Part shown: piece after piece, positions 1 through 64,000 of the stretch
Position numbering within the stretch: the first letter of the stretch is position 1
How the letters are laid out: each line of letters begins with the position of its first letter
Source: Marsupella aquatica
Taxonomy: Eukaryota > Plantae > Marchantiophyta
Length of the DNA: 64,000 nucleotides
Reading direction: 5' to 3'
NCBI GenBank assembly: GCA_973895155.1
Contig: OZ316892.1
Coordinates: 22,235,168 to 22,299,167, forward strand
The notes under the pieces: model-generated
Told to the model about the DNA's origin: nothing
What the model saw: only the letters and a program-made list of their open reading frames with translations
Databases searched by the model: none
Made by a program: the position numbers and the translations under genes

Positions 1-3000
1 TCCCTTTAGGGCCCTAATGCGCAACTTGCGAAGCCTCGAGCTCAAGTGTCAACAACCGTGGAAAGGGAGCGAGCGAGCAAATCCCTTTAGGGCCCTAATG
101 TGCAACTTGCGAAGCCCACCTCGCTGCTTCACAGAAGGTCCGAGCAGTTAGCACTCCTCTTTGCTGGTCGCTGCTGCACTGATTGCTCACAGGTAGACTT
201 CCCTTTCACCACAGAAAATCCCACCAGAACTTCAATCAGCTAAGGAGCGATGGCGGCAGTAGGCAGCAGTAAGGAGTTCCCCCGAGAGTAAACAAGTTTG
301 CGATCGATGGCAAACTTAGGAGGTCAGTCCTAGGGCAGCTTCCAATTGCCCACAATACAATGCGCGGCCCTCCTCCACCCTAAAATGCAGTCCCGAGTCT
401 AAGCTGAAATCCACAGAGAAAACCCCAAGGGCCAACTAAACGCCCGATGCTGCTTGTGCGGATGTGTGTGCGACTGCGCTGTGCCTCTTTTTGCCTTGAA
501 AACCTCCACATTCGATATGCTCGTCCCAATATTATTCAGGAAAATGGAATCCAATGAGCCAGGAGTGCTTGGGGAGGTTCCTGCCCGTGACAAAGACCAG
601 GGCCGGGGGATTGAGGGGATTACATGTGCTCAACGTGTGGACGGTGGAGATTGCATCCAAATGGGACTATGTACGGGAACAACTCAGACCATCCAGATGA
701 AGGGAGACTAGGGCCTTATTCCCCCAATTAAGGACTTAAGAAGGCGTTGTTAATAGGGGGTGGGGAAAACTTTGCACCACCCAGTACTATTTTCTCACCC
801 CCAAAAGTGCACATATTACTAAGACGCCCTGTAGAGGAATTCAAATTCTGATAAGCCCCCTTCAATTGCAAAGCAATCCATCAGCCGTAAGCAAGAGAAA
901 TCATTATTTATATGTGTGCCTTAGTTAAAGTCGAGGTAGCGGCCTAAATAAAATTGTTTTGGAGGTAATTTAAAGAAGTTAGTAAGCTTAAAAAAATATG
1001 AATTATAAACCGGCCCACTACAATAAATGATAAAAATTGAGAACTTCAGCACATCTGGACTCTAATGGAATATTAATTTTCTTGTCTCATAATCAATCAC
1101 ACACCTGACAGATCGACCACACCAGAACACGAGTCATTATGTATGGCAGACATGACTAGATCGCATTGACATCTCTAATGACTGTTTTGCATGTCATTTA
1201 GGGTTTTTGACGGCTATTGGCACTCTACAAATGACCACAACCTTTAATTGCAACCCTAAACCCCACACCATGTGGGGCGGGTAGCATCCTTATTAGTGGC
1301 CCCTATCACCAGGCAAGATAGCCGATCAGCACCCTGAGGCTCCAAAGAGGCATATTGTCCATGGCATGCATGACTCCCGCATTGACATGAACAATGACTA
1401 GTTTCTAAGTCATTGGCATAAATGACATGTCAACGCACTACACAAATGACAACTGAGAAATTTCAGTCACCTAGGGAAATAACTGAAAATTCTTTGGGAA
1501 TGACCAAACGGGAGGGAATTGGACCCCTCAAATGGACAAATCATTCCAAAGTAGTAAAAGTTGGGAGTGTTTTTCCCGAGGTTTGTTGATGCCCTTGCTT
1601 GGTGTAAAAAGTTGGCTACAAAAACCCTTTAGGAGACAAAGTGGCATGACTAGTGGCCCAGGGTTCATGAGTACCCTATCCCGCACCATGTGGAGTGGAT
1701 ATCATCCCCAATGGCCGGCTACGATCACAAATATTGCCAATCAGCCCCCGATGGCCCGAACGAGTCATATTGTCCACGGCATGCATGATTGCAACATTGA
1801 CATCATGAATGACGGATTTTTGTGTCATTAGCACCAATGACGTCTCCCGGCACTCCATAAATGACAAAAACCCTTAGTCATGTGCACAAATGACTCCAAA
1901 TCCCTTGCAAATGACCAAATGGGGGTTATTTGCATCCCTTTGGGCAAATGAGTCCAAAGTCATACAACTTGGGAGTGTTTTGCCCAAAGTTGGGCCATGC
2001 CCTTCCAAGGTGCAAAATGTGTATTTTAAAAAGCTTTGTGGAGGCCAAGTGGTATAACTAGTGGCCCAGGGTTGTCGAGTACCCTATCCCACACCAGTCA
2101 TCCCTTGGAGGCCCCAAAGAGTCATATTGTCCATGGCATGCATGACTGCAACAGTGACATCATGAATGACCTATTTTTGTGTCATTTACATGAATGACGT
2201 CTCCCAGCACTCCCTAAATGACACAAACCCTTAGTCACGTGCACAAATGACTCTAGATCCCTTGCCAATGACTCACAATAGTGGTTTGCACCCCTTCAAG
2301 CAAATGACTCCAAAGTCATACAACTTGGGAGTGTTTTGCCCAAAGTTGGGTGATGCCCTTCCAAGATGTAAAATGTGTGCTTTAAAAAGTGTTGTGGAGG
2401 CCAAGTAGCATAACTAGTGCCTCAGGGTGTACAAGTACCTCATCCCGCACCATGTGGAGTGGGTAGCATCCCTAATGGCCGGCTACAATCACATATATTG
2501 CGAATAAGCCCCCAAAGGCCCCAAGGAGTCATATTGTCCATGGCATGCTTGACTGCCGCCTTGACATCATCAATGACTCATATTTGTGTCATTTGCTTAA
2601 ATGGCACCCCTCGGCACTCCACAAATGACAAAAACCTTTAGTCAAGCGCACAAATGACTCTATATCCCTTGCAAATGACAAAATGCGAGTGGTTTGCATC
2701 CCTTTGGGCAAATGACTCCAAAGTCATACAACTTGGGAGTGTTTTGCCCAAAGTTGGGCCATGCCCTTCCAAGGTGAAAAAGTTGGGTCATAAAAATTAT
2801 TGCGAGGCCAAATTGAGATAACTAGTGGCCCAGAGTTTAGGTGTACCCTACCCCGCACCATGTGGAGTGGGTAGCATCCCTAATGGTGGGCTACAATCAT
2901 GGATATGGCCAATCTACCCCCGGAGGCCCCAAAGAGTCATATTGTCCATGGCATGTATGACTGCAACAGTGACATCATGAATGACCTATTTTTGTGTCAT

Positions 3001-4521
3001 TTGCATGAATGACGTCTCCCAGCACTCCCTAAATGACACAAACCCTTAGTCACATGCACAAATGACTCTAGATCCCTTGCCAATGACTCACAATAGTGGT
3101 TTGCACCCCTTTGGGCAAATGACTCCAAAGTCATACAACTTGGGAGTGTTTTGCCCAAAGTTGGGTGATGCCCTTCCTTGATGCAAAATGTGTATTTTAA
3201 AAAGTGTTGTGGAGGCCAAATGGCATAACGAGTGGCCCAGGGTTGTCAAGTACCCTATCCCGCACCATGTGGAGTGGGTATCATCCTTAATGGCCGGCCC
3301 CTACCACCAATGGGGTCAATCAGCCACCAAAGGCTCTTAAGAGTCATATTCTGCATGGCATACATGACCACAACATTGACATCCCAAATGACATTTGCAT
3401 AAATGACATCTAGCGGCACTTGTCAAATGACTAGAAAGTTGAGTGAGAGCAAAAATGATTAGGAATCCTTTGCAAATAACATGAATAATATATTGAAAAA
3501 AATGACATGAGCAAATATAGGCATGTAGTACCTAAATTCTAAACCTTAAACCCTAGACCTATGCCCGAGAGTGTTATTTGGCAACCTTGCATGCCCCCAT
3601 ATATACTCCAACATGTGAAATGTGAATACAGCTTAAGGAATGTAAACACTTCAGGAGTCCTTGGCATATATACCTAGGAAAGATGTAATAAATGGGTGCA
3701 AGTATATATAAATGTACATACTTATTAGAGATTATCAAGCCTTTAAGTTTTACATCAATTTAATGATGAGACTCACAACAAAAGATGGCTTGTTAGGTCT
3801 CTAAATGTATTTCAAATCTAATATGTGAGTGCCACTAGTCTTTATATATACTACCATACATTTTGGATGACTAATCATACCCTAAACCCTAAAACATATA
3901 CTAAACCATAAACTTAAAAATAGTCATATGTGTTAGACGATGGCTATAATTCATACACCAATAACACAAGGATAATCTTTTCATGAGCCAATGTGGCTTA
4001 TAAGGTGTTACACATTGGATGGTTATAACTACCTTCTCCTAGTCTCATGACTCTCTATATCTAGTCCCTATATACCCCTTTGTATCACTCTATGAGTTAG
4101 GGTTAAGTGTATTCTAATAATATGTTGTTTATCATGTCATTTATCACTTTTGGTTTAAATGACTACTAACATTTTAAAACACTGATATTTGCATATTTGA
4201 TTTATTAGTCATTAGTCACCGTTGTCTGAAATGACTTCCCATATGTGAAACACTGATATGACAGAGTTTTTGTTAATTGTGTCATTCACAAAGACTGTCC
4301 AAAATGACTACAAGTTCTCATGATTGTTGTCATTATAGCAGTCAAAGTCATTTGGCTCATTGGTTTAAATGACACTATTGCAAGTATTAGTCATTTTTTG
4401 CACCCCGTCATTTTGGACAGTCATTTCAATGTCATTAATGTTATGTCATTTACATATTTTGTCATTTGAGCACATAAGTCATATGTGTCATAGTCATAAA
4501 AGGCCCCATTTTCTACTAGTG
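1..4521. mobile_element. Right end of a CACTA (En/Spm) DNA transposon; left end lies outside the window
   Basis: Ends in ...GGCCCCATTTTCTACTAGTG at 4521 (reverse complement CACTAGTAGAAAA...). It is preceded by dense ATGAC/GTCAT subterminal repeats (4130-4500). The same motif fills the tandem array upstream. Confidence 0.7.
1170..3480 (+). repeat. Tandem array, ~407-bp unit, about 6 copies (one copy ~50 bp shorter)
   Basis: CATATTGTCCATGGCATG-like anchors recur near 1350, 1762, 2119, 2527, 2934 and 3341. TTGGGAGTGTTT recurs near 1561, 1969, 2326, 2733 and 3140. Confidence 0.9.
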
Positions 4522-6087
4522 CTGGAGGAGGCCGACATCGGAGCGGATAACGAGATACCAGTGGATTCCATATCCTCGCACGCTGCTCATGTTCTCTTGG
4601 AAGAATCGTAGACCTGCAATTCTAATTGAAGTTTCTGTTGGGTATTATCAATCTCTCGTCTCTTCTTCTCCATAGCATCCATTTGTAAGGGAGTTCCATT
4701 GTTCCGAATGTCGATTGCGAAATAGTAACCAAGTATCTGAGCCTCATGACTCTCAACGAGTCTCCTCCAAAGCAAGCGACATTCAGAACAACATTTTGAA
4801 ATGAATGCACAAGGGATAAGTACGGGTCCGCAAGGTCACTCATCAAAATTCCATATGATGTCTCGCTGATAGTGACAAAATCTAGGCAAGAGCTTGGCAA
4901 GGCTCGCTGAAGGAATTCTCAATAAAATTCAGCGGCCCCTCTGAGTATGAATTGTGTGCTCGGGGGTCTCACTATATGAGGACCTCCCCATCGCCTGCGA
5001 CGTTTTTAGGCCTCGGACCCCCTAAAATGTAAGAATTTTTTAAATTTTTTAACCCCTATAAAGTTGGAATATTCTTGGAATATTCTAAAAATTGGATTAA
5101 AAAGACCCTAATGTTCTTATAAGTCTCAAAATTGAATTTAAAAGACCCTATTGTTCTTCTACAAAAATTCTTAAGTCTTCCCTTAGAACCAATAAAATGA
5201 CCCTATCCTTTGTCGCACGTGATATGCCATTTTTGTGAAATAAAACCCCCGAGATTGTGTGCCTAAACATCTCCTGTCCAACGGACGGATGACAGTAGAG
5301 TAGACACCTCACTTAGAGTCAAAAAGGGCTGATGAATTAAATCATTCCGATCCAAGTCGCAGCCACAAAGTTTCCAAAAGCACCAGTAGAGATGTTTGCA
5401 TGGGTAGTAGGGTCCCGAAGAGGACTCCCGCGTTGTGAAATCGATACAAGAACAAGAGGGGAAGACACAAATCTGAATAAGATGGATCCCTTGTGTCCGC
5501 TGACTCTGTCAAGTCGAGACTTTTGCGCAGAGTCCTGTGGCATTCCCATCTTGAACCCAAAGTATTGAATCGTAGGACATCACTTCTTTCTTTGCTGAAT
5601 TCATCCTTTTTTGACCATCAGTCGAGGGACTCTCTTCGACGCCGAGTGTGCCCATTCTTGGTTTTTAGTCTCTCATCTGGATACGAGTGATGAATGTGTT
5701 TGGGATAACTATCAAGGTTAATCACAATGTGTGACGCCGCCGGTACGGCGGTTAATGAGTGATTCAGTCTAACTGCGCTCGGCACGCGCGTTAGGTGGGT
5801 CTTAGGCCGCTATTATTAGCATAATGACAGTATTTAGGTAATCATTAGGAGTAGGACATCATTAGGCAATAAAGGGGACTTCAGGTTCGGGCTGGCGGCG
5901 GGTCACTATTCGCACACCCGGGTTACGAGCGTGGAGGGGCCCCTCCCTCGGGTCCGTATAACGAACTTAAGGAAGCGGCCACTGACGCACGCTGACTCAG
6001 ACCGGCGGAGTGGCCGGTACACCACAAGCATGAGCGGTTCAACCTATGGGCGTCGAGGAGACGTCGGGGATCGACAAGCCCTCAAAG

Positions 6088-6094
6088 TATAAAA
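6088..6094 (+). promoter_or_regulatory. TATA box upstream of the LTR-internal ORF
   Basis: TATAAAA ~100 nt before the ATG at 6196, followed by a pyrimidine-rich leader. Conserved in copy A2. Confidence 0.6.
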
Positions 6095-6195
6095 GGGGAG
6101 CCAACCCTTTGTAGTGCACCAGTCCATCAGTCCGCGCGCCAGCTTCAACCCCAGCTCTCTCGTTCTCTCTAGGTCGCCACTACTATCTCCTCTGA

Positions 6196-8838
6196 ATGTC
6201 GCACACGATCCTCTCCAGCTCGGCCATTCGATTCTGGACGCAGTTCCTATCTACCGGAAGGCACTTGGCCGATTCATTGAAACACGCCAACCTGCGCCGA
6301 TACGAGATCGAACACAAATACGAGAGAGCCATCCGCCTAGCAGGACGACACCACTACGTCCTTAACTTTGACTACCCGTCTCAGAGCGAGCTTTACCGAC
6401 CAGCAGAGGTATCTGGGTACTTCTTCAACGGAGACAAATATATCGGGTTCTGGGAAGCATTGCTTTGGCTTCCGGACGAGGTCTTCAATATCCCGGGTAC
6501 AATCGACCTGCAGCGACATCACTTCGACCACATCCCTGCCCAGGTTCGGGTGGTCATTAACGGCGAGTCCAGTACCAACCGTTCGACAAGGGCGTCCGCA
6601 CTCGCTTCGGAGAACTTCTACCAGCACCTACAGAGCTTCATGGGAACTCGGCCATCAACCAACATGACCAACTCAGCCGGACCCGTACCCGTACCCGTAC
6701 CCGTGCCCATGCAACCTCAGCTTCAGCTTCAGCCTCAGCCGCAGCCTAGCCAAACCCCACCACCTATCACCCAGCCAGCACAGCTACGCTCCGTCATCAA
6801 CGCTGTGGATCTTAGCGATGACGACGAGGCTACCCCACCCTTGACCAGGCGGCCCAGAGGAACAAGCGCTCGGGGGGCCGACACTATATCGTCCCCACCC
6901 CCTGCTCTGACCCCAGGAGCGGCCCCAGCAGACAACTTGGTGACCGTGGCCGCCCCGGGCCCGTTACCAACCGCAGTGGCACTCCCCAGGCCCGATCGGG
7001 AGGATGGGGAAGTATCACCTTCCCCGAGTCAGTCACGGGGAAAGAAGAGGAAGGAATCCGCCAGTGCATCCGGGTTACCGTTGGCCACGGTAGCCGTAGC
7101 CAAGGTAACGATGCATCGCATGGGGCAAAACGTTCACAGCAACATCCTCCATCCCAAGCATGCGGTGTACCTGAAGACTCAGGGATTTGAGCACCTCGCC
7201 TCTCTCCCCTGGAACACTTGCAGGTACTACGGGGAGGACATGACAGAATTCGTCAAGAATTATGACGACGTACGTCAACAGACTCGGCTGCGGGGAAGGA
7301 ATATGTCCCTCACAGAAGAACAGCTCAAGATGATCTTCGGGTTACCCGAAGGTGACCATCGAGTCGAATCACGGGCTCCCGGGGGCAAGGGGGCCAAGTA
7401 CCAATCTTCAAGTTTTCCCTCAGAGGGATCAGTAGACAACGGGTTCGTGATGAGGACCTGCCTCATGCCCGAGATAGCTGAGCGGCTAGAGTTCCAGAGG
7501 TACGCTCTCCACATGATGGAACCCCGGGGGGAGATCTCCGCCGCCCAGGTCATCCAGGTCGAGAACTATCGACCTAGGAAATGGGCGTCGTACTTCGCTA
7601 AGAAATTCCATGAAGAGATGGAGCGGCGAAGGAAGACGCTGTACATTGGTGGGAAGGCGTATTTCGCTAGCCACATCAAAATCATTCTTGAGTGGTACGC
7701 CCGGTTTGATCGACGAACCCTTCCCCGCATCAACGTTACAAAGCTGGTCCCAGCTAGGTGGGTTTTTCCGGCATTGGAGAGACGGCCCCAACCCGAGGCC
7801 CGAAGTCCAGTGGACACGCCAGCTTCACCCACCCCACCTCCACAAATAGCTGTAATCGTAACCAAGGAGGCGTTGGAGGGGTCGGTCGTCGCAACCGTTG
7901 ATGCGACCCAACTAGCCGGGCTAAGTACAGAAGTTGGTATGGCAGAGGTCTTACCCGAACCCGGGTCTCCCAAGGACCCGCCGGTGGCAATTCCGGAGAA
8001 CCGGACATCGCTGCAGGAGGATACTCCGGCCCCTTCCAACGTTATGTCCCCAGGGCTGGACGTCACTGCCCCGGCCCCTGCGCGTGTTGATGTCTGCCCG
8101 TGCCCAAATCCGGACAGGCACAACTTGGACCACCCGGAACTCTTCGTATAGGGTACATTTCTGAACGGGCTTCTGGGAGATTTCTCTCATCAAATTGCCC
8201 GGGATACCGGGGAGTTCATGGCCCGGAAGGTAGCCTGTTTCTTCAATCAGGAGTTGGTTGCCGCCGTAAAGGCAGGTCGGGCCCAGTCGGAGGCCCTTCA
8301 GAGGATAGAGCGGTACCGGGTGGAGTCCGTGTACCTAAAGAACGAAGTGGCGGCTCAAGAGGCTGAGCTTCTGCAACTACGACCCAAGGTTGCAGCCGCC
8401 GATGAGTTGTTAGCAAAGGCGTACGCTCTTACCGCCCTAGCCGAACAGGCCAAAGCTGGGAACGAGGCCGAGATTACACGACTCCGGAACCAGATTGACA
8501 GTTTGAAGAAACAAGCTGTCACCTGGCAGAAAGACCTGGAGGAGGCCGAGGAGCGAGCCCAGCGGGACGCGACGGAGATAGCCACGCTGCAGGCCGAGAT
8601 GGCGCGGCTCCAAACCGAGGCCGAGAAGCAGGACCAGCTGGCGAGTAAACTGACGAGCGACGCCCAGCAGCTGGAGGAGGCATGTCAGGAGGCAGCAGAG
8701 GAGACGGACGCGGCGAGGCGAGAGAACGAATCTCTGCTGGACCAGGTCCAACTCCTCAAAGCGGACAATGACAGGCTTCGAAGGCAGCGGGATGGCCGTT
8801 CCCATTCGGGCGGCTCTGGCAAGCGTGCCAGGCATTAG
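6196..8838 (+). pseudogene. LTR-internal gene: N-terminal domain, plant-transposon-protein-like domain and C-terminal coiled coil; one premature stop
   Basis: ORFs 6196-8151 and 8218-8838 are in one frame, separated by TAG at 8149-8151. Copy A2 has CAG (Q) there and gives a 903-aa ORF. Confidence 0.85.
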
Positions 8839-9741
8839 CGGCGGAGTAGGAATAGATTAGGATTAGGATTGGCTTAGTCAGGCTCTTGGGACAGGCACCT
8901 GCCTTAGGTACGGCAGCGCTGCCCTGCTGTCCAGCCTGCGTAGATTAGGATCTTCTAATAAGACACAGCCGTTTTCCGGCCTGACTGTCAGCTTAGTTAG
9001 GACCTTGGTTAGCGAATCTTCGGCGGGAGGACACCCCGTTCCTCGGCTCTTAGTATTTAGTGCACCCCTCGGTAGAGGCAGGGGGGGTTTTTAGTTTCAG
9101 AGTCGGACATCCGTGGGACATGTGGGGAGTCCCGACCTCTGGGAATGACAGAGTACCAAGGGGAGGGGGTAGGACTAAGCTCGCCGGGCGAGTGCGGAGC
9201 CGGGCTCCGTTGTAGTGTGCACCCTTGGCCTTGAACCTGTGCATTCCAGGGCTGTCGTGTCAACTAAGTGTACGCATATGTTCCCTTTGTAGTAAAATCC
9301 TTTCCCATCATTTTTCCTTCGTGTAAATCGAGATGGTATGCATGTGTGCGCATATGTGTGTGGGTTTCTCGTATATGGGTGGCAGCGCCGGGCCGAACGC
9401 ACTACCCGAGACGTGCACAGGGTGCAGCCTGCGGGTAAGTGGTTGCGAGCACGGGTTGAGGACCTGTATCATCGAATCCGGATCGAAGGCGGACAGCACG
9501 AAGGCTTGGAAGCCCTTAAGCCGGGGTCGATCCTGCTATCGACTAAGGTACGTTCCGGCGGCGGAACACAAACCATACCTAGGAGGTGTCCGTATTTAGC
9601 AGTATGCGCACTTAGCGCTAGTTTACGAGAATAAGGTGCATTACGTGCTTCCCTTCCTACCCGAACCCTCAGATTTACGAGGGATGTGCCCATCTAAGCT
9701 GAAGTCTGAGTTAAGGCCGAAGCCTACGACGTGACACAATG

Positions 9742-12095
9742 TCACCGGGAGTGATTGGAAAGTTCAAGATTTGATCGAATGGTTGCTAATGAGCATTTTG
9801 TGCTAAAGGTAGAACGTACTCAAACCCCATTATGTTGTAGGAAATCAATCTCCTCTTTTGCTAGGGATGTTCCGCGAATGACTGGGAGGACCTTTGGGAG
9901 TGGGGGGAGGCTTTCTGTGGCATTTGGCTGTCCAGACTTTTGGCAACATTTGTTGTTCGGACAAAACCAATACGGAAATGGGCAGGTGGGGAATTTGCTT
10001 GTACCTGTGAAGCAATGCGCAACAACCCCACGTCCAGGTTGAGGAAGTCCCACTCATCAAATGAAAGTACCGCACACACTTTGTTCCTTAGTTACCTCTA
10101 TAATTATGCACCGCGACATCCAAGACTTGAACCAGTTGTCGAAGTGCAACGGATATGCCAGGTACGCGGTTGGACATCCACCTCAATTACCATAGGAGCG
10201 GACTAAGGTAGCTTGGAAGGATGTGACATACAAGATTAATGTTTACCCTAAACGGCACTCCATTCACGTCTCTCCATTCTTGGTACTACTATTTTCAAAC
10301 GTTCTCATTAACACCATCTATACCAAGCCTCAAACGACTTACTACTCATACGTCCTGGACAGACTCATCATTAACAACATCAAAAACTATGTAATATGAT
10401 CTTAACGTTGTTTTAGACAATGTTATATGGTGATTTTCCTGTTCAATCTACGTCCAGCATAACAACTCTATTTACGACGTTAATATGTAACGTAGTACAT
10501 TGGGACGTATGTAACGACATAGAGGACAATGTAAACTATAACCTTTGTTACTTTGTTGAATAGTTGTGTCGGAATTCCCATTGAGGATATGTTACACTTG
10601 TCCCAAGTTGTTGATGGGTACGATAAGCTAGTGAATGGAATGTTGTCTCACACATTCGTGAAAGGTGCTTATGCCGAACGCATCTTGAATCGGAAAGTTA
10701 ACTGGGCCGGATATGCCGCCGGTAAACTCAAGGGCCAGATTTTGCAGTGGGTAAGGGAGGGAAAAGGTAAGCCGAATGGGCCTCCTTGTGTGAGAAAAAT
10801 GTGTATGTAAGATCCTCCAACCCCAAAGACTTTGATGAGGAGACTAAGCTTGTCGTTTCTAGAGGCAAAGTGAGGTCTCAACCCGCAAAAATCAACTTCT
10901 CTATGGGTGTAGCAGTAGGAGGCGTTGGGGAGCTTGAATTACCTATTGCAAACACATCCTTGTTTGCTAGTAAAACCAAGGTTTCCATTCCCAACAAGCA
11001 ATCGTAGTCAATATTACTATCAATAATTGTGTCAACCGAGTGCCAAAGGCGAGAGACTTTTAACAAAATCAAGAAGGTTGAAGCCACAATGGAGGCGATA
11101 CGTGCAGCTGAACAGGATCAAGAAGCACCAAGGGCAAAACTTGCAGGAGATTGCAAAGCTAAGGAGAAGGAGGTTGTTGGACTTGATTGGGAGATTGAGT
11201 CAACAAAGAAAGTTATTGAAGAGCTCATGACTGACATTGAGCTGGAGCAGAATAGGGAAGACGAGATTGGTGAGGTATATACTCAAAAATACCTTACTCA
11301 GCTAAATTTCAGTGCAAAAAGTAGTGTTGATTGCATATTGACTTGTAAGCATCTTGGTGTAATTAAGCGATGAGTGATCTAGCTATTAGTCTTGCAATTC
11401 TACCACTTGGTTTTCTTACAATGGAACTGTTGTGTACATGAAAACAGGAGGCGGTTCAATATGCAGAAATCTTGGAAACCCAACTGAGCACTGAAAACGC
11501 CAAGACAGTGGACTTGAAGGAGCAACGGGAAAGAATCCTGAAGGACATAGCCGTAGTCAAGGAGCTCATTGTAGCCAACAAGAAGCGATTTGCAGCAGTT
11601 CCTGGGATGGTGGTCCCCTTGAAATCAATTGCTGAAGCAGTCCATCTACAATTGAAGTTACTTGAGGAGATCGAGGAAGCTCAAAAGTCAAAGTATTCCA
11701 CTTTGGCTGTTGTATTACTCACTCTGTGACCAAGGTTGACACCAACCTTTGTTCCAACAGCAGCCAGTTCAATGGCAACACAATTTACATTCTCAAGTTG
11801 TCCAGTTTGTTGTAATGGCTATCATTGCTATAATTGGGTCCCAACATCGTGTGGGCACACCTATCATCAGAGCTGTCTTTTCCCGCTGATTGGCACTTCA
11901 ATGAATAGTCCAAAGTGCTTAGCTTGCAATGCACTCTTCTCAAATGAGGGGCTATAGAGTTGGGGCTTACCCACTCATGGAGATGAGATCCGAGTTTCTC
12001 ACATTGAAGACTTAAAGATGTTGTACGGGAAACACAATATGCAACTTTTAAAACGGAGACAACTAGGCAAGCATATTCAATGTGGGCAAGGAAGG
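9742..12095 (+). pseudogene. Intron-containing gene: plant-transposon-protein-like domain, coiled coil and RING-H2 finger (disrupted)
   Basis: RING-H2 pattern CPVC..CGHTYHQSC..CLAC in 11736-11957; coiled-coil ORFs 11029-11373 and 11472-11729; KVNWAGY motif in 10553-10810; GT-AG introns (e.g. ~10162-10563); several stops and frameshifts. Confidence 0.7.
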
Positions 12096-13157
12096 GTAAC
12101 ACTAGTACATTTTAGGGCCATTTACCGATATTTACACCATCGGACGCCTTCGGGAAAATGCGACACCATTTTTGAGGTTTCCGATTCTAACTGCATTGCT
12201 CCATCCGATACTCCCATAATCGAATATGGACCATCAATCGGACCTGTTTCGGACCACCCAATACCAATACTATCGGACATTGCATATCTCCTGCAATCGG
12301 ATACATTAGGTGTTCGATGTCACAAGAGCTGGAAGAAGCCTCTCCTTGCACTAGGTGAAGATTTGTCGTCCGACAGTTGTCTGTATGAATTTGCAAGGGA
12401 TATTGCGTTAAAATTCCCATCGGACATTGAGATGGTGGAATAAACGGATGTTCTGATAGTTTTGGTATGGGAATTTGACATATAATTGGTATCGGAACAT
12501 ACAAAACGGAGGGATTTGGAAGCAATGGAGGGGTGCGATAGGAGAAGTATCGGAAGATTACTCGGGAAAGACCTAGCTTCATTGCAACATTTGGTTTCTT
12601 GTGGGGATTTTTTCTGTTGGGGTTGAGGGTGGTTCTTGGGGGAATTTATGCAATACAACATAGAGGGATTTGTTGAAGATGTTGAAGAGGTTATTTGAAA
12701 GACAATGCCAACAGAAGTAATTAACACAAGAAGGATATATGGCCACAAAGGGTACTCAAACTCCAAAAGGGAAACATACCCCAAAATGTACAAGAGTGAT
12801 AGCTATTGGAAAAGGGTGAATGGGTTACCTCGCTCATCAGCTCTAGAACTCTACAAGTGGACATGATGTGTGGGTCACTCACGTTCTGGGCCCATCGCTT
12901 CAGTCTCCCCTTTTTGTTGTTTATTGTGACTCTGGCCTTTGCTTTTGCATGCTGGCCTCCTTGTGGGAGTTGTGCTGATATATCTAGGGGGCTGCTTGCT
13001 TCCCCCCGGCCATGGGGTTTTTGCGGTCTCACCCTTTTATTATAAAAATTATTTTCCCGGGAAGTACTGGGATCACAAAAGTAAGCACATCCAACTCCTA
13101 ATCTCGTCTAAGTCTAAGGCTACGTAGTATGTCTCTATCTATCTAAGCTAGTCTAAG

Positions 13158-16100
13158 TCAAAATGGAGCATGTCGTCCCTTCCTCTTTTTGGAACGAGTC
13201 CGAGGTGGTGGGGGTACAATACTAGTCTGGGCAGGAGCCTGGGTGAATGGGGGCTCGTCCATGGTGACTTGGTCCACAACATCTGGCCCCTGTGTAGAGG
13301 TCATAGGAGGCACTGGACCCACGCCACCACCACCACCACCATGTGATGCTAGGGAGTCATGGGAAGGTCCGCTCCCCCCACTTGCATGGCAAGTATGAAA
13401 GGAAGCTGCACCACCCCCACTAGCCCTGTTGCCAACGGACTGCCGTGATGTACCACCCCCCCCGCTCCCTCCTGAATGGCCAAGGGCAATATGAGCACCC
13501 CCAGTCTGGGCTGAAGGGTGAGAGACACCAACTCCACCGGCTGTACTCCCTCCTAACTGGCCAGGGGCAGGTCGACGACCCCCAGTGCGGCCTGAGTGGT
13601 GAGAGACAACACCAACACTACCTCTACTCCCTCTACTCCCTCCTGACTGACCCTGAGCACTAACACCGCCCCCAATGCGGCCTGAGTGGTGAGACACACC
13701 ACCAACACTAGCTCTACTCCCTCCTGACTGACCAGGAGCAATAACATCGCCCCCAATGTGGCGTGAGTGGGGAGAGACACCAGCAACACCACCAGTCCCT
13801 CCTGACTGGCCAGGGGCCCTAACACCACCCCCTGTCGAGCCTGAGTGACGAGAACCTCCCGAGCCACCCCCATCTGCACCAGAGTGCTGTCAGCCTCTAG
13901 AACACCCTTCCCCATGAGGCTCTAATCGGCCAGACTCACCAATAGCATGTCGCTCATCTCGCGACACATGCCGAGTGCCTCGAATATCAGCTCTGCCACT
14001 AGCCCGTGATCGGCGCCGGGGACCCTCACCACCTGTGCCAGCAGCCCGTGAGTCACGTCTGCCACTAGATCCAACCCCTATGGCTCTAGGCTGGTGAGGG
14101 GTCCCACTAGCACCACCCCTACTGGTCCTAGTATGTGTTGCACGAACATCCGCTATGGGGCCACGACGGGTCGACTGAAGAGCCCTAGCACTACCCCTAA
14201 CTGTATCGGACCGGCAAGGAGGGGGTATGGCCACAATCCCCTCCTCTGGGTCCAACAACTCTGAATCAGATTCGCCGGATCCCCCACTGCTATGCCCTGA
14301 GCCCTCGTCCGCCAAGTCCTCACCCTCCGATCCCTCCTTGTTTGAGCCCTGCATATATCCAACCAACCACCCAAATTAGTATACGCTTTTTAGAAATAAA
14401 TTTCAACACCCCATTAAGACATTGCATTAAAAATAATCTCCTTACCGAACCCAGCTCCTCCTTCAAGTGAATCCGAAGAGCCCGTGGTCCTTGTTTCTTA
14501 GCCAACTCCCTCTCTTCTGGCAATATTGGTCGCCCATGCTCGCGCTCCTGCCCCCCTCAAAAAATGCACCGGCAACCAAATTAGTCCCAATTAGTGCCAC
14601 CGGGTCACACCCCAATTAGATCCACACTGGATCACCCCCAACATGTTTTAAAATGGTCAATGGAACCAACCACGATAATCCGCAAGGGTAACCGTCAAAA
14701 AATTTGAAAATTCAAACTATTCGATTACTTTCCGATTGTTTGTTCGATAGCATCAAGGTCGGATTGGAATCGGACACGACGTCCAAAAAAGCCATAGTAG
14801 TATTTCCGATTGTCTTTCCGATTCTATTACTATCGGACCATAATCGGAAATAGGGCCCCGACAAAAAAAGATGGAGTTATCGATCGCATGCATAGCGCGC
14901 TTGCAGGGCCCGCACGGCTTGACAATAAGAGGGGACTTTGGGCCGGGGCTCTTCAAGCAAAGAAGGGCCTTAGGTGATCAAGTGAATGGAGGGAAGAGCT
15001 TGGAGAGAGGAGGTGGAGTCTACTTACAAATTCTGCCTTGAGATACAACGACCCGCCCTGCCCCATTCTGTGAGTGACTACTGGCCTGTTCTCAACTCGA
15101 ATCAATGCCTTTTGCATATGTGAGGGAGGGTCCCCAAGCTGAATTGACTTTGCATCCCAATGTTGCAGGTTTTGATCAGCATGGCGGGTGTCAATAGTCT
15201 CCCCTGCCTGGGCCCTCACTGCAAGGACTTCTAGCTCAGCTTGCCAGTATCTCCTTGCCTGCCAGGCTTGAACCTGCAGCTCGGTCTCAATCCAAGCTGG
15301 CCATACCTCCACAGGAATATCATTTGGGCACCCTCTTTGCCTGATCACCTCCTCACTGTCCTTGCACTCACCAAGGTACTTCCTCAGCTTCTCCCTGATG
15401 TGATTCCTTCTGTCTGCAAGGGATAGACTGATTTTCTTGTTTAAGAACCTGTCATCAATGAATGAGCCATTGCAACAACGTTCCTTCACTTGCTCACGAA
15501 CTCTGAACTTCTCTTCTTCCTTTTTCTTCCCCCAGTAATCTAACACTCCAAAATGGGATCTAAGTACTTGCCCAAGCTGACTCCTGAAAAGATTATAGCT
15601 CTTGGCCCTCGGAGCTCCTCCCTCATTCAAATAAATTTTTGGCCTCTTGCTTCTCTCCTCTGCTCGCAGCTTCTCCTCCTCGGCTCTTTTCCTATCTGCA
15701 GCCCGTGCCTCTCTACGTAAGGCCTTCTCTCTCTCTCTTGTGGTGAGAGGGCCTCCATAGGTACAGTCTCCTTCTCCTCCCTTCTCTTCCTCTTCTTCTC
15801 TTTCTCCCTAGTACGCTGCCTCTCCTCAAATGTTTTCTGAGCTTCAGCAAGAACAGTGCTCCTAGAAGAGTCTAGCAATCCTTGTGTCAATGCAACCACC
15901 TTTTGCGCATGCTCTATGGAGAGCCCTACCTGCTTATGGAAAATTGCAGCCATGATCTCCCCAAAGTCTTCTGATGGCCCTGCTCCATCCCCAGTAGCTC
16001 CTCCAGCCCCACCTTGTCCGGCTCCTGACCCTCCATCTCCACCATCTCCTTGCCCTCCAGCTGTTCCTCCGAATTCTATTCCTGTCCCTGCTCCTGCCCC

Positions 16101-16175
16101 TCCCCCAGCCCCTCCATCGCTCCCCTCCATAGCCATTTGCTCTTCGCTGCCGTGCGCCACGTGCTTGTTTTTCAC
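13158..16175 (-). pseudogene. TnpA-like (Ptta/En/Spm, Transposase_24-like) gene with Gly/Ser-rich C-terminal exon; frameshifted
   Basis: ORFs 15627-16175 and 14953-15630 (CPNDIPVEVW...HRMGQGG), then exon pieces 14320-14550, 13890-14366 and 13158-13697. Transcribed divergently from the transposase. Confidence 0.6.
13480..13870 (-). repeat. Coding tandem repeat of ~70-90 bp (SHHSGRxGG..GQSGGS units)
   Basis: Repeated CTCCCTCCTGACTG...GCCTGAGTGGTGAGA blocks; the repeated peptide is visible in ORF 13158-13697. Confidence 0.7.
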
Positions 16176-19100
16176 AAAGACATGAACTCCCGACTGTTTT
16201 TCGATGCAAAGCCCGACTCAAGTGCGTTCGCACTTAGGTCGGGTGCCCTAAAAATGCTTCCGACTACTTATCCGATTCTATTTACATCGGAAATTCCCAT
16301 TAAAACTGTATCGTAGATTTATCGGATGAACATCGGACCCCTCCTGCGAAGCACTAACCTAAGGCTCTTCCGATATAGAGAACATGGTAAATGAAGTTGG
16401 TCTTGCTTTGGATGACACTACGTTGGTTCTATGTGTTGGTCAGGGGTTCTACGGATAGGGCGGACCATCAGAGCCGTGGTATCCCAAGTCACATGCATGA
16501 TTTTGGAGGTGGTTGGTATGTATATAAGGGTTGCGGGTTATTGTTAAAGGTTACTCCAAATTTTTAGGGTGGCATTTAATTTGGAGTGCCAAATACAATT
16601 TGACCTAGCTAACCTTATATATACATCTTGCATTCGGAATTTTGCAGTTCCTTTTTGCGGAGGGTTAGGTTATTGCGATTATTTTGGGTCCATTTTTGCA
16701 ATGCATCATGCACAGTGAGAGCCCGCACATCTGAAAGGTATTCCCTTCTCTACAATGTGAGCTATATTTACTATGAAGCATTATTTATAATTACTATGAA
16801 TTATTGATATTGGTGTACCCCAATTAAGCTCAAGCCATGGGGAATCACTCGTTGGATTATTAGAACAAGGTGCAAACAAATGAAGGTTCTTTTTAATCTT
16901 GTTGGTGTAATAATTATAATCAAAAATTTGTACTAAAGGCGTTTAAAAATCCAATTTTGGTAAAAATATTAGTTTTTATATTCAGCAAGGTATTTAAAAA
17001 TTTGTCAAAGCCATATAATCAAGGGTACAAGGGTATTTTTAATTGAATTTATTTTTTAATTTATTTTTTCAAATTTCATTGGTTTGTTCTCACGTGTTTT
17101 AGGGGTTTTACTCTAAGTGATTCCCCAGGGAGCTCAAGTGTACTTGTGCAGCAATTGCAGATTTGTCTTAGAATATAATCTAAGGCCAAGATCCTAGTCG
17201 GCACTGCAAAGCGCGGGTCTCATTCAGGTATTATTGATATGAAAACATCTCTATGTTTTTTTTGCCTTCATATTTATTGCATTGGTCCCCTGGGCCCTCA
17301 CTCTTACTATATTAAGTGAACCCCCCTGAGAACAGACACCCCCGTGTACCCCTTCTTAATATTTTTGTTCACAAAAAAAAATCCCTTGTTAATGTAAAAA
17401 CATTATTTTTTCCTATAAAAATTTATCCTTTTGTAAATTATAACAGAGTTTTTCAAGGAATTAAAAAACCCTTGAATTTTTAAAAATTGTAAATATCATA
17501 CTGAAACATAAAAGATTCTATTTTGCATAGGGGAATATTATGTTATGCTGATGTTCATGGTACATATTTTATATAGATCATAACAAAATTAGTACTAAAG
17601 ATTATAGTTCTTCCTAGAGTATATGACTATAACTCAGGCAACTTGTAGACCTCATAGAGATCAACTGAACTAGTACAAAGGCATTATTATGCTATGCTAT
17701 ATCCTTGGAGGAATAATTGCATATATACTACTTATGTAAACTCCAATTGCTAAATTATTCTATCTTGACTAAGAATGGTATGACATCAACCATTAACACC
17801 AAATGATAAGTAGAGTTTTTGGCAACTTCTTTCATGCAACCTGACACATCAAACCACACATTAATCATATATATTCTAGACACAAAGTACTAATAATACA
17901 AAAAATGACTACTGAAAATTGTGGAGAGTAATACCATCAAATCTCCTTTGGCTGAAATTGTTACTTAGACATGGTGGGTAATTTTCCTGCCATCTCTACA
18001 ATCAAACAACTGTGAGCACCGGGTACCCCCCCCAACCCAATGATCAAGGGAGTACACCACCCCACACACAAACACACCTGGCCTCATACCTGGCCATTTG
18101 ATTCGAGGGAATTCAAAAGTAATATTGTTTGTCTATGTGGGATTGATTCATGGGTCCCCATCAATCCCACAACCCCAAACGAGTTGGGCCCCAAAATCCT
18201 GGCCCAACATTTACTTAACTCCCAACTTAACACATGCGGGTAAACAAGTCTACCATGCAAGCCCATGAAACCAAACTTGCCTTAAGAGGATAAATAATTA
18301 AATGTCTAATTTACTATATGGACATGTGTGCCAATGAAGTGATGACATGTGTGCCAACCATATAGTGACACATGTCCTTGGCATTTTAGGTACCCTTGCA
18401 TAAGATTAATGTGACATGTATTTGATAAGAGCCTTATTACTAATATTGTGATGAATGTATATACATGGATGTTGCCTACTTTAAAAAACATTATAAAAAT
18501 TAGTTTGCATTACATTAAAAATACCCTTGCGTTGTTCGCACGTCCTCCCCGCATTAGTAACGCTGAGGGCCCAGGGCATTGGTCTTACATATTTAATTCC
18601 CACAATGGCACATAAAAGGTTATTTTTGTATGGGTGATGGACAGATGTCTTCTTCCGAGAGTTCAGAGTCGGATTCTGACTCAACCTCTTCATCTTCTGA
18701 GGGGGACATTCCTCCCCCCCTCCGAGGCTTCAATGTCCTCCTCCTCTAGGACCTATTCCATGTTGGTGTGTCCGATGTAAAGGCATGGTGGTTCGTCAAG
18801 CCTGGGAAGCCATTGAGCATATTGAGAACTATGGCAAACACGAGGGCAATTTACCAGGATATTCTACTCGCGAGGTATGCACAATTAATTGCTCTTGGAG
18901 ACATTGACATGTACAATTTGCCACATTGCACCCATACATTTATTAATTGTTTTTTTTTGTGATTGAATAGGTGCCTCGTAGGACCCCTCCTCCATTGGTC
19001 TCTAATGACTTAAGTATGGGTAAATACGCTTTTGGCTGGTGCAAGAGAGTTGCTTGCATCATCATCAGCTCCCTCTCCATCTAGCCCCCCGTGTTCAGCC

Positions 19101-19397
19101 AGAGAGTGTAGCAGTTCCATCTAGGGTTGGACGCACCCGAGCACGTTCCCAGAGACAACATCGTCGTTATGAACCCTTGCCAGGCACTCATGAGACTGAG
19201 GAGCAAGTTGTAGACCGTACTCTTAGAGTGCCACCAGGAGAGGACTAGTATGTGGAAGTGGAAGGGAGGTTGGGGTTGTCATATGTCACCGGGAAGGCAT
19301 TGACAGTGTTGAAGGATTTCTCGTCTGAGAGATTCAAAATACCCCCTGGCCTAACCACTGATACCCCTATCCACATATATGGGGTCACCAATGGATA

Positions 19398-19895
19398 GTG
19401 AAGGCATCTTCCCTTGGCCCTAACATAGGATTTGGGGTGTTTGCCTTGGAGGACATTGTGGTCCCGCCCAAGCCGTGGCCCCGAGGTTATGATGGTGAGC
19501 ACCTATTTCCATACATTGGTCCTGTGTATACTTCAAAAGGTTGGAACATTCTATTGCGCCAACACCCATCGTGGGGTGTCTATGCATTGCAAATGGATTC
19601 TGATCCAGATGAGCTCATACGGAGGCCTTGGCATTCTCGGATGATTGATGGCGACCCTGTTCGCTCCGATAATATAGTTGGGTACATCAATAGTACTCGT
19701 GGTAGAGGGAGAGGACTTAGGCCTAATGTAGAGTGGATTCAGATATTTGGTCCACCTAGAGAGCCTTACTATGTAAAACATATGGATGATCATGTCATGA
19801 CTGTAGCCATTACAACCATTAGGGCTGGCCAGGAGTTGTTTTGTGACTATGAGTGGGATAGGCCCAAGAAAGCATTGCTTTCTCGCCCCATGTAG
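19398..19895 (+). CDS. SET-domain protein carried inside the CACTA element (upstream exons from ~18645 contain stops, so probably a pseudogene)
   Basis: SET motifs GFGVFALEDI, GYINSTRG...PNV and IRAGQELFCDY. Confidence 0.8.
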   Translation: MKASSLGPNIGFGVFALEDIVVPPKPWPRGYDGEHLFPYIGPVYTSKGWNILLRQHPSWGVYALQMDSDPDELIRRPWHSRMIDGDPVRSDNIVGYINSTRGRGRGLRPNVEWIQIFGPPREPYYVKHMDDHVMTVAITTIRAGQELFCDYEWDRPKKALLSRPM

Positions 19896-20130
19896 GGCAG
19901 ACATATATGTATATATACCACCTTTTTGTTTAACATAAAATACATGATACAGGTTTTCAAACTAAATTGGTTAGTTGTGTAAGTCAATCTTTGATCAAGG
20001 TTTGAAAGTATACTAGTAGAATGTGAAAAGAGAATTGTAATTTTGTGGGGAAACCAAAAAGCCTATACCTTTAAACACTTGTCTCATTGTGGCCCTTCTA
20101 ATATAATATGTATGTTTGTGAAATGTTAGA

Positions 20131-23100
20131 ATGCATATGTTCAACCAGATATGGGGGTATTATCACGAGCAATGCGGCAACACCTTGTTGAGGCCATGGG
20201 TGATTGACGTAGGGCTCAAGCATCAGAGAATGAAGATGCCCCTCCTGAGCATGTGTCTAATGCCACCGAAGATAGACTTGAGGAGGAGAGGGCCATGGAT
20301 GATCTTATGCACCAGTTCTATGACGTGGAGGATGGTGACCATGATATGGGTGATGCATGTGACACCAATGCACATCCTCATGGTGACAATCCTTCACAAG
20401 GTTCTTCCTCTAGACAATGGGAGGAAGCTCGTGACCATGCGCAAACACGAATTTTTGAGGGGTCACAACTATCTTGGCTCTCAGGAATAATGTTATTGTT
20501 GAACTTGCAGCAAAGACATGGAGCAAGCAATCTCCTTCTTGATGATCTCTTCAGGACCTTGCATAGTCGTATTTTGCCAGAAGGGAACTGCTTGCCTAGT
20601 TCATGGAAAGCGGCAAAAAAGGTGTTGAAATCCATAGGCCTCAAATACAAAGTCATACATGCTTGTGTGAATGATTGTGTTTAGTTCAGGGGGGACACAA
20701 AGATGCCACTACATGTCCTACATGTGACCAACCGAGGTATCTAGAGGACATGCTGACTGGAAAAGTAGCACAGAAGGTCATGAGGTATTTTCCTCTTATC
20801 CCCAGATTACGGCACCAGTACCGATGTGCAGAGTTGGCTGAGTATATGGTGTGGCATTCCAAGAACCGGTCAGATATGAGTTCAGATTGGCCAACCATGC
20901 GTATGATGGTGGACTCACCTGCAAATAGGTTTGTGGAGGACTGATGGGGTGACTTCAAGACAGACCCACGTCATGCACGACTAGGTTTGGCATCAGATGG
21001 GATCAGCCCCTTTGCATTGGCCGGGAAGGCCCAACCATACTCAGTTTGGCCAGTAGTCCTTACAAATTACAACATCCCTCCATGGATGGCCATGAAGAAA
21101 GGTCATTTGCTGCTCTCAATGATTATCCCAGGCCCCAAGCAAGTAAAAAAGATTGATGTTTACTTGCAACCATTGTTGGAGGAGCTTCAACAACTATGGA
21201 GGGGAGTGGATTGCTATGATGGTCGAGTGCTGACGGGTGGTTTACCTCATGAATTTAAATTAAAAGCCATCGTTATGTGGACCATACATGATCTTCCTGG
21301 TATGTTAAAATATACCTTCCCCAATATTATGCATGGTTTTTTATGGTAGATAATACACTATAGGATAATGTTATATATAAAAGTTTGCCTGGCTATTGTT
21401 TAATGTATTGATTGTGTGTGTTGTAGGGTTTGGATATATCTCTGGGTTGCAGACATCAGGATACCGAGCCTGCCCAACTTGTGGTCCTGATTTGGAGGGA
21501 GTGGCACGCCCTAAGTCTACCACCCCACGGAAGATAGTTTACATTGGTCACACAAAGTATCTCCCCCCAGAGCATGAATGGAGGCGTGACCCATTCTTAT
21601 ATGACACGGATGATGGCCAACCAGACACACGCCCTCAACCAGTGCCAAGGGATCCACGCTATTGGAAGGAGGTATGGGATAGAGTGACAGACCCAGATGA
21701 TCCCTTACCATTGGCCCGGTGTGGCATGACTCGTTTGTCTGCATTAATGTCAAAGCTGCCATATTGGGCTGAGATGCCAATTAACCATTTGTTTGACCCT
21801 ATGCATATTGAGGGGAACGTTGGGAGGTCATTGATTCGCCATCTATACGGAGAGAAAGACAACAACTGGAGAGAGAGTTGTGAGGAGATGGGGATGCATG
21901 GTCCTCATGGTTTTTGGCCATCTATGGATCCCTCTAATGGCCCCCTTACTATTCACCCTCCTTGGGTATTGACCAGAGGCGAGCGGATTGAGTTCCGCAA
22001 TCGTATAGGGTCAATGAGGCTTCCTACGGGCTACAGGGCCAATCTGCGCAAGGCATTTGGGGGACCAGACTGTCCACGTTGGCCAGCTTTCTTGAAGACC
22101 CATGATTACCATTGTCTACTACAACATGTCATTCCAGTGGCCATCATTGGATTGGGTAGTGAGGATCTTCGTGATGCCCTGTGGTCATTAGGTAAGCTCT
22201 TGAGGTGGGTGTGTCAAAAAGAGGTGAATGAGGATGAGATTGCAGCTATGGACCTGTTTGGAGTGGAGGTATTGTGCAAGTTGGAGAGGGCACTCCCTCC
22301 TTCATTCTTTAATGGCCAAGTTCACTTCCTCCTACACCTAGTGCATGAGGTTGGCATTGCAGGGCCGGTACATTGTCTTTGGATGTACTGGGTAGAGCGG
22401 TTTATGGGAGTGATGAAGTCATATGTGTCAAATCGTGCGAGAGTGGAAGGTAGCATCACTGAGCGTCATCTTGGAGCAGAGAGCATGTTTTATTGTACAA
22501 ACATTGTAGCTACACTTGATCCCAGTGCACCAAGGGGGTGGATAGACGAGGCATCAAGGGAAGCAGACTTTGAAGATGACCGTCTTACAGGGGCAAAGGG
22601 AGAATGACTTTTGGGCTCAGCTGAGCGCCTTCAAGTCACTACATTTATGTTGTATAACTTGCTTGAGATTGTGGGAGATGGACAACTTTTTATGAGGAGG
22701 AAAAGGCAAATAGTCATCGGCCATGCATCTTCCCCAAGTTTGTCCCATACATGAGGGCAAAGTTGACCGAGATTGATGCCTTGTTGGAGCAAGGGGAGAG
22801 CGTGTCAGACTTCCCTTTGGTTACAGACAGCCTTCGCACCTTGGTTCATGGACCATTACTCACGGTGACAACTTGGACCGCCATGTGGTCAAAGGGAAGG
22901 CATTTTTGTGTGCAACGGCTTGATGATAAGAGGGCAGCTACACAGGATTGTGGGGTCATGGGTTGGTTCACCCAAGATTCACAAAGTAGCACATCTGATA
23001 GGAATCCAATACGCTCTACAGTGGCCCACTATGGCAAGATTGAAGAGATATTGACAGTGCATTATCATGCACACACCACTTTGGAGGAGGTGGTGTTGAA

Positions 23101-23383
23101 GTGCAAATGGTTTTGGATGAACCTTGTTGGCCATAACCGAACTTGCAAAAAGGATGCTTGTGGGTTCACACGGTTGAAGACAGGTGCAAATAGTGTCATT
23201 AGCTCAACTTGGAGAACCTCTGATCCATTTGCATTCCCCCACCATCTTGAGCAGGCCTTCTATCTTCCGTATCCCGATGATCCTGAGTGGTCCATTGTCA
23301 TGACTTATATTCCACGATCACGATCCATCATCCAGGAGCGACCCAATGTGGTTGTAGTTGAAGATTTGGACCCCGAGCCTTGA
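20131..23383 (+). pseudogene. CACTA TnpD-type transposase (Transposase_21, DUF4218, DUF4216-like), broken by stops and frameshifts
   Basis: Motifs ASDGISPF, WPVVLTNYNIPPW, IIPGPKQ, IDVYLQPLLEEL, WTIHDLPG, LKTHDYH, LPPSFF, WMYWVERFM and NRARVEGSI. In-frame GT-AG intron at 21300-21426. Confidence 0.95.
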
Positions 23384-24681
23384 GGTCCTTGCTAGCTAGT
23401 GTAACTTGGGATTAATCGCGTAGGACCCCTCCATATGTTTATTTTTACCGGCATTATATATATCATTGTTGTATTTCATGTTCCCTCTACTATGAAAGGG
23501 ACCAGATTTCTTAATAAAGTTATGAGTATTCGTTTTCCACACCATATCTGATACAATGAACATCGCATAATTGTCGAAAACATCTTACCTTAATTCCAAA
23601 ACCTTGTCCGATTCAGTCTGCATCGGACCCCTCTTAACAGTTATCGGATACTTGTCCGATACATTTCCGTTACTAATCTTATCGGAAGACATCCGATTCT
23701 AAAACTAACGGAAGGAAGGACCGTTTACATTTGCATCGGAAGGTTAACATGCGATTCAAAAAGAATGGCAAATTGCGTTACTATTGAAGTCGGACAATTC
23801 CGACGCATTTCCGATTTGTTTAGTGTCACGTCGTAGGCTTCGGCCTTAACTCAGACTTCAGCTTAGACGGGCACATCCCTCATAAATCTGAGGGTTCGGG
23901 CAGGAAGGGAAGCACGTAATGCACCTTATTCTCGTAAACTAGCGCTAAGTGCGCATACTGCTAAATACGGACACCTCCTAGGTATGGTTTGTGTTCCGCC
24001 GCTGGAACGTACCTTAGTCGATAGCAGGATCGACCCCGGCTTAAGGGCTTCTAAGCCTTCGTGCTGTCCGCCTTCGATCCGGATTCGATAATACAGGTCC
24101 TCAACCCGTGCTCGCAACCACTTACCCGCAGGCTGCACCCTGTGCACGTCTCGGGTAGTGCGTTCGGCCCGGCGCTGCCACCCATATACGAGAAACCCAC
24201 ACACATATGCGCACACATGCATACAATCTCGATTTACACGAAGGAAAAATGATGGGAAAGGATTTTACTACAAAGGGAACATATGCGTACACTTAGTTGA
24301 CACGACAGCCCTGGAATGCACAGGTTCAAGGCCAAGGGTGCACACTACAACGGAGCCCGGCTCCGCACTCGCCCGGCGAGCTTAGTCCTACCCCCTCCCC
24401 TTGGTACTCTGTCATTCCCAGAGGTCGGGACTCCCCGCATGTCCCGCGGATGTCCGACTCTGAAACTAAAAACCCCCCTGCCTCTACCGAGGGGTGCACT
24501 AAATACTAAGAGCCGAGGAACGGGGCGTCCTCCCGCCGAAGATTCGCTGACCAAGGTCCTAACTAAGCTGACAGTCAGGCCGGAAAATGGCTGTGTCTTA
24601 TTAGAAGATCCTAATCTACGCAGGCTGGACAGCACGGCAGTGCTGCTGCACCTAAGGCAGGTGCCTGTCCCAAGAGCCTGA

Positions 24682-27393
24682 CTAAGCCAATCCTAATCCT
24701 AATCTATTCCTACTCCACCGCAAATGCCTGGCACGCTTGCCAGAGCCACCCGAATGGGAACGGCCATCCCGCTGCCTTCGAAGCCTGTCATTGTCCGCTT
24801 TGAGGAGCTGGACCTGGTCTAGCAGAGATTTGTTCTCTCGCCTCGCCGCGTCCGTCTCCTCTGCTGCCTCCTGACATGCCTCCTCCAGCTGCTGGGCGTC
24901 GCTCGTCAGTTTACTCGCCAGCTGGTCCTGCTTCTCGGCCTCGGTTTGGAGCCGCGCCATCTCGGCCTGCAGCGTGGCTATCTCCGTCGCGTCCCGCTGG
25001 GCTCGCTCCTCGGCCTCCTCCAGGTCTTTCTGCCAGGTGACAGCTTGTTTCTTCAAACTGTCAATCTGGTTCCGGAGTCGTGTAATCTCGGCCTCGTTCC
25101 CAGCTTTGGCCTGTTCGGCTAGGGCGGTAAGAGCGTACGCCTTTGCTAACAACTCGTCGGCGGCTGCAACCTTGGGTCGTAGTTGCAGAAGCTCAGCCTC
25201 TTGAGCCGCCACTTCGTTCTTTAGGTACACGGACTCCACCCGGTACCGCTCTATCCTCTGAAGGGCCTCCGACTGGGCCCGACCTGCCTTTACGGCGGCA
25301 ACCAACTCCTGATTGAAGAAACAGGCTACCTTCCGGGCCATGAACTCCCCGGTATCCCGGGAAATTTGATGAGAGAAATCTCCCAGAAGCCCGTTCAGAA
25401 ACGTACCCTGTACGAAGAGTTCCGGGTGGTCCAAGTTGTGCCTGTCCGGATTTGGGCACGGGCAGACATCAACACGCGCAGGGGCCGGGGCAGTGACGTC
25501 CAGCCCTGGGGACATAACGTTGGAAGGGGCTGGAGTGTCCTCCTGCAGCGATGTCCGGTTCTCCGGAATTGCCACCGGCGGGTCCTTGGGAGACCCGGGT
25601 TCGGGTAAGACCTCTGCCGTACCAACTTCTGTACTTAGCCCGGCTAGTTGGTTCGCATCAACGGTTGCGACGACCGACCCCTCCGGCGCCTCCTCGGTTA
25701 CGTTTACTGCTATTTGTGGAGGTGGGGTGGGTGAAGCTGGCGTGTCCACTGGACTTCGGGCCTCGGGTTGGGGCCGTCTCTCCAATGCCGGAAAAACCCA
25801 CCTAGCTGGGACCAGCTTTGTAACGTTGATGCGGGGAAGGGTTCGTCGATCAAACCAGGCGTACCACTCCAGAATGATTTCAATGTGGCTAGCGAAATAC
25901 GCCTTCCCGCCAATGTACAGCGTCTTCCTTCGCCGCTCCATCTCTTCATGGAATTTCTTAGCGAAGTACGACGCCCATTTCCTAGGTCGATAGTTCTCGA
26001 CCTGGATGACCTGGGCGGCGGAGATCTCCCCCCGGGGTTCCATCATGTGGAGAGCGTACCTTTGGAACTCCAGCCACTCAGCTATCTCGGGCATGAGGCA
26101 GGTCCTCATCACGAACCCGTTGTCTACTGATCCCTCTGAGGGAAAACTTGAAGATTGGTACTTGGCCCCCTTGCCCCCGGGAGCCCGTGATTCGACTCGA
26201 TGGTCACCTTCGGGTAACCCGAAGATCATCTTGAGCCGTTCTTCTGTGAGGGACATATTCCTTCCCCGCAGCCGAGTCTGTTGACGTACGTCGTCATAAT
26301 TCTTGACGAATTCTGTCATGTCCTCCCCGTAGTACCTGCAAGTGTTCCAGGGGAGAGAGGCGAGGTGCTCAAATCCCTGAGTCTTCAGGTACACCGCATG
26401 CTTGGGATGGAGGATGTTGCTATGAACGTTTTCCCCCATCCGATGCATCGTTACCTTGGCTACGGCTACCGTGGCCAACGGTAACCCGGATGCACTGGCG
26501 GATTCCTTCCTCTTCTTTCCCCGTGACTGACTCGGGGAAGGTGATACTTCCCCATCCTCCCGATCGGGCCTGGGGAGTGCCACTGCGGTTGGTAATGGGC
26601 CCGGGGCGGCCATGGTCACCATGTTGTCTGCTGGGGCCGCTCCTGGGGTCAGAGCAGGGGGTGGGGACGATATAGTGTCGGCCCCCCGAGCGCTTGTTCC
26701 TCTGGGCCGCCTGGTCAAGGGTGGGGTAGCCTCATCGTCATCGCTAAGATCCACAGCGTTGATGATAGAGCGTACCTGTGCTGGCTGGGTGATAGGTGGT
26801 GGGGTTTGGCTAGGCTGCGGCTGAGGCTGAAGCTGAAGCTGAGGTTGCATGGGCACGGGTACGGGTACGGGTACGGGCACGGGTACGGGTACGGGTACGG
26901 GCACGGGCCCGGCTGAGTTGGTCATGTTGGTTGATGGCCGAGTTCCCAAGAAGCTCCGTAGGTGCTGGTAGAAGTTCTCCGAAGCGAGTGCGGACGCCCT
27001 TGTCGAACGGTTGGTACTGGACTCACCGTTAATGACAGCCCGAACCTGGGCAGGGATGTGGTCGAAGTGATGTCGCTGCAGGTCGATTGTACCCGGGATA
27101 TTGAAGACCTCGTCCGGAAGCCGAAGCAATGCTTCCCAGAACCCGATATATTTGTCTCCGTTGAAGAAGTACCCAGATACCTCAGCTGGTCGGTAAAGCT
27201 CGCTCTGAGACGGGTAGTCAAAGTTAAGGACGTAGTGGTGTCGTCCTGCTAGGCGGATGGCTCTCTCGTATTCGCGTTCGATCTCGTATCGGCGCGGGTT
27301 GGCGTGTTTCAATGAATCGGCCAAGTGCCTTCCGGTAGATAGGAACTGCGTCCAGAATCGAATGGCCAAGCTGGAGAGGATCGTGTGCGACAT
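24682..27393 (-). CDS. Intact 903-aa LTR-internal protein (N-terminal domain, Pro/Gln linker, plant-transposon-protein-like domain, coiled coil)
   Basis: Uninterrupted ORF; motif LPW...EFVKNY...RLRGRNMSLTEERLKMIFGLP.G; heptad-rich C-terminus. Confidence 0.85.
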   Translation of the reverse strand: MSHTILSSLAIRFWTQFLSTGRHLADSLKHANPRRYEIEREYERAIRLAGRHHYVLNFDYPSQSELYRPAEVSGYFFNGDKYIGFWEALLRLPDEVFNIPGTIDLQRHHFDHIPAQVRAVINGESSTNRSTRASALASENFYQHLRSFLGTRPSTNMTNSAGPVPVPVPVPVPVPVPVPVPMQPQLQLQPQPQPSQTPPPITQPAQVRSIINAVDLSDDDEATPPLTRRPRGTSARGADTISSPPPALTPGAAPADNMVTMAAPGPLPTAVALPRPDREDGEVSPSPSQSRGKKRKESASASGLPLATVAVAKVTMHRMGENVHSNILHPKHAVYLKTQGFEHLASLPWNTCRYYGEDMTEFVKNYDDVRQQTRLRGRNMSLTEERLKMIFGLPEGDHRVESRAPGGKGAKYQSSSFPSEGSVDNGFVMRTCLMPEIAEWLEFQRYALHMMEPRGEISAAQVIQVENYRPRKWASYFAKKFHEEMERRRKTLYIGGKAYFASHIEIILEWYAWFDRRTLPRINVTKLVPARWVFPALERRPQPEARSPVDTPASPTPPPQIAVNVTEEAPEGSVVATVDANQLAGLSTEVGTAEVLPEPGSPKDPPVAIPENRTSLQEDTPAPSNVMSPGLDVTAPAPARVDVCPCPNPDRHNLDHPELFVQGTFLNGLLGDFSHQISRDTGEFMARKVACFFNQELVAAVKAGRAQSEALQRIERYRVESVYLKNEVAAQEAELLQLRPKVAAADELLAKAYALTALAEQAKAGNEAEITRLRNQIDSLKKQAVTWQKDLEEAEERAQRDATEIATLQAEMARLQTEAEKQDQLASKLTSDAQQLEEACQEAAEETDAARRENKSLLDQVQLLKADNDRLRRQRDGRSHSGGSGKRARHLRWSRNRLGLGLA

Positions 27394-27494
27394 TCAGAGG
27401 AGATAGTAGTGGCAACCTAGAGAGAACGAGAGAGCTGGGGTCGAAGCTGGCGCGCGGACTGATGGACTGGTGCACTACAAAGGGTTGGCTCCCC

Positions 27495-27501
27495 TTTTAT
27501 A
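27495..27501 (-). promoter_or_regulatory. TATA box for the A2 LTR-internal ORF
   Basis: TATAAAA on the minus strand, at the same position as 6088-6094 in A1. Confidence 0.6.
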
Positions 27502-28207
27502 CTTTGAGGGCTTGTCGATCCCCGACGTCTCCTCGACGCCCATAGGTTGAACCGCTCACGCTTGTGGTGTACCGGCCACTCCGCCGGTCTGAGTCAGCGT
27601 GCGTCAGTGGCCGCTTCCTTAAGTTCGTTATACGGACCCGAGGGAGGGGCCCCTCCACGCTCGTAACCCGGGTGTGCGAATAGCGACCCGCCGCCAGCCC
27701 GAACCTGAAGTCGCCCTTATTGCCTAATGATGTCCTACCCCTAATGATTACCTAAATACTGTCGTTATGCTAATAATAGCGGCCTAAGACCCACCTAACG
27801 CGCGTGCCAAGCGCAGTTTAGACTGAATCACTCATTAACCGCCGTACCGGCGGCGTCACATTTAGTATCGGACGGCTGAGCTCTTGCAATATCGGAGCAT
27901 CGGAAAAATGCTAAAAATGTACTAGTGTAAGTAGATCCTATCCAACAAATGGAGCATGATGAATTCTTTAGATTTGGTCTCTCAGTTGCTCTATTAGTGA
28001 TGCATGTAGTTATTCCCTCAAGCGTTATCTCATCCATATGTAGTTTTTGTAACTGTCCTTTCCGAACTTGCTCGGTTTGACTGTGATCCTAGTATGGAAT
28101 AATCACGGTCAAACCAAGCTAGTATTTCTAGAAGTTAGAAGCACTAGTGACAATTGAACTCTGATATTCCCACTGCTGATTGAAGTGCATTGTTTGCGGG
28201 ATTTCAG

Positions 28208-28405
28208 GCTAATATTGTTGCAACAACTAAAATGTTGTTGAATGATAAGGAGGCCCCTCCCATATCAAGCCAACTTCAACATGATCCACAAGATGGATCC
28301 AGTAAAGTGCAGCCGGTGACAACAAAAGCTGAGGGTGAAGTATTAGGGAAGAGAGCAAGGACTGTGGAACGGGCTAGGAAGGTGACAAGCAAATTAAACC
28401 TGTGA
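28208..28405 (+). pseudogene. Probable last exon of the RING-H2 gene, displaced by the CACTA insertion
   Basis: Removing 12100-27927 and one TAA restores the donor GTAAGT at 12096. The acceptor TTTCAG ends at 28207 and is followed by the open frame ANIVATTK...KLNL*. Confidence 0.5.
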
Positions 28406-29084
28406 CTAGCCCTGAGCTTGGCACGATGCCCTTTAGCCCAAAGTCTCTATCTCAAGGTTCCTTCAGGAGGATGTTAGAGCTCATTGAAGTGAACTCTCAA
28501 CTTCCGCATCCACAGTTGCCCCAATCCGGTTCAATCAATCTTGTTCCCTCTGAGTCATCAATCAAGTCAAGAAAGAAATTGCAGCTTCATTTTGAACCTC
28601 CAGTTACAAGCTAAGCTGACCTGAAATTGGTGTGAATTTGATAGTTACATCAACCTCATACTAGAATCAGGGACAAATTGTGATTTGTGCATGCAAGAGT
28701 GGTGATGTACAATTGAAAAAATCAAAGTTTTGTTTTGATAAGTTTTACTCTGTGCAGCCAGTAGTCCGTGGCAGGCGCAACACATTATTTTGAGTTGGGG
28801 CCAGAAAATCTCTGCACTTAAAGTAAGTTCACTTCTGTTTCTCCACATTTGCAATTTTGCTGTTGTTTACAAGCATACCACTTGCTAGAAGTTACTTGTA
28901 ATGAATCTGGTTCTTGCAACCTGGACTACAGGTTCTTTCCCAAGGACCCCATGTCCGCACTTGAGGACTCTTCAACTACTTGAGGACAGTTCTTTGTCCT
29001 TATGTAGGGACTCATAGTCTTGAGACAAGGACTGCATGTCCTGATGATTGTAAGGACTGCCTGTCCTTGTATAAGGGCATTCTG

Positions 29085-29345
29085 GGGTACCTAAGGAGTC
29101 AGTGTCCTTATACAAGGACTCCGTGTCCTGGTACAAGGACTCCGACTCCTTATACAAGGAGTCAGTGTCCTTATACAAGGACTCATTGTCCTGATACAAA
29201 GACTCATTGTCCTGATACAAGGACTCGGTTTCCTTATACAAGGACTCTGGCTCCTTATACAAGGATTCATTGTCTTTATACAAGACTCATAGTCCTGATA
29301 CAAGGACTTGGTTTCCTTATACAAGGACTTTGTGTCCTTCAAGGA
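29085..29345. repeat. 21-bp minisatellite with a palindromic core (GTCCTTATACAAGGAC), ~12 copies with degenerate flanks
   Basis: Directly visible periodicity; it produces 7-aa periodic ORFs in several frames. Confidence 0.9.
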
Positions 29346-29497
29346 CTCGAGGTTCTTTTTGAAGAACTCAAGTACTTTCTATGGTTTGTCAAGGACCCAA
29401 GGTTCATCCAAAGTGGACTTTGATCCCTAGCCAAGGCCTTTCGATCCTTACCAATTCACAATTGAATTGAAGGTCCTGAGTTGAAAAATAGGTAGTC

Positions 29498-31743
29498 CTT
29501 GACGCCGATGACATGGTCCTTATTCTATGATCTGATTAACTAGGTTGCTGTATGCAAGGAGTAGCTATTGATACTGCATAACAATTAGCAAGATGGCAAG
29601 AATAAGGGCAATCATGGCATTAAGAGTAGGGAAATAAAAGCTATGTCGTAGGTGGTCGGCGACCATATCTCTTTCAATATGTCACCAAATCCGGATTTGT
29701 AAAGAGCATTGGAAAGATCTGGTCAAGGCGAGTAAAATTGATATAAAACACTTGGGAAACGGAGGTGTATTAAGGAAGATACGGCCTGATTAGTGTGATG
29801 GGTTAACTTGTGGCCGAAATTAGCGGGTTCGGCTTCAGTTTCGGGTTAACCCAAGCTTGACCACGGCTTAGCTTATGTGAGCACGGCTTCAGCTTAGCTC
29901 AGGTAAGCACGGCTTCAGCTTAGCTCAGGTAAGAACGGCTTCAGCTTAGCTCAGGTCAGCATAGCTTCAGCTTAGCTCAGGTAAGCACGGCTTCAGCTTA
30001 GGCTTAACCCGGGTTCGGATTAGATTGATCCCGGGTTAGACTGAACTCGGGTTAGCCTAAACTTGGGCTCAAGTTAGCATAGGTAAGCTCGGGTTTGGGC
30101 TCAGCTTAGGCTAGGTTAGCGGATAGCGGATAGCGGGTAGCGGCCTAACCCGAGACCACGGGTTAGCTCTACTCGGGTTAGATAGGATAGCTAGGTTAGC
30201 CGAACTCGGGTTAGCTATGTAACTCGGGTTAGCGCAGCAGTGAGTACCCCCTCTCGGTTGCGGGGGCATAACTCTCTATGTATTTGACTAAATCGGCTAT
30301 AATTGACCTCGTTGGAAAGAGGAGCTCAAGCCACTTCCAACGTTGTTATCCACGCAGCAAATGGTTGAATAGAGAAATCGGGAGAGGAGGCGCAAGCTCG
30401 CAAAAACCATGGAGGAGGGCCAAATCCAAAGTACATAGCCAATTTGAGATAGAAATAAAGTTGCGAGTTAGGGTTCAGTAGTTAGAGATAGTGGCGGCTC
30501 TGTTAGGGCTGGGATGGGGCTCCAGTAGCGTAGCATCCACCCATTTGGGCTCAATGAGAAAGTATATAGAGCAGCCCTCCGGTAGAGGCAGGGGGAACTT
30601 CAGTTGTGTGATCTCACGTAGATTGAGCAGCAGAGAGGAGCTCTGTGCAAGGAAGGCTGGGCTTGGAAGCTGGGTGTTGGGGAGAGCTTGGTTGTGCTAT
30701 TACTCAGGGAGTAATCAGCCACGCTTCACAGCAACAGTTGGCCAGGTTTGCAAGCTGGATTGTGGCTCTTTCTAGTAGGCAACACAACTGGGTTCTTTTC
30801 CCCCGATACAGAGCCTTGGCGATAGGTGATGTATTGGTGATTGTAAACTGTGGGGAGGATTTCAATGTGATTTGCGGTGAGCACATTAGGGAGGCTGAGA
30901 TACTGATTGAGGGGCAGCAGGAGGAGCATTTACAGTTTAGTCTGGCAAGGCTACGTGATCCATGGGGAGTCCCGGCCTTTGTCTGGTGGAGAGCACTAAG
31001 GGATTTATGGCCAGGGATGAGCTTGCAGGGCAAGCGTGAGGCCGGGCCTCATTATAGTCTGGGGTAGATTGCCGTTAGGCCTGGTACCAGCTTTGAAGTC
31101 AAGTCAACTGTGCATGCATAACTTGACATTCTGAAATGGAGGTGTGAGATCTGTACGTGTCCCCAAGAATGAAGTGCAATGAAGGAGGTTGAGTTCAGGA
31201 TTGAGCTTGCATGGCAAGCATGGGGCTTGCGGGGCAAGCACGTCACAATCTGGAGGAGACAGCCTTCGGCCCTAGTGTTCAGATCAAGTGTTCTCAGTGA
31301 ACTATTGTGCACATCTTTGAATCTAATTGAGTTTTCCTCTCAGGCCTCATTTCTCTCATGGATGTGTGTGTGTGTGAGGCAATCTGAGTGTATGATGGGA
31401 CTAGCAGCGCCATTGAGACGTGTACAAGGTGCATTGAAGCGGGCTGGGTGAGGACTGTCATAGCTCTGATTGCTGAGAGTGGAATGGCAGAGTGGTGGGG
31501 CAATGGCTTAGAAGTCCCTAAGCCGGGAATCAGTCAGGAGTCACTGGTTTATGGGTACATTCCGGCGGCGGAATAGAAACATACCTATGATAGTGAGCAT
31601 ACGTATAGACCTATGCGCACCGTAGCGCTAGGCCCTGTGTGTACGGGCCCGATATGAAGACCCCTTCTCACCAGAACTATCATGAGCGCAGATCTGATCC
31701 CCAACCTTGGTTCCTTGGGATTGAGCTTGGGTGATGTGTGATA
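29498..31743 (+). mobile_element. Old degenerate LTR related to family A but without the large ORF (family D); boundaries uncertain
   Basis: 30561-30605 (AGTATATAGAGCAGCCCTCCGGTAGAGGCAGGGGG) matches A1 9052-9095. 31505-31630 matches A1 9503-9620. Possible decayed ends TGACGCC / GTGATA with flanks TAGTC / GAGTC. Confidence 0.5.
29881..30000 (+). repeat. 26-bp tandem repeat GCACGGCTTCAGCTTAGCTCAGGTAA (~4.6 copies), followed by CGGGTTAG motifs to ~30235
   Basis: Directly visible. Confidence 0.9.
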
Positions 31744-32659
31744 GAGTCTTGCTATGATAGTCTGGTGTTAAGGGCATAAATTGGTATTTCTCGGCCTTCA
31801 CAACATCCCTTCGTGATCCTCAGGTACAAGGAGATGGTTTTGGCACCCATAGTGACGTTTTTGGTGTTAAGACCCATGTCAATCGCGTGACAGTGAGTGT
31901 ATGGCACCTCTTTCTCATTGAGCAAGTCAGGACACATACACTCAAACTTTGTGTTCCTGTTATTTGATAACCACAGATGGTCAAAGTGGTGGACCTTGCC
32001 ACCCAGCGCCCTCACCAATCCCAGCACTCACGCCTAAGTGCCCCTAGTGCTTGAATGCCTCCACAAAATACCTTGAGCACAACCTTGTGCCTCTTGCATC
32101 GCCAACGGCCCCTCCCATACAAAGCCGCACTTGCTCTCCAACACGACCGCTACTCAATGGTCCTCACTGTCTGCACAAGCAACCAAGCACCTTGGTAAAT
32201 AACCCTTCAGGATCTAGAACTTGCCAAGTCTAGCATCCTAACTCAAGCTCAACAGACATTGGTAAATAGGTCAACAATAGGTCCTCCCGACGCCATGCCA
32301 TAAGCTGGAACCAGAACCCACACCCATTGTTCGTCTAGAACAACTCCTTCCTTGGGCGCGGTCCGGGTTCCTCCTTGTACCTATCCATCACCAGCTGACT
32401 ACCCTGACCCCAGTACATGCTCATGGCCCAAATAGCGTAGCTTGTTCTAAAGCTTGTCCCAACACGCCGGGACCAGAATGGCTCTGACTCTAGCAACCAA
32501 CTTATGGTTTGCCCCACTGATGGTCTAGGGGCCAAGCACCCTTGGAAGTCAACCTCCACACCTACTTGGCCTTGCCTCCCCAACGCAAGCTCCATTGGGA
32601 GATTGGACGTGGCTTGGCTGTTGTTCGACAGGATTTGGCAAGTGGGCGAGATAACACCC

Positions 32660-34131
32660 TGTGATGCCTAGCTAGGAATCACTAGGCCAGTTAAGTGGGG
32701 AAAAGGAGGTGTACCCTATAAACACATTAGTATAGTAACAAAAACAAGGAAAATATAAACAATTAAGGGTGACTATGGAACCCGGGCCGTGGCCGGAGGT
32801 AAGGACGTCGGGGGAGAGAACACAATTAGGGTTAGGGCGTGCTAAGCATCGGCGGCTAGGGGTAACCAACGGGAGGAAAAACTAGAGGAGGAGAGGGGTA
32901 AGGACCGCTTGCGAGGAATGGTGGCTCATTTGCAAGCACGAACTGGGCAGACAACTACGGAAGGCCAACTACTATCAGCTGCTTAGGCAAGCACTCGGGG
33001 CGGGAGCAAATACCAACGATCGAGTCAAGGAGGGTATGAGAAACGTCAATCAAGCAGCACATTTTTGGGGATGCCTGTTCGAACGGGCAACTGAGTACAT
33101 TAGGACTTACGAGGATGAAGAATCGGAGAGAGCAGCTCGAGAACGGCAGGAGCTCGCTCGACTATGGGAGCTACAGAAGTCCGCCTTCTTAGGAGGAGAA
33201 ATCATCAAGGCCGAGTTCTTGTGGACTCCTACTGCCAATCAGCTCGATGACCTTTTGTTTTGCGAAGACAGAATTGTCGGCATTTGGGAAGCCATCAACC
33301 GCTGCAACAACGCGCACTAGGAGTTGAAGGGTAGCACGGAGGGGTGGACAAAGGCAACTGTGCTAGGAGAAACATCCACGGCAGCCGAGATGAAGAGGAA
33401 AGGAAATAACAACAAAGAGGCCACCCCGACAAAAAGAATGAGGTCGGCGGCACCAAGGAAGCCAGTAGAGCAGCAGAATAGGAGGCAGGGAGAAGCCAAA
33501 GAGGAGGAGGTCGATCCCATCAATGCCATTCCAACAAAGGATGACACCTAGAAAGGCTGGGCGGCGACCCTACCAGAGGAAGTGCAATTACATTTTGCAC
33601 GGGAGGAGGATGCATGCTTTACGGCCATGCAGACCAAGAAGTACGAGGGCTTCATGGCCGGATCCGGCTTGGAAGCCTTTGTAAGATTACCATGGCTGAA
33701 GCCGGAGGTGCCGGACTCAGACTTATTAGAATTCGTGGGATCATGGGAACCCGAGACCAATTCCACGAGGGTGTATGGGAAGGATTTCTATCTCACTCCC
33801 CGGGTGATTGACGAGGTGTTTGGCTTGCCAATGGGTAATAAGACCAAGGTTGATACCAGGAAGACCTTACCTGACAAAGAGTTTCGGACGTTCCCAGGAC
33901 CATCAACGAAGAATGGCTTCTTCCGGAATACCTGCACCAACCCGCACATCAGAGAGATGATCAATTTCTTGCGGGTGACCATGCATTGTAACTTGCCGAG
34001 GGCAGAGATCGGCAAGGCTTAGGTCTACCTGGTAGAAAGGCCAGACCCAAGCTGGGATTACAACGGGTACCTCCTCAACCAACTGAAGAAGATCTTGAAG
34101 GAGGAACAGCAGGTGATTGGTGTGGGAAGCG
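32660..34131 (+). mobile_element. Truncated, decayed LTR of family B (copy C1) with a pseudogenised LTR ORF
   Basis: Starts TGTGATGCCTAG, like the B LTR. ORF fragments 33036-33320, 33324-33551 and 33582-34022 match the 1228-aa protein, with TGG/CAG>TAG stops. Confidence 0.9.
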
Positions 34132-37100
34132 TGTGATGCCTAGCCAGGAATCACTGGGCTAGTTTAAGTGGAAAATGGAAGTGTACCCTAGAAACACCTT
34201 AGTATAGTTACAAAAATAAGGAAAATATAAACAATTAAGGGTGACTATGGAACCCGAGCCGAGGCCGGAAGTAAGGACGCCAGGGGAGAGAACACGATTA
34301 GGGTTAGGGCACGCTAAGTGCCGGCGGCTAGGGGTAACCAACGGGAGGGAGAACCAGAGGAGGAGAGGGGTAAGGACCGCTTGCGAGGAATAGTGGCTCA
34401 TTTGCAAGTACAAACTAGGCAGGCGACTACGGGCGGCCAACTACTGTCAACTGCTTAGGCAAGCGCTCAGGGTGGGAACAGATACCGATTATCAACTCGA
34501 GAAGGGTATGAGCAACGCCAATCAAGCGGCACATTTTTGGGGATGCCTGTTCGAATGGGCAACTGAGTACATTGGGACTTACGAGGATGAAGAATCAGAG
34601 AGAGCAACTCGAGAACGGCAGGAGCTCGCCCAATTGTGGGAGCTGCAGAAAGCTGCCTTCTTAGGAGGAGAACTCATCAAGGCTAAATTCTTGTGGACAC
34701 CTACTGGCAACGAGCTAGACGACCTGCTGTTTTGCGAAGACAGAGTCATCGGCATCCGCGAAGCCATCAAACGCTGCAACGACATACACTAGGAGTTGAA
34801 GGGTAGCATGGAGGGGTGGACAAAGGCAACCGTGCTAGGAGAGACATCCACGACAGCCGAGATGAAGAGGAAGGGAAACAACAACGAAGAGGCCACCCCG
34901 GCAAAAAGAATGAGGTCGGCGGCACCAAAGAAGCCAGCAGAACAGCAGAGCAGGAGGCAGAGAGAAGCCGAGGAGGAGGAGGTCGATCCCATCAACGCCA
35001 TTCCAACAAGAGATGACACCTGGAAAGGCTGGGCGGCGATTCTCCCCGAGGAAGTGCAATTATACTTTGCACGGGAGGATGCATGCTTTACGGCTATGTA
35101 GACTCGGAAATACCAGGGCTTCATAGCCGGATCCGGCTTGGAAGCCTTCGTAAAGTTACCGTGGTTAAAGCCGGAGGTGCCGGATTCAGACTTACTAGAA
35201 TTCGTGGGATCATGGGAGTCCGAGACCAATTCCACAAGGGTGTATGGGAAGGATTTCTATCTCACTCCCCAGGTGATTGCCGAAGTGTTTGGCTTGCCGA
35301 TGGGCAATAAGACCAAGGTAGATACCAGGAAGACTTTGCCAGACAAGGAGTTCCGGTCATTTCCAGGGCCTTCAACAAAGAATGGCTTCTTCTGAAACAC
35401 CTGCACCAACCCGCATATAGGAGAGATGATCGGTTTCTTGTAGGTGACCATGCATTGCAACTGGCCGAGACCAGAGATTGGCAAGGCACAGGTCTATCTG
35501 GCAGAGAGGCCAGACCCAAGCCGGGACTACAATGGTTACCTCCTCACTCAACTAAAGAAGATCTTGAAGGAGGAACAGCTGGTGATCGGCAAGGGAAGCG
35601 TGTCCCGGCTTGGCTATCACGTACCGCTATTATGCCGGTATGCCCGAAGTAAGACCTTTGCCCCGGTACTTCCCCTACAGGCAAGGGCACCAGAGGAGGT
35701 TCCGGAATAGAGGCCAGCAACGGAGAAACCCAACCCGCCCGACAGTCCTACAATCGAGCAGGTGTTTAGGCCAAGGATGGAGGACTTGCCAATGCAGCAA
35801 CCAGGCATGCAGAATCTGCTGAAATTGCTGGAGAAGGAAAAGAGAACGGCAACGGCAACGGCACCAATATAGGACACTGCTCTAGAGGTAGGCCTAAGCC
35901 GGCTTACAAGGGAAAACCCCTTTACTGGAGTCAAGGAGAGAAGGAGGCCGGAACACGAGCCGGGAGTCCGGATGTATGTAGGAGCCTCTAGTCCCGAAGC
36001 CGAGGAGAAGCAGGCCGTAGCTCCCGGCCACGACAAGGACAACAAGAGATCAACACGGAAGCCGGAGGAGGAACCAAGACCGGTGAGAGGTGAAGCCGTG
36101 TTCACGACAAAACCAGGAGAACAGCGGGAGAAGCCGGTAGTCCAAGCCGAGGAGGAGGCGGTGGAGGACTACAGCAATGATAACTCCGGCTACGGAACGG
36201 ATCATCATGTTCCAGGAGTAAGGACCTGTGGCCGATTCATCCCCACGCTCCCAAAAGTAGTTCGAGGAGACCCGACCCAGCAGAGCAGCCCCGAGTCTCC
36301 CCCACCAGATGTCGCTCCCCCGAGCTTTGACGGCATAAAACAGACGGCGCAGGAATTTCAGGAGCAAATCAGGGAGGAAGAGGAGGCAGCCCTGGCTAGG
36401 GAGAAGGATTTACCAGGAGGAGAATGGCCAGAGGACATCAGGCGGCTTGCAGAAAAACGAAGCAGCCCTCCAGCCACAATAGAAGAGATCCGCAAGGCGG
36501 CTTGGGAACAAAGGCCGCGGTGGATGATGCCGATGACTTCTACTTCCTCCACCTATGCTAAAAATAGAGCCATGGAGTACGGGGAGATGTGTGGAGAGCT
36601 GGCGCTCAGCATCTTTGGGGAGGAGTTGGAGCAAGGACCCTTTTTTCAGAGGGAGATGTTGGAGAAGCGCCAATTAGAAGAAGCGGTGGCTTTGGAAAGA
36701 AGCAAGAAGGACGAGGTCATCCATCGGCTTAGGGCAAGGGAAGCCTAAATCAAAGACCTGAGGGCGGCCAAGAAAGCCCAAGATGAGCTGCGGATTAAGC
36801 GGCATGAGCTAAATATCATGCAAGGCCAATTGGATACCGCACAATCTGATAATCGGATTATCGAGAATAAACTGACTCGAACCCAAGGAGAGTTGGCCGA
36901 TGCGATCAAGGAGTGGGAGAAGTGGAAGCGAGAGCTAAGGGATGCAGAGGAGGCCCACATAACAGCCAACAACCGGGCCATGGCGGAGACCCAGAGAAGG
37001 GAAAGGGCGTTGAAGGGGGAGCTCGAGGATATCCGCGGAGCCCTTGAGCAGAAGGAGGCTGAGTTAGGGAAATCCTATCAAGGGATTATTGCACTGCAGC

Positions 37101-37913
37101 AGGAGCTTGCGTCCCTGACGGCCAGCTTCAAGGCCGACCTACGAGAGAAGGACAACCAGCTCGACCAGACTTATGCCAAGATGAATAAAATGGAGTTTGA
37201 GGTCTAATGGAGCTCAACAAAGAGCTAAGAGCAACCTAGGAGGAGAGGGCTACCTTCAAGAAGGAATTGGAGGAAGCCCATAAGGAGCTGGAGGAGGCGT
37301 GCAAGGACCTGGACGAAGTGCAGGAAGAGTTGGAGGAAAGCACGCGGAAGCTGGAAAACTTACAACGGCAAGCCGACAACCAAACGGAGCGGCTGAAGAA
37401 ACAAGCCGCAGTATTTAAGTGCTTGGCTTCTTCCAGACCAACTCCAACTGGGGCAACCAAGTTACCAGGAGTGGTACTGGCCTAAGGACAAGCCGCGCCA
37501 CTTGCACCAGTGCCGGAGGTAAGTGGGAAGGGGCCAGCTGCCGAACCAGAAAAGAAGAAGAAGCGGAAACCTTCTGGGTCAAGGAGTAATACGGCTCCAC
37601 AGGCCATGGTGACTAAGGAGGTAAACCCAGCACCGACCTCAGGCAGGGTCACGACAGAGGATCCAACTACCCTAGAAGGAGGGGAGGGCAAACCCAAGGC
37701 CGGGATACTCGGTAATGAAGCCGAGGTACCGAAACTGCCACTTGAGTGTGCAGGGGAGGCCGTAGCCAAGGCTGATGCCGAAGCTGATGCCGATGCCAAA
37801 GCCGAGGGTGGACCCAGTCAGGCCGATGGAGAGTTGACTCAGTCCAGGGCAGGTAATCTGTCAGAGAACAAACCTACGGCAGTGGCTGAGGAGGAAGTGT
37901 TGGGGGCGTCCAC
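34132..37913 (+). mobile_element. Decayed LTR of family B (copy C2), 5' part, interrupted by the full-length element
   Basis: Second TGTGATGCCTAG start at 34132. Fragments 34472-37913 are colinear with the 1228-aa ORF and contain many stops. Confidence 0.9.
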
Positions 37914-38834
37914 TGTGGTGCGTCCCATGGCTCCCTAAACCCAAGAAACCCCCCAGCTCAAGCCGATTCCCGCAGGTTTCGTGCTTGGCGAGGCCGTTTC
38001 CGCGGCTTAGCGGCATGGGACGCTGCTAACCTTCTACTACTACTATTAACATTTTACACACATATACTGGACAGATCCTTCATCGGGTCATGAGATACGT
38101 AGCCGGCCTAATATAGGCCTTCCCCTGTCTTCCCCTGTCTTCCCCTCCGTCTTGTTAGGTATGTTTGGATTCCGCCGCCGGAATGATCCCCAATAGGCTT
38201 GGTTAAGCCGCTAAGACCTCTCTCAGCTCGACACATCCAACTCTCACTCCCCTGCTTACTTTCCTTCCTTCTGTTGATGTGGGCACTCTTCACACAAGTT
38301 AATGCGACACACAAATAGCAAAATGACTCATTCTGACTGAGTCATACCATGCACTTGCCATACAAACAGTACATCTCATACACAAGTTCTGCGAACTAAG
38401 CCGTGAGGCCAACTCTATTCAGCTCTTAGGCATGAGGAAACATGAATATACACAAGGGTCACTGTATGACTAACCGAGAGCTTCTCGTACTACTTGATCC
38501 CAGCCCGGCTGGTGCAAACTAAAAACTTGCTAAAGAAGAGGCCCTGAGCTCCCCGCTGCCCAGGTACTTATCCTGGTAGTGGATCCGCCATTCTTTGCAT
38601 CGTAAGCCTAATCTACTTAACAGTAATCTACTTGCCCGAATCTACCTATGTACAGCAAGGCAGGAGCACAAGTGTTGCTCCTACCAGTGGGACCGCAATC
38701 CCACTAAGCTAAGTGTCAGGGCCGCTCCTGGTTCTGATCCTAATCCTAAACGTGGAGATCCGCGCCCGCCCTGCCCACTCACGCCTCCTCCCTCCACGTC
38801 CGCCTTCCCTAAAAGGAACGGCGCCCTTGCACCG

Positions 38835-41800
38835 TCACGACACCGGTGGTGGATCCTCAATGGACGCCCCCAACACTTCCTCCTCAGCCACTGCCGTTGG
38901 CCCGCCTACTGACAGATTACCTGCCCTTGACCGAGTCAACTCTCCATCGGCCTGACTGGGTCCACCTTCGGCTTCAGCCTCGACACCGGCCTCGGCAATA
39001 CCCACGGCTTCGGCCTCAGCCACTCCCACGGCTTCGGCTTCAGCCACTCCCTCGGCTTCGGCCTCAGCCACCCCCACGGCTTCGGCCTCCCCTTCCCCTA
39101 GGGTAGTTGGATCCTTAGCCGTGACCCTGTCTGGGGTCGGTGCTGGGTCTACCTCCTTGATCACCACGGCCTGTGAAGTCGTATTACTCCTTGACCCTGG
39201 AGGTTTCCGCTTCTTCTTCGTTGGTGGCTCGGCAGCTGGTCCCTTCCCCTTCCCACTTACTTCCGGCACTGGTGCAGTTGACGCGGCTTGTCCTTCGGCA
39301 ATTACCACCCCTGGTAACTGGTTTGTCCCAACGGGAGATGGACCTGCTACAGCTAAGCATTTAAATACTGCGGCTTGTTTCTTCAGCCGCTCTGTTTGGT
39401 TGTCGGCCCGCCGCTGTAGGTTCTCCATCTTCCTCGTGATTTCCTCCAACTCCTCTTGGGTTTCATCCAGGTCCTTACGTGCCCCCTCCAGCTCGTTTTT
39501 GGCCTCCTCCTGCTCCCTGTGGGCTTCCTCCAATTCCTTCTTCAAGGTAGCCCTCTCCTCCTGGGTTGCTCTTAGCTCCTTGTCGAGCTCTGCAATGATG
39601 ACAGACTCCATCTGGTTCATCTTGGCGTAAGTCTGTTCGAGCATCTCGTCCTTCTCCCTTAGGTCGGCCTTGAAGCTGGCCGTCAGGGACGCAAGCTCCT
39701 GCTGCAGCGCCATAATCCCTTGATAGGATTTCCCTAACTCGACCTCCTTCTGCTCAAGGGCTCCGCGGATTTTCTCGAGCTCCCCTTTCAACGCCCATTC
39801 CTTTCTTTGGGTCTCCGCCATGGCCCGGCTGTTGGCTGTTATGTGGGCCTCCTCTGTATTCTTCAGCTCTTGCTTCCACTTTTCCCTCTCTTTGATCGTG
39901 TCGGCCAACTCTTCCTGCGTCTGAGTCAGTTTATCCTTGATATTCTGATTATCAGCCTGCGCGGCGTCCAACTGCCCCTGCATGATGTTCAGCTCATGTT
40001 GTTTAATCCGCAGTTCATCTTGGGCTTTCTTGGCCGCCCTTAGATCTTCAATCTCGGCTCCCATCCTCCTAAGCCGCCGAATGACCTCGTCCTTCTTGCT
40101 TCTCTCTAAAGCCACCGCTTCTTCTAATTGGTGCTTCTCCAACTGCTCCCTATGGAAAAAGGGTCCTATCTCCAACTCCTCTCCAAAGATGCCGAGCGCA
40201 AGTTCCCCACACATCTCACCATACTCCATGGCTCTATTCTTAGCGTAGGTGGAGTAAGTAGAAGTGATCGGCATCGCCCATCGTGGCCTCTGCTCCCAAG
40301 CCGTCCTGCGGATCTCTTCAATCGTGGCTAGAGGTTTGCTTCCTTTTTCGGCTAGCCGCCTGATGTCCTCCGGCCAATCTCCTCCTGGTAAATCCTTTTC
40401 CTTAGCCAGGGCGGCCTCTTCCTCCTGCTTGATTCGCTCCTGAAATTCCTGCACCGTCTGTTTTATGCCGTCGAAGCTCGGGGGAGCAACATCTGGTGGG
40501 GGAGACTCAGGGCTACTCTGCTGGTTGGGGTCCCCTCGCACTACCCTTGGAAGTGTGGGGACAAACCGGCCACAGGTCCTTACTCCTGGAACGTGATGGT
40601 CCGACCCATAGCCGGAATTATCATGGCTGCAGTCCTCCACTGCCTCCTCTACCTCTTGGACGTCCGGCTTCTCCCTCTCCTCTTCGTCGGTAGGAGCTTC
40701 AGGCAATTCTGCCTCAGATTCGGAGCTTGAGGTTCCCACGTACATTCGAACACCTGGCTTGGATTCCGGCCTGATTCTCTCCTTGTCTCCAGCAAAGGGG
40801 TTTTCTCTTGTGAGCCGGTGTAGGCCTACCTCTGTAGTAGTGTCCTGCATTGTTGCCGTTGCCGTTGTTGTTGCCGATGTCGATTTCTTTTCTTTCTCCA
40901 GTAGTTTCAGCAGACTCTGCATGCCTGGTTGCTGCATCGGCAAGTCTTCCTTCCTGGGCCTAAACACCTGCTCGATCGTAGGACTAACAGGTGGTTGAGG
41001 CTTCTCAGCCAACGGCCTCGGCGTTGGAGCTTCCTCGGGTGCCCTTACCTGCAGGGGAAGTACCGGGGCAAAAGTCTGACCTCTGGCATACCGGCACAAC
41101 AGCGGCATGTGATAGCCAAGCCGCGACACGCTCCCCATGCCGATTACCTGCTGCTCCTCCTTTAAGATCTTCTTCAATTGGTTGAGGAGGTACCCGTTGT
41201 AGTCCCGGCTTGGGTCTGGCCTTTCTGCCAGATAGACCTGTGCCTTGCCGATCTCTGCCCTCGGCAAGTTACAATGCATGGTCACCCGCAAGAAGTCGAT
41301 CATCTCTCCTATGTGCGGGTTGGTGCAGGTGTTCCGGAAGAAGCCATTCTTCGTTGATGGCCCGGGGAACGACCGGAACTCCTTGTCAGGCAAGGTCTTC
41401 CTGGTATCAACTTTGGTCTTATTGCCTATCGGCAGGCCAAACACTTCGGCAATTACCTTGGGAGTAAGATAGAAATCCCTCCCATATATCCTCGTGCAAT
41501 TGGTCTCGGGTTCCCATGACCCCACGAATTCTAATAGGTCTGACTCCGGTACCTCCGGCTTCAGCCATGGTAATCTTACAAAGGCCTCCAAGCCGGATCC
41601 GGCCATGAAGCCTTGGTACTTCTTGGTCTGCATGGCCGTAAAGCATGCATCCTCCTCCCGTGCAAAATGTAGTTGCACCTCCACCGGTAGGGTTGCCGCC
41701 CAGCCCTTCCAGGTGTCATCCCTGGTTGGAATGGCCTTGATGGGATCGACCTCCTCCTCTTCGGCTTCTCCCTGCCTCCTGCTCTGCTGCTCGGCTGGCT

Positions 41801-42521
41801 TCTTTGGTGCCGCCGACCTCATTCTTTTTGCCGGGGTGGCTTCATCGTTGATGGCTCCCTTCCTCTTCATCTCTGCTGCCGTGGAGGTTTCTCCTAGCAA
41901 CGTTGCCTGGGTCCACCTTTCCGTGCTACCCTTTAATTCCCAGTGTATGTCGTTGCAGTTCTTGATGGCCTCTCGGATGCCGACGACGCTGTCTTTGCAA
42001 AACAGAAGATTGTCGAGTTGATTGGAAGTAGGCGTCCACAGGAACTCGTCGTTGATGAGTTCGCCTCCTAAGAAAGCCGTCTTCTGCAGCTCCCACAATC
42101 GAGCGAGCTCCTGCCGTTCTCGAGCTGCCCTTTCTGACTCCTCGTCCTCGTAAGTCTTGATGTACTCAGTTGCCCGTTCGAACAGGCATCCCCAGAAATG
42201 TGCCGCTTGATTGACGTTGCTCATACCCTCCTTAGGTTGATCGTCGGTATCAATTCTCTCCCCGAGTGCTTGCCTAAGCAGCTGACAGTAGTTGGCCTCC
42301 CGTAGTTGTCTGCCTAGTTCGTGCTCGCAAATGAGCCACCATCTCCTGCAAGCGCTCCTTACCCCTCTCCTCTGCCGGTCCTTCTTCCCGTTGATCCTTC
42401 CTAGCCGCCGACGCTTAACGCGCCCTAACCCTAATCGGGTTTTCACCCTCAGCCTTACCTCCGGCCTCTGCCCGGGTTCCATGGTTGCCCCTAATTGTTT
42501 ATATTTTCCTTGTTTTGTCAC
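38835..42521 (-). CDS. LTR-internal ORF of 1228 codons (likely start ATG 42224 or 42482); homologous to the family A LTR protein, with a long coiled coil
   Basis: Intact ORF wholly inside the LTR; motif LPW..EFVGSW...RIYGRDFYLTPKVIAEVFGLP.G; EAEAVGVA repeats at the C-terminus. Confidence 0.9.
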   Translation of the reverse strand: MTKQGKYKQLGATMEPGQRPEVRLRVKTRLGLGRVKRRRLGRINGKKDRQRRGVRSACRRWWLICEHELGRQLREANYCQLLRQALGERIDTDDQPKEGMSNVNQAAHFWGCLFERATEYIKTYEDEESERAARERQELARLWELQKTAFLGGELINDEFLWTPTSNQLDNLLFCKDSVVGIREAIKNCNDIHWELKGSTERWTQATLLGETSTAAEMKRKGAINDEATPAKRMRSAAPKKPAEQQSRRQGEAEEEEVDPIKAIPTRDDTWKGWAATLPVEVQLHFAREEDACFTAMQTKKYQGFMAGSGLEAFVRLPWLKPEVPESDLLEFVGSWEPETNCTRIYGRDFYLTPKVIAEVFGLPIGNKTKVDTRKTLPDKEFRSFPGPSTKNGFFRNTCTNPHIGEMIDFLRVTMHCNLPRAEIGKAQVYLAERPDPSRDYNGYLLNQLKKILKEEQQVIGMGSVSRLGYHMPLLCRYARGQTFAPVLPLQVRAPEEAPTPRPLAEKPQPPVSPTIEQVFRPRKEDLPMQQPGMQSLLKLLEKEKKSTSATTTATATMQDTTTEVGLHRLTRENPFAGDKERIRPESKPGVRMYVGTSSSESEAELPEAPTDEEEREKPDVQEVEEAVEDCSHDNSGYGSDHHVPGVRTCGRFVPTLPRVVRGDPNQQSSPESPPPDVAPPSFDGIKQTVQEFQERIKQEEEAALAKEKDLPGGDWPEDIRRLAEKGSKPLATIEEIRRTAWEQRPRWAMPITSTYSTYAKNRAMEYGEMCGELALGIFGEELEIGPFFHREQLEKHQLEEAVALERSKKDEVIRRLRRMGAEIEDLRAAKKAQDELRIKQHELNIMQGQLDAAQADNQNIKDKLTQTQEELADTIKEREKWKQELKNTEEAHITANSRAMAETQRKEWALKGELEKIRGALEQKEVELGKSYQGIMALQQELASLTASFKADLREKDEMLEQTYAKMNQMESVIIAELDKELRATQEERATLKKELEEAHREQEEAKNELEGARKDLDETQEELEEITRKMENLQRRADNQTERLKKQAAVFKCLAVAGPSPVGTNQLPGVVIAEGQAASTAPVPEVSGKGKGPAAEPPTKKKRKPPGSRSNTTSQAVVIKEVDPAPTPDRVTAKDPTTLGEGEAEAVGVAEAEAEGVAEAEAVGVAEAEAVGIAEAGVEAEAEGGPSQADGELTRSRAGNLSVGGPTAVAEEEVLGASIEDPPPVS
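42498..42503 (-). promoter_or_regulatory. Candidate TATA box for the LTR-internal gene
   Basis: TATAAA ~95 nt inside the LTR, conserved in both B LTRs, C1 (32754) and C2 (34226). Confidence 0.45.
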
Positions 42522-42585
42522 TATACTAAGGTGTTCCTAGGGTGCCTTCCTGCTTTACCCACTTAACCGGCCGAGTGATTCCTAT

Positions 42586-45500
42586 CTAGGCATCACATAG
42601 CTCCCCACTTAATTGTGAAGCGTCCTCGCGAACAACTTCATCTTCGTCCATATAGTATTTCTTGAGGCGGTCATAATGGATGTGAACTGGATATACCTCT
42701 CCCGTAATGTTGGCCAATTGTACGGAGCCATTGGGGAACATCATGGTTACTCTAAAGGGTCCTAACCAGCGAGTGTAAAGCTTTCCTGGAAACCTACTAT
42801 ACCTACTGTCATAAAGTAGCACAAGATCACCGGTATGAATACTAACTACTTTTAACCTTTTATCATACTGCTGCTTCATGATATTCTGTCTATATTCTAC
42901 TCTCTCGGCTGAAATCATTCTCGCTTCCTCTAAAGCTTCTAACCTATATTCTCGCTCCTTTAGGCTCTCCTCCGCTGAGGCTCTTTCCTCAATTGTAACT
43001 TGAAATGTCGGTATCTCAAGTTGCATGGGTACCAGGGCTTCTTGTCCAAAGGTTAAGAAGAAGGGTGTATGACCGGTAGTGGATTTATAGGCCAGATTGT
43101 AAGCAAAAACAGCAGCAAACAATTTATCATCCCAATCGAGTTTGTTTTGAGCTACTGTCTTGTTCAATATCTTTCCTATGATTCCGTTTGCTCGTTCTGT
43201 CAACCCGTTTGCCTTTGGATGGTAGGGAGTAGTAGGCCTATGTTTAACTAAATACTGCTCAATTAAACGACTAATTATATCATTCAAAAAATGGGTTCCT
43301 CTATCACTAACTAATTCTAGGGATGCTCCATACCTGGTGAAGATCTGCTCATACATGAATCTAGCCGTAGTAATTGCATCATCCTTCGTTGTTGGTCTGG
43401 CCTCTACCCATTTAGTTGCATAATCCGTAGCCAGGATTATGTACTTGTTCCGTCGAGGGTGGGTCAGTGGTTTCAGAGGTCCAATGTAATCAATACCCCA
43501 CTTCTCGAATGGTGCCAGAGGTAGAATAGGGTGCAGTGGATGCCTGGTGGACGCCCTTGGTCCTCCCGCTCGTTGACAAGGATCGCATTGTTTGATAAAC
43601 TGATAGACATCTTTGTGCAAGGTGGGCCACCAGTAACCGGCATTTAATATCTTCTTAGACGTGGTTACTGGGGCAAAATGTCCTCCGGCCTCCTCTCCAT
43701 GCATGGCCCGTAGGACTCGTTTTACCTCTCTCTTTTCCAAACACCTTTGAATCGTGCCGTTGATTCCATGCTTGTGCAGTATGCCTTTAATGCACTGATA
43801 CTGTCTGACCTTCCGCACAAAGACTGCGGCTTGCTCTCGGCTTAATCCTGGCTGTAATCTGGAAGTGCTGAGAAATTGTAAAATCTCAGGGTACCATGTA
43901 CTAGCTATTTCCACAACGAATAGCTCCTCGTCGGGGAATCGATCATCGATGCAATCCGTGGCAGGTTTACCTGTGATCCTTGAAAAGAAGTCGGCATTGG
44001 CATGTAACTTTCCCGGCTTGATCCTCAGCTCATAGTCAAACTCCTGTAATAGCAAAATCCATCTTGCTACTCTGCCTGTAAGGTCCGGCTTATTGACTAG
44101 GTACTTCAAACTTTCATGATCAGTATGAAAGATTACCTTGTACCCTAGTAAATAATGCCTAAACTTTTTACAAGAATAAATGACTCCTAATGCTTCTCTT
44201 TCCGTGGTAGAGTAGTTCCGTTCGGCATCGGCAAGCTGACGGCTTGCGAAGTATATGGGATGGTCCCTTCCTTTCTCATCCAACTGACTTAGTACTGAGC
44301 CAATACAGAAGCCCGAGACATCTACAAAAACATGAAAATCTTTGTTCCAGTCCGGTGCTATCATGACTGGGGCCTCTACTAACATCTGCTTCAATTCTAC
44401 CACCGCTGTGACTCGTTCGGGTGTGGGTTCGAAGTCTGCTCCTGCCTTGAGCATATTGGTTAATGGTAAAGCCAGCTTGGCAAAATCCTTGATGAACCGG
44501 CGATAGTAACCAATGCATCCCAAGAAGGATCTTACATCCTTTATGTTCTTAGGTTGCATGATATCTAGCCATACTGCTAGCTTACCTTTGTCAATCTCAA
44601 TGCCCTTCCTTGATACCTTGTGACCTAGTAGCACCCCCTCGGTTACTGCAAAAAAACATTTATCTGGGTGTAACTTGAGACCCACCTCTCTACATCTCAT
44701 GAAGGTTTTCCTGAGGTATTTAGCATGTTTCGATGCCTTCCCGAATACTGCAAAGTCATCAATGAAGATTTCCATGAACTTTCTCAAGTAATCATGAAAA
44801 ATGTTCACCATTAATCGTTGGAACATAGCTGGTGCGTTGCAGAGTCCAAACGGCATACGATTGAAGACATAGATCCCCCATTCCGTGATGAAGGCCGTCT
44901 TGATTTGGTCTTCCTGCCGAATCCTGATTTGGTTATAACCAGAGTATCCATCCATGAATGAATATAGTTCATGACTGGCTACCATGTCTAGTACCATATC
45001 AGTAAACGGTAAAGGAAAATGGTCTTTTAATGTTGCTTCATTCAGCTTCCTGTAATCCTGACAAACCCGGATCTTGGGTTTACCATCGGGTCCAGCTTTC
45101 TTGGGAACTATCACAATTGGAGACACCCAGTCTGAATGCAGGACTGGAGTGATGAATCCAGCTTCCACTAGTTTGTCGATTTCTGTTTTGACCAGCAGGG
45201 AATACTTCGGGTTCATCCTTCGAATTGGTTGTCGAAATGATTTGGCTCCTAACATGAGATCAATTCGATGTTCCCCTAGTGTTGGATCTACTCCCTTTAG
45301 ATCTTGGTGACTCCATGCAAACACATCCTGAAATTCAATCAATAAGTCACTGATCTCTTTCTCGAGCTCAGGTGCTAGGTTTCTCCCTAAGTTCAGTTCT
45401 CTTCCCTCTCCTAAGTCGAGCTTCCGATATTGCCGTGCTTGGATCATATTAATCTGCTTCTTCAAATTCGGGTCCAGTTCGGCTTCCAGTCTCTCTAATC

Positions 45501-45852
45501 TCATACCTCCATAAACTGGGATCTCGGCTGGACTAGCCGAGTCGGTCCCTTCCTTGGTGTCCATAGATTGTCCCCTTACCGGTCTATTCGGTTTTGAATT
45601 AGTGGTCGGCTCCCCTTCCTGCCTTGGCTCTAGATCGTGTCTGTCCATCTCATCCACCTCTTGCTCCTGAGAGTTAGGCCGCTGTGCTCTCTCGGCTTCT
45701 AATAGGGCCTCAATTTGTTCTGCCCTCGTAATCGGCTTGTATGCCGATCCCTTGGTATTTAATTCCTTGCCGATGATCGATGGCGTTGTGGACCCCGTCG
45801 GCTCTGCCACAACGCCTGCAGAAAATCCACTGTCCCTGCTACTGCTCCCCAC
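42586..45852 (-). CDS. pol: Pol: reverse transcriptase, RNase H, integrase
   Basis: RT motifs DYRKLN, MPFGLCNAP and FIDDF; RNase H VDVS..YSTTEREAL; integrase HHCC zinc finger, WGIDYIGP, SDRGTHF and YHPKANGLTER. The stop codon lies inside the 3' LTR. Confidence 0.97.
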   Translation of the reverse strand: MGSSSRDSGFSAGVVAEPTGSTTPSIIGKELNTKGSAYKPITRAEQIEALLEAERAQRPNSQEQEVDEMDRHDLEPRQEGEPTTNSKPNRPVRGQSMDTKEGTDSASPAEIPVYGGMRLERLEAELDPNLKKQINMIQARQYRKLDLGEGRELNLGRNLAPELEKEISDLLIEFQDVFAWSHQDLKGVDPTLGEHRIDLMLGAKSFRQPIRRMNPKYSLLVKTEIDKLVEAGFITPVLHSDWVSPIVIVPKKAGPDGKPKIRVCQDYRKLNEATLKDHFPLPFTDMVLDMVASHELYSFMDGYSGYNQIRIRQEDQIKTAFITEWGIYVFNRMPFGLCNAPAMFQRLMVNIFHDYLRKFMEIFIDDFAVFGKASKHAKYLRKTFMRCREVGLKLHPDKCFFAVTEGVLLGHKVSRKGIEIDKGKLAVWLDIMQPKNIKDVRSFLGCIGYYRRFIKDFAKLALPLTNMLKAGADFEPTPERVTAVVELKQMLVEAPVMIAPDWNKDFHVFVDVSGFCIGSVLSQLDEKGRDHPIYFASRQLADAERNYSTTEREALGVIYSCKKFRHYLLGYKVIFHTDHESLKYLVNKPDLTGRVARWILLLQEFDYELRIKPGKLHANADFFSRITGKPATDCIDDRFPDEELFVVEIASTWYPEILQFLSTSRLQPGLSREQAAVFVRKVRQYQCIKGILHKHGINGTIQRCLEKREVKRVLRAMHGEEAGGHFAPVTTSKKILNAGYWWPTLHKDVYQFIKQCDPCQRAGGPRASTRHPLHPILPLAPFEKWGIDYIGPLKPLTHPRRNKYIILATDYATKWVEARPTTKDDAITTARFMYEQIFTRYGASLELVSDRGTHFLNDIISRLIEQYLVKHRPTTPYHPKANGLTERANGIIGKILNKTVAQNKLDWDDKLFAAVFAYNLAYKSTTGHTPFFLTFGQEALVPMQLEIPTFQVTIEERASAEESLKEREYRLEALEEARMISAERVEYRQNIMKQQYDKRLKVVSIHTGDLVLLYDSRYSRFPGKLYTRWLGPFRVTMMFPNGSVQLANITGEVYPVHIHYDRLKKYYMDEDEVVREDASQLSGELCDA
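42600..42611 (-). other. Polypurine tract (TAAGTGGGGAGC)
   Basis: Purine-rich tract 2 nt before the 3' LTR in element orientation. Confidence 0.75.
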
Positions 45853-48560
45853 TTAGCCGTTTCATCCAATTGGTCTACATCCTTTACTTCCTCCGGAATT
45901 TCAGCTAAAAAGGTGGATTCTATTGTAAAGCAGTCCTCGACCTCTTCGTCTTCTTCTTCCAAGTCACCTTCCATTGGTTCTTGCCATAATCCGCTGGGGG
46001 GTACCTCTGGTCCAAAGACACCTTCTTCGGTTAGGTTAGTGAGGCATTCTAACCAACGTACTTCATCGGCTGACTCCAGTCCACTATCGTACCCATCTAC
46101 TTCCCTTATGCTTTTCCTACGGTCATCCTTAGTGTCCCAGGATACCGTGATAGAGGGGGTCCCGAAAGTGAACTGCTTTTTACCCCAATCTTCTATTACC
46201 TCGGCTAGGTACAGCCATGGCCTACCAATCAATAGCCGGAATGATGTAGGATTTACCGGCTTCATTACTACATAGTTAATGCTAAAGAAGATACCTCCTA
46301 TCTCTGTCTTGATGCCGGTTAACACTCCCGTCGGAATGACCTGATATCCATTGGCCATGTTCAACACTCTTCCAGTCATCTCCGGTGTTAGACCCCACCC
46401 TTTTGCTGTTGAATCAATCATAATACATACCCCTGATCCTCCATCGATGGGTACCCGTAGTAATAATTCTCCTTGAATCATTAATGGTAATGCTGGGGCT
46501 CCTTGATCTTCTTCTATCATTAGTACGTCGGATCTGGTTGCTACCTTGGGTAATCTCGGCTTGCCGAGAATAGCCTTCCTTAATTGCTTCCGGAAGTACG
46601 GGCTATTTTTCAATAGTTGACCTACTGTTGCCGAGACTCTAGATTCTAGTACATCTTTAGCCAGGTCATAGGGAACAATCGGCTTCTCTTCTGGTGGTGT
46701 TTCCGTCTTGGATTCGGCCAGTTTTGCCACGCTAGTCTCCACAGCTGTTGGGTCTTCCGAAGCAAACAATGCTTTTGCTCGTTTTACATCCTTGGCAATG
46801 GCTTCGGTATTCTCCAGGGTTTCTAATTCTCTTAGTTGTTCCTTAACACTAGCCGTAACAGAGGGGTAGAACAACTTAGGATGATCTCGATTGAAGTCGC
46901 TATCTTGTGAAGGATTGGTTTCACTGGTGGGCTCATGGCTTACCTGTATTGCCGGAGCCCTCCTTTCTCCTTCTGTTGATGTTGACGAAGAGTCGATCCT
47001 TTCCTCCGTAACCTTCCCTTTATTTTTGGCCAGCCCATCCCACCTTTCCTTCCTTCTGGTAGATCGAGTAGAGACCCGGTAGCAATCATGATCTAAATCC
47101 TCCTCTGAGAAGGTTGATAGGGCTTCGGCCTCATCATCAGATGGTACGAACTCTGCCTCGGCATCCTCTTGCCATCCTAGTTCGATGTGGTTGATTTGAA
47201 CTCCTCCGGGGGTAGTACCTGGCGGTAAGATCTTGATCGGCAAAAGCTTATGATTTGCGGCCAGGCCTGCCAACCAAGTAGGACATTGCCCTAGCATATG
47301 ACCTTCCTGTCGGCATCCCATACATAGCTGAGCTGGTTGTCCATCACCCTGTTTGCGTGCATTCGGGCATTCTCTAGCAAAATGGCCAGGTTGACCACGA
47401 TTATAGCACGCCGCAAATCTTTGCACATTCGGCCTAGGAGGTACTGACGGGTTCTGAATAATCCGAGGATACATCTCTCCTGGATTGTTCCTTAACCCTG
47501 ACCACAGAGATGCAGGTCTGTTGGATAGGTCTCGTGCTCCAGTCTCACTGATGCCGAAAACACTATCAGCGGCATCTCCCAAAAAGTACTCTACTTCTCC
47601 CTGACATGGTCTGATCTCGGCCACATGCCGAACATGATTAGTATTAAGCTTAGGACACGCATCTTTATGGTGTCCGGTTTTATAACATAAGGCACACCAT
47701 ACAGAGCTATCCTCCTGTACTACCTTCTTCTTTGGTTTTACCTCTGCAATGATAGCCTTAAGTTGCTCGGTAAGGGCTACGATGTTATCTGGTGGCTTAG
47801 CCTCCATCTTGACTTTCGTCTTCCCTCTCCTTCTGCCCTTCCTTTTCCTAGTTTTTTCTTCTTCAGAACTAGAAGATGACTCACTCTTGCTACTCCCACT
47901 ATCCGAGCTTGACTTATCACTTCTAGACTTCTTGGAATGTTTCTTCTTCTTATCTTTTTTCTTATGGGGTGATCCCTCCTCTGATGAGGAACTCTCAGAC
48001 TTAAGCTGTTTCTTCCGGCTTGTGATATCTGCATTAATGTATAATTGAATATCCTTAATTGCTTCGGCTAAAGTCTCCGGGTTCTCCTTCCTAATTGCAA
48101 AACTCATCTTCTGTGGCAAAGCATTCACTAACCATTGAAGTTGCATACCTTCAGATGCATTGGTCTTTGTACGTCTTACCAGTTTCTAAAAGCGTTGCAA
48201 GAACTTCCTGAAGGATTTGTTCTCCTTGAACCGAAGTTGTCCCAACTTCAGCACTGCTAGTTCTGAAGTTCCAATGGGTCGAAACTCCTTAACAAAGAGT
48301 GTTTTGAAGATATCCCAGATGGCTTGATCTTCCACATCTAATGCTCTGTACCAAGGCCTAGCCTCACCCTTGAACAGGCCGGGAAGAATCTGCATCTTGA
48401 TGGCCGATTCTCCATTTGCTGCAGCGGTTCCCTCGAAATCATCCAACCATTCGTCCGGATCCTCATCTCCTCTCCCATGAAATGCCTTGTAATGTATGCG
48501 TGACCGCTGGCTCAATCTGGTCCCTGGCCTCTCGTCTGGCCGTGCCTCTGGTTCCCCCAT
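45759..48560 (-). pseudogene. gag: Gag-protease ORF with one in-frame stop (48186-48188)
   Basis: Capsid-like segment (FHGRGDEDPDEWL..EARPWY); three CCHC knuckles (one with C>R); protease IDGGSG. ORFs 48186-48560 and 45759-48146 share one frame. A possible upstream ATG at 48743 is followed by two stops. Confidence 0.9.
45769..45828 (-). promoter_or_regulatory. Putative programmed -1 ribosomal frameshift signal
   Basis: G GAT TTT heptamer in the gag-PR frame (45828-45822), 5-nt spacer, perfect 10-bp stem GGCGTTGTGG/CCACAACGCC. The loop GCCGA can pair with downstream TCGGC. Pol is in the -1 frame. Confidence 0.75.
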
Positions 48561-48765
48561 GTCGGTTGGAGACTCACTTCTCCTTACCGACTCTTCTTCT
48601 GGTATGTCTTCTTCGACGCCACTTCCAGTTTCGGAGCTACCAGCTCTTTCTGCCCCTCTCAGTCGCTGTGTATCATGCCACCCGGCGAGCTGCTTCCCTC
48701 GGCGTAAGGTCAGTCATTACCTACGCTTCCGTTCTAACTTCATATCTCACGGCTTAAGAAATGCC

Positions 48766-48782
48766 CCCTCCATCTAGCGCCA
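48766..48782 (-). other. Primer-binding site, tRNA-Asn type
   Basis: TGGCGCTAGATGGAGGG 4 nt after the 5' LTR; complementary, with one mismatch, to the plant tRNA-Asn(GTT) 3' end CCCTCCTTCTAGCGCCA (tRNA sequence recalled, not searched). Confidence 0.8.
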
Positions 48783-48786
48783 AAAA

Positions 48787-51700
48787 TGTGGTGCGTCCCA
48801 TGGCTCCCTAAACCCAAGAAACCCCCCAGCTCAAGCCGATTCCCGCAGGTTTCGTGCTTGGCGAGGCCGTTTCCGCGGCTTAGCGGCATGGGACGCTGCT
48901 AACCTTCTACTACTACTATTAACATTTTATACACATATACTGGACAGATCCTTCATCGGGTCATGAGATACGTAGCCGGCCTAATATAGGCCTTCCCCTG
49001 TCTTCCCCTGTCTTCCCCTCCGTCTTGTTAGGTATGTTTGGATTCCGCCGCCGGAATGATCCCCAATAGGCTTGGTTAAGCCGCTAAGACCTCTCTCAGC
49101 TCGACACATCCAACTCTCACTCCCCTGCTTACTTTCCTTCCTTCTGTTGATGTGGGCACTCTTCACACAAGTTAATGCGACACACAAATAGCAAAATGAC
49201 TCATTCTGACTGAGTCATACCATGCACTTGCCATACAAACAGTACATCTCATACACAAGTTCTGCGAACTAAGCCGTGAGGCCAACTCTATTCAGCTCTT
49301 AGGCATGAGGAAACATGAATATACACAAGGGTCACTGTATGACTAACCGAGAGCTTCTCGTACTACTTGATCCCAGCCCGGCTGGTGCAAACTAAAAACT
49401 TGCTAAAGAAGAGGCCCTGAGCTCCCCGCTGCCCAGGTACTTATCCTGGTAGTGGATCCGCCATTCTTTGCATCGTAAGCCTAATCTACTTAACAGTAAT
49501 CTACTTGCCCGAATCTACCTATGTACAGCAAGGCAGGAGCACAAGTGTTGCTCCTACCAGTGGGACCGCAATCCCACTAAGCTAAGTGTCAGGGCCGCTC
49601 CTGGTTCTGATCCTAATCCTAAACGTGGAGATCCGCGCCCGCCCTGCCCACTCACGCCTCCTCCCTCCACGTCCGCCCTCCCTAAAAGGAACGGTGCCCT
49701 TGCACCGTCACGACACCGGTGGTGGATCCTCAATGGACGCCCCCAACACTTCCTCCTCAGCCACTGCCGTTGGCCCGCCTATTGACAGATTACCTGCCCT
49801 TGACCGAGTCAACTCTCCATCGGCCTGATTGGGTCCACCTTCGGCTTCAGCCTCGACACCGGCCTCGGCAATACCCACGGCTTCGGCCTCAGCCACTCCC
49901 ACGGCTTCGGCTTCAGCCACTCCCTCGGCTTCGGCCTCAGCCACCCCCACGGCTTCGGCCTCCCCTTCCCCTAGGGTAGTTGGATCCTTAGCCGTGACCC
50001 TGTCTGGGGTCGGTGCTGGGTCTACCTCCTTGATCACCACGGCCTGTGAAGTCGTATTACTCCTTGACCCTGGAGGTTTCCGCTTCTTCTTCGTTGGTGG
50101 CTCGGCAGCTCGTCCCTTCCCCTTCCCACTTACTTCCGGCACTGGTGCAGTTGACGCGGCTTGTCCTTCGGCAATTACCACCCCTGGTAACTGGTTTGTC
50201 CCAACGGGAGATGGACCTGCTGCAGCTAAGCATTTAAATACTGCGGCTTGTTTCTTCAGCCGCTCTGTTTGGTTGTCGGCCCGCCGCTGTAGGTTCTCCA
50301 TCTTCCTCGTGATTTCCTCCAACTCCTCTTGGGTTTCATCCAGGTCCTTACGTGCCCCCTCCAGCTCGTTTTTGGCCTCCTCCTGCTCCCTGTGGGCTTC
50401 CTCCAATTCCTTCTTCAAGGTAGCCCTCTCCTCCTGGGTTGCTCTTAGCTCCTTGTCGAGCTCTGCAATGATGACAGACTCCATCTGGTTCATCTTGGCG
50501 TAAGTCTGTTCGAGCATCTCATCCTTCTCCCTTAGGTCGGCCTTGAAGCTGGCCGTCAGGGACGCAAGCTCCTGCTGCAGCGCCATAATCCCTTGATAGG
50601 ATTTCCCTAACTCGACCTCCTTCTGCTCAAGGGCTCCGCGGATTTTCTCGAGCTCCCCTTTCAACGCCCATTCCTTTCTTTGGGTCTCCGCCATGGCCCG
50701 GCTGTTGGCTGTTATGTGGGCCTCCTCTGTATTCTTCAGCTCTTGCTTCCACTTTTCCCTCTCTTTGATCGTGTCGGCCAACTCTTCCTGCGTCTGAGTC
50801 AGTTTATCCTTGATATTCTGATTATCAGCCTGCGCGGCGTCCAACTGCCCCTGCATGATGTTCAGCTCATGTTGTTTAATCCGCAGTTCATCTTGGGCTT
50901 TCTTGGCCGCCCTTAGATCTTCAATCTCGGCTCCCATCCTCCTAAGCCGCCGAATGACCTCGTCCTTCTTGCTTCTCTCTAAAGCCACCGCTTCTTCTAA
51001 TTGGTGCTTCTCCAACTGCTCCCTATGGAAAAAGGGTCCTATCTCCAACTCCTCTCCAAAGATGCCGAGCGCAAGTTCCCCACACATCTCACCATACTCC
51101 ATGGCTCTATTCTTAGCGTAGGTGGAGTAAGTAGAAGTGATCGGCATCGCCCATCGTGGCCTCTGCTCCCAAGCCGTCCTGCGGATCTCTTCAATCGTGG
51201 CTAGAGGTTTGCTTCCTTTTTCGGCTAGCCGCCTGATGTCCTCCGGCCAATCTCCTCCTGGTAAATCCTTTTCCTTAGCCAGGGCGGCCTCTTCCTCCTG
51301 CTTGATTCGCTCCTGAAATTCCTGCACCGTCTGTTTTATGCCGTCGAAGCTCGGGGGAGCAACATCTGGTGGGGGAGACTCAGGGCTACTCTGCTGGTTG
51401 GGGTCCCCTCGCACTACCCTTGGAAGTGTGGGGACAAACCGGCCACAGGTCCTTACTCCTGGAACGTGATGGTCCGACCCATAGCCGGAATTATCATGGC
51501 TGCAGTCCTCCACTGCCTCCTCTACCTCTTGGACGTCCGGCTTCTCCCTCTCCTCTTCGTCGGTAGGAGCTTCAGGCAATTCTGCCTCAGATTCGGAGCT
51601 TGAGGTTCCCACGTACATTCGAACACCTGGCTTGGATTCCGGCCTGATTCTCTCCTTGTCTCCAGCAAAGGGGTTTTCTCTTGTGAGCCGGTGTAGGCCT

Positions 51701-53470
51701 ACCTCTGTAGTAGTGTCCTGCATTGTTGCCGTTGCCGTTGTTGTTGCCGATGCCGATTTCTTTTCTTTCTCCAGTAGTTTCAGCAGACTCTGCATGCCTG
51801 GTTGCTGCATCGGCAAGTCTTCCTTCCTGGGCCTAAACACCTGCTCGATCGTAGGACTAACAGGTGGTTGAGGCTTCTCAGCCAACGGCCTCGGCGTTGG
51901 AGCTTCCTCGGGTGCCCTTACCTGCAGGGGAAGTACCGGGGCAAAAGTCTGACCTCTGGCATACCGGCACAACAGCGGCATGTGATAGCCAAGCCGCGAC
52001 ACGCTCCCCATGCCGATTACCTGCTGCTCCTCCTTTAAGATCTTCTTCAATTGGTTGAGGAGGTACCCGTTGTAGTCCCGGCTTGGGTCTGGCCTTTCTG
52101 CCAGATAGACCTGTGCCTTGCCGATCTCTGCCCTCGGCAAGTTACAATGCATGGTCACCCGCAAGAAGTCGATCATCTCTCCTATGTGCGGGTTGGTGCA
52201 GGTGTTCCGGAAGAAGCCATTCTTCGTTGATGGCCCGGGGAACGACCGGAACTCCTTGTCAGGCAAGGTCTTCCTGGTATCAACTTTGGTCTTATTGCCT
52301 ATCGGCAGGCCAAACACTTCGGCAATTACCTTGGGAGTAAGATAGAAATCCCTCCCATATATCCTCGTGCAATTGGTCTCGGGTTCCCATGACCCCACGA
52401 ATTCTAATAGGTCTGACTCCGGTACCTCCGGCTTCAGCCATGGTAATCTTACAAAGGCCTCCAAGCCGGATCCGGCCATGAAGCCTTGGTACTTCTTGGT
52501 CTGCATGGCCGTAAAGCATGCATCCTCCTCCCGTGCAAAATGTAGTTGCACCTCCACCGGTAGGGTTGCCGCCCAGCCCTTCCAGGTGTCATCCCTGGTT
52601 GGAATGGCCTTGATGGGATCGACCTCCTCCTCTTCGGCTTCTCCCTGCCTCCTGCTCTGCTGCTCGGCTGGCTTCTTTGGTGCCGCCGACCTCGTTCTTT
52701 TTGCCGGGGTGGCTTCATCGTTGACGGCTCCCTTCCTCTTCATCTCTGCTGCCGTGGAGGTTTCTCCTAGCACCGTTGCCTGGGTCCACCTTTCCGTGCT
52801 ACCCTTTAATTCCCAGTGTATGTCGTTGCAGTTCTTGATGGCCTCTCGGATGCCGACGACGCTGTCTTTGCAAAACAGAAGATCGTCGAGTTGATTGGAA
52901 GTAGGCGTCCACAGGAACTCGTCCTTGATGAGTTCGCCTCCTAAGAAAGCCGTCTTCTGCAGCTCCCACAATCGAGCGAGCTCCTGCCGTTCTCGAGTTG
53001 CCCTTTCTGACTCCTCGTCCTCGTAAGTCTTGATGTACTCAGTTGCCCGTTCGAACAGGCATCCCCAGAAATGTGCCGCTTGATTGACGTTGCTCATACC
53101 CTCCTTAGGTCGATCGTCGGTATCTACTCTCTCCCCGAGTGCTTGCCTAAGCAGCTGACAGTAGTTGGCCTCCCGTAGTCGTCTGCCTAGTTCGTGCTCG
53201 CAAATGAGCCACCATCTCCTGCAAGCGCTCCTTACCCCTCTCCTCTGCCGGTCCTTCTTCCCGTTGATCCTTCCTAGCCGCCGACGCTTAACGCGCCCTA
53301 ACCCTAATCGGGTTTTCACCCTCAGCCTTACCTCCGGCCTCTGCCCGGGTTCCATGGTTGCCCCTAATTGTTTATATTTTCCTTGTTTTGTCACTATACT
53401 AAGGTGTTCCTAGGGTGCCTTCCTGCTTTACCCACTTAACCGGCCGAGTGATTCCTGTCTAGGCATCACA
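48787..53470 (-). repeat. 5' LTR (4,684 bp)
   Basis: Direct repeat of 37914-42597, adjacent to the PBS. Confidence 0.97.
49708..53394 (-). CDS. Second intact copy of the 1228-codon LTR-internal ORF
   Basis: Same length as 38835-42521, with 14 aa differences. Confidence 0.9.
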   Translation of the reverse strand: MTKQGKYKQLGATMEPGQRPEVRLRVKTRLGLGRVKRRRLGRINGKKDRQRRGVRSACRRWWLICEHELGRRLREANYCQLLRQALGERVDTDDRPKEGMSNVNQAAHFWGCLFERATEYIKTYEDEESERATRERQELARLWELQKTAFLGGELIKDEFLWTPTSNQLDDLLFCKDSVVGIREAIKNCNDIHWELKGSTERWTQATVLGETSTAAEMKRKGAVNDEATPAKRTRSAAPKKPAEQQSRRQGEAEEEEVDPIKAIPTRDDTWKGWAATLPVEVQLHFAREEDACFTAMQTKKYQGFMAGSGLEAFVRLPWLKPEVPESDLLEFVGSWEPETNCTRIYGRDFYLTPKVIAEVFGLPIGNKTKVDTRKTLPDKEFRSFPGPSTKNGFFRNTCTNPHIGEMIDFLRVTMHCNLPRAEIGKAQVYLAERPDPSRDYNGYLLNQLKKILKEEQQVIGMGSVSRLGYHMPLLCRYARGQTFAPVLPLQVRAPEEAPTPRPLAEKPQPPVSPTIEQVFRPRKEDLPMQQPGMQSLLKLLEKEKKSASATTTATATMQDTTTEVGLHRLTRENPFAGDKERIRPESKPGVRMYVGTSSSESEAELPEAPTDEEEREKPDVQEVEEAVEDCSHDNSGYGSDHHVPGVRTCGRFVPTLPRVVRGDPNQQSSPESPPPDVAPPSFDGIKQTVQEFQERIKQEEEAALAKEKDLPGGDWPEDIRRLAEKGSKPLATIEEIRRTAWEQRPRWAMPITSTYSTYAKNRAMEYGEMCGELALGIFGEELEIGPFFHREQLEKHQLEEAVALERSKKDEVIRRLRRMGAEIEDLRAAKKAQDELRIKQHELNIMQGQLDAAQADNQNIKDKLTQTQEELADTIKEREKWKQELKNTEEAHITANSRAMAETQRKEWALKGELEKIRGALEQKEVELGKSYQGIMALQQELASLTASFKADLREKDEMLEQTYAKMNQMESVIIAELDKELRATQEERATLKKELEEAHREQEEAKNELEGARKDLDETQEELEEITRKMENLQRRADNQTERLKKQAAVFKCLAAAGPSPVGTNQLPGVVIAEGQAASTAPVPEVSGKGKGRAAEPPTKKKRKPPGSRSNTTSQAVVIKEVDPAPTPDRVTAKDPTTLGEGEAEAVGVAEAEAEGVAEAEAVGVAEAEAVGIAEAGVEAEAEGGPNQADGELTRSRAGNLSIGGPTAVAEEEVLGASIEDPPPVS

Positions 53471-53475
53471 TCCAC

Positions 53476-54015
53476 TGAGGAACAGACACCGTTGCCATGA
53501 CGGTGGTGGAGGGCCGCTCCTTTCAAGGAGGGCGGACGTGGAGGGAGGAGGCGTGAGTGGGCAGGGCAGGCTCAGATCTCTAAGTTTAGGATTAGGATCA
53601 GGACCAGGAGGCGGCCCTGACACTTAGCTTTGTGGGATTGCGATTCCACTGGTAAGAGCAACACTTGTACTTCTGCCTCGCTGTACATAGGTAGATTTAG
53701 TTAGGTAGATTAGGCTTACGCTACAAGGAATTAGGCGGATCCACTACCAGGATAAGTACCTGGGCAGCGGGGAGCTCAGGGCCTCTTCTTTAGCAAGTTT
53801 TTAGTTGCACCAGCCGGGCTGGGATCAAGTAGTAAGAAAAGCTCTCGGTTAGTCATACAGTGACCCTTGTGTATATTCATGTTTCCTCATGCCTAAGAGC
53901 TGAATAGAGTTGGCCTCACAGCTTAGTTTGCAGAGCTTGTGTATGAGATGTACTGTTTGTATGGCAAGTGCATGGTATGACTCAGTCAGAAGGAGTCATT
54001 TTGCTATTTGTGTGT
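53476..54015 (+). mobile_element. 3' remainder of LTR copy C2, truncated ~400 bp before the LTR end
   Basis: Continues C2 after the TSD; matches the reverse complement of ~38310-38860; similarity stops after GCTATTTGTGTGT. Confidence 0.85.
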
Positions 54016-56733
54016 TGTGCGCCCCCTTAAAGGTGTCACACAGGGTTGTTAGTTAATTTTTGAGCTTATTAAGACTTATAGTTACCTCTTTCTATGTAAT
54101 TTCAGTGTAGTTTAAGGCTTTAGGCCTTGGTCAACTTTGAACCTAGAAGATCAAGTGAAAAGTTAATAGTGATAGTTTTAAGGTAGAGTAGCATTTTATG
54201 ATATTTTAATCAAATCTTTGTAGGTCATGAAAAACTCTCAAATTTTGATGAGTAGATAGATTTTAGATAGAGAAATCTACCCAAGAAAATATCAGACAAA
54301 ACGGACATGTCGTTAGGAACTTAGAGTCATTTTTTTTTTGCATATTAACACTTTGGTTCTTTGACACTTAGAATAGTTTTCTGTTTTTACAACTTTATAC
54401 TAAATTAGCATCTTTGGGTATTTTATTGGTAGACTTAGATTAGTCCAAAAAGTCTGAGTTTTTGTCAGGTAATAGATTATAGGTAGAGGAAACGCATTGG
54501 CAAAATTTCAGCACAAACGGAGTTCAGGTTAGATTTTTAAAAATCACAAGAAATAGGTGTCTAGTAGTTTTGCCACAAAATCACTAGGCCGCTAAGCCGT
54601 TTGGCCGTTTTGTTACGAGTTAACCAGGGGGGTACTCATGAGTGAAAAGAGGGGTACTCCTAAAGATGGTACTCTCATGTGGATGAGGGTAGTCAAAAGA
54701 AGAGGAAAGAAGAGGTAGATGAATCAAAGGAGTAAAGAAAGAAATAGGAAATTACTTAGTTGGTGATAAGATTGATTGAGATACGGAGTTAGGTAGGAGT
54801 GAAGACTCCATCAACAATTGATTGATGAGATATGGTGGATTAGGTGATCATCAGTTGCAAGAAATGAAGTGAAGCAATCGTGGCCTGGAAAGACAAGTCG
54901 AATTGGAGAGATAATGTCGAATCACAAGTTGTCGAAGTCAAAATCGCGGAAAACTCGTGGTAAGAAAAATCAGCGACACCAAATATTTTGTGGAGCCACA
55001 TTCGCTTGACCAAATTGGCTGATATTTTTTGTGGAGGTAGAAGGGAAGTAGGCGCACCTTCTGGAAAATTATGAGCACCAACCGAGGTCTGGTTGGTGAG
55101 AGAAAAATCAGATGCCGGAGGGGGGTCTGCAGCTTCCAACTTTTCTGCGCGAAATTCGATTCTATGATTTGAAGCACATGGACGAGGATTGAATGGAAGT
55201 AGGAGCTTGATTAGGAGCTAGTAAGAAAGGGGAACACTCAGCCCATGGTGAGGATTGGATTGGAGTGGATTGGAGTGGCTGAAAAGTATTTAAGGATTGT
55301 AGTTTCTTGTGTGGAGGGACAGATGCTTGGTTGCTTAGTGAAAACTTCATCCACATGGAGTGGAAACTAAGATCCACAAACATTTGATCCCATAATTGGA
55401 TAGTTGTAGAGAAGTGAGGAGAAGGACCCTGGATAGAGGTTCTATTTCTACCAGGAAAATTTATGATGTTACATAAAGTCTCTTTTTCTTGCATCATTCT
55501 TTGCTATGACTCCAATTCTGTAGTTGGCATGAGAACTAAGCTTTAGAAGGATTGAGTACCTGGATGTTACCTTGTACCCAATCTAATTGATTTTCTTGGA
55601 GGTTCAGTGAGGAGAGAATATTGTGTTGTGATTTCAGGTTTTCCCTGGTTCGGGCAATATACCTGGGCAGCATATTGGCGATTCCTTATGATGCTTTGGT
55701 GTCTCTAGCTGTGGACTTTTGGCAAAACGATTATAGATTTTCCCTGGTCGTTGTGTTTGGAACACTTTAGTAAATCTGAAAGTGCAACCTTCTCACCATG
55801 TGTGGTTTGCTGTCCTGATTTGGCTGTTTTGTTGGCCGGAGTTAGTAGACACCCCCAGGAGTGACAATCTGAATCTTCAGAGCTGGGAAGTGACAAGAAG
55901 TACTGATCTGGTCAAGGGCTACTGAAACTTGGGTGCTTGAGATTGGGTTGCAATCAGGTACAATGGGCTCAGCCCCTAGTTTTGTTTCGCAAACCAATTG
56001 ATGGTAGGAGGAGCTGATGTGACCCCAGCAACATGGTTTGTTCCAGTGAGCTTTTAGCAGGGTGATTTCTTACAGGTTTTCCCTGGTCACCTTGTGTAAA
56101 GAACTTTAGTAAATTTGGCACTCTCATGAGGAGGGGTCCTTGTGGAGAGTTAGGTCTTGTTGTTTTGTCGTTGTAGTCTATTGTTTTGAAGTGGAGAAAA
56201 CTCTCCAGCCTCTTGGAAGATAGAGGTGGGGTTTTGTTTGGTTTCTAAAAGGTTCGTTCATCCGTCTTCCGCTTGCGGTCCCACCCTAAGCTATTCCATG
56301 GGAACGAACTGGTAGAGATATCAATATCTTTGCTTGGGTTGTGTGCTACCCGTGAGTTACCCTCCACGACAGTTCCTGCTCTTCTTCAGTCGTCCCACTC
56401 ACGGTAAACTCTCCTGTGCAACCCTGTTATCGTGTCTACTAGATTGCGTTGGTGTTTTGAGGCAGTGAGCGTTTAGGCAACATGTTTTTGTGAGCATTTG
56501 CGACAATGATTTGCCGTGAACGTTGGTGATTCTCTCAGGTTTTTCTCTTGGCTCCCCCTTTTTCTTGATATGTCAAATCCATTTTTAGATGAATCAAATG
56601 TGTGAGAGGCTGGACCCCGCGTATCCTTGAAAACTGGCTCTCTCGGCGGGGCTCGCTGAGATCTTGTCAGGTTTATAGGTTGAGCTATTGCCGAGTAATA
56701 ACTCTTTCATTTCTCATGTAATCTAAGGTCAAA

Positions 56734-59700
56734 ATGCCGAAGAGGAAAGACTTGACTGGAGCTGGACCTGCCGACAGCCAAACTTCTCAGCGGAGTAAGA
56801 AACCACGATCCAAGTCTCCTTCGCCAGTCACGTCTCGACTGACGCGCTCACAGGGTGGTCCACTTATGGAGTCAGTCGACTCCAGGAGGAAGTTTGAGCC
56901 AAAGCAGATATCATTTGAGCCTATTGGAGCGGCGGAATTGGCTGATATTGCTGAGAAGGGAGCCTGGGAGTCTATCGTCTCCAAGTATGAGACAAAGTTT
57001 AGTAAGGATCCGCCCTGGATCCCCTTGTGCCGGCTCATGCCAATGGAGGCAGTGAGGAATCTTCAGGATGAGTCGGTTGCAAAATTAAAAAAAGGATTCA
57101 AAGAGAGCAGCTATGTTGTGAAGCTCAGCGAGTTCCATATTACTGAGTTCAATGAAATTGGAGAAACGCAGACAGTGACAGACTTCAAGCCATTTTGGGA
57201 CCCTTTATGGACTCAGCTCAATGAACAATTTGAGCAAGAGTGCGATGCATCAGAGGAGTTCAAAGTCCTTAAGGACAAGATGTTCTGGGTTTTTGATGGA
57301 AACCACAGATACACAGCCTGGTCCGCAGTTGCTTCTGAGTATCCGGATCAATTGCAATACCATCCGTGCATCAGATTCTCTCTTTTGAACGCTGGGAAGG
57401 ACGGATTCAAGAAGGTTGAGCAAGCAATGCACGCTCTCAACTCGTAAGGACTCTCATTCGCGTCTTTTTGCAAAATGTGATTACCTGTTTGTGTAAACCT
57501 TGTGTGCCATCTTGGAGAGCCTCTCTGAAATTGCCACTATGAGTACTATTTGTCATTTTCAGGATAAGTGCGACTGTCGTGAAGACGTCCTGGTTTAATG
57601 ACGCTGATCGGGTTGCAAAGCTATTGAACACTCCATTGGAGGAGTACAGTTTGCTCATGTCAAAGGAGACAATGGAGGCTTTCATGAAGGCCCGAAATTG
57701 AGGACATGGGAAGACTTGGTACTCGAAGAATATGACAAAATAAGCCGCTGTGTACATCATGTCTTGGTCAAACATTGAAGCGGGACGAATCAATATCTCC
57801 AAGGAGATGGCACAAGATGCACCTCGTGGGCACCCGTGGAGTGTGAAGAGAACTGAGGAGGAGACGGAGGCAATGATTATTGTTGCATGCAAGGCCTGGG
57901 ACAACAAGTTCCCCAAGCTTGCGGCCTGCGTGAATCCGGCCAATCAGTTCATGCCGGTATGTCGGCAGCAGTATCACAAGTTGTCAAAGGACGCCAAGCA
58001 GGGTGTGATGAATGTACAGGTTGGCTTGGACAGGGTCCGCTTGTTTGCTGGGGCTTGGGTAACTGCAGAGTGCAGAGTAAAGCTATTGAAAGCTCATTTT
58101 GGAATGGAGGAGGAGAAGAGTATGTATCACCATCCACGTAGCAATGGTGATGCTGCAATTAGATCCTGGTTAGCAGTCTGGTCAATGTGGTGTTACATTG
58201 ACCACGTTGGTTGTGTGATTTTGACCGATTTTGCTGCAAAGGCCTACCAAAGACAGATGTACCGTGAGTTTTCCGGGACAGAGGAGGAATTTGCAGAGCT
58301 ATACAGAAGGCTTTATCGAGCTTATGTGCAAGAGAAATCACTGAAACTAGGCGGGGAAATTTGGATTGACGGAAAGGCCACGGTCCTGTTAAAAGAATTG
58401 TGGAAAAAGCGAACAAAGAGGTGCGTGACAAGATTTCTAATCAATCAGGAGAACATGAATGCATCCGTATTGAAAGAGCTACCATGGGCACTCACATCTT
58501 GGATGGAGCCGAAAGGGAGCCTTAGCATGTATCCATGTGATGGCCAAATTCCTAATGGCAGAGTAGTCTGCGATTGGGAACGTCAAAACTGCCCATGGTA
58601 TATGGAATACCGTGACTGGAATACTTTTATCGATGACGCTGAGAAGGAGTGTGCAATGAAGCTGAAGGACCAATAGGAGCCTACAAATTACTACGATATA
58701 TCCAAGCTGCGACAATTGACGGACTCTATGCCCCACGCAATAGCGTTGGAGGCCATAATCCCAATGGACCCAGCCTATGATGGGAAAAAGGCCCGAAAGG
58801 AAGGAGGCAAGAAGAAGGTCGACAAGGAACAATCCGTTGAGGCCAGTCAGTCAGATTCTATAAGCACTCCAACAAAGACCCCATCAGGTATTACTCAATT
58901 CCTTTCGAATCAGGTGGTGGCTTGCATTGGAAAAAACCTTGGCTGGGTTGGCGAGGCTCGCCGAGATTAAGTGTCCGGTCCAGTCTAGATGTCGGCGAGG
59001 CTCTCCAAGATTAAGTGTCTGGTCCAGTCCAGATGTCGGCGAGGCTCTCCGAGATTGAGTGTTTGGTCCAGTCCAGATGTCGGCGAGGCTCGCTGAGATG
59101 AAGTATTAGTTGAGTAATAAGTTGCTTGCATATAATGAACCCGATCTTGGCGAGGCTCGCCGAGATGCAGTTGCCATCATGAAGCTCATCAATTTGCATC
59201 CTATGCAGGTCATGCAGAGATCCAAACAGAACCTGGTTCTATCAAGAGCAAGGGTGTAGAGCCGGCTACAAAGGCAGCAGTTGAGGACGGTCCAGGGGTT
59301 TTGCAGGGTCTAGGGCACAAGGATAAACAACCAATAGTTGAGTTGGGTCCAGACGAGGCTCCACTACAAGAATTTGACTTGCCTCCGCATGAGGCTCCTG
59401 AAGTACAAGATGAATTGGCTGACGAGCAGCAAGTTGAGGATGATGTCAGTGGGTGAGCAAGAGGAAGAGGAGCGAGAGGAAGAGGACAAAGGACAATCCG
59501 GAGACAAAGGGCGCTTGTCTGATATCTCTCCTGTGCCTTACCGGCCACCATTACTGTCACGGCAAAAGGAAAAGGCCTTAAAAAGAAAGCAAACTAGGCG
59601 ACCCAGAGCTCCCAAAGGGAGCCCAAGCAAAGCACGTGACGAGGAATTTCCTCCTCTTCCTTCCCCCACTGAGTCGCCTCCCCTGCCCAGCACTGGAGAG

Positions 59701-60820
59701 GTTCCGCCCACAACCATCCAACCTGACCCCACATTGGAAAATGAGGAGGATGAAGAGGCCCTTGGAGAAGAGGATAATACAGAGCTGGAAGGAGTAAGGC
59801 GTCCTTATGCCAATACCATGTCTTCCCAGAGCAGACATATGTATTTTAGGTGGTCTCCAAATCTATTTACAACTTTTTTTGATGCGGCTAAAGAAGGTAC
59901 CGAACCCCCTGTAGTTAGTAAATTGATCTCATGGTGCAGAAAGCTATTGCGGGAAGGTTTGCGTCAAAATTCCTGGAGAAAAGGGGGGAAGCGAGTGAAG
60001 ACTGGTGCAGATTTAATTCTGATACATATGGGAACAGACACGCGTATGGTCGAGGGTAAGTCCACCCCGTTGTGGAATTCGTTCCGGGAGGACGACTTGA
60101 ACCGGGTTTAGGAGTTTGCTCGAGATGTCATTGATTCCGAAGGACTGTTTGCCATCGTGCACAGTGGTTCACTTCGGCACTCAACTTGCATTTATGATGC
60201 ATTAGTTTACGAGAATACCAACTGGGGGTTGAAAGAAAGCTTCTTTATCTGGAACGACACACCCACCTACGATGGTAGGACTGGGAAGCGAGTAAGTCCC
60301 ATCAATTACCTACTTCTTCATTTATTTTTTATTCCAATGACTTACTATCCTAAACTGAGGAAGTCTGACCTCTGAATATGTTTGGCCAATCCAGAGCGAA
60401 TATCTCAAGCTAGACCTATGGGGGTTTCAATCTGCTGTGGAGATATGCCCAAAGGACGATGTGGCACCAACAAACTATACATCCAAGAAGAATCAGGTTA
60501 ACGATCCTTTTGCGGGCACATTGTCGCCAGCAACGCTCCAATGTATCATCGAATATACAACACACCCTGGGGCAACTATCCTCACTTTCAACGCACAGTT
60601 TGGGGCAATATTCAAGGTGGGTGAAAATTGCGGGCGGATGGTGTTTGGGACTGAATCCTATCCTCACTTCGGAACTTGTGCGCAAGACCAACTGGCACAA
60701 CTGGTTGGAGTGATCTCCCCGGAGGAGGAAGAGGTGGTCCGTTCAAAAGCCAATCCAGAAAAGCGCAAGAAGAAAAAGCCGGTAGTACTCCCAACAACAT
60801 GTAATTTTTCTGGCGTTTGA
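56734..60820 (+). pseudogene. Multi-exon gene: ParB/Srx-like N-terminal domain plus a degenerate beta-class N6A/N4C DNA-methyltransferase-like domain
   Basis: FWVFDGNHRYTAW (ParB DGxHR motif); ADLILIH..EFARDVIDSEG..IWND..SEYL..LQCIIEYTTHPGATIL..CGRMVFGTE; GT-AG introns; several stops and one frameshift. Confidence 0.65.
58950..59165 (+). repeat. Intronic ~43-bp tandem repeat with a GGCGAGGCTCGCCGAG core, ~4 copies
   Basis: Directly visible. Confidence 0.85.
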
Positions 60821-61019
60821 CGTTGTTCATTTCATATTTGCTTGCTCGTCGCAATAGTTGACAATAGAGGGATACAAGTCAGCGGCCTCGCTGATATGTA
60901 TGCATGTCGGCTAACCTCGCTGACATTCATAGTGTGTGGCCTCCTCTACAAGCGAGGGCAAGTCCTAACTTGAGATGCATGTTGGCGGACCTCGCCAAGA
61001 TTCATTCCTCTACATGCAA

Positions 61020-61300
61020 CTCAGGAAGAGTCATCTTGGCGGGCCTCTCCAAGATCCGTCTCAGGAAGAGTGATCTTGGCTGGCCTATCCAAGATCCGTC
61101 TCAGGAAGAGTCAATCTCGGCTGGCCTCTTTGAGATCCGTCTCAGGAACAGTCATCTCGGCTAGCCTCTCCGAGATCCGTCTCAGGAAGTCATCTCGGTT
61201 GGCGTCTCCAAGATCTGTCTCAGGAATAGTCAATCTTGGCTGGCCTCTCCGAGATCCGTCTCAGGAAGAGTGATCTCGGCTGGCCTCTCCGAGATCCGTC
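61020..61300 (+). repeat. Intronic ~40-bp tandem repeat (CTCGGCTGGCCTCTCCGAGATCCGTCTCAGGAAGAGTCAT), ~7 copies
   Basis: Directly visible. Confidence 0.9.
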
Positions 61301-61714
61301 GATCCATGTCGACTACCTTCCCCGACAGATGCCTTCTTGTTTACGTCTATTTTGGGCGCAATACATTATTTGATTGGATTTAAGTATAACTTAGTAGCAG
61401 TTCCCGACAGGACTACCGAGTCAGCTACAGCGGAATGGGACAGCCAGGACAGACGGCTTGTCAAGCTCGCGTGGGAGGAAGCTTCGGCATATTTCTCGTC
61501 GGAGAAGTTAACCCTTCCGTGCTACGCTGCTGATACCTATCATGAAGAAATAGTGCCTCGCTGTGTAAAAGAGAGAAAAAGGAAAACTCTCAAATTTGTC
61601 GATGATAGGGCAAAAGAAGCTCAATCGGATGAGAGTAGCTTGGTAGGAAGTGACAGTCTCCAAACTCACCATGTAAGTATAAGATTATCAAGCTCCAGTT
61701 CCAAAGAGTAATGT

Positions 61715-62518
61715 TTGAATGAATTTACCTTCATTGCAGCTCAGGAGAGACCTGAGCAACCAGTGAATGAGGGGCTGACTCCCCGGGCAGGAGTGAAAGA
61801 GGTGGGGCTTGCAAATAAAGGAGTGCCCGCACAACAGCAACCATCCAAATTTTTGGCAATAGTGAAGAAGGCATTGGACCCCAAGGCGGACCAAAAAGAG
61901 GTCATAGTGACAATCGAGGACGTGCACTTGACGAGGGCACATTTAAAATGCTTGAGGCCAAAAAAATGGATCACTTGTGACGTCATCAATGCTTACATTG
62001 CTTTACTGGAACGAAGAGCACAAACCCTTCATAAACCCAAGGCCATGTTATTGCCAAAACATTTTTCCCAAGTGATGACAACTCCGGAATATAACTTCAA
62101 CACAGCATTGGCATATTGGCGGGGCATTCAAATGTGGGAGCACAAGTACGTTTTAATCCCCGTCTACCGGCCAAAACACTGGGTACTAGTTGTGGTTGAT
62201 ACTGCCTTGCGGCAACTGCATTTACTTGATCCGCTTGTGCCCGAAGCACAGGATGGCACAGAAGTGTTCAAAGTAGCTCAGTTTCTTTCGGACCTCTCCA
62301 TCTTGCGGGGTCGTACCTTGTTATGTCCATTAGAATGGCCACGCATTTACCGAGATAACATTCCAGGTCAAGGGGATGATTACAATTGTGGTGTATATAT
62401 CATTATCTACATGGAGCGTATTTTTGGAGGCGGCGTACTGAACTTTGACCCTGCACTTATATACATCATGCGGCAAAAGATTGTCGTGGACCTTGTCTGC
62501 CAGACAATTACCCTGTAG
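61715..62518 (+). CDS. Ulp1-like SUMO protease (peptidase C48) domain exon; acceptor at ~61739
   Basis: LKCLRPKKWITCDVINAYI, HWVLVVVD, LLDPL and QGDDYNCGVY; the catalytic His, Asp and Cys and the oxyanion Gln are all present. Confidence 0.9.
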   Translation: MNEFTFIAAQERPEQPVNEGLTPRAGVKEVGLANKGVPAQQQPSKFLAIVKKALDPKADQKEVIVTIEDVHLTRAHLKCLRPKKWITCDVINAYIALLERRAQTLHKPKAMLLPKHFSQVMTTPEYNFNTALAYWRGIQMWEHKYVLIPVYRPKHWVLVVVDTALRQLHLLDPLVPEAQDGTEVFKVAQFLSDLSILRGRTLLCPLEWPRIYRDNIPGQGDDYNCGVYIIIYMERIFGGGVLNFDPALIYIMRQKIVVDLVCQTITL

Positions 62519-62956
62519 AGAGGATGGAAGATGGAGACGCAGCCTAGTGGAATTTAGTTCAGAAAATTGAGATAGACAACATCGTTGTAAAGTTTGGTAC
62601 AAAGCTTAATAAAAAGTGTGTCATCGAAACGTTCTTAATGTGGCTCCTATTTGATATGCTATGTTGTACACGTTGCTGGGTATGTTTTCATCTTGGCGAG
62701 CTCAGCCGAGATGGAACAACACTCCAAGGATATCTCAGAGAGGGCACCAAGATGGTTAGAAAGGGCACCAAGATGGTCAGAGAGGCAGCCGACATTACTA
62801 ATTGTCCGAACCAAAACAATGTCGGAGTGGACGCCGATATAGGGTTTGACTGTGGGTGTGAATTAAGTCCATGTTGGCGGTGTCGCTGAGTTTTGGGCAC
62901 AGACTGATATCAATGACTGATGAAAGTCACTGATAACTGATGAAGTTGTGTACCCC

Positions 62957-64000
62957 CATTTTAAGGCATTTTACCGATTGTATTTCCATCGGACCCCTTT
63001 AGGAAATCCAACGGGGAAATCTCACCTCTCCGATACCAAAAGAATCACATTTTGTGATGTAATTTGTATCGGAAAACGACAATCAGAAACCAATTGGAAC
63101 TACCAATACTAAAACATTAGGGAGTTCTGTCCTCTAAACTGTTGGGAAATACTATGTCCGATGCCCATTTAATTGGATGTCTATTCCGCACATTTTTTGT
63201 TAACGGAGGCGTCCAATTCTAGACCAATAGTATGGGCATGGAAATGCTCGATTGTTTTGACATCGCAAATGTCCGATTGTTTTTGGAACGGAAATTGCGA
63301 TTACAGTGGAATTGGACTTTGCGATACTTTGGGGATGGAAAAGTACGATGATTGTGGCATTGGATATGGATTGGTATCTATCAGAAACTATTTGGCGAGC
63401 TTGGTTGGGCCAATTTTCAATGGGGGGCTAATTGGGAGTTTAATTGGGGTGCAATTTAATTTTTTAACTGAGTTTTTATTTAGGGTTTAGAGAGGGCATT
63501 TAGTTGATGGATGAGAGACTATCCATTTTGATTGCACACTATGTACCTTAAAACCCAACATGACATGGCGTAACTATATCTTATATACAAAAATGAAATA
63601 TCTAGGGCAAAAGTACAAAAAATGGACATCTCCATGCATAGTGCCAGCTATGCTAAAGGCTGGGCATATCAAATGTACATAATGCCCTCCAACTATCCAC
63701 CTCGCTAGCTTGGTACTAGATCTAAATATGTCTACCTAGTCCACTATCCACACAAGTTATGTCGCGTCTTCCTCTTCTTCACACAGGAACGACTAGGCTG
63801 CTCTGCTCTATGATTGAGTCCGGGATTGAGTCTCTACCGCTGACACACTAGGTAGCACATCATGGTCTTGGCTACTTGATCTGCCTCCATCGTCATGTGG
63901 ATGAGGTGCAGAAGCAATCTCTGGTACTCCCCCACCTCCAGATGTGCCTGAACCATGGGAGGGCACTCCTTCCCCGACACAAGTGTGGAAAGAAGCCCCT
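62957..64000. mobile_element. Left part of another CACTA element related to 12100-27927 (terminal CACTAGTA missing)
   Basis: CATTTTAAGGCATTTTACCGAT..CCATCGGAC matches 12108-12146. TCCGAT/ATCGGA repeats are present. The minus-strand ASFHTC...KKRKTRH (63755-64000) matches the C-terminus of ORF 13158-13697. Confidence 0.7.

Follow-up and report, generated by a model that had tools for sequence, protein, structure and literature searches.

Two near-identical units of about 4 kb, A1 and A2, in a 64,000-nucleotide stretch of the liverwort Marsupella aquatica (hereafter the window) are best read, with a probability that we put at roughly 0.7, as solo LTRs of a Ty3/gypsy family (family A) whose LTRs contain an accessory gene, the product of which has a core predicted to be VANC21-like, is likely nuclear and would keep the LTRs of the family transcribable. 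The latter role is proposed because, in structure prediction, the core takes on a fold resembling that of VANC21, an anti-silencing factor that binds DNA. That the LTR ORF likely encodes a VANC/ATHILA-ORF-1-like nuclear protein is a point absent from the initial annotation of this DNA.

Structure of the A1 and A2 units

The description of A1 and A2 in the initial annotation (near-identical TG..CA units with different 5-bp TSDs) was confirmed, and their exact ends and the CAATG and TTTAG duplications were located (Table 1). In a self-comparison of the window, 5730–9737 and 27860–23823 form one inverted pair of 97.4% identity; both units begin with TGTGAC and finish with GTGACA (a short inverted terminal repeat), and they differ by 75 substitutions (59 transitions and 16 transversions), one indel of 30 bp in a Pro-Val repeat and two of 1 bp. 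No terminal direct repeats were found within either unit, self-comparison giving only chance matches of 13–17 bp, and the TRIM, LARD and TR-GAG classes, whose internal part is enclosed by a pair of terminal direct repeats, were ruled out. The reported lack of gag-pol also holds: no PBS, PPT or gag-pol was found beside A1 or A2, tblastn of the window with gag and pol of element B (see below) matched only B itself, and 120 pol relatives gave no match outside 42400–48800, leaving both units and their flanks free of RT, integrase and gag matches. The interval between the units contains a SET-domain ORF alongside pieces of CACTA transposase, and the units' inverted arrangement is incidental, since the outer flanks form no duplication.

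Table 1. Positions (in the window) and strands of the features discussed in the text
Feature	Position	Strand	Remarks
Unit A1, putative solo LTR	5730..9736	+	TG..CA; 4007 bp
TSD of A1	5725..5729 (left), 9737-9741 (right)	+	CAATG
Unit A2, putative solo LTR	23824..27860	-	TG..CA; 4037 bp; inserted in CACTA-type element
TSD of A2	23819..23823 (left), 27861-27865 (right)	+	TTTAG
LTR gene, A1 copy	6196..8838	+	stop codon in frame at 8149-8151, upstream of the coiled coil
LTR gene, A2 copy	24682..27393	-	open, 903 aa
Conserved globular domain	25804..26433	-	AlphaFold2 pLDDT 92.9
TATAAAA	6088..6094	+	LTR position 359/360; 108 bp upstream of ORF ATG
TATA-like site and G-rich block	9054..9085	+	TATTTAG at 9054; common to A and the ORF-less LTR C
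First TTAG(G) cluster	5791..5866	+	non-coding U3 of A1; 6 TTAG; candidate binding sites
Second TTAG(G) cluster	8857..9094	+	between ORF end and second TATA-like site
Small hairpin and conserved block	9553..9581 (A1)	+	common to LTRs A, B and C
Unit C	29794..31802	+	TG..CA; 2009 bp; without long ORF
Element B, complete Ty3/gypsy	37914..53470	-	TSD TCCAC
PPT and pol end of B	42598..42620	-

A complete sister element with coding LTRs

A full element, B, with ORF-bearing 4.7-kb LTRs lies in the same window and supports the solo-LTR origin of A1 and A2. Between its two LTRs (4684 bp each, 99.6% identity, 20 differing sites) lie a PBS-like primer site of TGG type, which follows the 5′ LTR, then gag, RT, RNase H and integrase, and finally a purine tract (PPT) preceding the 3′ LTR. 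Each LTR holds an open frame of 1233 codons, a homologue of the A ORF (28% across 182 residues, E 3e-19). The pol frame (window 42586–42620) reads on through the PPT and ends within a few codons of the 3′ LTR, so that B is without a 3′ internal region. By identity, the closest named relatives of B are Calypogeia fissa proteins (66–67%); in a 28-sequence tree (midpoint root, sequences picked by similarity, no labelled references), B clusters with two Calypogeia proteins and one unnamed protein (support 1.0), and this clade stands apart from the angiosperm sequences. The grouping by itself points to a probable liverwort host. Some angiosperm relatives of B pol carry PF20167. Large-LTR non-chromoviruses (OTA; Phygy, Selgy) resemble B in having LTRs up to about 5 kb and no chromodomain match (none was found in B), and in Phygy and Selgy, too, gag-pol occupies almost the entire internal region; the available text of the source, however, contains no description of coding capacity in these large LTRs, unlike those of A and B (PMC6317226).

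B is itself inserted, in opposite orientation, in a diverged B-type LTR (32660–37913 and 53471–54015; 83–89% identity). This diverged LTR carries a broken ORF and an internal tandem duplication of 1.47 kb, and its right end looks truncated at 54015.

A-type LTRs joined to a purine tract

The A unit occurs, whole or in part, in six of nine sequencing runs with four organism codes (no run is recorded as RNA). In two of the runs 8166 and 12242 contigs cover the A2 region, and the family is therefore abundant, contig depths over this region being no measure of copy number. The LTR start (27780–27905) was compared with contigs of four runs, X3, X4, X5 and X6 (21 of the 35 rows). Past the LTR start at 27860 the letters diverge (agreement 0.43 in X3, 0.41 in X4 and 0.53 in X5), reflecting many unrelated insertion sites. 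A second kind of loose end, at 27861, has a majority line that agrees, in identical register, with the purine-tract junction of B (42599–42620): X3 (10 contigs) agrees at 20/22 letters and, past letter 22, at just 3/8, X5 (3 contigs) at 12/13 and X4 (9 contigs) over 8 letters, and X6 has no match. These contigs are A-type, because the LTR starts of A and B agree at only 10 of 37 letters; the X5 pieces diverge at 3/37, 3/44 and 11/79 letters, and the PPT-joined contigs possibly come from subfamilies. A-type LTRs therefore serve as 3′ LTRs, with the ORF in the sense of pol. Translated in frame, the A LTR opens with CDA, as is also found at the end of B pol. Among 24 of the 882 rows for contigs on the A2 region, no terminal row was found.

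For the putative paired-LTR parent called for by the initial annotation, the evidence accordingly comes from the PPT side, in X3 and X5 and partly in X4, with none in X6. LTR–LTR recombination leaves one LTR flanked by a TSD, and A1 and A2 present the features of Ty3/gypsy solo LTRs: TG..CA ends, a TSD of 5 bp (4–6 bp being usual), no PBS, PPT or gag-pol beside the unit, and copies of the LTR joined to a B-like PPT. The origin half of the earlier solo-LTR reading gains from these B-like PPTs joined to A-type LTR starts in contigs of two organisms. In a further run, X2, one contig joins the A LTR start to the ORF of a second A LTR (27857 to 24812), which suggests a nested insertion inside the A family.

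Anatomy of the LTR

Both promoter-like elements noted previously, the TATA box and the TATA-like TATTTAG at ~9054, are present. TATAAAA at 6088 is likely the promoter of the LTR gene and the 9054 site likely the ordinary LTR promoter, where the U3/R border may lie; placement of this border is uncertain because the heptamer, which recurs in A1 at LTR positions 102 and 3864, has its second recurrence 144 bp from the LTR end of A, matching a TATAAAA of B there. TTAG is enriched in A and B, and no tandem array was found in the non-coding parts of A. Unit C and the last 700 bp of A have five collinear blocks in common, the first of them the 9054 site with its G-rich neighbour; no matching TSD was found around C. 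Copies of the hairpin block, one of the five, lie at 31560–31587 (C) and at 38156–38183 and 49029–49056 (B LTRs). This layout suggests that the A tail is the usual promoter-R-U5 part and that the gene is located in U3. The start region of C contains 26-bp and 16–33-bp tandem repeats with TTAG, and on the reverse strand in B and C the hairpin block resembles a splice donor (AG/GTATGT).

The LTR-encoded protein and its relatives

The A2 frame (27393–24682) is open for 903 codons, in line with the intact ~900-codon ORF of the initial annotation, and the A1 frame terminates 13 codons sooner at the C-terminus. The A2 protein consists, in this order, of an N-terminal region, a Pro-rich linker with KKRK at 293, a globular domain (about 321–520), a second Pro-rich linker and a coiled-coil-like segment (740–875). 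No transmembrane helix was found in the LTR proteins (top 19-residue hydropathy 1.33, in the Pro-Val repeat, for A2 and 0.98 for B), and an env-like identity was rejected on this ground.

The best solved-structure match of the globular domain is VANC21 (PDB 9lnj), over the whole domain at 9–10% identity, and viral structural models gave no match at E<=0.001. There is no direct profile match to PF20167 or PF03078 at the curated cut-off; six of 74 relatives match PF20167 (E 1.6e-7 to 6e-3), all short of the cut-off, and remote comparison with the two families gave atlas scores of 0.83–0.89 with hhalign not significant. The LTR protein is no VANC member, its carrier being an LTR and not a VANDAL/MuDR DNA transposon, and by cut-off no PF20167 member; it likely shares a structural group with VANC and PF20167 proteins, and may act like VANC though carried in an LTR. 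In the annotation of two Riccia sorocarpa relatives (P0163, P0176) the domain is joined to pieces of a DDE_Tnp_4 transposase, which suggests that Harbinger-type DNA transposons may be a further carrier of it.

Several known systems share parts of this arrangement. VANC21 of VANDAL21 (MuDR) has, like the A protein, a predicted coiled coil, and short motifs are clustered in non-coding parts of its element (PMC5735166, PMC13547354), for which the TTAG clusters of A would be candidate counterparts, but its carrier is a eudicot DNA transposon, VANC being described, in the available text, as dicot-specific and MuDR-borne (PMC13547354), and DNA binding and demethylation are demonstrated for VANC and hypothetical for the A protein. 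Athila-type elements keep an accessory ORF between pol and the 3′ LTR (PMC7264820, PMC6317226); ATHILA ORF-1 (PF03078) and Transposase_32 (PF20167) are, like the A gene, extra ORFs 3′ of pol in the same sense, with predicted nuclear products (PMC6317226, PMC7264820, PMC11728184), to which the A protein has a weak transitive sequence link and no direct Pfam match. The Athila ORF lies in the internal region and is lost at solo formation, whereas the A gene lies entirely inside the LTR. The sag gene of the betaretrovirus MMTV is likewise LTR-encoded; both LTRs hold it, and solo LTRs are known in the genome (PMC12548423), but it specifies the superantigen of a mammalian retrovirus, as against a likely nuclear protein of 900–1200 aa in the 4–4.7-kb LTR of a plant Ty3/gypsy element. 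Our search of an incomplete paper collection found no description of a gene-in-LTR layout in plant retrotransposons.

Selection on the gene and state of the solo copies

The A1 and A2 ORFs differ by 22.5 synonymous and 24.5 non-synonymous changes (pN/pS 0.35–0.46, p 0.0006–0.01), pN/pS between the B ORF and its diverged neighbour is 0.26–0.36, and the ORFs of B's two LTRs differ by 14 non-synonymous vs. 2 synonymous changes, read as post-insertion because both LTRs are identical at insertion. Together these values indicate that the gene is constrained during element replication and that inserted copies show no trace of such constraint; divergence of the ORF overall equals that of the non-coding LTR, which counts against strong constraint. 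Of the 59 A1/A2 transitions, 38 are in CG context (vs. a 26% background), a pattern that would be expected of methylated DNA. With a stop-creating share of substitutions of ~3–4%, a frame stays open after 10–25 changes with a probability of 0.4–0.7, and the open frame of A2 is therefore no evidence of function. The other half of the earlier reading, an expressible, functional cassette, was weakened accordingly: one of the two solos is broken, the other may be open by chance, and the signal of selection reflects elements that replicate. As for A1 and A2, both are most probably silent passengers.

Proposed mechanism and alternatives

In reverse transcription both ends of an element receive the U3 of the 3′ LTR. 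With a PPT that overlaps the pol end, all sequence 3′ of pol would be U3 here, and from this position the gene would be placed in both LTRs and could not be removed by solo formation, which likely proceeded through LTR–LTR recombination. The gene may have entered U3 either through a shift of plus-strand priming to the tract at the pol end or by insertion into U3, with C illustrating the short-LTR form without the gene; a TATA promoter of its own, near LTR position 360, would drive its transcription, and genomic RNA would begin behind the second TATA-like site. By analogy with VANC for VANDAL, the protein could form a coiled-coil oligomer, bind short non-coding LTR motifs (the TTAG clusters being candidates) and counter DNA-methylation silencing, a proposal to which we give slightly less than even odds.

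Two alternatives concern the origin of the units. The initial annotation had also considered LTR-only elements that integrate directly, an origin (e.g., from one-LTR circles) with which the clean TSDs of both solo copies in the window and the variety of unrelated flanks beyond the LTR start would agree; its main argument, the lack of a parent, was lost with the PPT-joined A copies, the unit is without the PBS, PPT and terminal direct repeats required for its own reverse transcription, and recombination yields exactly the structure observed, which makes this origin very improbable. That A1 and A2 could be inverted terminal repeats of a single 22-kb DNA element (5730–27860), as their inversion and the transposase pieces between them might suggest, is refuted by the TSDs: each unit has its own, the outer flanks (CAATG vs. 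TTTAG) mismatch, and contigs of two runs connect both A2 flanks without the unit.

Two further alternatives accept the preferred solo-LTR reading and concern what the gene does. The protein might be another nuclear accessory factor (a transcription activator, an integration tether or a MAIN-like self-limiting silencer), since the fold alone proves no function and is also that of the silencing factor MAIN, ATHILA ORF-1-type proteins are described as poorly characterised in function, and the relatives fused to transposase pieces would fit; yet the one solved structure that matches is that of a DNA-bound anti-silencing factor, and the combination of globular domain, variable linkers, coiled coil and candidate motif clusters in non-coding DNA resembles VANC, so that we regard another factor as possible but clearly less probable. 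Open solos such as A2 might, in addition, be working trans-acting genes that supply the factor for the whole family from their own promoter, in which case solo formation would not be neutralising. A2 does retain the TATA box, the open frame and the tail, family contigs number thousands in two organisms, and VANC from a transgene acts on related copies (PMC5735166). Nevertheless, the broken A1, the chance survival of open frames, the CG-biased transitions and the loss of constraint in the B LTR ORFs once inserted make such activity unlikely.

Implications

Solo-LTR formation is usually viewed as removing coding capacity, which would be impossible for the A layout: a likely self-protection gene would remain even after the rest of the retrotransposon is deleted. 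As A and B, with proteins 28% alike, both keep the LTR gene under purifying selection, this layout is an old and stable one. What the Athila-type extra ORF does is a long-standing question, and a predicted VANC-like fold in a liverwort LTR provides a direct test for sequence-specific anti-silencing factors in plant LTR elements, with gene and candidate target motifs together in one 4-kb unit. LTR genes of this kind enter gene catalogues as unnamed host proteins, and LTR finders with length limits may overlook elements of the A and B type. A bolder and, in our view, doubtful extension is that liverwort Ty3/gypsy LTRs took up a VANC-like gene together with its binding sites, every solo being self-activating and open solos supplying the factor in trans; if true, the host's chief route of retrotransposon deletion would scatter counter-silencing genes, and VANC-type counter-defence would exist in retrotransposons far beyond eudicots.

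Other features of the window

Within 19362–23383 the SET-domain ORF (E 2.5e-6) lies just upstream of broken CACTA pieces (Tnp2/DUF4218/DUF4216) on the same strand and is possibly a captured methyltransferase domain. An Ulp1-type protease ORF (Peptidase_C48, E 3.4e-12; 61712–62518), 3′ of unnamed ORFs and 40–44-bp tandem repeats, is likely DNA-transposon cargo. A tandem array of ~407-bp units (~80% identity) occupies 1253–3480.

What the first reader, a model, noticed from the sequence alone, without database searches (positions are those of the whole stretch)
9503..9582. Conserved, covarying structured motif near the 3' end of three divergent LTR families
Seen at A1 9503-9582, D 31505-31588 and B 38155-38209 / 49028-49082 (minus strand). 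A GGCTT..AAGCC hairpin is followed by the invariant TTCCG-GCGG-CGGAA hairpin, closed by G-C in A and A-T in B and D. Then comes AA(C)CATACCTA, which can pair back (AGGTA/TACCT in A, ATGGGTA/TACCTAT in D). It always lies ~170-260 nt from the LTR end, while the flanks diverge. A2 has one stem-breaking G>A change. Inference: a U5 RNA element for packaging, dimerisation, primer activation or poly(A) control. The antisense strand reads AG|GTATG, so a conserved antisense splice donor is an alternative.
Basis: partly seen in the sequence, partly recalled or inferred. Interest (0 to 1): 0.7.

Follow-up and report, generated by a model that had tools for sequence, protein, structure and literature searches.

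The report
Conserved RNA fold in giant LTRs
Three diverged copies of a plant jumping gene's unusually long end repeat keep the same short hairpin-forming sequence near their ends, which likely folds in the element's RNA and may help start its copying by pairing with the primer tRNA, and the end repeats themselves carry a protein gene predicted to fold like a known anti-silencing protein.

Summary
The motif is real at the stated coordinates (five copies, three families). It lies in 4.0-4.7 kb LTRs of a Ty3 (Athila-like, bryophyte-related) retrotransposon, 154-241 nt from the LTR end. 'Covarying' is overstated for the core: 2 of 14 pairs change on both sides, no better than shuffles. An unreported middle hairpin in families A and D keeps 7 of 7 pairs through 8 substitutions, which supports RNA folding. 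A and D flanks are homologous; only B shares the 30-nt block alone. No Rfam family or ribozyme core matches, and 80 distant relatives lack it. Best reading (about 0.45): a leader element of the genomic RNA acting at packaging or priming. Its invariant arm could pair with the primer tRNA's freed 5' strand, but that fit has a 3% chance level and the tRNA was not retrieved. An antisense splice donor and a DNA palindrome remain open. Side finding: each LTR contains a 903-1233 aa ORF under purifying selection, whose shared domain is predicted to have the VANC21 fold (Z 8.1, next 2.0).

The parts
9503..9522 (+). P1 hairpin (GGCTT...AAGCC), family A copy A1
   Evidence: sequence; predicted pair probability 0.14-0.21 in A, 0.98-0.99 in D, 0.75-0.99 in B
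9525..9544 (+).
   Evidence: 8 substitutions between A and D, 7 of 7 pairs kept, 3 changed on both sides
9546..9580 (+). P3: possible pair-back stem (9546-9550 with 9576-9580) enclosing an asymmetric A-rich internal loop and P4
   Evidence: well predicted only in D
9552..9567 (+). P4: near-invariant 6-bp hairpin with GCGG loop; 9552-9559 is the candidate tRNA-pairing site
9570..9581 (+). conserved tail; on the minus strand it reads as a splice-donor-like site with the intron starting at 9578
23978..24057 (-). motif copy in solo LTR A2, with G>A at a CpG in the P4 stem (24003)
31505..31589 (+). motif copy in family D (P1, P2, P3, P4, tail)
38155..38209 (-). motif copy in the 3' LTR of element B (P1, P4, tail; no P2)
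49028..49082 (-). motif copy in the 5' LTR of element B, core 275 nt upstream of the PBS
48765..48782 (-). primer binding site of element B, 4 nt after the 5' LTR end
   Evidence: sequence; the tRNA type (Asn) is recalled, not from a call
5730..9736 (+). solo LTR A1, 4007 bp, 5-bp target-site duplication
23824..27860 (-). solo LTR A2, 4037 bp, 5-bp target-site duplication; contains an open 903-aa ORF (27393-24682)
37914..53470 (-). element B: two 4684-bp LTRs (53470-48787, 42597-37914; 20 differences), gag in two pieces around a stop (48713-45762), pol with RT, RNase H, integrase (45852-42586), 5-bp target-site duplication
38835..42536 (-). 1233-aa ORF lying wholly inside B's LTR (twin at 53409-49708); shared domain at about 41037-41699 predicted to have the VANC21 fold
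30560..31802 (+). 3' part of LTR family D, homologous to A; boundaries not fixed

Best explanation
The block is a conserved sequence near the 3' end of giant Ty3 LTRs that likely folds in the 5' leader of the element's genomic RNA and likely acts at particle assembly and the start of reverse transcription, most probably as a hairpin-masked second contact for the primer tRNA. Shown: position in the LTR, conservation across three families, ability to form P1-P4, compensatory changes in P2. Inferred: the RNA starts upstream of the block and is polyadenylated upstream of it in the 3' LTR, so the block is U5 and sits on the genomic RNA ahead of the PBS. Proposed mechanism: when the tRNA's 3' 18 nt anneal to the PBS, its 5' acceptor strand (positions 1-8) is freed; it would invade P4 through the first two loop bases and pair 8 of 8 with the 5' arm, opening the hairpin, as the HIV-1 PAS is masked until priming. 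This would explain why P4 is invariant rather than covarying and why its closing pair only switches between two purines on the 5' side. The internal loop and tail would be the Gag nucleocapsid platform. About 0.45 for an RNA element at assembly or priming; about 0.25 for the tRNA step itself.
For: Conservation far beyond chance between LTRs whose encoded proteins share only 28% identity in one domain. P2 keeps 7 of 7 pairs through 8 substitutions: null 0.0015 at the flank transition fraction of 0.41, 0.11 if only transitions occur. Six helices of A and D pair at 43 of 44 positions on the sense strand and 36 of 44 on the antisense strand (helices were chosen on the sense strand). P4 pair probability is 0.93 or more in A and D in leader context; a 6-bp hairpin kept in all three families arose in 8 of 5000 column shuffles. 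All 24 acceptor strands compatible with B's PBS pair at 6-8 of 8 positions with the P4 arm in all four copies; 8 of 24 pair 8 of 8, best -10 to -11 kcal/mol against a hairpin of -4.9 to -7.8. Only 0.26% of all 8-mers pair fully at one homologous window. None of the 39 places in the 40 best-supported variant rows of family B falls in 48987-49067. Eleven contigs of one run match up to the tail's last base and then continue with another flank (loose end at 49028). Contacts between primer tRNA and RNA outside the PBS are documented for Ty1, Ty3, HIV-1, FIV and RSV (PMC5371799, PMC1865047, passages).
Against: Core covariation is not significant (102 of 500 shuffles), and one of its two two-sided pairs lies where P2 and P3 of A compete for the same bases. 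In B, P4 is predicted at only 0.02-0.40 and P3 at 0; in A, P1 and P3 are at 0.13-0.21. The tRNA fit arose in 155 of 5000 column shuffles (471 without the energy cut-off), a weaker signal than the antisense donor (13 of 5000). A site of that kind occurs somewhere in 12-21 of 30 shuffled 400-nt regions. None of 10 distant loci with another PBS type has the equivalent site. The real primer tRNA was not retrieved, and the PBS of families A and D is unknown (solo or truncated LTRs). A2's G>A, which improves the tRNA fit, is at a CpG, where 40 of 59 A1/A2 transitions fall. A variant breaking a P1 pair carries about 8% of contig depth in one run (49071). 63 of 103 variant rows were not shown, and for the pre-stated 49028-49067 the gap has P 0.11. 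The site is 275 nt from the PBS in B. The P2 register was chosen by eye.
Confidence: 0.45

Rival explanations
1. The block is a DNA site: the palindrome TTCCG-N4-CGGAA and the tail are bound by a host transcription factor or by the LTR's own encoded protein, whose shared domain is predicted to have the fold of the DNA-binding anti-silencing factor VANC21.
For: The core is invariant including its spacer, as a protein site would be. The LTR-encoded domain matches VANC21 bound to DNA at Z 8.1, rmsd 4.3 over 205 residues, next hit Z 2.0 of 48,161 chains (Foldseek TMq 0.45 versus 0.18 or less, E 1.3). Palindromic CGG/CCG motifs are conserved LTR features of Sireviruses (PMC2829016, passages).
Against: VANC targets are short, arrayed at high density in one orientation and differ between families (PMC5735166, passages). 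This block is single-copy per LTR and identical between families whose proteins are 28% identical. P2 compensation and G-U pairs need RNA. Z near 8 is borderline by the tool's own note, and a shared fold shows no function.
Confidence: 0.2
2. The tail is conserved as a 5' splice site (or U1 snRNP site) on an antisense transcript that starts near the LTR end; the hairpin lies just inside the intron and modulates it.
For: The minus strand reads AG|GTATG in all copies; the invariant bases cover about -3 to +5. It is the only such site on the antisense strand in A's last 700 nt and D's 1240 nt, and one of two in B. Such a site arose in 13 of 5000 column shuffles.
Against: It does not explain P1, P2 or the invariant P4. 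The antisense ORFs of A (7566-8186) and B (41473-42021, 38956-39630) lie at non-equivalent places relative to the shared domain. The pattern was chosen after seeing the sequence.
Confidence: 0.15
3. The block is an RNA element for transcript fate rather than replication: poly(A) control, splice-donor masking or nuclear export, possibly bound by the LTR-encoded protein in the manner of Tat-TAR or Rev-RRE.
For: In A the pair-back stem would cover a sense donor-like site at 9548. Donor-like sites lie 50-70 nt upstream of P1 in A, D and B. TGTA-rich stretches, candidate poly(A) elements, lie 100-300 nt upstream. The LTR protein has basic stretches.
Against: B lacks the GU in the stem. D has six such donor-like sites in 1.3 kb, so the match is common. 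Both LTR copies are transcribed through this region before cleavage, so an element inside the LTR cannot easily tell them apart (inference).
Confidence: 0.1
4. The shared 30 nt are a recombination patch or chance survivor with no current function.
For: Only three related families are sampled. A2 carries a stem-breaking change; one contig in run X6 appears to lack the hairpin (loose end at 49009).
Against: E 2e-5 and 2e-8 against otherwise unalignable flanks; same position in three families; a further flank joins at the same boundary; P2 compensation.
Confidence: 0.07
5. The block is a self-cleaving ribozyme, as in retrozyme LTRs.
For: D alone contains a 7-nt match to one loop-B strand of the hairpin ribozyme (motif recalled).
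Against: No Rfam match overlaps the block at E up to 5-10. No hammerhead core lies in it. A and B lack the match.
Confidence: 0.03

Closest known systems
HIV-1 primer activation signal (PAS) (PMC1865047, passages read)
   Same: 8-nt site upstream of the PBS, able to pair with the primer tRNA outside its 3' 18 nt, masked by base pairing in the leader.
   Different: PAS pairs with the T-psi-C arm; here the fit is to the 5' acceptor strand. The site is 275 nt from the PBS, sits in its own hairpin and is untested.
FIV tRNA-Lys3 / genome interaction (Miller et al. 2001; only its title was seen, in the reference list of PMC5371799; that it involves the tRNA 5' end and the U5 inverted-repeat loop is recalled)
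   Same: Precedent for the freed tRNA 5' end pairing with a U5 stem-loop.
   Different: As recalled, the FIV site is next to the PBS; the paper could not be read.
Ty1/Ty3 bipartite PBS, CYC5/CYC3, PAL sequences (PMC5371799, PMC4974528, passages)
   Same: LTR-retrotransposon RNA leader elements that contact the primer tRNA, Gag or a second genome.
   Different: They involve the T and D arms of initiator tRNA-Met or lie downstream of the PBS or in U3; no conserved long-range partner for the tail was found here.
Sirevirus conserved LTR repeated motifs (PMC2829016, passages)
   Same: Short palindromic CGG/CCG motifs conserved in otherwise divergent plant LTRs.
   Different: Those are multi-copy, upstream of the TATA box, in Ty1/copia; this is single-copy, near the LTR end, flanked by further hairpins, in Ty3.
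VANC21 and its DNA targets (PMC5735166, PMC13547354, passages; PDB 9lnk)
   Same: The LTR-encoded domain is predicted to share the fold; the protein also has a long predicted coiled-coil-like stretch (weak Pfam hits).
   Different: VANC is encoded by Mutator-like DNA transposons; its targets are dense, oriented, family-specific arrays, which this block is not.
Athila / OTA non-chromovirus Ty3 elements (PMC6317226, passages and supplement 3 read)
   Same: RT-RH-INT order, no extra RNase H or chromodomain detected, 5-bp duplication, extra ORF, LTRs up to about 5 kb.
   Different: [quoted passage not shown]

Membership tests
Primer activation signal (HIV-1 PAS type) | Lies in the leader upstream of the PBS | tested here: met
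   In B the site starts 275 nt upstream of the PBS; that it is transcribed into the leader is inferred
Primer activation signal (HIV-1 PAS type) | Complementary to the primer tRNA outside the PBS-bound part | tested here: inconclusive
   8 of 24 PBS-compatible acceptor strands pair 8 of 8; null 155 of 5000; real tRNA not retrieved
Primer activation signal (HIV-1 PAS type) | Partner is the T-psi-C arm | tested here: not met
   Sites complementary to the T-stem strand implied by the PBS occur only at non-equivalent places outside the block
Primer activation signal (HIV-1 PAS type) | Masked by base pairing in the leader | tested here: inconclusive
   P4 predicted at 0.93 or more in A and D, 0.02-0.40 in B
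Primer activation signal (HIV-1 PAS type) | Stimulates tRNA-primed initiation and co-adapts with the PBS | not testable with these tools
   Needs a priming assay; A and D have no PBS in the window
Self-cleaving ribozyme (hammerhead, hairpin and other Rfam families) | Catalytic core sequence and match to a family model | tested here: not met
   No Rfam match on the block; no hammerhead core in it, one hairpin loop-B strand in D only
VANC-type DNA target | Short motif arrayed at high density in one orientation | tested here: not met
   One copy per LTR
VANC-type DNA target | Motif differs between families along with the protein | tested here: not met
   Identical core in families whose domains are 28% identical
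VANC / MAIN-like protein (the LTR ORF) | Shared fold | tested here: inconclusive
   Model pLDDT 90; Z 8.1, rmsd 4.3, 205 aligned, 8% identity, next Z 2.0; Foldseek E 1.3; no sequence-level match
VANC / MAIN-like protein (the LTR ORF) | Sequence-specific DNA binding and demethylation of its own element | not testable with these tools
   Needs binding and methylation assays
Sirevirus repeated motif | High copy number upstream of the TATA box | tested here: not met
   Single copy, downstream of every canonical TATA found in A and D
Athila (OTA) lineage | RT-RH-INT without extra RNase H or chromodomain; 5-bp duplication | tested here: met
   against the table
Athila (OTA) lineage | PBS for tRNA-Asp, Asn or Ala | tested here: inconclusive
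   PBS sequence shown; its assignment to Asn is recalled, no call confirmed it
Athila (OTA) lineage | Placement in the RT tree | not tested
   No tree with labelled references was built

The most novel reading that the evidence does not exclude
Each giant LTR is a self-contained regulatory cassette: it expresses its own VANC-fold protein from a promoter at its 5' end, even as a solo LTR, and the conserved block at its 3' end is that protein's target or a tRNA-opened switch, giving a plant retrotransposon a Tat/TAR-like or anti-silencing circuit that travels with every LTR.
Probability: 0.13. Interest if true: 0.8.

Novelty: new variant of a known kind. Interest (0 to 1): 0.52.

Why it matters
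Cis-acting RNA elements for packaging and priming are mapped in yeast Ty elements and retroviruses; four paper searches here turned up none for plant Athila-type elements. A 30-nt block shared by families whose LTRs are otherwise unalignable is a small, directly testable candidate. If the tRNA step holds, it adds a masked contact with the freed 5' acceptor strand to the known modes of primer control. The side finding matters separately: the function of extra ORFs in plant Ty3 elements is described as unknown (PMC6317226, PMC11963269, passages), and a VANC-like fold in an ORF carried inside the LTR gives a concrete hypothesis, anti-silencing.

Tried and rejected
No whole genome is held, so no genome-wide model. 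Rfam: 3 weak matches in the window, none on the block; none on it in close-up scans. Exact motif pattern: 0 hits in metagenome contigs; a looser pattern gave 11 viral-contig hits that match only the core and score E 0.39-1.8 against the window profile (10 of 11 listed), treated as chance. They are distant, so this does not bound the motif's range among close families. No relative in viral contigs. Primer tRNA: no gene in the window, no hit in viral or prokaryote contigs; a maize small RNA in PMC4802599 begins, after one extra base, with the best-fitting 8-mer but is not labelled a tRNA there (passage). No RNA holder listed among 13 runs: no evidence either way on expression or splicing. Variation among family-A copies could not be read, so that check is open. 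TATA-like sequences downstream of the block in B are rejected as promoters: about 60% of contig depth differs at 48986 and over 99% at 48930 in the two deep runs. Hairpin-ribozyme resemblance rejected (D only). No conserved long-range partner for the tail. An 8-nt palindrome at 9613 and 31623 is shared by A and D but absent in B. Word-index search for LTR-ORF relatives found none; the profile search found 72. ESM Atlas did not answer. Papers not held: Miller 2001, Sasaki 2022, Tanaka 2026. Supplement 1 of PMC6317226 (per-element PBS table) was too large to read and may name the tRNA.

Full report
Setting. The window is plant repeat DNA with CACTA-type genes and a Ty3 retrotransposon. The nearest named relatives of its RT-RNase H region are liverwort proteins (Calypogeia fissa 68%, Riccia 58-59%, best 120 of 6069 listed). 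No genome is held. Self-comparison and end inspection give solo LTR A1 (5730-9736, +), solo LTR A2 (27860-23824, -), full element B (53470-37914, -; two 4684-bp LTRs with 20 differences, PBS at 48782-48765, gag, pol), each with a 5-bp target-site duplication; a relative C into which B inserted and which ends before the motif; and D, an LTR 3' part homologous to A whose ends could not be fixed.

Observation. The hairpin core is present five times (0.30 expected). A covariance model from four copies finds those five and nothing else below E 0.8 in the window. A and D share 6 colinear blocks, so their flanks are homologous. B shares with them only the 29-30 nt core and tail, at E 2e-5 and 2e-8. 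The motif ends 154 nt (A) and 241 nt (B) before the LTR end.

Structure. Four helices can be drawn: P1 (GGCTT/AAGCC), P2 (A and D only), P3 (pair-back) and P4 (core). On the core alignment, 49 of 56 cells pair, but only 2 of 14 pairs change on both sides, which 102 of 500 shuffles reach. Isolated folds have z of -0.88, -2.17 and -1.43. Sense pairing exceeds antisense pairing 43 to 36 of 44.

Variation among copies. Assembled contigs of four public runs were laid on B's LTR end (4 of 13 listed runs). Of 103 variant rows 40 were shown; none of their 39 places lies in 48987-49067 (P 0.009 for that gap, 0.11 for the pre-stated 49028-49067). One variant breaks a P1 pair at about 8% of depth in one run. 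Eleven contigs share the block to the last base of the tail and then run on with another flank. The same check for family A could not be made. Outside this genome the block was not found: 0 exact hits in metagenome contigs, and none in 80 distant relatives.

Mechanism. The core is conserved in sequence, not just in pairing, so it must be read by something. B's PBS implies the primer tRNA's 3' acceptor strand and so limits its 5' strand to 24 possibilities; all pair at 6-8 of 8 positions with the P4 5' arm plus two loop bases in all four copies, and 8 pair fully. That strand is freed when the tRNA anneals to the PBS (established knowledge). This would give a masked second tRNA contact like the HIV-1 PAS (PMC1865047, passages), with precedents in Ty1, Ty3, FIV and RSV (PMC5371799, PMC4974528, passages). 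The fit is suggestive only: 155 of 5000 column shuffles reach it, against 8 for the hairpin and 13 for the antisense donor; 0 of 10 distant loci with another PBS type show an equivalent; the tRNA was not retrieved, its identity as Asn is recalled, and A and D have no PBS here. A2's G>A improves the fit but sits at a CpG, where 40 of 59 transitions fall. I therefore commit to an RNA leader element acting at assembly or priming (0.45), with the tRNA step at about 0.25. FIV packaging work shows that short unpaired leader motifs can be Gag sites (PMC10726167, passages), which is the likely role of the internal loop and tail if the tRNA step fails.

Rivals. The antisense donor remains open (0.15): it fits the tail well but explains no hairpin, and no equivalent antisense ORF exists in A and B. 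A DNA site (0.2) gained weight from the side finding below, but fails the two VANC-target features tested (PMC5735166, passages) and the Sirevirus multi-copy feature (PMC2829016, passages). A ribozyme has no support.

Side finding. Each LTR contains a long sense ORF: 903 aa in A2 (split by a stop in A1), 1233 aa in both B LTRs. B's pol stop codon lies 11 nt inside the 3' LTR, so the extra ORF that Athila elements carry after pol and express by splicing (PMC7197481, passages) is here inside the LTR. A and B share one domain (28%, E 1e-19). B against C shows 276 third-position changes against 147 and 130, and 46 synonymous to 15 non-synonymous single-change codons in the domain. A profile finds 72 relatives, 4 of 10 looked up being Calypogeia proteins; 5 of 47 aligned members hit Transposase_32 below its curated cut-off. 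The domain folds at pLDDT 90 and its only clear structural match is VANC21 on DNA (Z 8.1, rmsd 4.3, 205 residues; next Z 2.0; Foldseek E 1.3). VANC resembles the host factor MAIN (PMC13547354, passages), so the fold alone does not show anti-silencing. Canonical TATA boxes lie upstream of the ORF in A (6088) and B (53376), so the RNA start may be near the LTR's 5' end or there may be two promoters; either way the block lies upstream of the PBS on the sense strand.

Literature seen. Passages: PMC12885004, PMC3485330, PMC6431247, PMC4802599, PMC5371799, PMC2829016, PMC7197481, PMC4974528, PMC1865047, PMC11963269, PMC10726167, PMC13547354, PMC5735166; passages plus supplement 3: PMC6317226. Searches for a described element or an ORF inside a plant LTR listed none; the library lacks most subscription papers.

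Verdict. A real, selected, undescribed cis element of a known general kind, with moderate evidence for RNA structure and an attractive but unproven tRNA mechanism, in LTRs that are themselves unusual. Novelty: new variant of a known kind. Interest 0.52.

Noticed in passing
window 38835-42536(-), 49708-53409(-), 24682-27393(-), 6196-8838(+): Long ORF inside the LTR, under purifying selection, with a domain predicted to have the VANC21 fold and a coiled-coil-like C-terminal part; carried by solo LTRs.
   Followed up: yes
window 5791-5862 and 8857-8997; 49484-49685(-): TTAGG occurs 10 times on the sense strand and never on the antisense strand in A's non-coding parts (B 7 to 2, D 6 to 3), clustered on both sides of the ORF; a better candidate for an oriented VANC-type target than the hairpin, though its longer words do not exceed the shuffle maximum.
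   Followed up: partly
window 9052-9085 and 30561-30595: A and D share a TATA-like sequence followed by a G+C-rich inverted repeat (31 of 35 identical); possible second promoter for the genomic RNA.
   Followed up: partly
window 9605-9620 and 31614-31630: A and D share two short palindromes downstream of the motif; one contains 6 nt complementary to B's PBS; absent in B. Possible dimerisation or PBS-masking site.
   Followed up: partly
window 48703-48727(-): Just after B's PBS a donor-like site sits in a predicted hairpin, recalling the HIV splice-donor hairpin.
   Followed up: no
window 32660-37918 and 53471-54015: Element C, 83-88% identical to B's LTR, has a duplicated first 1.47 kb, was hit by B's insertion and is cut off before the motif.
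   Followed up: partly
window 49009 (run X6): One contig's loose end reads like a copy in which the 13-nt hairpin core is cleanly deleted; single contig, may be a library junction.
   Followed up: no
window 21381-23383 and 61712-62518: CACTA-type transposase pieces (Transposase_21, DUF4218, DUF4216) and a Ulp1-type protease ORF.
   Followed up: no
window 1253-3480, 13444-13863, 29063-29367, 58947-59104: Tandem arrays with units of about 408, 81-90, 21 and 44 nt.
   Followed up: no

Follow-up and report, generated by a model that had tools for sequence, protein, structure and literature searches.

Two families of LTR retrotransposon in the liverwort Marsupella aquatica (Marchantiophyta) carry, wholly inside their LTRs, homologous copies of a multi-domain gene with a centre of predicted VANC21 fold, which in one of the families is under purifying selection. 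We lean towards the view that its product is a sequence-specific self-activator, which would bind the non-coding part of its own LTR and counter silencing. The DNA analysed, hereafter the window, comprises 64,000 nt of contig OZ316892.1 (positions 22,235,168-22,299,167, assembly GCA_973895155.1), and the coordinates given below are those of the window.

Family A is represented by two solo LTRs of ~4.0 kb, both of them (2/2) with TG...CA ends and a 5-bp target site duplication (TSD). A1 (5730..9736, plus strand, 4007 bp, TSD CAATG) differs from A2 by 1.9%, and its ORF, starting at 6196, is interrupted by an in-frame stop. A2 (23824..27860, minus strand, 4037 bp) has a perfect TSD, and its repeat edges and empty-site joints are present in contigs of public sequencing runs. 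Among public runs no RNA run holding the sequence was listed, a result that carries no weight on expression. Entirely within this LTR lies an intact ORF of 903 aa (24682..27393, minus). From its start, and always on the minus strand, the ORF encodes an N-terminal domain delimited by homology and a predicted model (residues about 6-114, 27052..27378); a KKRK motif directly ahead of the central domain (26506..26517), a candidate nuclear localisation signal at whose position the relative P0076 has RKRK; the central domain with its predicted VANC21-like fold (residues 305-520, 25834..26481); and a coiled-coil region from a crude heptad scan (about residues 693-853, 24835..25317), for which coiled-coil matches in Pfam stay sub-threshold.

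Element B is a full Ty3/gypsy element with LTRs of 4.7 kb. Its 5′ LTR (48787..53470, minus) and 3′ LTR (37914..42597, minus) show 20 differences over 4684 bp (99.6% identity), and direct TG...CA ends, a 5-bp TSD, a primer-binding site (PBS) and a polypurine tract (PPT) were all found; TSD, PBS and PPT exclude a tandem duplication in place of LTRs. The gag-pol region (42586..48713, minus) contains gag with one in-frame stop, a zinc knuckle, a motif that we take to be a protease, for which Pfam gave no match, and then RT-RNaseH-integrase in an overlapping frame. Pfam supported this order, the top PDB match was Ty3 Gag-Pol (E 1.8e-91), and neither a chromodomain nor an extra RNase H was found by Pfam. 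The PBS (48765..48782, minus), read from the sequence, is presumably of tRNA-Asn type; a tRNA-Leu reading was dropped, and no tRNA gene was found in the window. The PPT (42598..42610, minus) overlaps the last codons of pol, whose stop falls inside the LTR. Each LTR holds an intact ORF in the sense of gag-pol, that of the 3′ copy encoding 1129 aa from ATG 42224 (38835..42224, minus) and the second copy lying at 49708..53097 (minus). Two older B-type LTRs carry broken ORFs: C1 (32660..34131, plus), of which the 5′ part is present, and C2 (34132..54015, plus), which is truncated near 54015 and interrupted by B (37914-53470). No matching TSD was found for C1, C2 or a further, LTR-like element, D.

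From ATG 42224 onwards the B ORF shows purifying selection, with omega at 0.24 (1094 codons, p 2.5e-49) against 1.05 and 1.53 in the other two frames; the 86 codons upstream show none (omega about 1 over 84 codons), a contrast that backs the proposal of an earlier, sequence-only reading that ATG 42224 is the true start. ATG 42482 was rejected as the start, with omega about 1, a stop in C1 and C2 and a position 21 nt past the TATA box. By region, omega is 0.13-0.16 in the N-terminal domain (41913..42212, minus), 0.09-0.11 in the central domain (41079..41675, minus) and 0.24 in the coiled coil found by heptad scan (about residues 698-959, 39348..40133, minus). Both the location in the LTR and the selection on the B ORF agree with the earlier description of an old, selected, LTR-encoded factor; between A1 and A2 the N-terminal domain has 5 replacement changes and 1 silent change and gives no selection signal. 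Both proteins had also been said to end in low-complexity sequence and a coiled coil, which does not hold for B, where ~170 unconstrained low-complexity residues (omega 0.9) extend beyond the coil. The C-terminal coil is predicted to mediate oligomerisation, and the basic motifs suggest a nuclear location.

All the motifs on which the relationship between the two proteins had been proposed are present in the same order in A2 and B, in the N-terminal as well as the central region, with GIWEAI in C1. The central domains (~200 aa) are significantly similar pairwise (BLASTP, 51/182 identical, 28%, E 1e-19; shuffle z 23-36, 0/2000 as high), which confirms their homology. The N-terminal domains (~105 aa) are not significantly similar by BLASTP (19/104 identical, E 3.5); when A was shuffle-tested with B3, z was 1.4 under BLOSUM62 (201/2000 as high) and 3.5 under BLOSUM45 (11-13/2000), with C1 it was 3.8-5.7, and hhalign of profiles built from the window alone gave a probability of 9% (E 0.0035, 33 columns). 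An HMM built from A2 and seven database homologues, with B-type sequences left out, was then run against 927 targets and matched C1, C2, B3 and B5 at E 1.6e-4 to 9.1e-4, the next target standing at 3.6. These matches covered model positions about 4-87 (C1/C2) and 4-102 (B3/B5), and B reached 20.7 bits, where the best of the 961 (of 1000) shuffles reported had 8.2. The shared N-terminal domain is thus weak in pairwise comparison and clear by profile once outside relatives are included, and together with the central homology it leaves the two proteins related, as had been claimed.

The central domain of A was modelled with AF2 from an alignment of 54 sequences (pLDDT 94.5). Foldseek with this model placed VANC21 bound to DNA (PDB 9lnj) first (probability 0.98, TM 0.53, E 0.023), followed by a match at E 2.4 and TM 0.14. 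In a Foldseek-independent search the same complex was the sole chain of 48,161 with Z >=5 (Z 7.6, rmsd 4.2, 201/216 residues; next Z 2.4), and VIA aligned 202 residues at Z 8.0. The match should be read with its Foldseek E of 0.023, its identity of 8-10%, its rmsd of 4.2-4.3 Å and a Z of 7.6-8.0, a range that the tool labels as possibly common, next to the large gap to the following match. The central domain of A is thereby predicted to be VANC21-like, VANC21 being its only clear fold match, and that of B is its homologue by sequence. For the central domain of a relative, the leads from Atlas included clusters of PMD (0.81) and of DUF1985, as the VANC domain is known, in both cases scoring below 0.9, and sequence searches of the PDB with the central and N-terminal profiles returned nothing under E 0.19 and no VANC21 match. 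Net charge was positive in 38 of 49 full-length central domains (median +4). The N-terminal model (pLDDT 84), a folded domain of two long helices and a small helix/strand lobe, is predicted with confidence and found no family or fold match: none by Foldseek in the PDB or among the viral predicted structures of BFVD, a best Z of 4.9 among 48,161 chains with VIA, a best Atlas score of 0.75 for the domain of a homologue, and, against Pfam, four weak single-member matches with no common family. A missing match does not establish a new fold, nor does a shared fold by itself show a function.

Relatives surfaced only in a full HMMER search, word-indexed protein searches with residues 1-540 of A and 1-400 of B having returned none; those with names were liverwort proteins, and the layout of two domains plus coil recurs in three or more distinct sub-lineages, each of them well supported. 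In Pfam neither protein matched Transposase_32, ATHILA, PMD or DUF1985, and isolated domains gave one chance match over six queries. Transposase_32 (PF20167) matched 5/74 relatives at E <=0.01 (best 31.8 bits, under the 45-bit gathering cut-off) and 7/54 at E <=1, and DUF1985 and PMD matched 0/74 at E 0.01. The resemblance to plant transposon-protein and ATHILA ORF1 families noted earlier is therefore absent in direct comparison and present transitively, through relatives.

According to Neumann et al. (2019), members of the Athila clade have a 5-bp TSD and a tRNA-Asp or tRNA-Asn PBS and lack both a chromodomain and an archaeal RNase H. B shows the 5-bp TSD and lacks chromodomain and archaeal RNase H, but has no Athila-style extra ORF between pol and the 3′ LTR: pol runs into the LTR and the ORF lies inside it. 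Phygy and Selgy lineages were ruled out for B by their 4-bp TSD, other PBS types and absence of extra ORFs. Elements with Athila ORF1 (PF03078) or Transposase_32 are likewise large and non-chromovirus-like, have a 5-bp TSD and bear an additional sense ORF on the 3′ side of pol; by contrast, the proteins of A and B have no direct match to these families and measure 900-1130 aa, and the ORF, being within the LTR, is present twice per element and in solo LTRs. An Athila ORF of sunflower is reported to have nuclear motifs (PMC11728184), and extra ORFs are classed as eORF-5′ or eORF-3′ by where they lie within the element, with no LTR-borne class noted in the part of that source used here (PMC6317226). 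Among the titles and abstract openings retrieved by literature searches on LTR-encoded ORFs and on leafy-liverwort retrotransposons, none reports such an arrangement. A protein-coding LTR is known from the MMTV superantigen (sag, in U3), which is described as kept in solo LTRs with omega below 1 (PMC4667437); protein and host are unrelated to those studied here, where a large multi-domain protein of nuclear type lies whole in a plant LTR of 4-4.7 kb.

The anti-silencing role guessed at earlier gains structural support from the fold match to VANC21 of the VANDAL Mutator-like DNA transposons (9lnj, 9lnk). VANC21 and the LTR proteins are alike transposon-encoded accessory proteins with a coiled coil, and the predicted fold agrees over 201-202 residues; they differ in an identity of 8-10%, in the missing DUF1985 match, in the additional N-terminal domain, and in the carrier, a DNA transposon there and, here, liverwort LTR retrotransposons with the ORF inside the LTR and a putative activity. 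VANC is reported to recognise motifs within the non-coding tandem repeats of the element that encodes it (PMC10398659), and VANC21 is predicted to oligomerise through its coiled coil (PMC13547354). PMD proteins (PF10536; MAIN, MAIL1, MAIL2 and PMD-A of retrotransposons such as Ogre) are reported to be structurally similar to VANC (PMC13547354; 10.1101/2024.09.27.615353), and PMD-C proteins to resemble VANC and oppose Polycomb (10.1101/2024.09.27.615353). Retrotransposon-borne members are found among them too; our proteins do not match PF10536, no PMD structure came up among the fold matches, and the link runs through VANC and the Atlas lead of 0.81.

As self-activation would work, the gene would be transcribed from a TATA box near the LTR 5′ end and terminate in the LTR tail, and with such a start and end a 3′ LTR or a solo LTR would be a complete transcription unit. 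Candidate boxes are a TATAAA at LTR position 360 of A2 (27496..27501, minus), ~108 nt ahead of the ATG, and one at LTR position 95 of B (42498..42503, minus), invariant in B3, B5, C1 and C2. The ORF would most likely belong to U3, and the tail would hold a second promoter that drives the genomic RNA, which we think more probable than an ORF within a very long R; a TATA-like box with a G-rich block 3′ of the A2 ORF (24474..24507, minus), common to D (blastn E 6e-6), is a candidate for it. A new PPT at the pol end may have shifted the edge of the LTR upstream, so that it took in an Athila-style 3′ extra ORF together with the promoter of that ORF, a model for which the overlap of the PPT with the end of pol counts. 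The protein would enter the nucleus, bind short LTR motifs (TTAG-rich stretches being candidates) and protect its own family, with non-coding relatives included, against DNA or Polycomb silencing, and recombination to a solo LTR would no longer delete the gene.

It is less probable, and on our estimate rather unlikely, that the protein is a VANC/PMD-fold binder of DNA or chromatin acting as a plain transactivator or integration-targeting adaptor that erases no silent marks. The predicted fold, positive charge and nuclear-type motifs fit that role equally, but the sole solved relative is an anti-silencing factor. The missing chromodomain of B would suit targeting, as would the insertion sites in the window, which lie in other repeats, B having inserted into C2, C2 following C1 and A2 adjoining a CACTA-type element; such nesting is, however, expected in repeat-rich DNA, and the three complete TSDs have no common motif.

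The role of extra ORFs in plant LTR retrotransposons is an open question. In this family, intact copies go together with a clear predicted match to the one sequence-specific anti-silencing factor of solved structure and with a small candidate target, ~1.3 kb of non-coding LTR, so that the question becomes directly addressable in Marchantia. If self-activation is correct, solo LTRs would not be inert, since the gene outlasts their formation: this process, normally the host's deletion route, would leave a trans-activator for the family and its ORF-less relatives. Eudicot VANC has been proposed to descend from a MAIN-like host gene that was captured (PMC13547354); the predicted fold on liverwort-type retrotransposons offers an alternative, an old common pool of transposon-borne domains. 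More tentatively, a liverwort Ty3/gypsy radiation may have turned the LTR, also in the many solo copies, into a self-contained anti-silencing cassette that unites a promoter, a sequence-specific DNA binder of VANC fold whose N-terminal effector domain would be new, and the target motifs of this protein. Retrotransposons would then have a VANC-type system, and the fold would occur on mobile elements well outside the eudicots.

The LTR DNA of A and B had been judged not alignable, which is true overall except for a 29-bp inverted-repeat motif close to the 3′ end of each LTR (0/500 shuffles as high), located at 23979..24007 (minus) in A2 and 38156..38183 (minus) in the tail of B and common to A, B and D. 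One closing pair is compensated between A and B, and folding of the region was no better than that of shuffles in A (z -0.3) and B (z -0.9), with z -2.8 in D. A hairpin kept in three otherwise unalignable LTRs, the compensated pair and the long coiled coil would fit an RNA- or particle-acting factor (env-like, movement or RNA chaperone) that binds such hairpins, as would the likening of Athila extra ORFs to retroviral env (PMC11728184). We hold this improbable: no transmembrane segment was found in A or B (maximum 19-residue hydropathy 1.33 and 0.98), the fold match is a DNA-bound protein, and the N-terminal domain is unmatched among viral predicted structures. A last reading makes the ORF a passenger that was captured, or a host-domesticated gene, with no transposition role, as the heterogeneous and functionally questioned extra ORFs of plant elements (PMC6317226) and the broken copies in A1, C1 and C2 might suggest; it is very improbable given omega of 0.09-0.24 between element copies, the recurrence of the layout across sub-lineages and the breakage expected after insertion.

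In the non-coding LTR parts, TTAG, a motif chosen by eye and post hoc, occurs 16 times against 4.7 expected in A and 19 against 4.6 in B, the expectation being taken from the window background; TAG, as a stop codon, is also scarce in ORFs, which weakens the contrast. TTAGG against dinucleotide shuffles gave p 2e-3 and 3e-4 and fails Bonferroni correction, and Rfam gave 0 matches. The tandem arrays of D contain 35 TTAG per kb. The CpG observed/expected ratio of the A LTR, 0.87-1.08, is above the 0.43-0.61 of the flanks, whereas that of the B LTR, 0.67-0.77, hardly exceeds the 0.64 of gag-pol.

The borders of the LTR elements were resolved by comparing the window with itself and inspecting the element ends. 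Family A comprises two 4.0-kb solo LTRs, A1 (5730-9736, forward strand) and A2 (23824-27860, reverse strand), both delimited by TG...CA and a perfect 5-bp target-site duplication, which differ at 75 of 4006 aligned bases. Element B (37914-53470, reverse strand) is a full Ty3/gypsy element with 4684-bp LTRs (20 differences between the 5′ and 3′ copies), a 5-bp target-site duplication, a PBS, a PPT and the coding order of gypsy elements, gag, RT, RNase H and integrase; a Pfam search found no chromodomain in its proteins. It is nested within C2, an older B-type LTR that comes after a truncated one, C1. A2 contains one intact ORF (24682-27393, reverse strand, 903 amino acids) and each LTR of element B also contains one, in the same sense as gag-pol; all of them lie entirely within the LTR. 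In contigs from two public runs (four of the nine listed runs were examined), the depth of A2 greatly exceeded that of its flanks and empty-site joints were present, which shows that A2 belongs to a repeat family, though not how many copies that family has. In element B, the gag frame (45762-48713, reverse strand) is broken by a single in-frame stop despite an LTR difference of only 0.4%, and the gag-protease frame overlaps the pol frame.

The sequence-only reading had proposed that the A and B proteins are distant homologues with a common N-terminal domain. Comparison of their central domains confirmed the homology (28% identity across 182 residues, E = 1e-19). Pairwise alignment of the N-terminal domains was not significant (E = 3.5), hhalign gave a probability of 9% and a shuffle test gave z values of 1.4-5.7 depending on matrix and copy; the C1 and C2 N-termini were the top two non-self windows among 2316 six-frame windows. 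An HMM built from A2 and seven database homologues, picked by phmmer score and by eye and including no B-type rows, recovered all four B-type N-termini among 927 targets (E = 1.6e-4 to 9.1e-4; next-best target, E = 3.6). The common N-terminal domain was upheld by significant profile similarity, its pairwise support being weak. A block before the coil is possibly also common to A and B (z = 2.4-3.8).

Results from codon comparison agreed with the proposal that the B ORF starts at ATG 42224. From this codon, B versus C2 gave an omega of 0.24 (1094 codons, P = 2.5e-49), with values of 0.16 in the N-terminal domain, 0.09 in the central domain, 0.24 in the coil and 0.90 in the final 175 codons; the remaining two reading frames gave 1.05 and 1.53. 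The upstream ATG 42482 was rejected as the start: the stretch between both codons (84 alignable codons) showed an omega of 0.97 against C2 and 1.25 against C1 and contains a stop codon in both, and this ATG, located 21 nt after an invariant TATAAA, likely lies upstream of the transcription start. The B protein therefore has 1129 amino acids. Between A1 and A2, overall omega was 0.39 (P = 0.002), with no selection signal in the N-terminal domain (five replacement changes and one silent). The ORF copies of the two B LTRs differ by 11 replacement changes and one silent change, as expected once inserted. This selection acts on the element lineage and does not count as evidence of host use.

Pfam searches, which included the families suggested beforehand (Transposase_32, ATHILA and PMD), gave no family name for either the N-terminal or the central domain of A or B. 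The AlphaFold2 model of the A central domain (pLDDT 94.5) had VANC21 in complex with target DNA as its best PDB match in Foldseek (probability 0.98, TM 0.53, E = 0.023; runner-up, E = 2.4). VIA re-alignment gave Z = 8.0 and an rmsd of 4.3 over 202 residues, and in a Foldseek-independent search VANC21 (Z = 7.6) was the sole chain of 48,161 with Z of at least 5, the next reaching 2.4. The scores of this model-based match are moderate, yet it is unique and spans the whole domain, and a VANC fold is predicted for the central domain of the protein. By the sequence definitions of VANC, PMD and Transposase_32, the protein falls outside all three families. The N-terminal model (pLDDT 83.8 from 10 sequences, with a value of at least 75 in four of the five models) supports a real folded unit, for which the structure searches run returned no fold match.

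The central profile matched 74 proteins in a full HMMER search, several bearing an N-terminal domain of their own. Nine of 20 relatives looked up had a named organism (eight Calypogeia fissa, one Riccia sorocarpa), which points to a liverwort as the host. Another search, this time querying with the N-terminal alignment, found four proteins, all from C. fissa. Transposase_32 was the most frequent family in the relatives, every score being under the cut-off. The central domain was present in 95 of 99 collected proteins, near-duplicates and the profile's own members counted; 18 of the 99 had at least 100 residues ahead of it, and 13 of these 18 carried the N-terminal domain. In a midpoint-rooted tree of 40 central domains, from which short matches and 12 listed near-duplicates were excluded, A, B and the Calypogeia group formed three separate supported sub-lineages whose joins were unresolved, making it likely that the two-domain layout is old. 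The five weak Transposase_32 scorers sit across a 96/96 branch of this tree. For two relatives, P0049 and P0056, a fusion of the central domain with part of a DDE_Tnp_4 (Harbinger-type) sequence is predicted, reflecting either a gene-model artefact or a central domain present on a DNA transposon.

At the DNA level, the A and B LTRs had been described as not obviously alignable, which holds overall but fails for a 29-bp inverted-repeat motif located 155-270 nt from the 3′ end (none of 500 shuffles scored as high). This motif also occurs at 31560 in element D (about 29794-31892, forward strand), an LTR-like element without a long ORF. Element D starts with TGTGATG, as B does, holds the hairpin motif found in the A and B tails, shares a TATA-like block with the A tail downstream of the ORF, and contains TTAG-rich tandem arrays at 29858-30233; it is possibly an ORF-less relative that would depend on the LTR-encoded protein in trans. 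TTAG, a lead chosen post hoc, occurs 3-4 times as often as expected in the non-coding parts of the LTRs and is dense in the D arrays. Between B and C2, the aligned part of the tail shows a difference of 6%, compared with 0.44 for silent divergence in the ORF; this suggests constraint, although recombination between copies could also be the cause. The B LTR leader (42225-42480, reverse strand) contains GGTAAG splice-donor-like motifs, two of them retained in most of the four B-type copies, and a telomere-like repeat, TTAGGGTTAGGG, ahead of the ORF. In A, a pyrimidine tract with AG at its end immediately precedes the ATG.

VANC proteins are reported to bind short motifs in their own transposon's non-coding repeats and to strip silent marks (PMC10398659), PMD-C proteins are described as structurally VANC-like and acting against Polycomb at DNA motifs (10.1101/2024.09.27.615353), and H3K27me3 has been associated with liverwort transposons (10.1101/827881, 10.1101/2022.10.24.513474). 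On these precedents, the LTR-encoded protein may well be a self-activating, anti-silencing DNA binder, a putative role that we hold with somewhat more belief than doubt. Both the A and B proteins have basic patches ahead of the central domain and a coiled coil, and neither has a transmembrane segment. The LTR-encoded protein might instead serve as a transactivator or targeting adaptor, which seems rather unlikely, or as an RNA or particle factor, which is more doubtful still. That an ORF under selection in its element lineage is a passenger is very improbable. As to the origin of the putative anti-silencing gene, an Athila-style 3′ extra ORF would have been engulfed into the U3 of the LTR, which fits the overlap of the PPT with the end of pol, the TATA box before the ORF and the LTR-sized conserved tail after it.

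Extra ORFs with PMD, Transposase_28 or Athila ORF1 domains are described as common in non-chromovirus elements (PMC6317226, PMC11963269, PMC11728184), and structural homology between VANC and MAIN is already published (PMC13547354). A coding LTR that is retained in solo LTRs is known from MMTV sag (PMC4667437). Within the reach of the searches, a plant LTR that encloses an entire gene, the N-terminal domain and retrotransposons of liverwort type as the setting are new; LTR-borne ORFs or bryophyte relatives may already be on record elsewhere.

Elsewhere in the window, a SET-domain ORF (PF00856, over cut-off; 19593-19895, forward strand) adjoins CACTA-type DUF4218/DUF4216 ORFs (20295-23383) and is a possible transposon-borne histone methyltransferase fragment. 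ORFs without a Pfam name (56734-58676 and 62045-62518, forward strand), one with a DGNHR motif that we take to be ParB-like, lie upstream of a Ulp1-type protease ORF (PF02902), and the region is probably DNA-transposon cargo. Tandem arrays were located at 1253-3481 (period about 407 bp), 13465-13853 (about 81 bp), 28995-29348 (about 21 bp), 58950-59104 (about 44 bp) and 61020-61300 (about 40 bp).

Follow-up and report, generated by a model that had tools for sequence, protein, structure and literature searches.

Plant genomes shed LTR retrotransposons when the two LTRs recombine, and normally no coding capacity survives this process. The non-chromoviruses of the Athila/Tat/Ogre (OTA) group of Ty3/gypsy elements carry extra ORFs (PMD, Transposase_28, Athila ORF-1) in the 5' or 3' internal part, and their LTRs, which can reach about 5 kb, go without any mention of coding content in the available part of the source (Neumann et al. 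2019, PMC6317226). ORF0 of the rice element Retrosat2 is described upstream of gag-pol and not in the LTR (PMC3485330). A gene within the LTR is known from MMTV, whose sag lies in U3 and has a U3 promoter (PMC9412291).

VANC21 is a DNA-binding, anti-silencing accessory protein of the VANDAL21 Mutator-like DNA transposons (PDB 9lnj/9lnk; Hosaka et al. 2017, PMC5735166), and VANC targets are marked by tandem arrays of short motifs (PMC5735166). VANC has been described as dicot-specific (PMC13547354) and reported to be structurally homologous to PMD proteins (PMC13547354; bioRxiv 2024.09.27.615353). Retrotransposon-encoded PMDs (PMD-A) are known as well, and an anti-Polycomb role has been proposed for PMDs encoded by transposable elements (bioRxiv 2024.09.27.615353).

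Results

A young Ty3/gypsy element carries an intact gene in each LTR

The window, the whole stretch of 64,000 nucleotides of Marsupella aquatica DNA that was analysed, contains a minus-strand Ty3/gypsy element of 15.6 kb (37914-53470; Table 1). TG..CA LTRs, a TSD within the usual 4-6 bp, PBS and PPT are all present, together with the RT-RNaseH-integrase order and a gag with a zinc knuckle. The PBS is presumably of the tRNA-Asn type, and the PPT directly precedes the 3' LTR. Between the two LTRs we found 20 substitutions and no indels (99.6% identity). The element is a young retrotransposon carrying an intact gene in each LTR; the initial annotation had proposed 4.7-kb LTRs, each with an intact sense ORF, and the 4,684-bp LTRs, TSD, PBS and PPT bear this out. 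Its alternative, that the 4.7-kb repeat is a local duplication, failed: in public DNA runs (X1 and X2) the full 4.7 kb behaves as one unit across the family, with summed contig depth rising stepwise at the LTR boundary and remaining high across the gene. Of the differences between the two young LTRs, 14 are replacements and 2 are silent, many in CG/CHG context; they look like neutral changes after insertion.

Table 1. Features of the window (positions in the 64,000-nucleotide stretch)
Feature	Position	Strand	Remarks
Family-B solo-LTR-like copy	5730..9736	+	4,007 bp, TSD CAATG, ORF with two stops
Family-B solo-LTR-like copy	23824..27860	-	4,037 bp, TG..CA, TSD CTAAA, TATAAAA at +360
Family-B homologous ORF, intact	24682-27393		903 aa, in copy 23824..27860
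Second old family-A LTR copy, truncated	32660..34133	+	87% identical to both others
Older family-A LTR copy	34132..37913	+	~84% identical, ORF broken by stops, interrupted by young element
Target-site duplication TCCAC, left	37909..37913	.	5 bp
3' LTR	37914..42597	-	4,684 bp, TG..CA ends
LTR gene, 3' copy	38835..42224	-	frame open from 42482
RT-RNaseH-integrase	42586..45648	-	stop codon is LTR nt 10-12
Pre-PPT motif, PPT and 2-nt spacer	42598..42632	-	cassette marking LTR start in relatives
gag-protease frame	45759..48560	-	one in-frame stop near 48188
GGATTTT slippery-type heptamer, then hairpin	45822..45828	-	in gag-pro/pol overlap; candidate -1 ribosomal frameshift
Primer-binding site TGGCGCTAGATGGAGGG	48765..48782	-	after 4-nt spacer behind 5' LTR
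5' LTR	48787..53470	-	4,684 bp, TG..CA ends
LTR gene, 5' copy	49708..53097	-	1,129 aa from Met87; frame open from 53355
Long coiled-coil region	50220..50990	-	inferred from heptad-like sequence; weak Pfam coiled-coil match
Core domain, predicted VANC21/PMD-type fold	51916..52608	-	AlphaFold model and structure search
N-terminal helical domain, conserved	52792..53097	-	starts at Met87; common to family B and Calypogeia proteins
TATAAA at LTR +95	53371..53376	-	kept in 4/4 family copies
Target-site duplication TCCAC, right	53471..53475	.	5 bp
Older family-A LTR, continuation	53471..54040	+	diverges after about LTR +4270, ends GGTGTCACA

The young element is less than fully intact, since gag contains an in-frame stop (not shared by other copies in public DNA runs) and gag-pro and RT lie in different frames. 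As noted initially, pol crosses the PPT and ends within the 3' LTR. Pfam gave no chromodomain behind the integrase, and pol ends about 30 aa past the integrase C-terminal motif, which places the element outside the chromoviruses. No sense extra ORF of the Athila type lies between pol and PPT in the window element, whose gene sits behind the PPT. Athila elements have a two-PPT layout. The additional archaeal-type RNase H (aRH) of Tat elements (TatI-III, Ogre, Retand) is absent from the young element's pol; a Tat Z placement is conceivable, as aRH-less Tat Z1/Z2 lineages occur in non-flowering plants (PMC10508981). In a tree without labelled references of Athila, Phygy or Selgy, the RT clusters with Calypogeia (support 1.0) and stands apart from the aRH-less angiosperm matches (41-42% identity); the named relatives are liverworts, and the RT lies in a liverwort clade. 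A pol that reaches the LTR fits the description of Phygy/Selgy, yet those are short elements without extra ORFs, compared with 15.6 kb and a large extra gene here. Scans of viral contigs with the integrase and of metagenomes with a Calypogeia-type alignment found nothing.

The LTR gene is under purifying selection and recurs in a second family

In both LTRs a frame of 1,215 codons is intact (53355-49708 in the 5' LTR, 42482-38835 in the 3' LTR), and the gene occupies about 72% of each LTR. From Met87 on, dN/dS is 0.17 (95% bootstrap 0.13-0.22, 861 codons) and 0.16 against the two old copies, far from the value near 1 that the initial annotation had named as refuting its reading. Codons 1-86 gave 1.3 and 1.6 in the same comparisons. 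Met87 aligns with the initiator Met of homologues. With the TATA box a mere 21 nt ahead of the first ATG and with neutral evolution across codons 1-86, translation probably begins at Met87, which gives 1,129 aa and about 3.4 kb. Thus, of the single intact ORF of about 3.7 kb first assigned to the LTR, the frame stands in both LTRs, and its start at the first ATG is not supported. A profile search yielded 70 homologues; none turned up among the 1,037 candidates of a word-index search with the core region.

Family B, which had not been noticed before, repeats the family-A layout with the gene within the LTR. Its gene has a dN/dS of 0.37, and an intact solo copy is present within the window itself. 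Neither PBS nor PPT was seen beside family-B LTRs among the 24 loose contig ends listed (there are 434 further ones), and these contigs did not connect family B to a gag-pol region. Common family-B variants listed from reads fall on third codon positions in 15 of 31 cases (p 0.06).

Relatives carry the gene inside or outside the LTR

The domain was found in 19 of 63 related metagenome loci, the LTR-start cassette (profile trained on these same loci) in 13 and both in 11. Seven of these 11 have the gene inside the LTR (L001-L005, L007, L011) and four between pol and LTR, including L006, L014 and L015 with the classic pol-ORF-PPT-LTR order; one of the four has a complete 1-kb LTR. The order is pol-PPT-4,544-bp LTR with gene-PBS-gag in L011 and pol-gene-PPT-991-bp LTR-PBS-gag in L006, and inverted LTR ends in L001 and L003 confirm an LTR start right after pol. 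By hhalign the domains are homologous, with a probability of 98.6. The segment behind the gene measures 921 bp in family A, 858 bp in family B and about 1,220 bp in L011, compared with 991 bp for the complete LTR of L006, and it opens with a TTAG-rich stretch similar to the L006 LTR.

With relatives of both kinds at hand, transfer into the LTR of what was once an ordinary 3' accessory gene is likely, and it perhaps happened twice. Absorption of such a gene had been proposed from the start, together with a search for elements in which the ORF lies outside the LTR; L006, L014 and L015 are such elements, and with the inside-type relatives they support the proposal. An upstream PPT shift had been suggested as the possible cause. 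The cassette after pol in the window is of the LTR-adjacent type, unlike the pol-proximal tract of outside-type relatives, so that duplication or relocation of the PPT/LTR-start cassette is the likely route; the absorption is supported, with a bare switch to a spare tract as its less likely form. The ancestor would have had the order pol-gene-PPT-1-kb LTR, which fits the 0.86-1.2 kb behind the gene. The cassette would then have come to stand directly behind pol, and through plus-strand synthesis each LTR would now receive the gene in its upstream part.

Signals in the LTR

The TATAAA that the initial annotation placed ahead of the ORF in all four family copies was recovered in each at LTR +95 and likely serves the LTR gene as promoter. 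A candidate leader intron in A (donor at +140, acceptor at +324) and an acceptor-like tract ahead of the B start were also noted. At 38784-38795 the purine run first taken for a PPT remnant is present, but it is one of 13 runs of at least 12 purines in the LTR and unlike the family's PPT cassette. A relic PPT after the gene was rejected, as the profile reached at best 1.8 bits (E 10) and 4.7 bits (E 1.6).

Tandem arrays of short motifs were not found in the non-coding LTR parts (no 7- or 8-mer in more than 3 copies); the only array, a 10-mer with 2.8 copies, lies near the LTR end. TTAG is enriched there over shuffles (e.g. 14 vs 6.2, 0/300; motif chosen after looking), and we rejected TTAG/TTAGG as a target motif, as it was picked post hoc and is common also in the short LTRs of outside-type relatives. 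A telomere-repeat reading of TTAGGGTTAGGG was dropped, one liverwort study reporting TTTAGGG telomeres. The higher CpG content of the young families (0.62-0.89 vs 0.38-0.49 in several older bins) was discarded as a signal, since age alone explains it.

The core domain has a predicted VANC21-type fold

About three quarters of the protein consists of coiled coil, disordered linker and an N-terminal domain of no known family. The latter is matched at E 5.8e-6 by a profile built without the window protein, and an Atlas search with it gave no usable match and no known family. For the window proteins no Pfam family reaches the cut-off (Transposase_32, ATHILA ORF-1 and PMD included), nor does Pfam match the window protein to the DUF1985/DUF287 sequence family. 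Atlas sequence leads were Transposase_32 and ATHILA (0.87-0.89), and Transposase_32 matches below cut-off occur in 5 of 40 homologues scanned (E 0.006 to 1.6e-7) and in 2 of 9 locus accessory ORFs. A PDB sequence search with the domain profile returned only weak, mostly coiled-coil rows, and a BFVD fold search returned nothing. The LTR protein contains NLS-like basic motifs. No transmembrane segment was found in an env-like test (highest 19-residue Kyte-Doolittle means 0.98 in A and 1.33 in B, both in low-complexity repeats).

Fold prediction had been suggested as a check, and the core-domain models best match VANC21. For the window model (pLDDT 88.8), Foldseek placed VANC21 at the top (TM 0.44, all others at most 0.19; E 0.38), and VANC21 was the sole chain with Z of at least 2 among 48,161 (Z 7.7, rmsd 4.8, 206 residues). 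The L006 model gave Z 7.4 (rmsd 3.8, 185 residues; next row 2.2), and VANC21 was absent among the Foldseek matches listed for it. These scores are middling, as Z below 8 may, according to the tool, reflect a common arrangement, and the two models were built from partly shared alignments. The two modelled domains are 11% identical to each other and 8-11% identical to VANC21. At this middling level, the core domain is predicted to share the DUF1985/PMD-type fold of VANC21.

Discussion

We consider it fairly probable that the accessory gene in the LTRs of this young Ty3/gypsy element encodes a nuclear DNA-binding protein with the predicted VANC21 fold. More tentatively, a VANC-like gene for sequence-specific anti-silencing may have been taken into the LTR by a bryophyte gypsy lineage, probably on more than one occasion, with gene, promoter and target travelling in one repeat. 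The core domain would bind sequences in the LTRs of its own family, and the protein would oligomerise through the coiled coil and keep these LTRs free of host silencing (DNA methylation or Polycomb). Anti-silencing on cognate LTRs appears to be the most likely role of the LTR protein. The absence of VANC-type tandem motif arrays from the non-coding LTR parts and the TTAG enrichment shared with the short LTRs of outside-type relatives weaken this reading. Function does not follow from fold likeness, and the roles of host PMD proteins include silencing as well as anti-Polycomb action.

It is conceivable, if rather doubtful, that the same gene and architecture serve another job, such as a chromatin tether steering integration, an activator of LTR transcription, an RNA export or particle scaffold, or a coiled-coil adaptor of centromere or axis type. 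The large share of the protein outside the core domain and the missing motif arrays would suit such a job, as would the literature on accessory ORFs of related domain content (TRP28, PMD, Athila ORF-1), which have no shown function there (PMC11963269, PMC7264820). However, the sole structural neighbour for two domain copies is a DNA-bound anti-silencing factor, and the core domain is the most constrained part of the protein (dN/dS 0.09-0.11); an envelope-type job is countered by the lack of a transmembrane helix.

Transcription of the gene would begin at the LTR 5' end, from a TATA promoter of its own, with polyadenylation in a TGTA/T-rich tract about 400-500 bp after the stop; solo LTRs would thus stay complete transcription units. 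Placement of the gene in U3 requires a gag-pol promoter, and no canonical TATA was found in the stretch leading from the gene to the likely poly(A) tract. The gene might instead lie in R (or R/U5), where one promoter at the LTR 5' end would yield two products, a short gene mRNA that ends in the 5' LTR and a read-through genomic RNA of about 15 kb with two gene copies. We regard this as unlikely: while the only clear TATA boxes (+95 in A, +360 in B) precede the gene and a poly(A)-like tract follows it, the segment behind the gene has the size and the TTAG-rich start of a complete outside-type LTR, the outside-type ancestor must have had its gag-pol promoter in this segment, and several LTRs have TATA-like words close to their 3' end.

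That the repeat is a local duplication or assembly artefact at a locus of nested family-A copies that includes a partial tandem copy, or the ORF a chance frame in DNA with a purine-rich sense strand and with codons 1-86 indeed open without protein constraint, is exceedingly improbable and is refuted by boundaries (TSD, PBS and PPT bracket exactly the 4,684-bp unit), a second family of equal layout with its own TSDs, purifying selection (Fisher p 4e-56), the 70 homologues and distant relatives of equal layout.

At this locus, LTR-LTR recombination leaves a complete gene for 900-1,130 aa behind. If the protein works like VANC21, solo LTRs would be trans-acting helpers of their own family, and each solo LTR from host-driven deletion would go on supplying the whole family with anti-silencing protein on its own. 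We would then have a retrotransposon anti-silencing protein of the VANC kind, mobile-element use of the VANC fold would predate the split of liverworts and flowering plants, and a function would be suggested for the long-unexplained non-membrane accessory ORFs of Athila/Tat elements. The fold match offers a concrete function hypothesis for retrotransposon accessory ORFs described as unexplained in the literature. Further, the inside- and outside-type relatives indicate how an LTR can grow four- to five-fold by gene uptake, and annotation pipelines that treat LTRs as non-coding would miss such genes.

Comparison with known systems

The window protein resembles VANC21 in its predicted core fold, in being a transposon-encoded accessory protein and in the coiled-coil region beside the domain. 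It differs in sequence (8-11% identity), in being encoded in a gypsy LTR and not in a Mutator-like DNA transposon, in its bryophyte-type lineage and in the lack of tandem motif arrays. Through the published PMD-VANC link it would belong to the same structural group as MAIN/MAIL1/MAIL2 and the retrotransposon PMD-A; unlike these, it has no Pfam PMD match and its gene lies in an LTR.

With OTA elements the window element shares a non-chromovirus Ty3/gypsy pol, long LTRs and a coiled-coil accessory ORF from the same broad group of domains. In contrast to published OTA descriptions (PMC6317226), the gene here takes up about 72% of each LTR and is retained in solo LTRs, and the RT lies in a liverwort clade apart from angiosperm matches. 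Very long LTRs are also found in rice Retrosat2/RIRE3/RIRE8, with an extra ORF in Retrosat2 (PMC3485330), and in soybean Diaspora, in which pol likewise ends close to the PPT; Diaspora lost its accessory gene (PMC1142308), whereas in the window element the gene likely moved into the LTR.

Genes inside LTRs are already known from MMTV sag. MMTV sag encodes a membrane superantigen of about 320 aa. Like sag, the window gene is a protein gene inside the LTR that is present twice per provirus and in solo LTRs; unlike sag, to which it has no homology, it is more than three times longer and resides in a plant retrotransposon.

Architecture and age of the young element

The young family A element, a minus-strand Ty3/gypsy retrotransposon, is flanked on both sides by the target duplication TCCAC, and its two LTRs differ at 20 positions (distance 0.0043). 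At the grass substitution rate of 1.3e-8 its insertion age is about 0.16 million years, and greater if liverwort rates are lower. The PBS lies 3' of the 5' LTR after a spacer of four Ts, and the 3' LTR is preceded by a purine tract and two bases. Pol comprises RT, one RNase H and integrase, with no chromodomain. As the initial annotation had described, pol ends within the 3' LTR (stop codon at LTR nucleotides 10-12) and each LTR holds an intact sense ORF, an unbroken frame of 1,215 codons.

Gag has one in-frame stop near 48188, absent in contigs from the public runs examined. The gag-pro and RT frames differ and overlap (45759-45860, minus strand, RT in the -1 frame), and a GGATTTT heptamer followed 5 nt later by a strong hairpin makes this a candidate -1 frameshift site, positioned after protease and not after gag. 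One public-run contig crosses the overlap gap-free; in the close relative P0067, gag-pro and RT share a single frame. A TATAAAA at 48930, 145 bp before the 5' LTR end, is a possible additional promoter near gag. The corresponding site of the 3' LTR has a one-base change, and TATA-like words near LTR ends also occur in metagenome loci L001 and L006.

The young element sits head-to-head within an older family A LTR of opposite orientation, at the end of that LTR's gene. This older LTR is without the final 400 bp of the young one, ends in GGTGTCACA without a matching TSD, and adjoins a third, truncated family A copy; together the two older copies cover 32660-37913 and 53471-54040. Elsewhere, CACTA-type remnants (21726-23383, 62045-62518) hold DUF4218, DUF4216 and a Ulp1 protease fragment. 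At 56734-60111 (+), three ORFs of 237-305 aa matched no Pfam family; the first has a ParB-like DGNHR motif.

Repeat features of the window
Feature	Coordinates	Strand	Details
Tandem array	1253-3481		period about 407 bp
Family B unit	5730-9736	+	TG..CA, 5-bp duplication CAATG
Family B unit	23824-27860	-	TG..CA, 5-bp duplication CTAAA
Tandem array	29093-30233		period about 21/26 bp
3' LTR, young family A element	42597-37914	-	4,684 bp, TG..CA
5' LTR, young family A element	53470-48787	-	4,684 bp, TG..CA
Tandem array	58950-59104		period about 44 bp
Tandem array	61020-61300		period about 40 bp

The LTR gene is under purifying selection from codon 87

Against two decayed family A copies in the window, the dN/dS analysis suggested by the initial annotation gave 0.17 and 0.16 from codon 87 onward, and 1.3 and 1.6 for codons 1-86; the value of 0.17 covers 861 codons and has a bootstrap range of 0.13-0.22 (Fisher p 4e-56). 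Constraint was strongest in the core domain (0.09-0.11). The TATAAA already noted before the ORF is kept at LTR +95 in all four family A copies. Since it stands just 21 nt upstream of the first ATG, this ATG is probably at or upstream of the transcription start. A profile of the N-terminal region from six homologues, this protein excluded, matched residues 91-188 (E 5.8e-6) and aligned Met87 with the homologues' initiator Met. The gene is real and, with selection beginning at codon 87 and the initiator Met in register, is probably translated from Met87 into a protein of 1,129 aa. In this protein a linker joins the N-terminal domain to the core domain, and a second linker leads on to a helical and coiled-coil region and an acidic tail; it has NLS-like motifs and no transmembrane segment. 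That the gene is located in the LTR and under selection we regard as practically certain.

A second family has the same plan

The two family B units, 4 kb each and 97% identical, are solo-LTR-like insertions, judged by their TG..CA ends and own 5-bp duplications. Each contains a 903-codon ORF, unbroken in one, with a dN/dS of 0.37 between the copies. A TATAAAA at +360 is followed by a pyrimidine tract and an ATG at +468. The core domain is common to both families (27% over 208 aa, E 1e-19). At the DNA level they share only short words: TTAGGATTAGGAT at the gene end (LTR +3849 in A, +3159 in B) and TTCC(A/G)GCGGCGGAA within 270 bp of the LTR end (approximately +4415 and +3895). These are possibly conserved RNA or att-proximal signals.

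Family A was detected in six public runs from four organisms, one of which may be the source. In the four runs examined, 21,729, 36,492, 1,188 and 295 contigs matched family A and 7,234, 10,538, 270 and 42 matched family B; no family B internal region was seen among the 24 loose contig ends listed for the latter. In sequencing run X1, summed depth, which is not copy number, rose from 50-209 thousand across the family A internal region to 248-640 thousand across the LTR, and in run X2 from 83-266 to 362-1,076 thousand. The step coincides with the LTR boundary, without a fall across the gene. The 4.7-kb LTR unit is thus family-wide and not the local duplication that the initial annotation had weighed as an alternative.

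Probable origin of the gene from the 3' internal region

The nearest named pol relatives are from liverworts, with Calypogeia fissa at 69-72% over RT-RH and Riccia and Marchantia lower; angiosperm matches reached 41-42% overall. An RT-RH tree of 107 sequences joined the window element with Calypogeia and one further protein (support 1.0), and the four named core-domain homologue clusters looked up, out of ten, were all Calypogeia fissa. The host is probably a liverwort. Among non-chromovirus gypsy elements, this one represents a real variant of the general plan that is shared across its lineage.

An integrase query retrieved 63 metagenome loci, 19 of which encode the core domain 3' of pol in sense orientation. 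The window-type cassette of pre-PPT motif, PPT and TG was present in 13 of the 63, the set on which its profile was trained. In the 11 loci with both, the cassette precedes the gene in seven and follows it in four (L030 weak and decayed). Independently of this profile, the stretch that follows the pol-proximal cassette in L001 and L003 matches, as its inverted complement, the one before the PBS, so the LTR begins at that point, directly behind pol. In L011 the order is pol, the cassette, a 4,544-bp segment with a 1,082-codon ORF, PBS and gag. The same ORF outside the LTR, which the initial annotation had proposed to seek, was also found: on circular contig L006, pol is followed by a bare purine tract, a 742-codon ORF, the cassette, a 991-bp LTR, the PBS and gag. 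By hhalign, the core domains of the window and of the loci are homologous (98.6%, E 5e-16).

In addition to the LTR-adjacent PPT, the outside-type relatives L006 (3730-3775), L009, L010, L014, L015, L017, L032 and L055 carry a second, hairpin-bearing purine tract immediately behind pol. In the gypsy elements L018-L021, a single ORF of about 2,500 aa continues past integrase into a protease-like and further region.

The outside arrangement is likely ancestral, because the deeper branches of the integrase tree (57 sequences), L014 and L015, are of outside type. This agrees with the earlier proposal that an accessory gene was absorbed into the LTR, and descent from a 3' internal accessory gene is in our view highly probable. 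Either one or two moves could account for it: the RT tree groups the two inside clades, that of the window and one other, together (0.986), the integrase tree leaves their relation open, and the domain tree places that other clade with outside-type L006, L009 and L017 (0.998), apart from A and B. Since the segment 3' of the gene (921 bp, 858 bp, about 1,220 bp) has the size of the ancestral LTR, an extended U3 is favoured, and the gene rather probably lies in U3 with its own promoter and not in R. The purine run after the ORF, previously read as a leftover PPT, did not hold up; it is one of 13 such runs in the LTR, and no relic cassette was found downstream of the gene.

The core domain is predicted to have a VANC/PMD-type fold

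A two-sequence profile found 70 core-domain relatives among 1.84 billion proteins. Of 40 scanned, five matched Transposase_32 below its cut-off and two (P0170, P0176) carried a fused DDE_Tnp_4 fragment of PIF/Harbinger type; given this fusion, the domain may also be carried on DNA transposons in these hosts. In the Atlas it lies near Transposase_32 and ATHILA clusters (0.87-0.89, leads only).

The AlphaFold check advised earlier was carried out with AlphaFold2 on the core domain (44 sequences, pLDDT 88.8), and VANC21 was the best match by Z score for two models. Foldseek ranked VANC21-DNA first with the window model (E 0.38, TM 0.44; all others 0.19 or lower), and in VIA-align VANC21 was the sole chain of 48,161 with Z of at least 2 (Z 7.7, rmsd 4.8, 206 residues). 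For the L006 domain, which shares 11% identity with that of the window, the model (pLDDT 88.4) reached Z 7.4 (rmsd 3.8 over 185 residues; next 2.2); VANC21 was not among the Foldseek matches listed for it. These middling scores span the entire domain, and nothing else came close; we consider a PMD/VANC-type fold very likely.

Among the papers listed by full-text searches, none described a long gene inside plant retrotransposon LTRs or a VANC-like protein in a plant retrotransposon; related cases may be present in the PMC6317226 element tables and in the supplementary material of PMC13547354. Passages of PMC12844716 describe the role of Athila ORFs in element epigenetics as still to be investigated. 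The predicted fold offers a testable functional lead, and the chances are about even that the protein would counteract silencing at the chromatin of its own family. VANC proteins, as described in parts of PMC5735166, bind short motifs and strip methylation from their own transposons. The LTRs have no tandem motif arrays, which counts against a strict VANC reading. According to sections of PMC13547354, VANC is structurally homologous to the MAIN/PMD proteins; these counter Polycomb at DNA motifs, and PMD-A proteins encoded by retrotransposons are known (bioRxiv 2024.09.27.615353, in part).

Follow-up and report, generated by a model that had tools for sequence, protein, structure and literature searches.

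The window, a stretch of 64,000 nucleotides from contig OZ316892.1 of the liverwort Marsupella aquatica, contains a whole Ty3/gypsy LTR retrotransposon (37914..53470; 15,557 bp), which lies on the reverse strand, as do all features described here. It has TG..CA ends, is flanked on both sides by a 5-bp target-site duplication (TSD), and was inserted into a related LTR-like sequence. The 5′ LTR (48787..53470; 4684 bp) and the 3′ LTR (37914..42597) are direct repeats with 99.6% identity, differing at 20 of 4684 places. A primer-binding-site-like sequence starting with TGG (48765..48782) is separated from the 5′ LTR by 4 nt on the internal side, and a polypurine-tract-like sequence (42601..42610) precedes the 3′ LTR. 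Pfam domains for gag, zinc knuckle, RT, RNase H, and integrase were found in gypsy order; together with the protease this gives the arrangement GAG-PR-RT-RH-IN, which, with the LTRs, the TSD, and the two priming-type sequences, characterizes the element as Ty3/gypsy. Within the 5′ LTR lies a sense ORF of 1215 codons (ATG 53355, stop 49708), of which the 3′ LTR carries a second open copy (42482-38835). For this extra ORF, no Pfam match to an env family was obtained, and no homologs were found in the homolog search.

The internal region is read in two frames. The first contains the 5′ part of gag (48186..48713; Retrotrans_gag, E 2.8e-7), which ends at an in-frame stop, and, continuing in the same frame, the 3′ part of gag, the zinc knuckle, the protease, and an acidic linker (45759..48185), terminated by a TAA at 45761-45759. 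The second is the RT-RNase H-integrase ORF (42586..45852), which comprises 1088 codons from stop to stop, has its first ATG at 45648, and ends 12 nt inside the 3′ LTR. The in-frame stop within gag (48188-48186), which the earlier note does not mention, is a nonsense stop private to the window copy, as at position 48188 all depth in the runs X1, X2, X3, and X6, representing four studies, had another letter. Since the window copy contains this in-frame gag stop, decay of the PR/RT junction needed testing as well. The location of the protease upstream of the frame break, which the earlier note had assumed, was borne out by structure prediction. By Pfam alone, the aspartic protease domain (46110..46535; D-G-G-S-G at 46445) was weak (E 0.03), and sequence comparison with the PDB returned chance-level matches only; its identity was decided by a fold search, in which the predicted model of the region 46535-46110 (mean pLDDT 85; retroviral-type aspartic protease fold) matched Ddi1 RVP, with a best E of 2e-7, and HIV-1 PR.

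At the junction, the arrangement described in the earlier note was found in all its parts. The RT-RH-IN frame, open from 45852 to 42586, overlaps the gag-PR frame by 94 nt and is in the -1 frame relative to it. The overlap contains a slippery heptamer, G GAU UUU (45822..45828), in the correct phase of the upstream frame (codons V-D-F), followed by a 5-nt spacer (45817..45821) and a predicted stem S1 (45782..45816), in which 45816-45807 pairs with 45791-45782 to form a perfect 10-bp stem with a 15-nt loop. With an in-phase heptamer within the overlap, a 10-bp stem predicted at a distance of 5 nt, and conservation beyond coding needs, the site has the composition of a canonical -1 signal. Folding of the S1 region gave z-scores of -3.3 to -3.8. 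Both strands of the window contain 530 slippery-like heptamers, and only one of them, the G GAU UUU site, is followed by a perfect stem of at least 9 bp; S1 is also the longest perfect stem among starts at 6109 internal positions. Dinucleotide shuffling (n=3000) produced an in-frame heptamer in 9% of the sequences, one combined with a stem of at least 7 bp in 2 of the 3000, and one with 10 bp in none. An inner 3-bp hairpin of the MFE fold was rejected, as position 45793 varies in 15-69% of the depth and thereby breaks pairs.

The earlier note had further proposed an H-type pseudoknot (S2; 45769..45802). The underlying complementarity between the loop sequence GCCGA (45802-45798) and 45773-45769 exists; a 5-bp loop pairing of this kind occurred in 5% of 5000 shuffles, and therefore the pseudoknot is not beyond chance when judged from the window copy alone. 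Both variants listed in S2 turn a pair into G-U, and in a loose end from a diverged subfamily the 3′ strand of S2 is kept while its flanks change. Contrary to this, the 3′ strand is altered and looks 1 nt shorter in a loose end of X4 (2 contigs). As a structural model, an H-type pseudoknot at S1/S2 acting as stimulator is moderately supported, with about even odds. A second hairpin (45730..45751) directly after the gag stop repeats words of S2, so that alternative pairings are possible. In a noisy sliding fold scan (409 windows, 12 shuffles each), the hairpin after the gag stop had the lowest z-score, and S1 was outside the ten lowest.

Conservation of the junction was analyzed on copies of the element represented by collapsed assembly contigs, in which rare variants are dropped and depth does not equal copy number. 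The family carrying the frame break is young and present in many copies. Contigs of X3 (record 22; 45442-46206; 9 differences in 765 nt) and X6 (record 28; 45745-46010; 2 differences in 266 nt) cross the junction gap-free, and record 17 of X4, which may be the window's source, bridges it without a gap as well. A continuous ORF at the junction was not found in the sister-copy contigs, while heptamer and stem were spared, in agreement with the proposal of the earlier note that the break represents recoding and not decay. Variants were listed for the runs X1, X2, X4, and X5 from two studies at a threshold of 1%, giving 27 rows at 25 places. Variable were 0 of 7 places in the heptamer, 1 of 20 in S1, 2 of 10 in S2, 3 of 5 in the spacer, and 0 of 4, 2 of 6, and 2 of 8 in the loops, compared to 10 of 24 in the overlap upstream of the signal and 2 of 10 downstream of it; the gag stop was invariant among the listed variants. 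Heptamer and S1 taken together (1/27 variable) thus differ from the remaining overlap excluding S2 (19/57; Fisher p 0.002), and four-fold degenerate sites of the translated frame were variable at 0 of 9 places inside the signal versus 8 of 13 outside (p 0.006), both p-values being only rough because the runs are related and may include the window's source and because the places are not independent. As four-fold sites are invariant inside the signal, protein constraint is disfavoured as the cause.

Between 45720 and 45861, no indel of at least 1% was listed in X1, X2, X4, and X5, the spacer included. Further upstream, five indel rows comprise one 3-nt deletion and 1-nt gaps that occur in threes at near-equal depth and sum to 3, and one loose end has 3 additional nucleotides upstream of the shift site. 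With changes of 3 nt or gaps that sum to 3, gag stays in frame as far as the heptamer; lone 1-nt gaps upstream are present at less than 1% of the depth. In loose ends of diverged subfamilies, the heptamer and a stem arm are kept, and the 5-nt spacer is different. Compensatory pairs in S1 did not yield a firm case; a partner change to 45813 occurs in one loose end, with linkage unseen. In the related protein P0241 (Logan; 3 contigs; 46% identity), the gag-frame peptide is conserved up to the shift codon (20/41 identical; E 2e-11), and an Asp at the offset of the shift position is followed by six more residues before the protein ends. From these protein-level data we infer that a heptamer and a stop are probably present at the matching place in P0241.

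With a two-frame layout, a protease upstream of the break, and a signal conserved across copies, we consider programmed -1 ribosomal frameshifting at G GAU UUU (45828-45822) the probable means by which Gag-PR is joined to RT-RH-IN, and assign it a probability of roughly 0.8 on the basis of sequence. The majority of ribosomes would translate Gag-PR and terminate at 45759, while a minority would pause at the 10-bp stem, perhaps within a pseudoknot, slip by -1 on G GAU UUU, and proceed to Gag-PR-RT-RH-IN. Protease would in this way be produced one-to-one with Gag, and rationing would be limited to RT and integrase.

Partial splicing, by which a 152-nt intron would be removed from some transcripts and Gag-PR fused in frame to RT, with the U-run serving as polypyrimidine tract, is the strongest competing explanation, albeit an unlikely one, and is not raised in the earlier note; it could also operate alongside frameshifting. 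The candidate GT-AG intron (45816..45967) has its donor at 45967 and an acceptor AG ending at 45816. With agreement to the consensus at 8 of 9 positions, the donor ranks in the top two of the stretch from 48600 to 45860, and its phase would give an in-frame fusion; the acceptor, consisting of the heptamer end and the spacer, is matched by only two further sites across the 6.2-kb internal region. None of 3 control linkers contained a comparable donor or acceptor, and according to the available part of PMC6317226, Ogre elements have an intron at the same domain boundary. The CAG of the acceptor is likewise invariant, which counts against the frameshift reading, and each of the three variants listed in the spacer is a pyrimidine when read in the sense direction. 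However, the candidate intron is purine-rich (64% A+G, 22% U), has 6 AG in its last 50 nt, and is open in the gag frame only, with common indels keeping that frame. A loose end at 45815, as expected of an intron-less copy, was absent among the 23 listed of 39. Splicing would also leave the invariant GGA and the conserved stem unexplained, and it is disfavoured because the candidate intron encodes a peptide that is conserved in the 46%-identical P0241.

Even less probable is a separate production of RT-RH-IN from the first AUG at 45648, with ribosomes either reinitiating once Gag-PR has terminated or translating a shorter RNA formed via the 45816 acceptor. AUGs are available at pol codons 69, 97, 117, and 136, all upstream of the RT core, and three Calypogeia gene models share a start Met that precedes the same conserved motif by about 100 residues; this Met is internal, however, as the frame of P0239 runs on from the protease. 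Of the 12 variable places upstream of AUG 45648, 7 fall on third codon positions in the pol frame, a weak point against a start there. The conservation of heptamer and stem would be left unexplained, and from general knowledge a packaging route for free Pol is not evident. Decay, i.e. a one-base indel splitting a single ORF beside a coincidental signal, would fit the private gag stop and the single-frame junctions of the closest relatives (P0064; P0239 with P0063/P0122), but appears largely refuted and is very improbable, as the break is common to high-depth contigs and diverged subfamilies from four studies, the two frames are long and open apart from it, mismatches between the LTRs are limited to 20/4684 places, and the signal is conserved.

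In alpharetroviruses, gag and pro share one frame and pol is reached by a -1 shift. A likeness of the Gag-PR / RT-IN split to this arrangement had been pointed out in the earlier note, but the split is not alpharetroviral only: it also prevails in the plant elements Ogre (spacer or stop) and Retand (stop) of the Tat clade (PMC6317226 Additional file 5). A -1 frameshift between pro and pol is likewise described for HTLV-1 in the available text of PMC7075266 and PMC5009743. Alpha-, delta-/betaretroviruses and the window element have in common a -1 shift after the protease, with a slippery heptamer and a stem or pseudoknot, the shift being a predicted one in the window element. The differences are that the window element belongs to the plant Ty3/gypsy elements, uses another heptamer, is interrupted only once, and showed no env-like gene. 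By analogy, the element would work like retroviral pro-pol shifts, but it is not a member of these groups; its relatives are plant gypsy elements rather than alpharetroviruses, and an env match was not obtained. GGAUUUU, which had been put forward as a plant-virus slippery site, is indeed a tested and functional shift site in RNA2 of the umbravirus PEMV in wheat-germ extract, as reported in the available part of PMC4737148. PEMV RNA2 and the window element share the identical heptamer. In PEMV, the stop lies 3 nt downstream (PMC5009743), and there are a large bulged hairpin and a long-distance pairing, while the window element has a compact stem and reaches its stop after 60 nt.

Among plant retrotransposons, Ogre and Retand show the same Gag-PR / RT split as the window element, but with a spliced spacer in Ogre and a single stop in Retand in place of a -1 overlap; the Ogre spacer is non-overlapping with a mean of 274 bp, whereas the frames of the window element overlap by 94 nt. 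The window element is not assigned to Tat, because no Pfam match to a second RNase H (aRH) was found in it; about 100 aa lie between RH and the integrase zinc finger. In the 2019 survey, overlapping frames are given only before the protease (Tcn1, Selgy, SIRE), and a prevailing GAG-PROT-overlap-RT layout is absent from all lineages (PMC6317226 Additional file 5). Phygy/Selgy can be excluded, as these are short elements with a 4-bp TSD and no extra ORF, in contrast to the 5-bp TSD, 15.6 kb, and extra ORF observed here. A survey from 2003 lists only +1-frame plant cases according to a 2016 review (PMC5009743, available part). The accessible portions of PMC5580714, PMC12786077, PMC11963269, and PMC5006619 contain no plant PR/RT frameshift, and the last of these does not support Dictyostelium Skipper as a precedent for a pro/pol split. 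No plant retrotransposon with a -1 shift separating the protease from RT was found described in the literature searched, which consisted of partly accessible sources and had subscription journals, the 2003 survey (which may list PR/RT shifts), and the REXdb per-element tables outside its scope.

The nearest named relatives of the element are liverwort proteins, with 63-64% identity to Calypogeia fissa over the matched pol part, and further ones from Riccia and Marchantia. Related-locus scans of viral contigs and genome contigs gave 0 matches, a metagenome scan gave 8 loci with 0 from this retrotransposon family, and gag-PR residues 440-790, used as a query for homologs, returned 2 matches; among the 150 proteins listed, most are short fragments uninformative on layout. 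A quick RT-RH tree was calculated from 94 of 106 eligible rows, leaving out 12 rows with less than 46% identity and using no REXdb references. In this tree, P0064 and two Calypogeia proteins form a group with the element (SH-aLRT 99), set apart from an angiosperm single-ORF clade with 47% identity, which we take to be Athila; Athila elements lack aRH and have a 5-bp TSD, as does the window element. P0064, a single contig, has one ORF from gag through RNase H, and in P0239, a Calypogeia gene model, the reading frame of the protease extends into the RT leader known from P0063/P0122. Because these relatives read through in one frame, the frame break appears to be derived within the bryophyte-associated clade, as judged from gene models or singletons and from a quick tree with a provisional root. 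The linkers of P0064 and Calypogeia gave no significant alignment to either junction frame, which prevents the change of frame from being located in this way. In the sister clade L002/L003 (JGI contigs, DNA; 54% pol identity), gag and PR-RT-RH-IN share the same frame with one UGA between them; the next three nucleotides are CAA or CGG, a long stem is predicted after these, and PR-RT is continuous. This UGA is probably of the readthrough type and would ration Pol by recoding; L002/L003 and the window element, which belong to the same wider lineage in the quick tree, would thus differ in using a UGA before the protease versus a -1 shift after it.

A Gag-PR / RT split in plants is already known from Ogre and Retand, and the -1 mechanism itself is textbook knowledge. 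New are the host group, the position after the protease, and the variety among close relatives; a split reached via a -1 overlap was not found described. The higher level of Gag than of Pol in plant retrotransposons has mostly been credited to single ORFs and splicing, and a conserved compact -1 signal in a young family of many copies makes -1 recoding open to direct testing in a mobile element of plants, with the protease on the abundant side. For annotators, it is a caution that frame breaks of this type are not decay. Tentatively, and with somewhat less than an even chance of all parts holding, a land-plant lineage may have independently evolved the retroviral pro-pol -1 shift with a pseudoknot, in elements that carry the 1215-codon gene inside each LTR and whose near relations employ as many as four means of limiting Pol. 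If this holds, the lineage would offer a natural comparative system for why the Gag:protease ratio can vary. In the proteins P0128, P0133, P0155, P0274, and P0275, the sequence past the protease terminates in GS[KR]ELK, suggesting that a further break lies there. Besides this further break, the candidate ways of rationing Pol comprise a single ORF, UGA readthrough ahead of the protease, and a -1 shift behind it.

A single UGA codon was found at the gag/protease boundary in two contigs of the sister bryophyte-associated gypsy clade, L002 (3142-3144) and L003 (1910-1912); the triplet after it is CAA or CGG, and a long stem is predicted downstream. This arrangement, present in two elements of a plant gypsy clade, is judged from sequence to be a putative signal of the readthrough type. 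The clade also includes many of the PR-RT-RH-IN proteins recovered by the homolog search and placed in the RT-RH tree. A split after protease probably occurs in another family as well, since the protease-containing relatives P0128, P0133, P0155, P0274 and P0275 have a common C-terminal end, GS[KR]ELK, which was located 128-165 residues after the GRPW motif in the three of these five proteins that were measured.

For the focal element, loose ends of sister-copy contigs at 45723 were traced to nested insertions whose ends are the LTR terminus, and the LTR start is thereby supported. The last 200 bp of the LTR (48796-49000) showed a several-fold greater summed contig depth than the remaining LTR, hinting at solo LTRs or at other families with a common LTR end. 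Both 4684-bp LTRs contain an open sense ORF of 1215 codons on the minus strand (53355-49708 in the 5′ LTR, 42482-38835 in the 3′ LTR). Its C-terminal half is a coiled-coil, and atlas leads (0.87-0.89) point to Transposase_32 and ATHILA ORF families. At another contig locus, L006, a weak homolog forms an additional 3′ ORF that lies in none of the LTRs seen.

The element is inserted into a related, plus-strand LTR-like sequence (32660-37913 and 53476-54015; 83-89% identical), which carries a decayed copy of the same ORF and whose start is tandemly duplicated (1.47 kb); no gag-pol belonging to it was found within the window. Elsewhere, two inverted repeats of 4 kb each (5730-9737 and 23823-27860; 97% identical) carry a long ORF, with 903 codons at 27393-24685, that is 28-29% identical to the domain of the LTR ORF. 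Between these repeats lies a CACTA-type transposase remnant (Transposase_21, DUF4218; 21381-22604). Furthermore, a Ulp1-type peptidase C48 ORF, a frequent cargo of DNA transposons, was detected on the plus strand at 61712-62515 (E 3e-12).

Follow-up and report, generated by a model that had tools for sequence, protein, structure and literature searches.

A decayed, repeated liverwort gene pairing a ParB-type clamp domain with a methylase domain of replaced motifs, amid palindromes in its introns and flanks

The gene at 56734-62518 (+ strand) of the window, the 64,000-nucleotide stretch of Marsupella aquatica DNA analysed here, is a decayed member of a repeated plant gene with five introns. The reading that we consider probable, if modestly so, is that this decayed repeated gene encodes a ParB clamp and a methylase lacking its motifs, likely followed by a Ulp1 protease, that it probably belongs to a transposon as an accessory gene, and that its product is predicted to load on palindromes. 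Its six exons would encode ~1,520 aa once the five GT-AG introns are removed. The features of the locus and its flanks are as follows.

54041..56639, no strand: upstream repeated sequence without an open reading frame or recognised terminus, part of the same repeated unit by depth
56640..56662, no strand: palindrome copy, 72 bp before the start codon
56734..57443, + strand: exon 1, a disordered basic N-terminus, then the ParB-CTPase core (IPLCRL..VR, DGNHR, AMHALN)
57444..57562, + strand: intron 1, 119 nt, one worn palindrome at 57509
57563..58887, + strand: exon 2, helical region, stops at 57699, 57741 and 58674
58888..59208, + strand: intron 2, 321 nt, a 44-bp tandem array with five palindrome copies (58945-59166)
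59209..60291, + strand: exon 3, an acidic/proline linker, then the N-terminal half of the methylase (HMGT at motif IV), with a stop at 60109
60292..60394, + strand: intron 3, 103 nt, palindrome-free
60395..60800, + strand: exon 4, the C-terminal half of the methylase (TFNAQFG at motif I)
60801..61400, + strand: intron 4, 600 nt, a 40-bp tandem array with nine palindrome copies (60904-61295)
61401..61672, + strand: exon 5 (predicted), linker without a family match
61745..62518, + strand: exon 6 (predicted link), Ulp1/SENP peptidase C48 with His 62177, Asp 62228, Gln 62369 and Cys 62387
62690..62712, no strand: palindrome copy past the stop codon
62950..64000, + strand: worn left terminus of a CACTA/EnSpm element that continues beyond the window, matching the intact end at 12108-12157 at 76% (E 5e-6)

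An earlier note, made from the letters of this DNA, had linked the exons by GT-AG introns, and all five are found to be phase-consistent; in intron 5 (72 nt) the in-phase acceptor at 61744 looks weaker than that at 61739. The model is colinear with a Riccia gene model of 1,207 aa, P0186, aligning over residues 12-693 at E 3e-75 and 803-1168 at E 7e-24. The Calypogeia model P0114 runs continuously over the exon 1/exon 2 junction, which supports intron 1, and the similarity of P0008 and P0010 begins at the intron 3 acceptor. Exon 4 has 14 aa fewer than its relatives near 60470. The several stops mentioned in the note were located, four in all, and a 4-nt excess near 59445, which it had not named, shifts the frame of exon 3; the full protein is beyond reach of this copy. 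In other copies 57741 and 58674 are sense codons, and the 4-nt excess is missing. The decay is of deamination type: C-to-T/G-to-A changes account for 90 of the 144 majority differences of the window against sequencing run X1, and for 96/150, 93/146 and 82/125 against runs X2, X3 and X4.

The DGNHR motif on which a ParB-type domain had been proposed lies at 57295-57309 (+ strand). Signals for both ParB and methylase are clear only through relatives and weak on the window sequence alone: Atlas ParB-like clusters score 0.94-0.96, and a Pfam profile search with the window's own exon sequence gave no ParB match. Both fold types, for which the earlier note had suggested a check, were matched on models of Riccia relatives, which are 24-29% identical to the window protein. 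In the model of P0059 the ParB core has pLDDT > 90, and in a second-look structural alignment each of the 13 best rows is a ParB, Noc, KorB or PadC, with Z 6.5-8.6, where values of about 8 lie in the range in which helical proteins may match by chance. The best match, 7bm8 (Z 8.6, rmsd 4.2, 179/180 residues), spans the core and the helix-turn-helix, while the KorB core aligns at Z 8.0 with rmsd 2.5 over 94 residues. Whole ParB chains including the helix-turn-helix align to model residues 146-517 with rmsd ~4.2, and through the relative the first ~200 aa of exon 2 align with the ParB helix-turn-helix domain, helical Z scores of this size (~8) being attainable by chance. Foldseek gave ParB matches at best E 0.32 (PDB) and 0.0019 (viral models), never at or below 0.001, and in a wide structure search with an 864-aa model, matches of helical bundles to 499-603 took up the results. 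In an alignment of the relatives (106 rows, 11 of them misplaced), the 95 aligned ParB-bearing rows keep G in 90, N in 94, H in 89 and R in 83; an upstream R is present in 80 of 88 and a downstream N in 73 of 75 filled rows. These flanking motifs we take to be ParB Box I and Box III, and GNHR corresponds to the GxxR of Box II. On the models, the region after the ParB core is the probable equivalent of the helix-turn-helix, a feature overlooked in the earlier note, and this putative part is a better candidate for a DNA reader than the dead methylase.

In the methylase domain, HMGT stands at the motif IV position (60025-60036, + strand) and TFNAQFG at that of motif I (60584-60604, + strand), the very replacements of DPPY and DPFxGxG that had been claimed. 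The window's own matches are weak (PF01555, E 0.021; M.RsrI, E 0.03). Foldseek with the model of the Riccia relative P0187, whose mean pLDDT is 54.6, returned CcrM at E 3e-9 among 48 matches at E <= 0.001, beta-class enzymes leading; MboIIA aligns at Z 12.1 (rmsd 3.0 over 146 residues) and the N4CMT structure at E 2e-7. Motif IV precedes motif I on this beta-class fold, and both window halves align to P0187, so the N6A/N4C motif order read in the note holds on relatives. A canonical motif IV, (D/N/S)PP(Y/F/W), occurs in 0 of 20 family sequences (P0063 being judged by eye), and within the window's subfamily, where the loss is consistent, it is without the acidic/amide residue, both prolines and the aromatic. 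At motif I, four of five close relatives have [TS]FNA[QH]FG and the fifth SFNVESG (FNxxxG in 5/5); DPFxGxG is absent in the window, and a Gln replaces the first glycine of the SAM loop. To judge from these replaced catalytic motifs, the domain is probably disarmed. A DPFAGT at ~60503, considered as the SAM motif, was rejected: it is unconserved (D.F[AG]GT only) and aligns to the loop before motif I.

The Ulp1 domain is evident in the window itself, with PF02902 at E 3.4e-12, above the cut-off, and a SENP2 match at E 1.7e-16 in which His, Asp and Cys, the intact same-strand triad described earlier, as well as the oxyanion Gln, align with the catalytic positions. SENP2/SENP1 are the closest structures. 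The WLND of SENPs reads WITC here, a change that may affect which substrate is chosen.

Copies of a 23-bp palindrome, 17 in number, lie upstream, in introns and downstream of the gene and never in exons. At <=5 mismatches, 17 of the window's 20 matches fall within 56500-62950, none of them in exons, which make up 4,576 of the 6,451 bases there; at <=3 mismatches, 11/11 fall there. Simulations gave 1.1 and 0.0 per 64 kb at the two thresholds, and 15 sites stand against 0.18 strand-matches expected, for a pattern derived from the window locus itself and with most copies in two tandem arrays. Translations of the palindrome occur in 17 of 187 stored proteins, all within the last 60 residues (shuffles 0.07), by peptide patterns written after some tails had been seen; in six clusters these traces represent intron read-through, in relatives with 35-52% protein identity. 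The palindrome is absent from L001 (1,053 bp), the sole related DNA locus fetched. The array had been overlooked in the earlier note. The ParB protein would, on our prediction, load on the palindromes that occupy the introns and flanks of its gene.

That the locus is transposon cargo, as the note supposed, is favoured by its repeated, transposon-like context and decayed copy. Near-identical contigs of run X1 reach a depth of 170-218 over ParB, middle, methylase, Ulp1 and 63571-64000, with 15-21 for the lowest of the contigs listed, depth being a rough guide to copy number. The neighbourhood within the window consists entirely of transposons, including a complete CACTA element at 12100-27927. 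The worn CACTA end starts 430 bp downstream of the gene and points away from it, and a run X2 contig carries CACTAGTA before 62957; this end is possibly part of the carrier. Against the proposal, no transposase, paired termini or target duplication tied to the gene was found within the window, and the element boundaries that the note sought were likewise not found there. A placement inside a long LTR was dropped, as neither LTR end nor primer site was found. The gene probably serves a large DNA transposon as an accessory gene.

Relatives were found in liverworts and ferns. A quick tree of 90 ParB rows, which leaves out 11 middle-only and 5 short rows, roughly separates the named liverwort and fern rows. 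A word-indexed search of exon 1 against proteins of 416-2,000 aa gave 0 of 1,697 candidates, a blank due to limited sensitivity, since HMMER later found such proteins. Tblastn of exons 1 and 4 against phages gave only noise (E >= 1), and no relative was found in viral contigs or prokaryote genomes, one short metagenome locus (L001) apart, so that no donor lineage can be named. The prokaryotic origin claimed for the module is backed by prokaryote-type folds on relatives and not by any prokaryotic sequence relative. No named algal match occurs among 30 clusters looked up, and a Pfam VANC-type domain is absent on every exon and relative.

Several other explanations were weighed against this reading. 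In the reading itself, Ulp1 is likely fused at the end of the same protein, to judge from the predicted splicing. Both introns downstream of the methylase are in phase, no separate Ulp1 start or promoter is evident, and palindromes bracket the entire unit, Ulp1 included; in addition, P0008 and P0009 have a 'TCEF', coded with a donor-like TGTGAG, at the place of the window's exon 4 donor, and divergent contigs carry CATGTGAG after 60780, which indicates that the gene extends past the methylase in the window's subfamily. The alternative of two neighbouring cargo genes, a ParB-pseudomethylase ending after exon 4 and, in the same element, a Ulp1 gene that has no relation to it, is possible though doubtful: the complete Riccia model P0186 fuses ParB and methylase and ends without Ulp1, P0184 and P0187 likewise stop shortly after the methylase, no stored relative has Ulp1 in the same chain, the exon 5-6 join uses the weaker of two adjacent acceptors, and Ulp1 is common transposon cargo according to passages of a review (PMC13317346). 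The single transcript that the note proposed to test has splice phase and depth on its side and P0186 against it, and since P0186 has ParB and methylase without Ulp1, the latter is a subfamily add-on. That the methylase is still an enzyme with unusual motifs, marking the element's DNA or RNA, is very unlikely in view of the lost motif IV and SAM-loop residues described above, even though the replacements are conserved (Gly in 12/12 of the window's subfamily at motif IV; at motif I the FNAQFG type), the acidic residue past the following strand is retained, and forms near canonical occur in a fern (DVPF at motif IV) and, only in Riccia, at motif I (DFAGGWG).

The clamp might also act on its own element as a KorB-like repressor or spacer, serving autoregulation or end-holding for transposition rather than anti-silencing. 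KorB and Noc are among the closest folds, one palindrome sits just upstream of the start codon, and KorB regulates genes at long range (bioRxiv 10.1101/2025.10.10.680097, in part); we nevertheless regard this as unlikely, as intronic tandem arrays are the pattern described for VANC targets in parts of PMC5735166, and a SUMO protease would suit chromatin opening better than repression. Less likely still, the palindromes could have nothing to do with the ParB domain and be sites for a transposase or TnpA-type factor, or remnants of a small foldback repeat. CACTA elements usually have subterminal repeats to which TnpA binds; however, the repeat in the complete CACTA (12100-27927) and in the worn end (62950-64000) is a different one, neither contains a palindrome at <=4 mismatches, and the traces persist in introns of relatives as distant as those above. 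Finally, a family of domesticated host genes multiplied through segmental or tandem duplication would fit the missing termini, an intron 1 position kept across distant relatives and the rough liverwort/fern split of the tree, but it seems highly improbable given the many broken, dispersed gene models over several contigs in Riccia and Adiantum, the diverged subfamilies within the same sequencing runs, the deamination-type decay and the all-transposon surroundings.

On the accessory-gene reading, a ParB dimer would recognise the two-fold palindrome with its helix-turn-helix part, and the clamp would close on a nucleotide triphosphate, whose identity sequence does not predict, and then spread over the element, steps that we infer from ParB biology. 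The dead methylase may be kept as a second grip on DNA or protein. Docking on the palindromes would likely shield the transposon carrier from silencing, as has been suggested before for transposons of algae, and the protease might conceivably remove SUMO from the host's silencing proteins at the element, a counterpart to the VANC factors that bear Ulp1. A broader and rather speculative reading is of an old giant-transposon family of liverworts and ferns with a ParB-parS-type nuclear clamp, intronic 23-bp palindromes and a swappable anti-silencing effector, the VANC-KAONASHI strategy reinvented independently from prokaryotic parts; the effectors would be a methylase now dead, a SUMO protease here and perhaps a phosphatase in ferns.

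Parts of this design have precedents. In Ectocarpus, Sola1-1_Ec32 has a 1,104-aa accessory protein with ParB-like and N4C/N6A methyltransferase domains, proposed to bind its own transposon (PMC12477816). Compared by description, this protein and the present family both unite ParB-like and amino-methyltransferase domains in a single large protein of a eukaryote (~1,200 aa in Riccia, from predicted models), whereas ours is from a land plant, has replaced catalytic motifs and a Ulp1 appended in a subfamily, and its carrier is not Sola. Red-algal Plavaka (EnSpm/CACTA) elements have the accessory genes PAG2/PAG3, with a ParB-like protein beside tandem inverted-repeat arrays and proposed self-binding (bioRxiv 10.1101/2025.02.11.637652), similar in the adjoining arrays and CACTA-type context; in those elements ParB is joined with a 2OG oxygenase, and a second gene combines the methylase with SET, while in the window ParB and methylase form one chain and the repeats occupy introns and both flanks. 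The target motifs of VANC, from VANDAL Mutator elements, are tandemly amplified in introns and non-coding element parts (excerpts of PMC5735166), and a Ulp1 domain is attached in some VANDAL families, the KAONASHI (KIU) anti-silencing factors of Arabidopsis (passages of PMC13317346). The occurrence pattern of short tandem repeats in introns and non-coding DNA, and Ulp1 in some families, are shared; the DNA-binding domain is unrelated, a 23-bp palindrome replaces a 9-bp non-palindromic motif, and anti-silencing, proven for VANC/KIU, is proposed here by analogy. ParB-N6N4-methylase fusions are common in bacteria and phages (parts of bioRxiv 10.1101/2025.10.10.680097). Bacterial ParB/Noc/KorB proteins resemble our family in core fold and probably that of the helix-turn-helix region (relatives' models), GxxR motif and palindromic candidate site, and differ from it in that it has introns, long insertions, no ParA seen and no prokaryotic sequence relative found. 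Marchantia MpDN4MT1 and rotifer N4CMT share the eukaryotic beta-class amino-methyltransferase fold but are active host enzymes, MpDN4MT1 with TSPPY; the word ParB is absent from its preprint.

The ParB-methylase transposon accessory architecture is thus already published for algae, which leaves less novelty than the earlier note implied. A search of openly accessible literature found no report of such a transposon gene, with ParB and methylase, in land plants; supplements to the two papers on algae may list plant homologues or repeat sequences. What is new is the land-plant version, the 23-bp palindrome array and Ulp1 in a subfamily, with a mechanism that we infer. A compact chromatin-targeting tool could come from a nuclear ParB-parS pair that carries a protease. 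The algal papers propose self-binding without naming a test, and the window family offers a defined 23-bp candidate site, which recurs in distant relatives, in plants related to model liverworts. To our knowledge, no proteins other than VANC have been found to recognise their own transposon and lift its silencing, and a ParB clamp would give a ready mechanism for spreading over a whole element.

The gene at 56734..62518 resolves into six exons, listed below, and the joined model is about 1,520 aa long. Its five introns, GT-AG as the earlier note had envisaged, all have compatible phases, and the ParB and methylase motifs lie where that note had placed them.

56734-57443, + strand: exon 1 of the GT-AG, phase-consistent model
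57563-58887, + strand: exon 2 of the same phase-consistent GT-AG model
59209-60291, + strand: exon 3, same model
60395-60800, + strand: exon 4, same model
61401-61672, + strand: exon 5, predicted, same model
61745-62518, + strand: exon 6, predicted, same model

Several junctions have independent support. The Calypogeia gene model P0114 spans intron 1 without a break, many unspliced gene calls stop at this site, the similarity of two relatives sets in at the acceptor of intron 3, and the Riccia model P0186 is colinear with the window model as far as the methylase end. The two junctions leading to Ulp1 are predicted solely from phase and donor conservation. The protease itself is a normal C48 domain, closest to SENP2, and its proposed triad is indeed intact, with all catalytic residues present. 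P0186 carries the ParB domain, the middle region and a complete methylase, after which the chain ends; Ulp1 in the same chain is absent from all stored relatives. A separate observation concerns P0108, an Adiantum capillus-veneris gene model in which the ParB domain, middle region and a worn methylase tail are followed by a NIF/FCP1 phosphatase (E 2.4e-12). The phosphatase may be a gene-model artefact, or possibly another swapped effector.

Pfam returns no match for the ParB domain. A structure model of the Riccia protein P0059 reaches pLDDT > 90 across most of the ParB core, and in Foldseek searches with it Noc, ParB and sulfiredoxin rank first, at non-significant scores, while phage ParB proteins lead among viral models. 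When the P0059 model was re-aligned, the top 13 rows were all ParB, Noc, KorB or PadC. Since whole truncated ParB chains, comprising core and helix-turn-helix, align to its residues 146-517, the DNA-reading domain probably corresponds to the beginning of exon 2. On the ParB alignment, the most conserved residues of the family are the nucleotide-binding ones, a pattern which suggests that the nucleotide switch works. Among look-alikes of the ParB domain (window 56998-57444) in the Atlas, a resource of protein-domain look-alike clusters, are fungal DUF3723 clusters (31% of members, score 0.92). DUF3723 is cargo of giant fungal elements.

The methylase part is a clear match to beta-class enzymes in the structure model of Riccia P0187. 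Motifs IV and I are replaced in the window, in line with the earlier note, and are consistently degenerate in its subfamily. Canonical motif IV occurs in 0 of 20 sequences, from family searches seeded with the window sequence, so that more canonical methylase members may be missed. Instead, the window and 11 relatives have an xMGT-like motif, seven sequences (five of them named Riccia) have D/E/S-L/I/M-P-T/S, and one fern sequence has DVPF. At motif I, members of the window's subfamily have FNAQFG-like sequences, as opposed to DFAGGWG in Riccia. The graded loss of motifs suggests that the ancestor was an active methylase, and the conservation of their replacements that the domain retained a non-catalytic role.

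Family members number 204 proteins at E <= 0.001 (HMMER, 1.84 billion representatives), 150 of which are listed. Among 30 clusters examined, the named sources were Riccia sorocarpa, Calypogeia fissa, Adiantum capillus-veneris and A. nelumboides, the remaining clusters being assembly fragments. A quick tree built from 90 ParB domains places the window domain in a group of 34 rows (support 96) that includes Riccia and Calypogeia rows and lacks Adiantum, its nearest neighbour being Calypogeia with weak support (84); this makes a liverwort the likely host. Sequencing run X5, which bears a different organism label, holds short diverged matches to the ParB exon (57005-57471, depth 12,453) and the middle exon (57939-58405, depth 1,957), with depths elsewhere below 21; a highly amplified relative may exist in that organism.

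The introns carry a further feature. Tandem repeats with periods of 44 bp in intron 2 and 40 bp in intron 4 share a 23-bp two-fold core, ATCTCGGCN-5-NGCCGAGAT. This palindrome occurs 17 times: once upstream, once in intron 1, five times in intron 2, nine in intron 4 and once downstream, with no copies in the exons or in introns 3 and 5 of the window gene. Peptide tails of relatives, arising where bacterial-style gene calls run into introns, can be read as translations of the palindrome in 17 of 187 proteins from six clusters (twice in tandem in P0006); this evidence is indirect, and the peptide patterns behind it were in part selected post hoc. The related locus L001 contains no copy. The 26-bp and related tandem repeats at 29840-30233, with GCTTAGCTCAGGTAAGC-type inverted symmetry, are unrelated to the palindrome.

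The gene belongs to a repeated unit. Four sequencing runs, none recorded as RNA, contain more than half of the sampled window words, and contigs over 54060-64000 comprise a near-identical subfamily at roughly 10x the lowest depths plus diverged subfamilies, contig depth being a rough guide only. Most differences between the window copy and the majority are C-to-T and G-to-A changes, the kind to be expected in a dying repeat that was methylated. The several stops reported earlier are four, plus a 4-nt excess near 59445; three of these five lesions are absent from other copies, and Arg and Glu stand at the remaining two sites in relatives P0002 and P0038. About 430 bp past the gene stop a worn CACTA left end begins. 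Because its depth near 63300-63512 is similar to that of the repeated unit in runs X1 and X2 (further right, X2 and X3 show greater depth), this end may be fixed in the unit. Upstream, the unit is interrupted at ~54040 by a Ty3 insertion.

The rest of the window holds other elements. A young Ty3 element (37914-53471, TSD TCCAC) has 4,685-bp LTRs, 99.6% identical, each with an intact 1,233-aa coiled-coil ORF, and contig depth in the tens of thousands in run X1; it sits inside an older opposite-strand copy of its LTR (32651-37913 and 53472-54040) with an internal 1.47-kb duplication. Two 4-kb solo-LTR-like elements, 97% identical (5730-9737 and 23823-27860, TSDs ACAAT and TTTAG), each hold a long ORF, which in one of them spans 903 aa, and represent a second family with ORF-bearing LTRs. 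A complete CACTA element at 12100-27927, with CACTAG ends and a TAA target duplication, encodes a Tnp2 transposase (20208-23383) and, just before it, a SET-domain ORF (19362-19895; PF00856, E 2.5e-6, above the cut-off), which recalls the red-algal accessory gene PAG2. Just left of this element, at ~11795-11940, a RING-finger-like Cys/His pattern, read by eye, closes a spliced-looking gene remnant.

Several known systems offer points of comparison. A Sola element of Ectocarpus encodes a 1,104-aa accessory protein with ParB and N4C/N6A methylase domains, for which self-binding was proposed (PMC12477816), and in Plavaka elements of Bostrychia the ParB-like PAG3 adjoins tandem inverted repeats (bioRxiv 10.1101/2025.02.11.637652). 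VANC binds motifs that have multiplied into tandem repeats within introns and further non-coding regions (PMC5735166), and Ulp1 is part of some VANC genes (review PMC13317346). The window gene is a member neither of the active methylases nor of VANC. By analogy, it would work like an algal ParB accessory gene, with repeats and protease like those of VANC-KIU (KAONASHI). A full deSUMOylation mechanism seems rather unlikely, while the chances slightly favour a self-binding transposon accessory, predicted to bind the palindromes. The gene is real and a variation on an already known kind.
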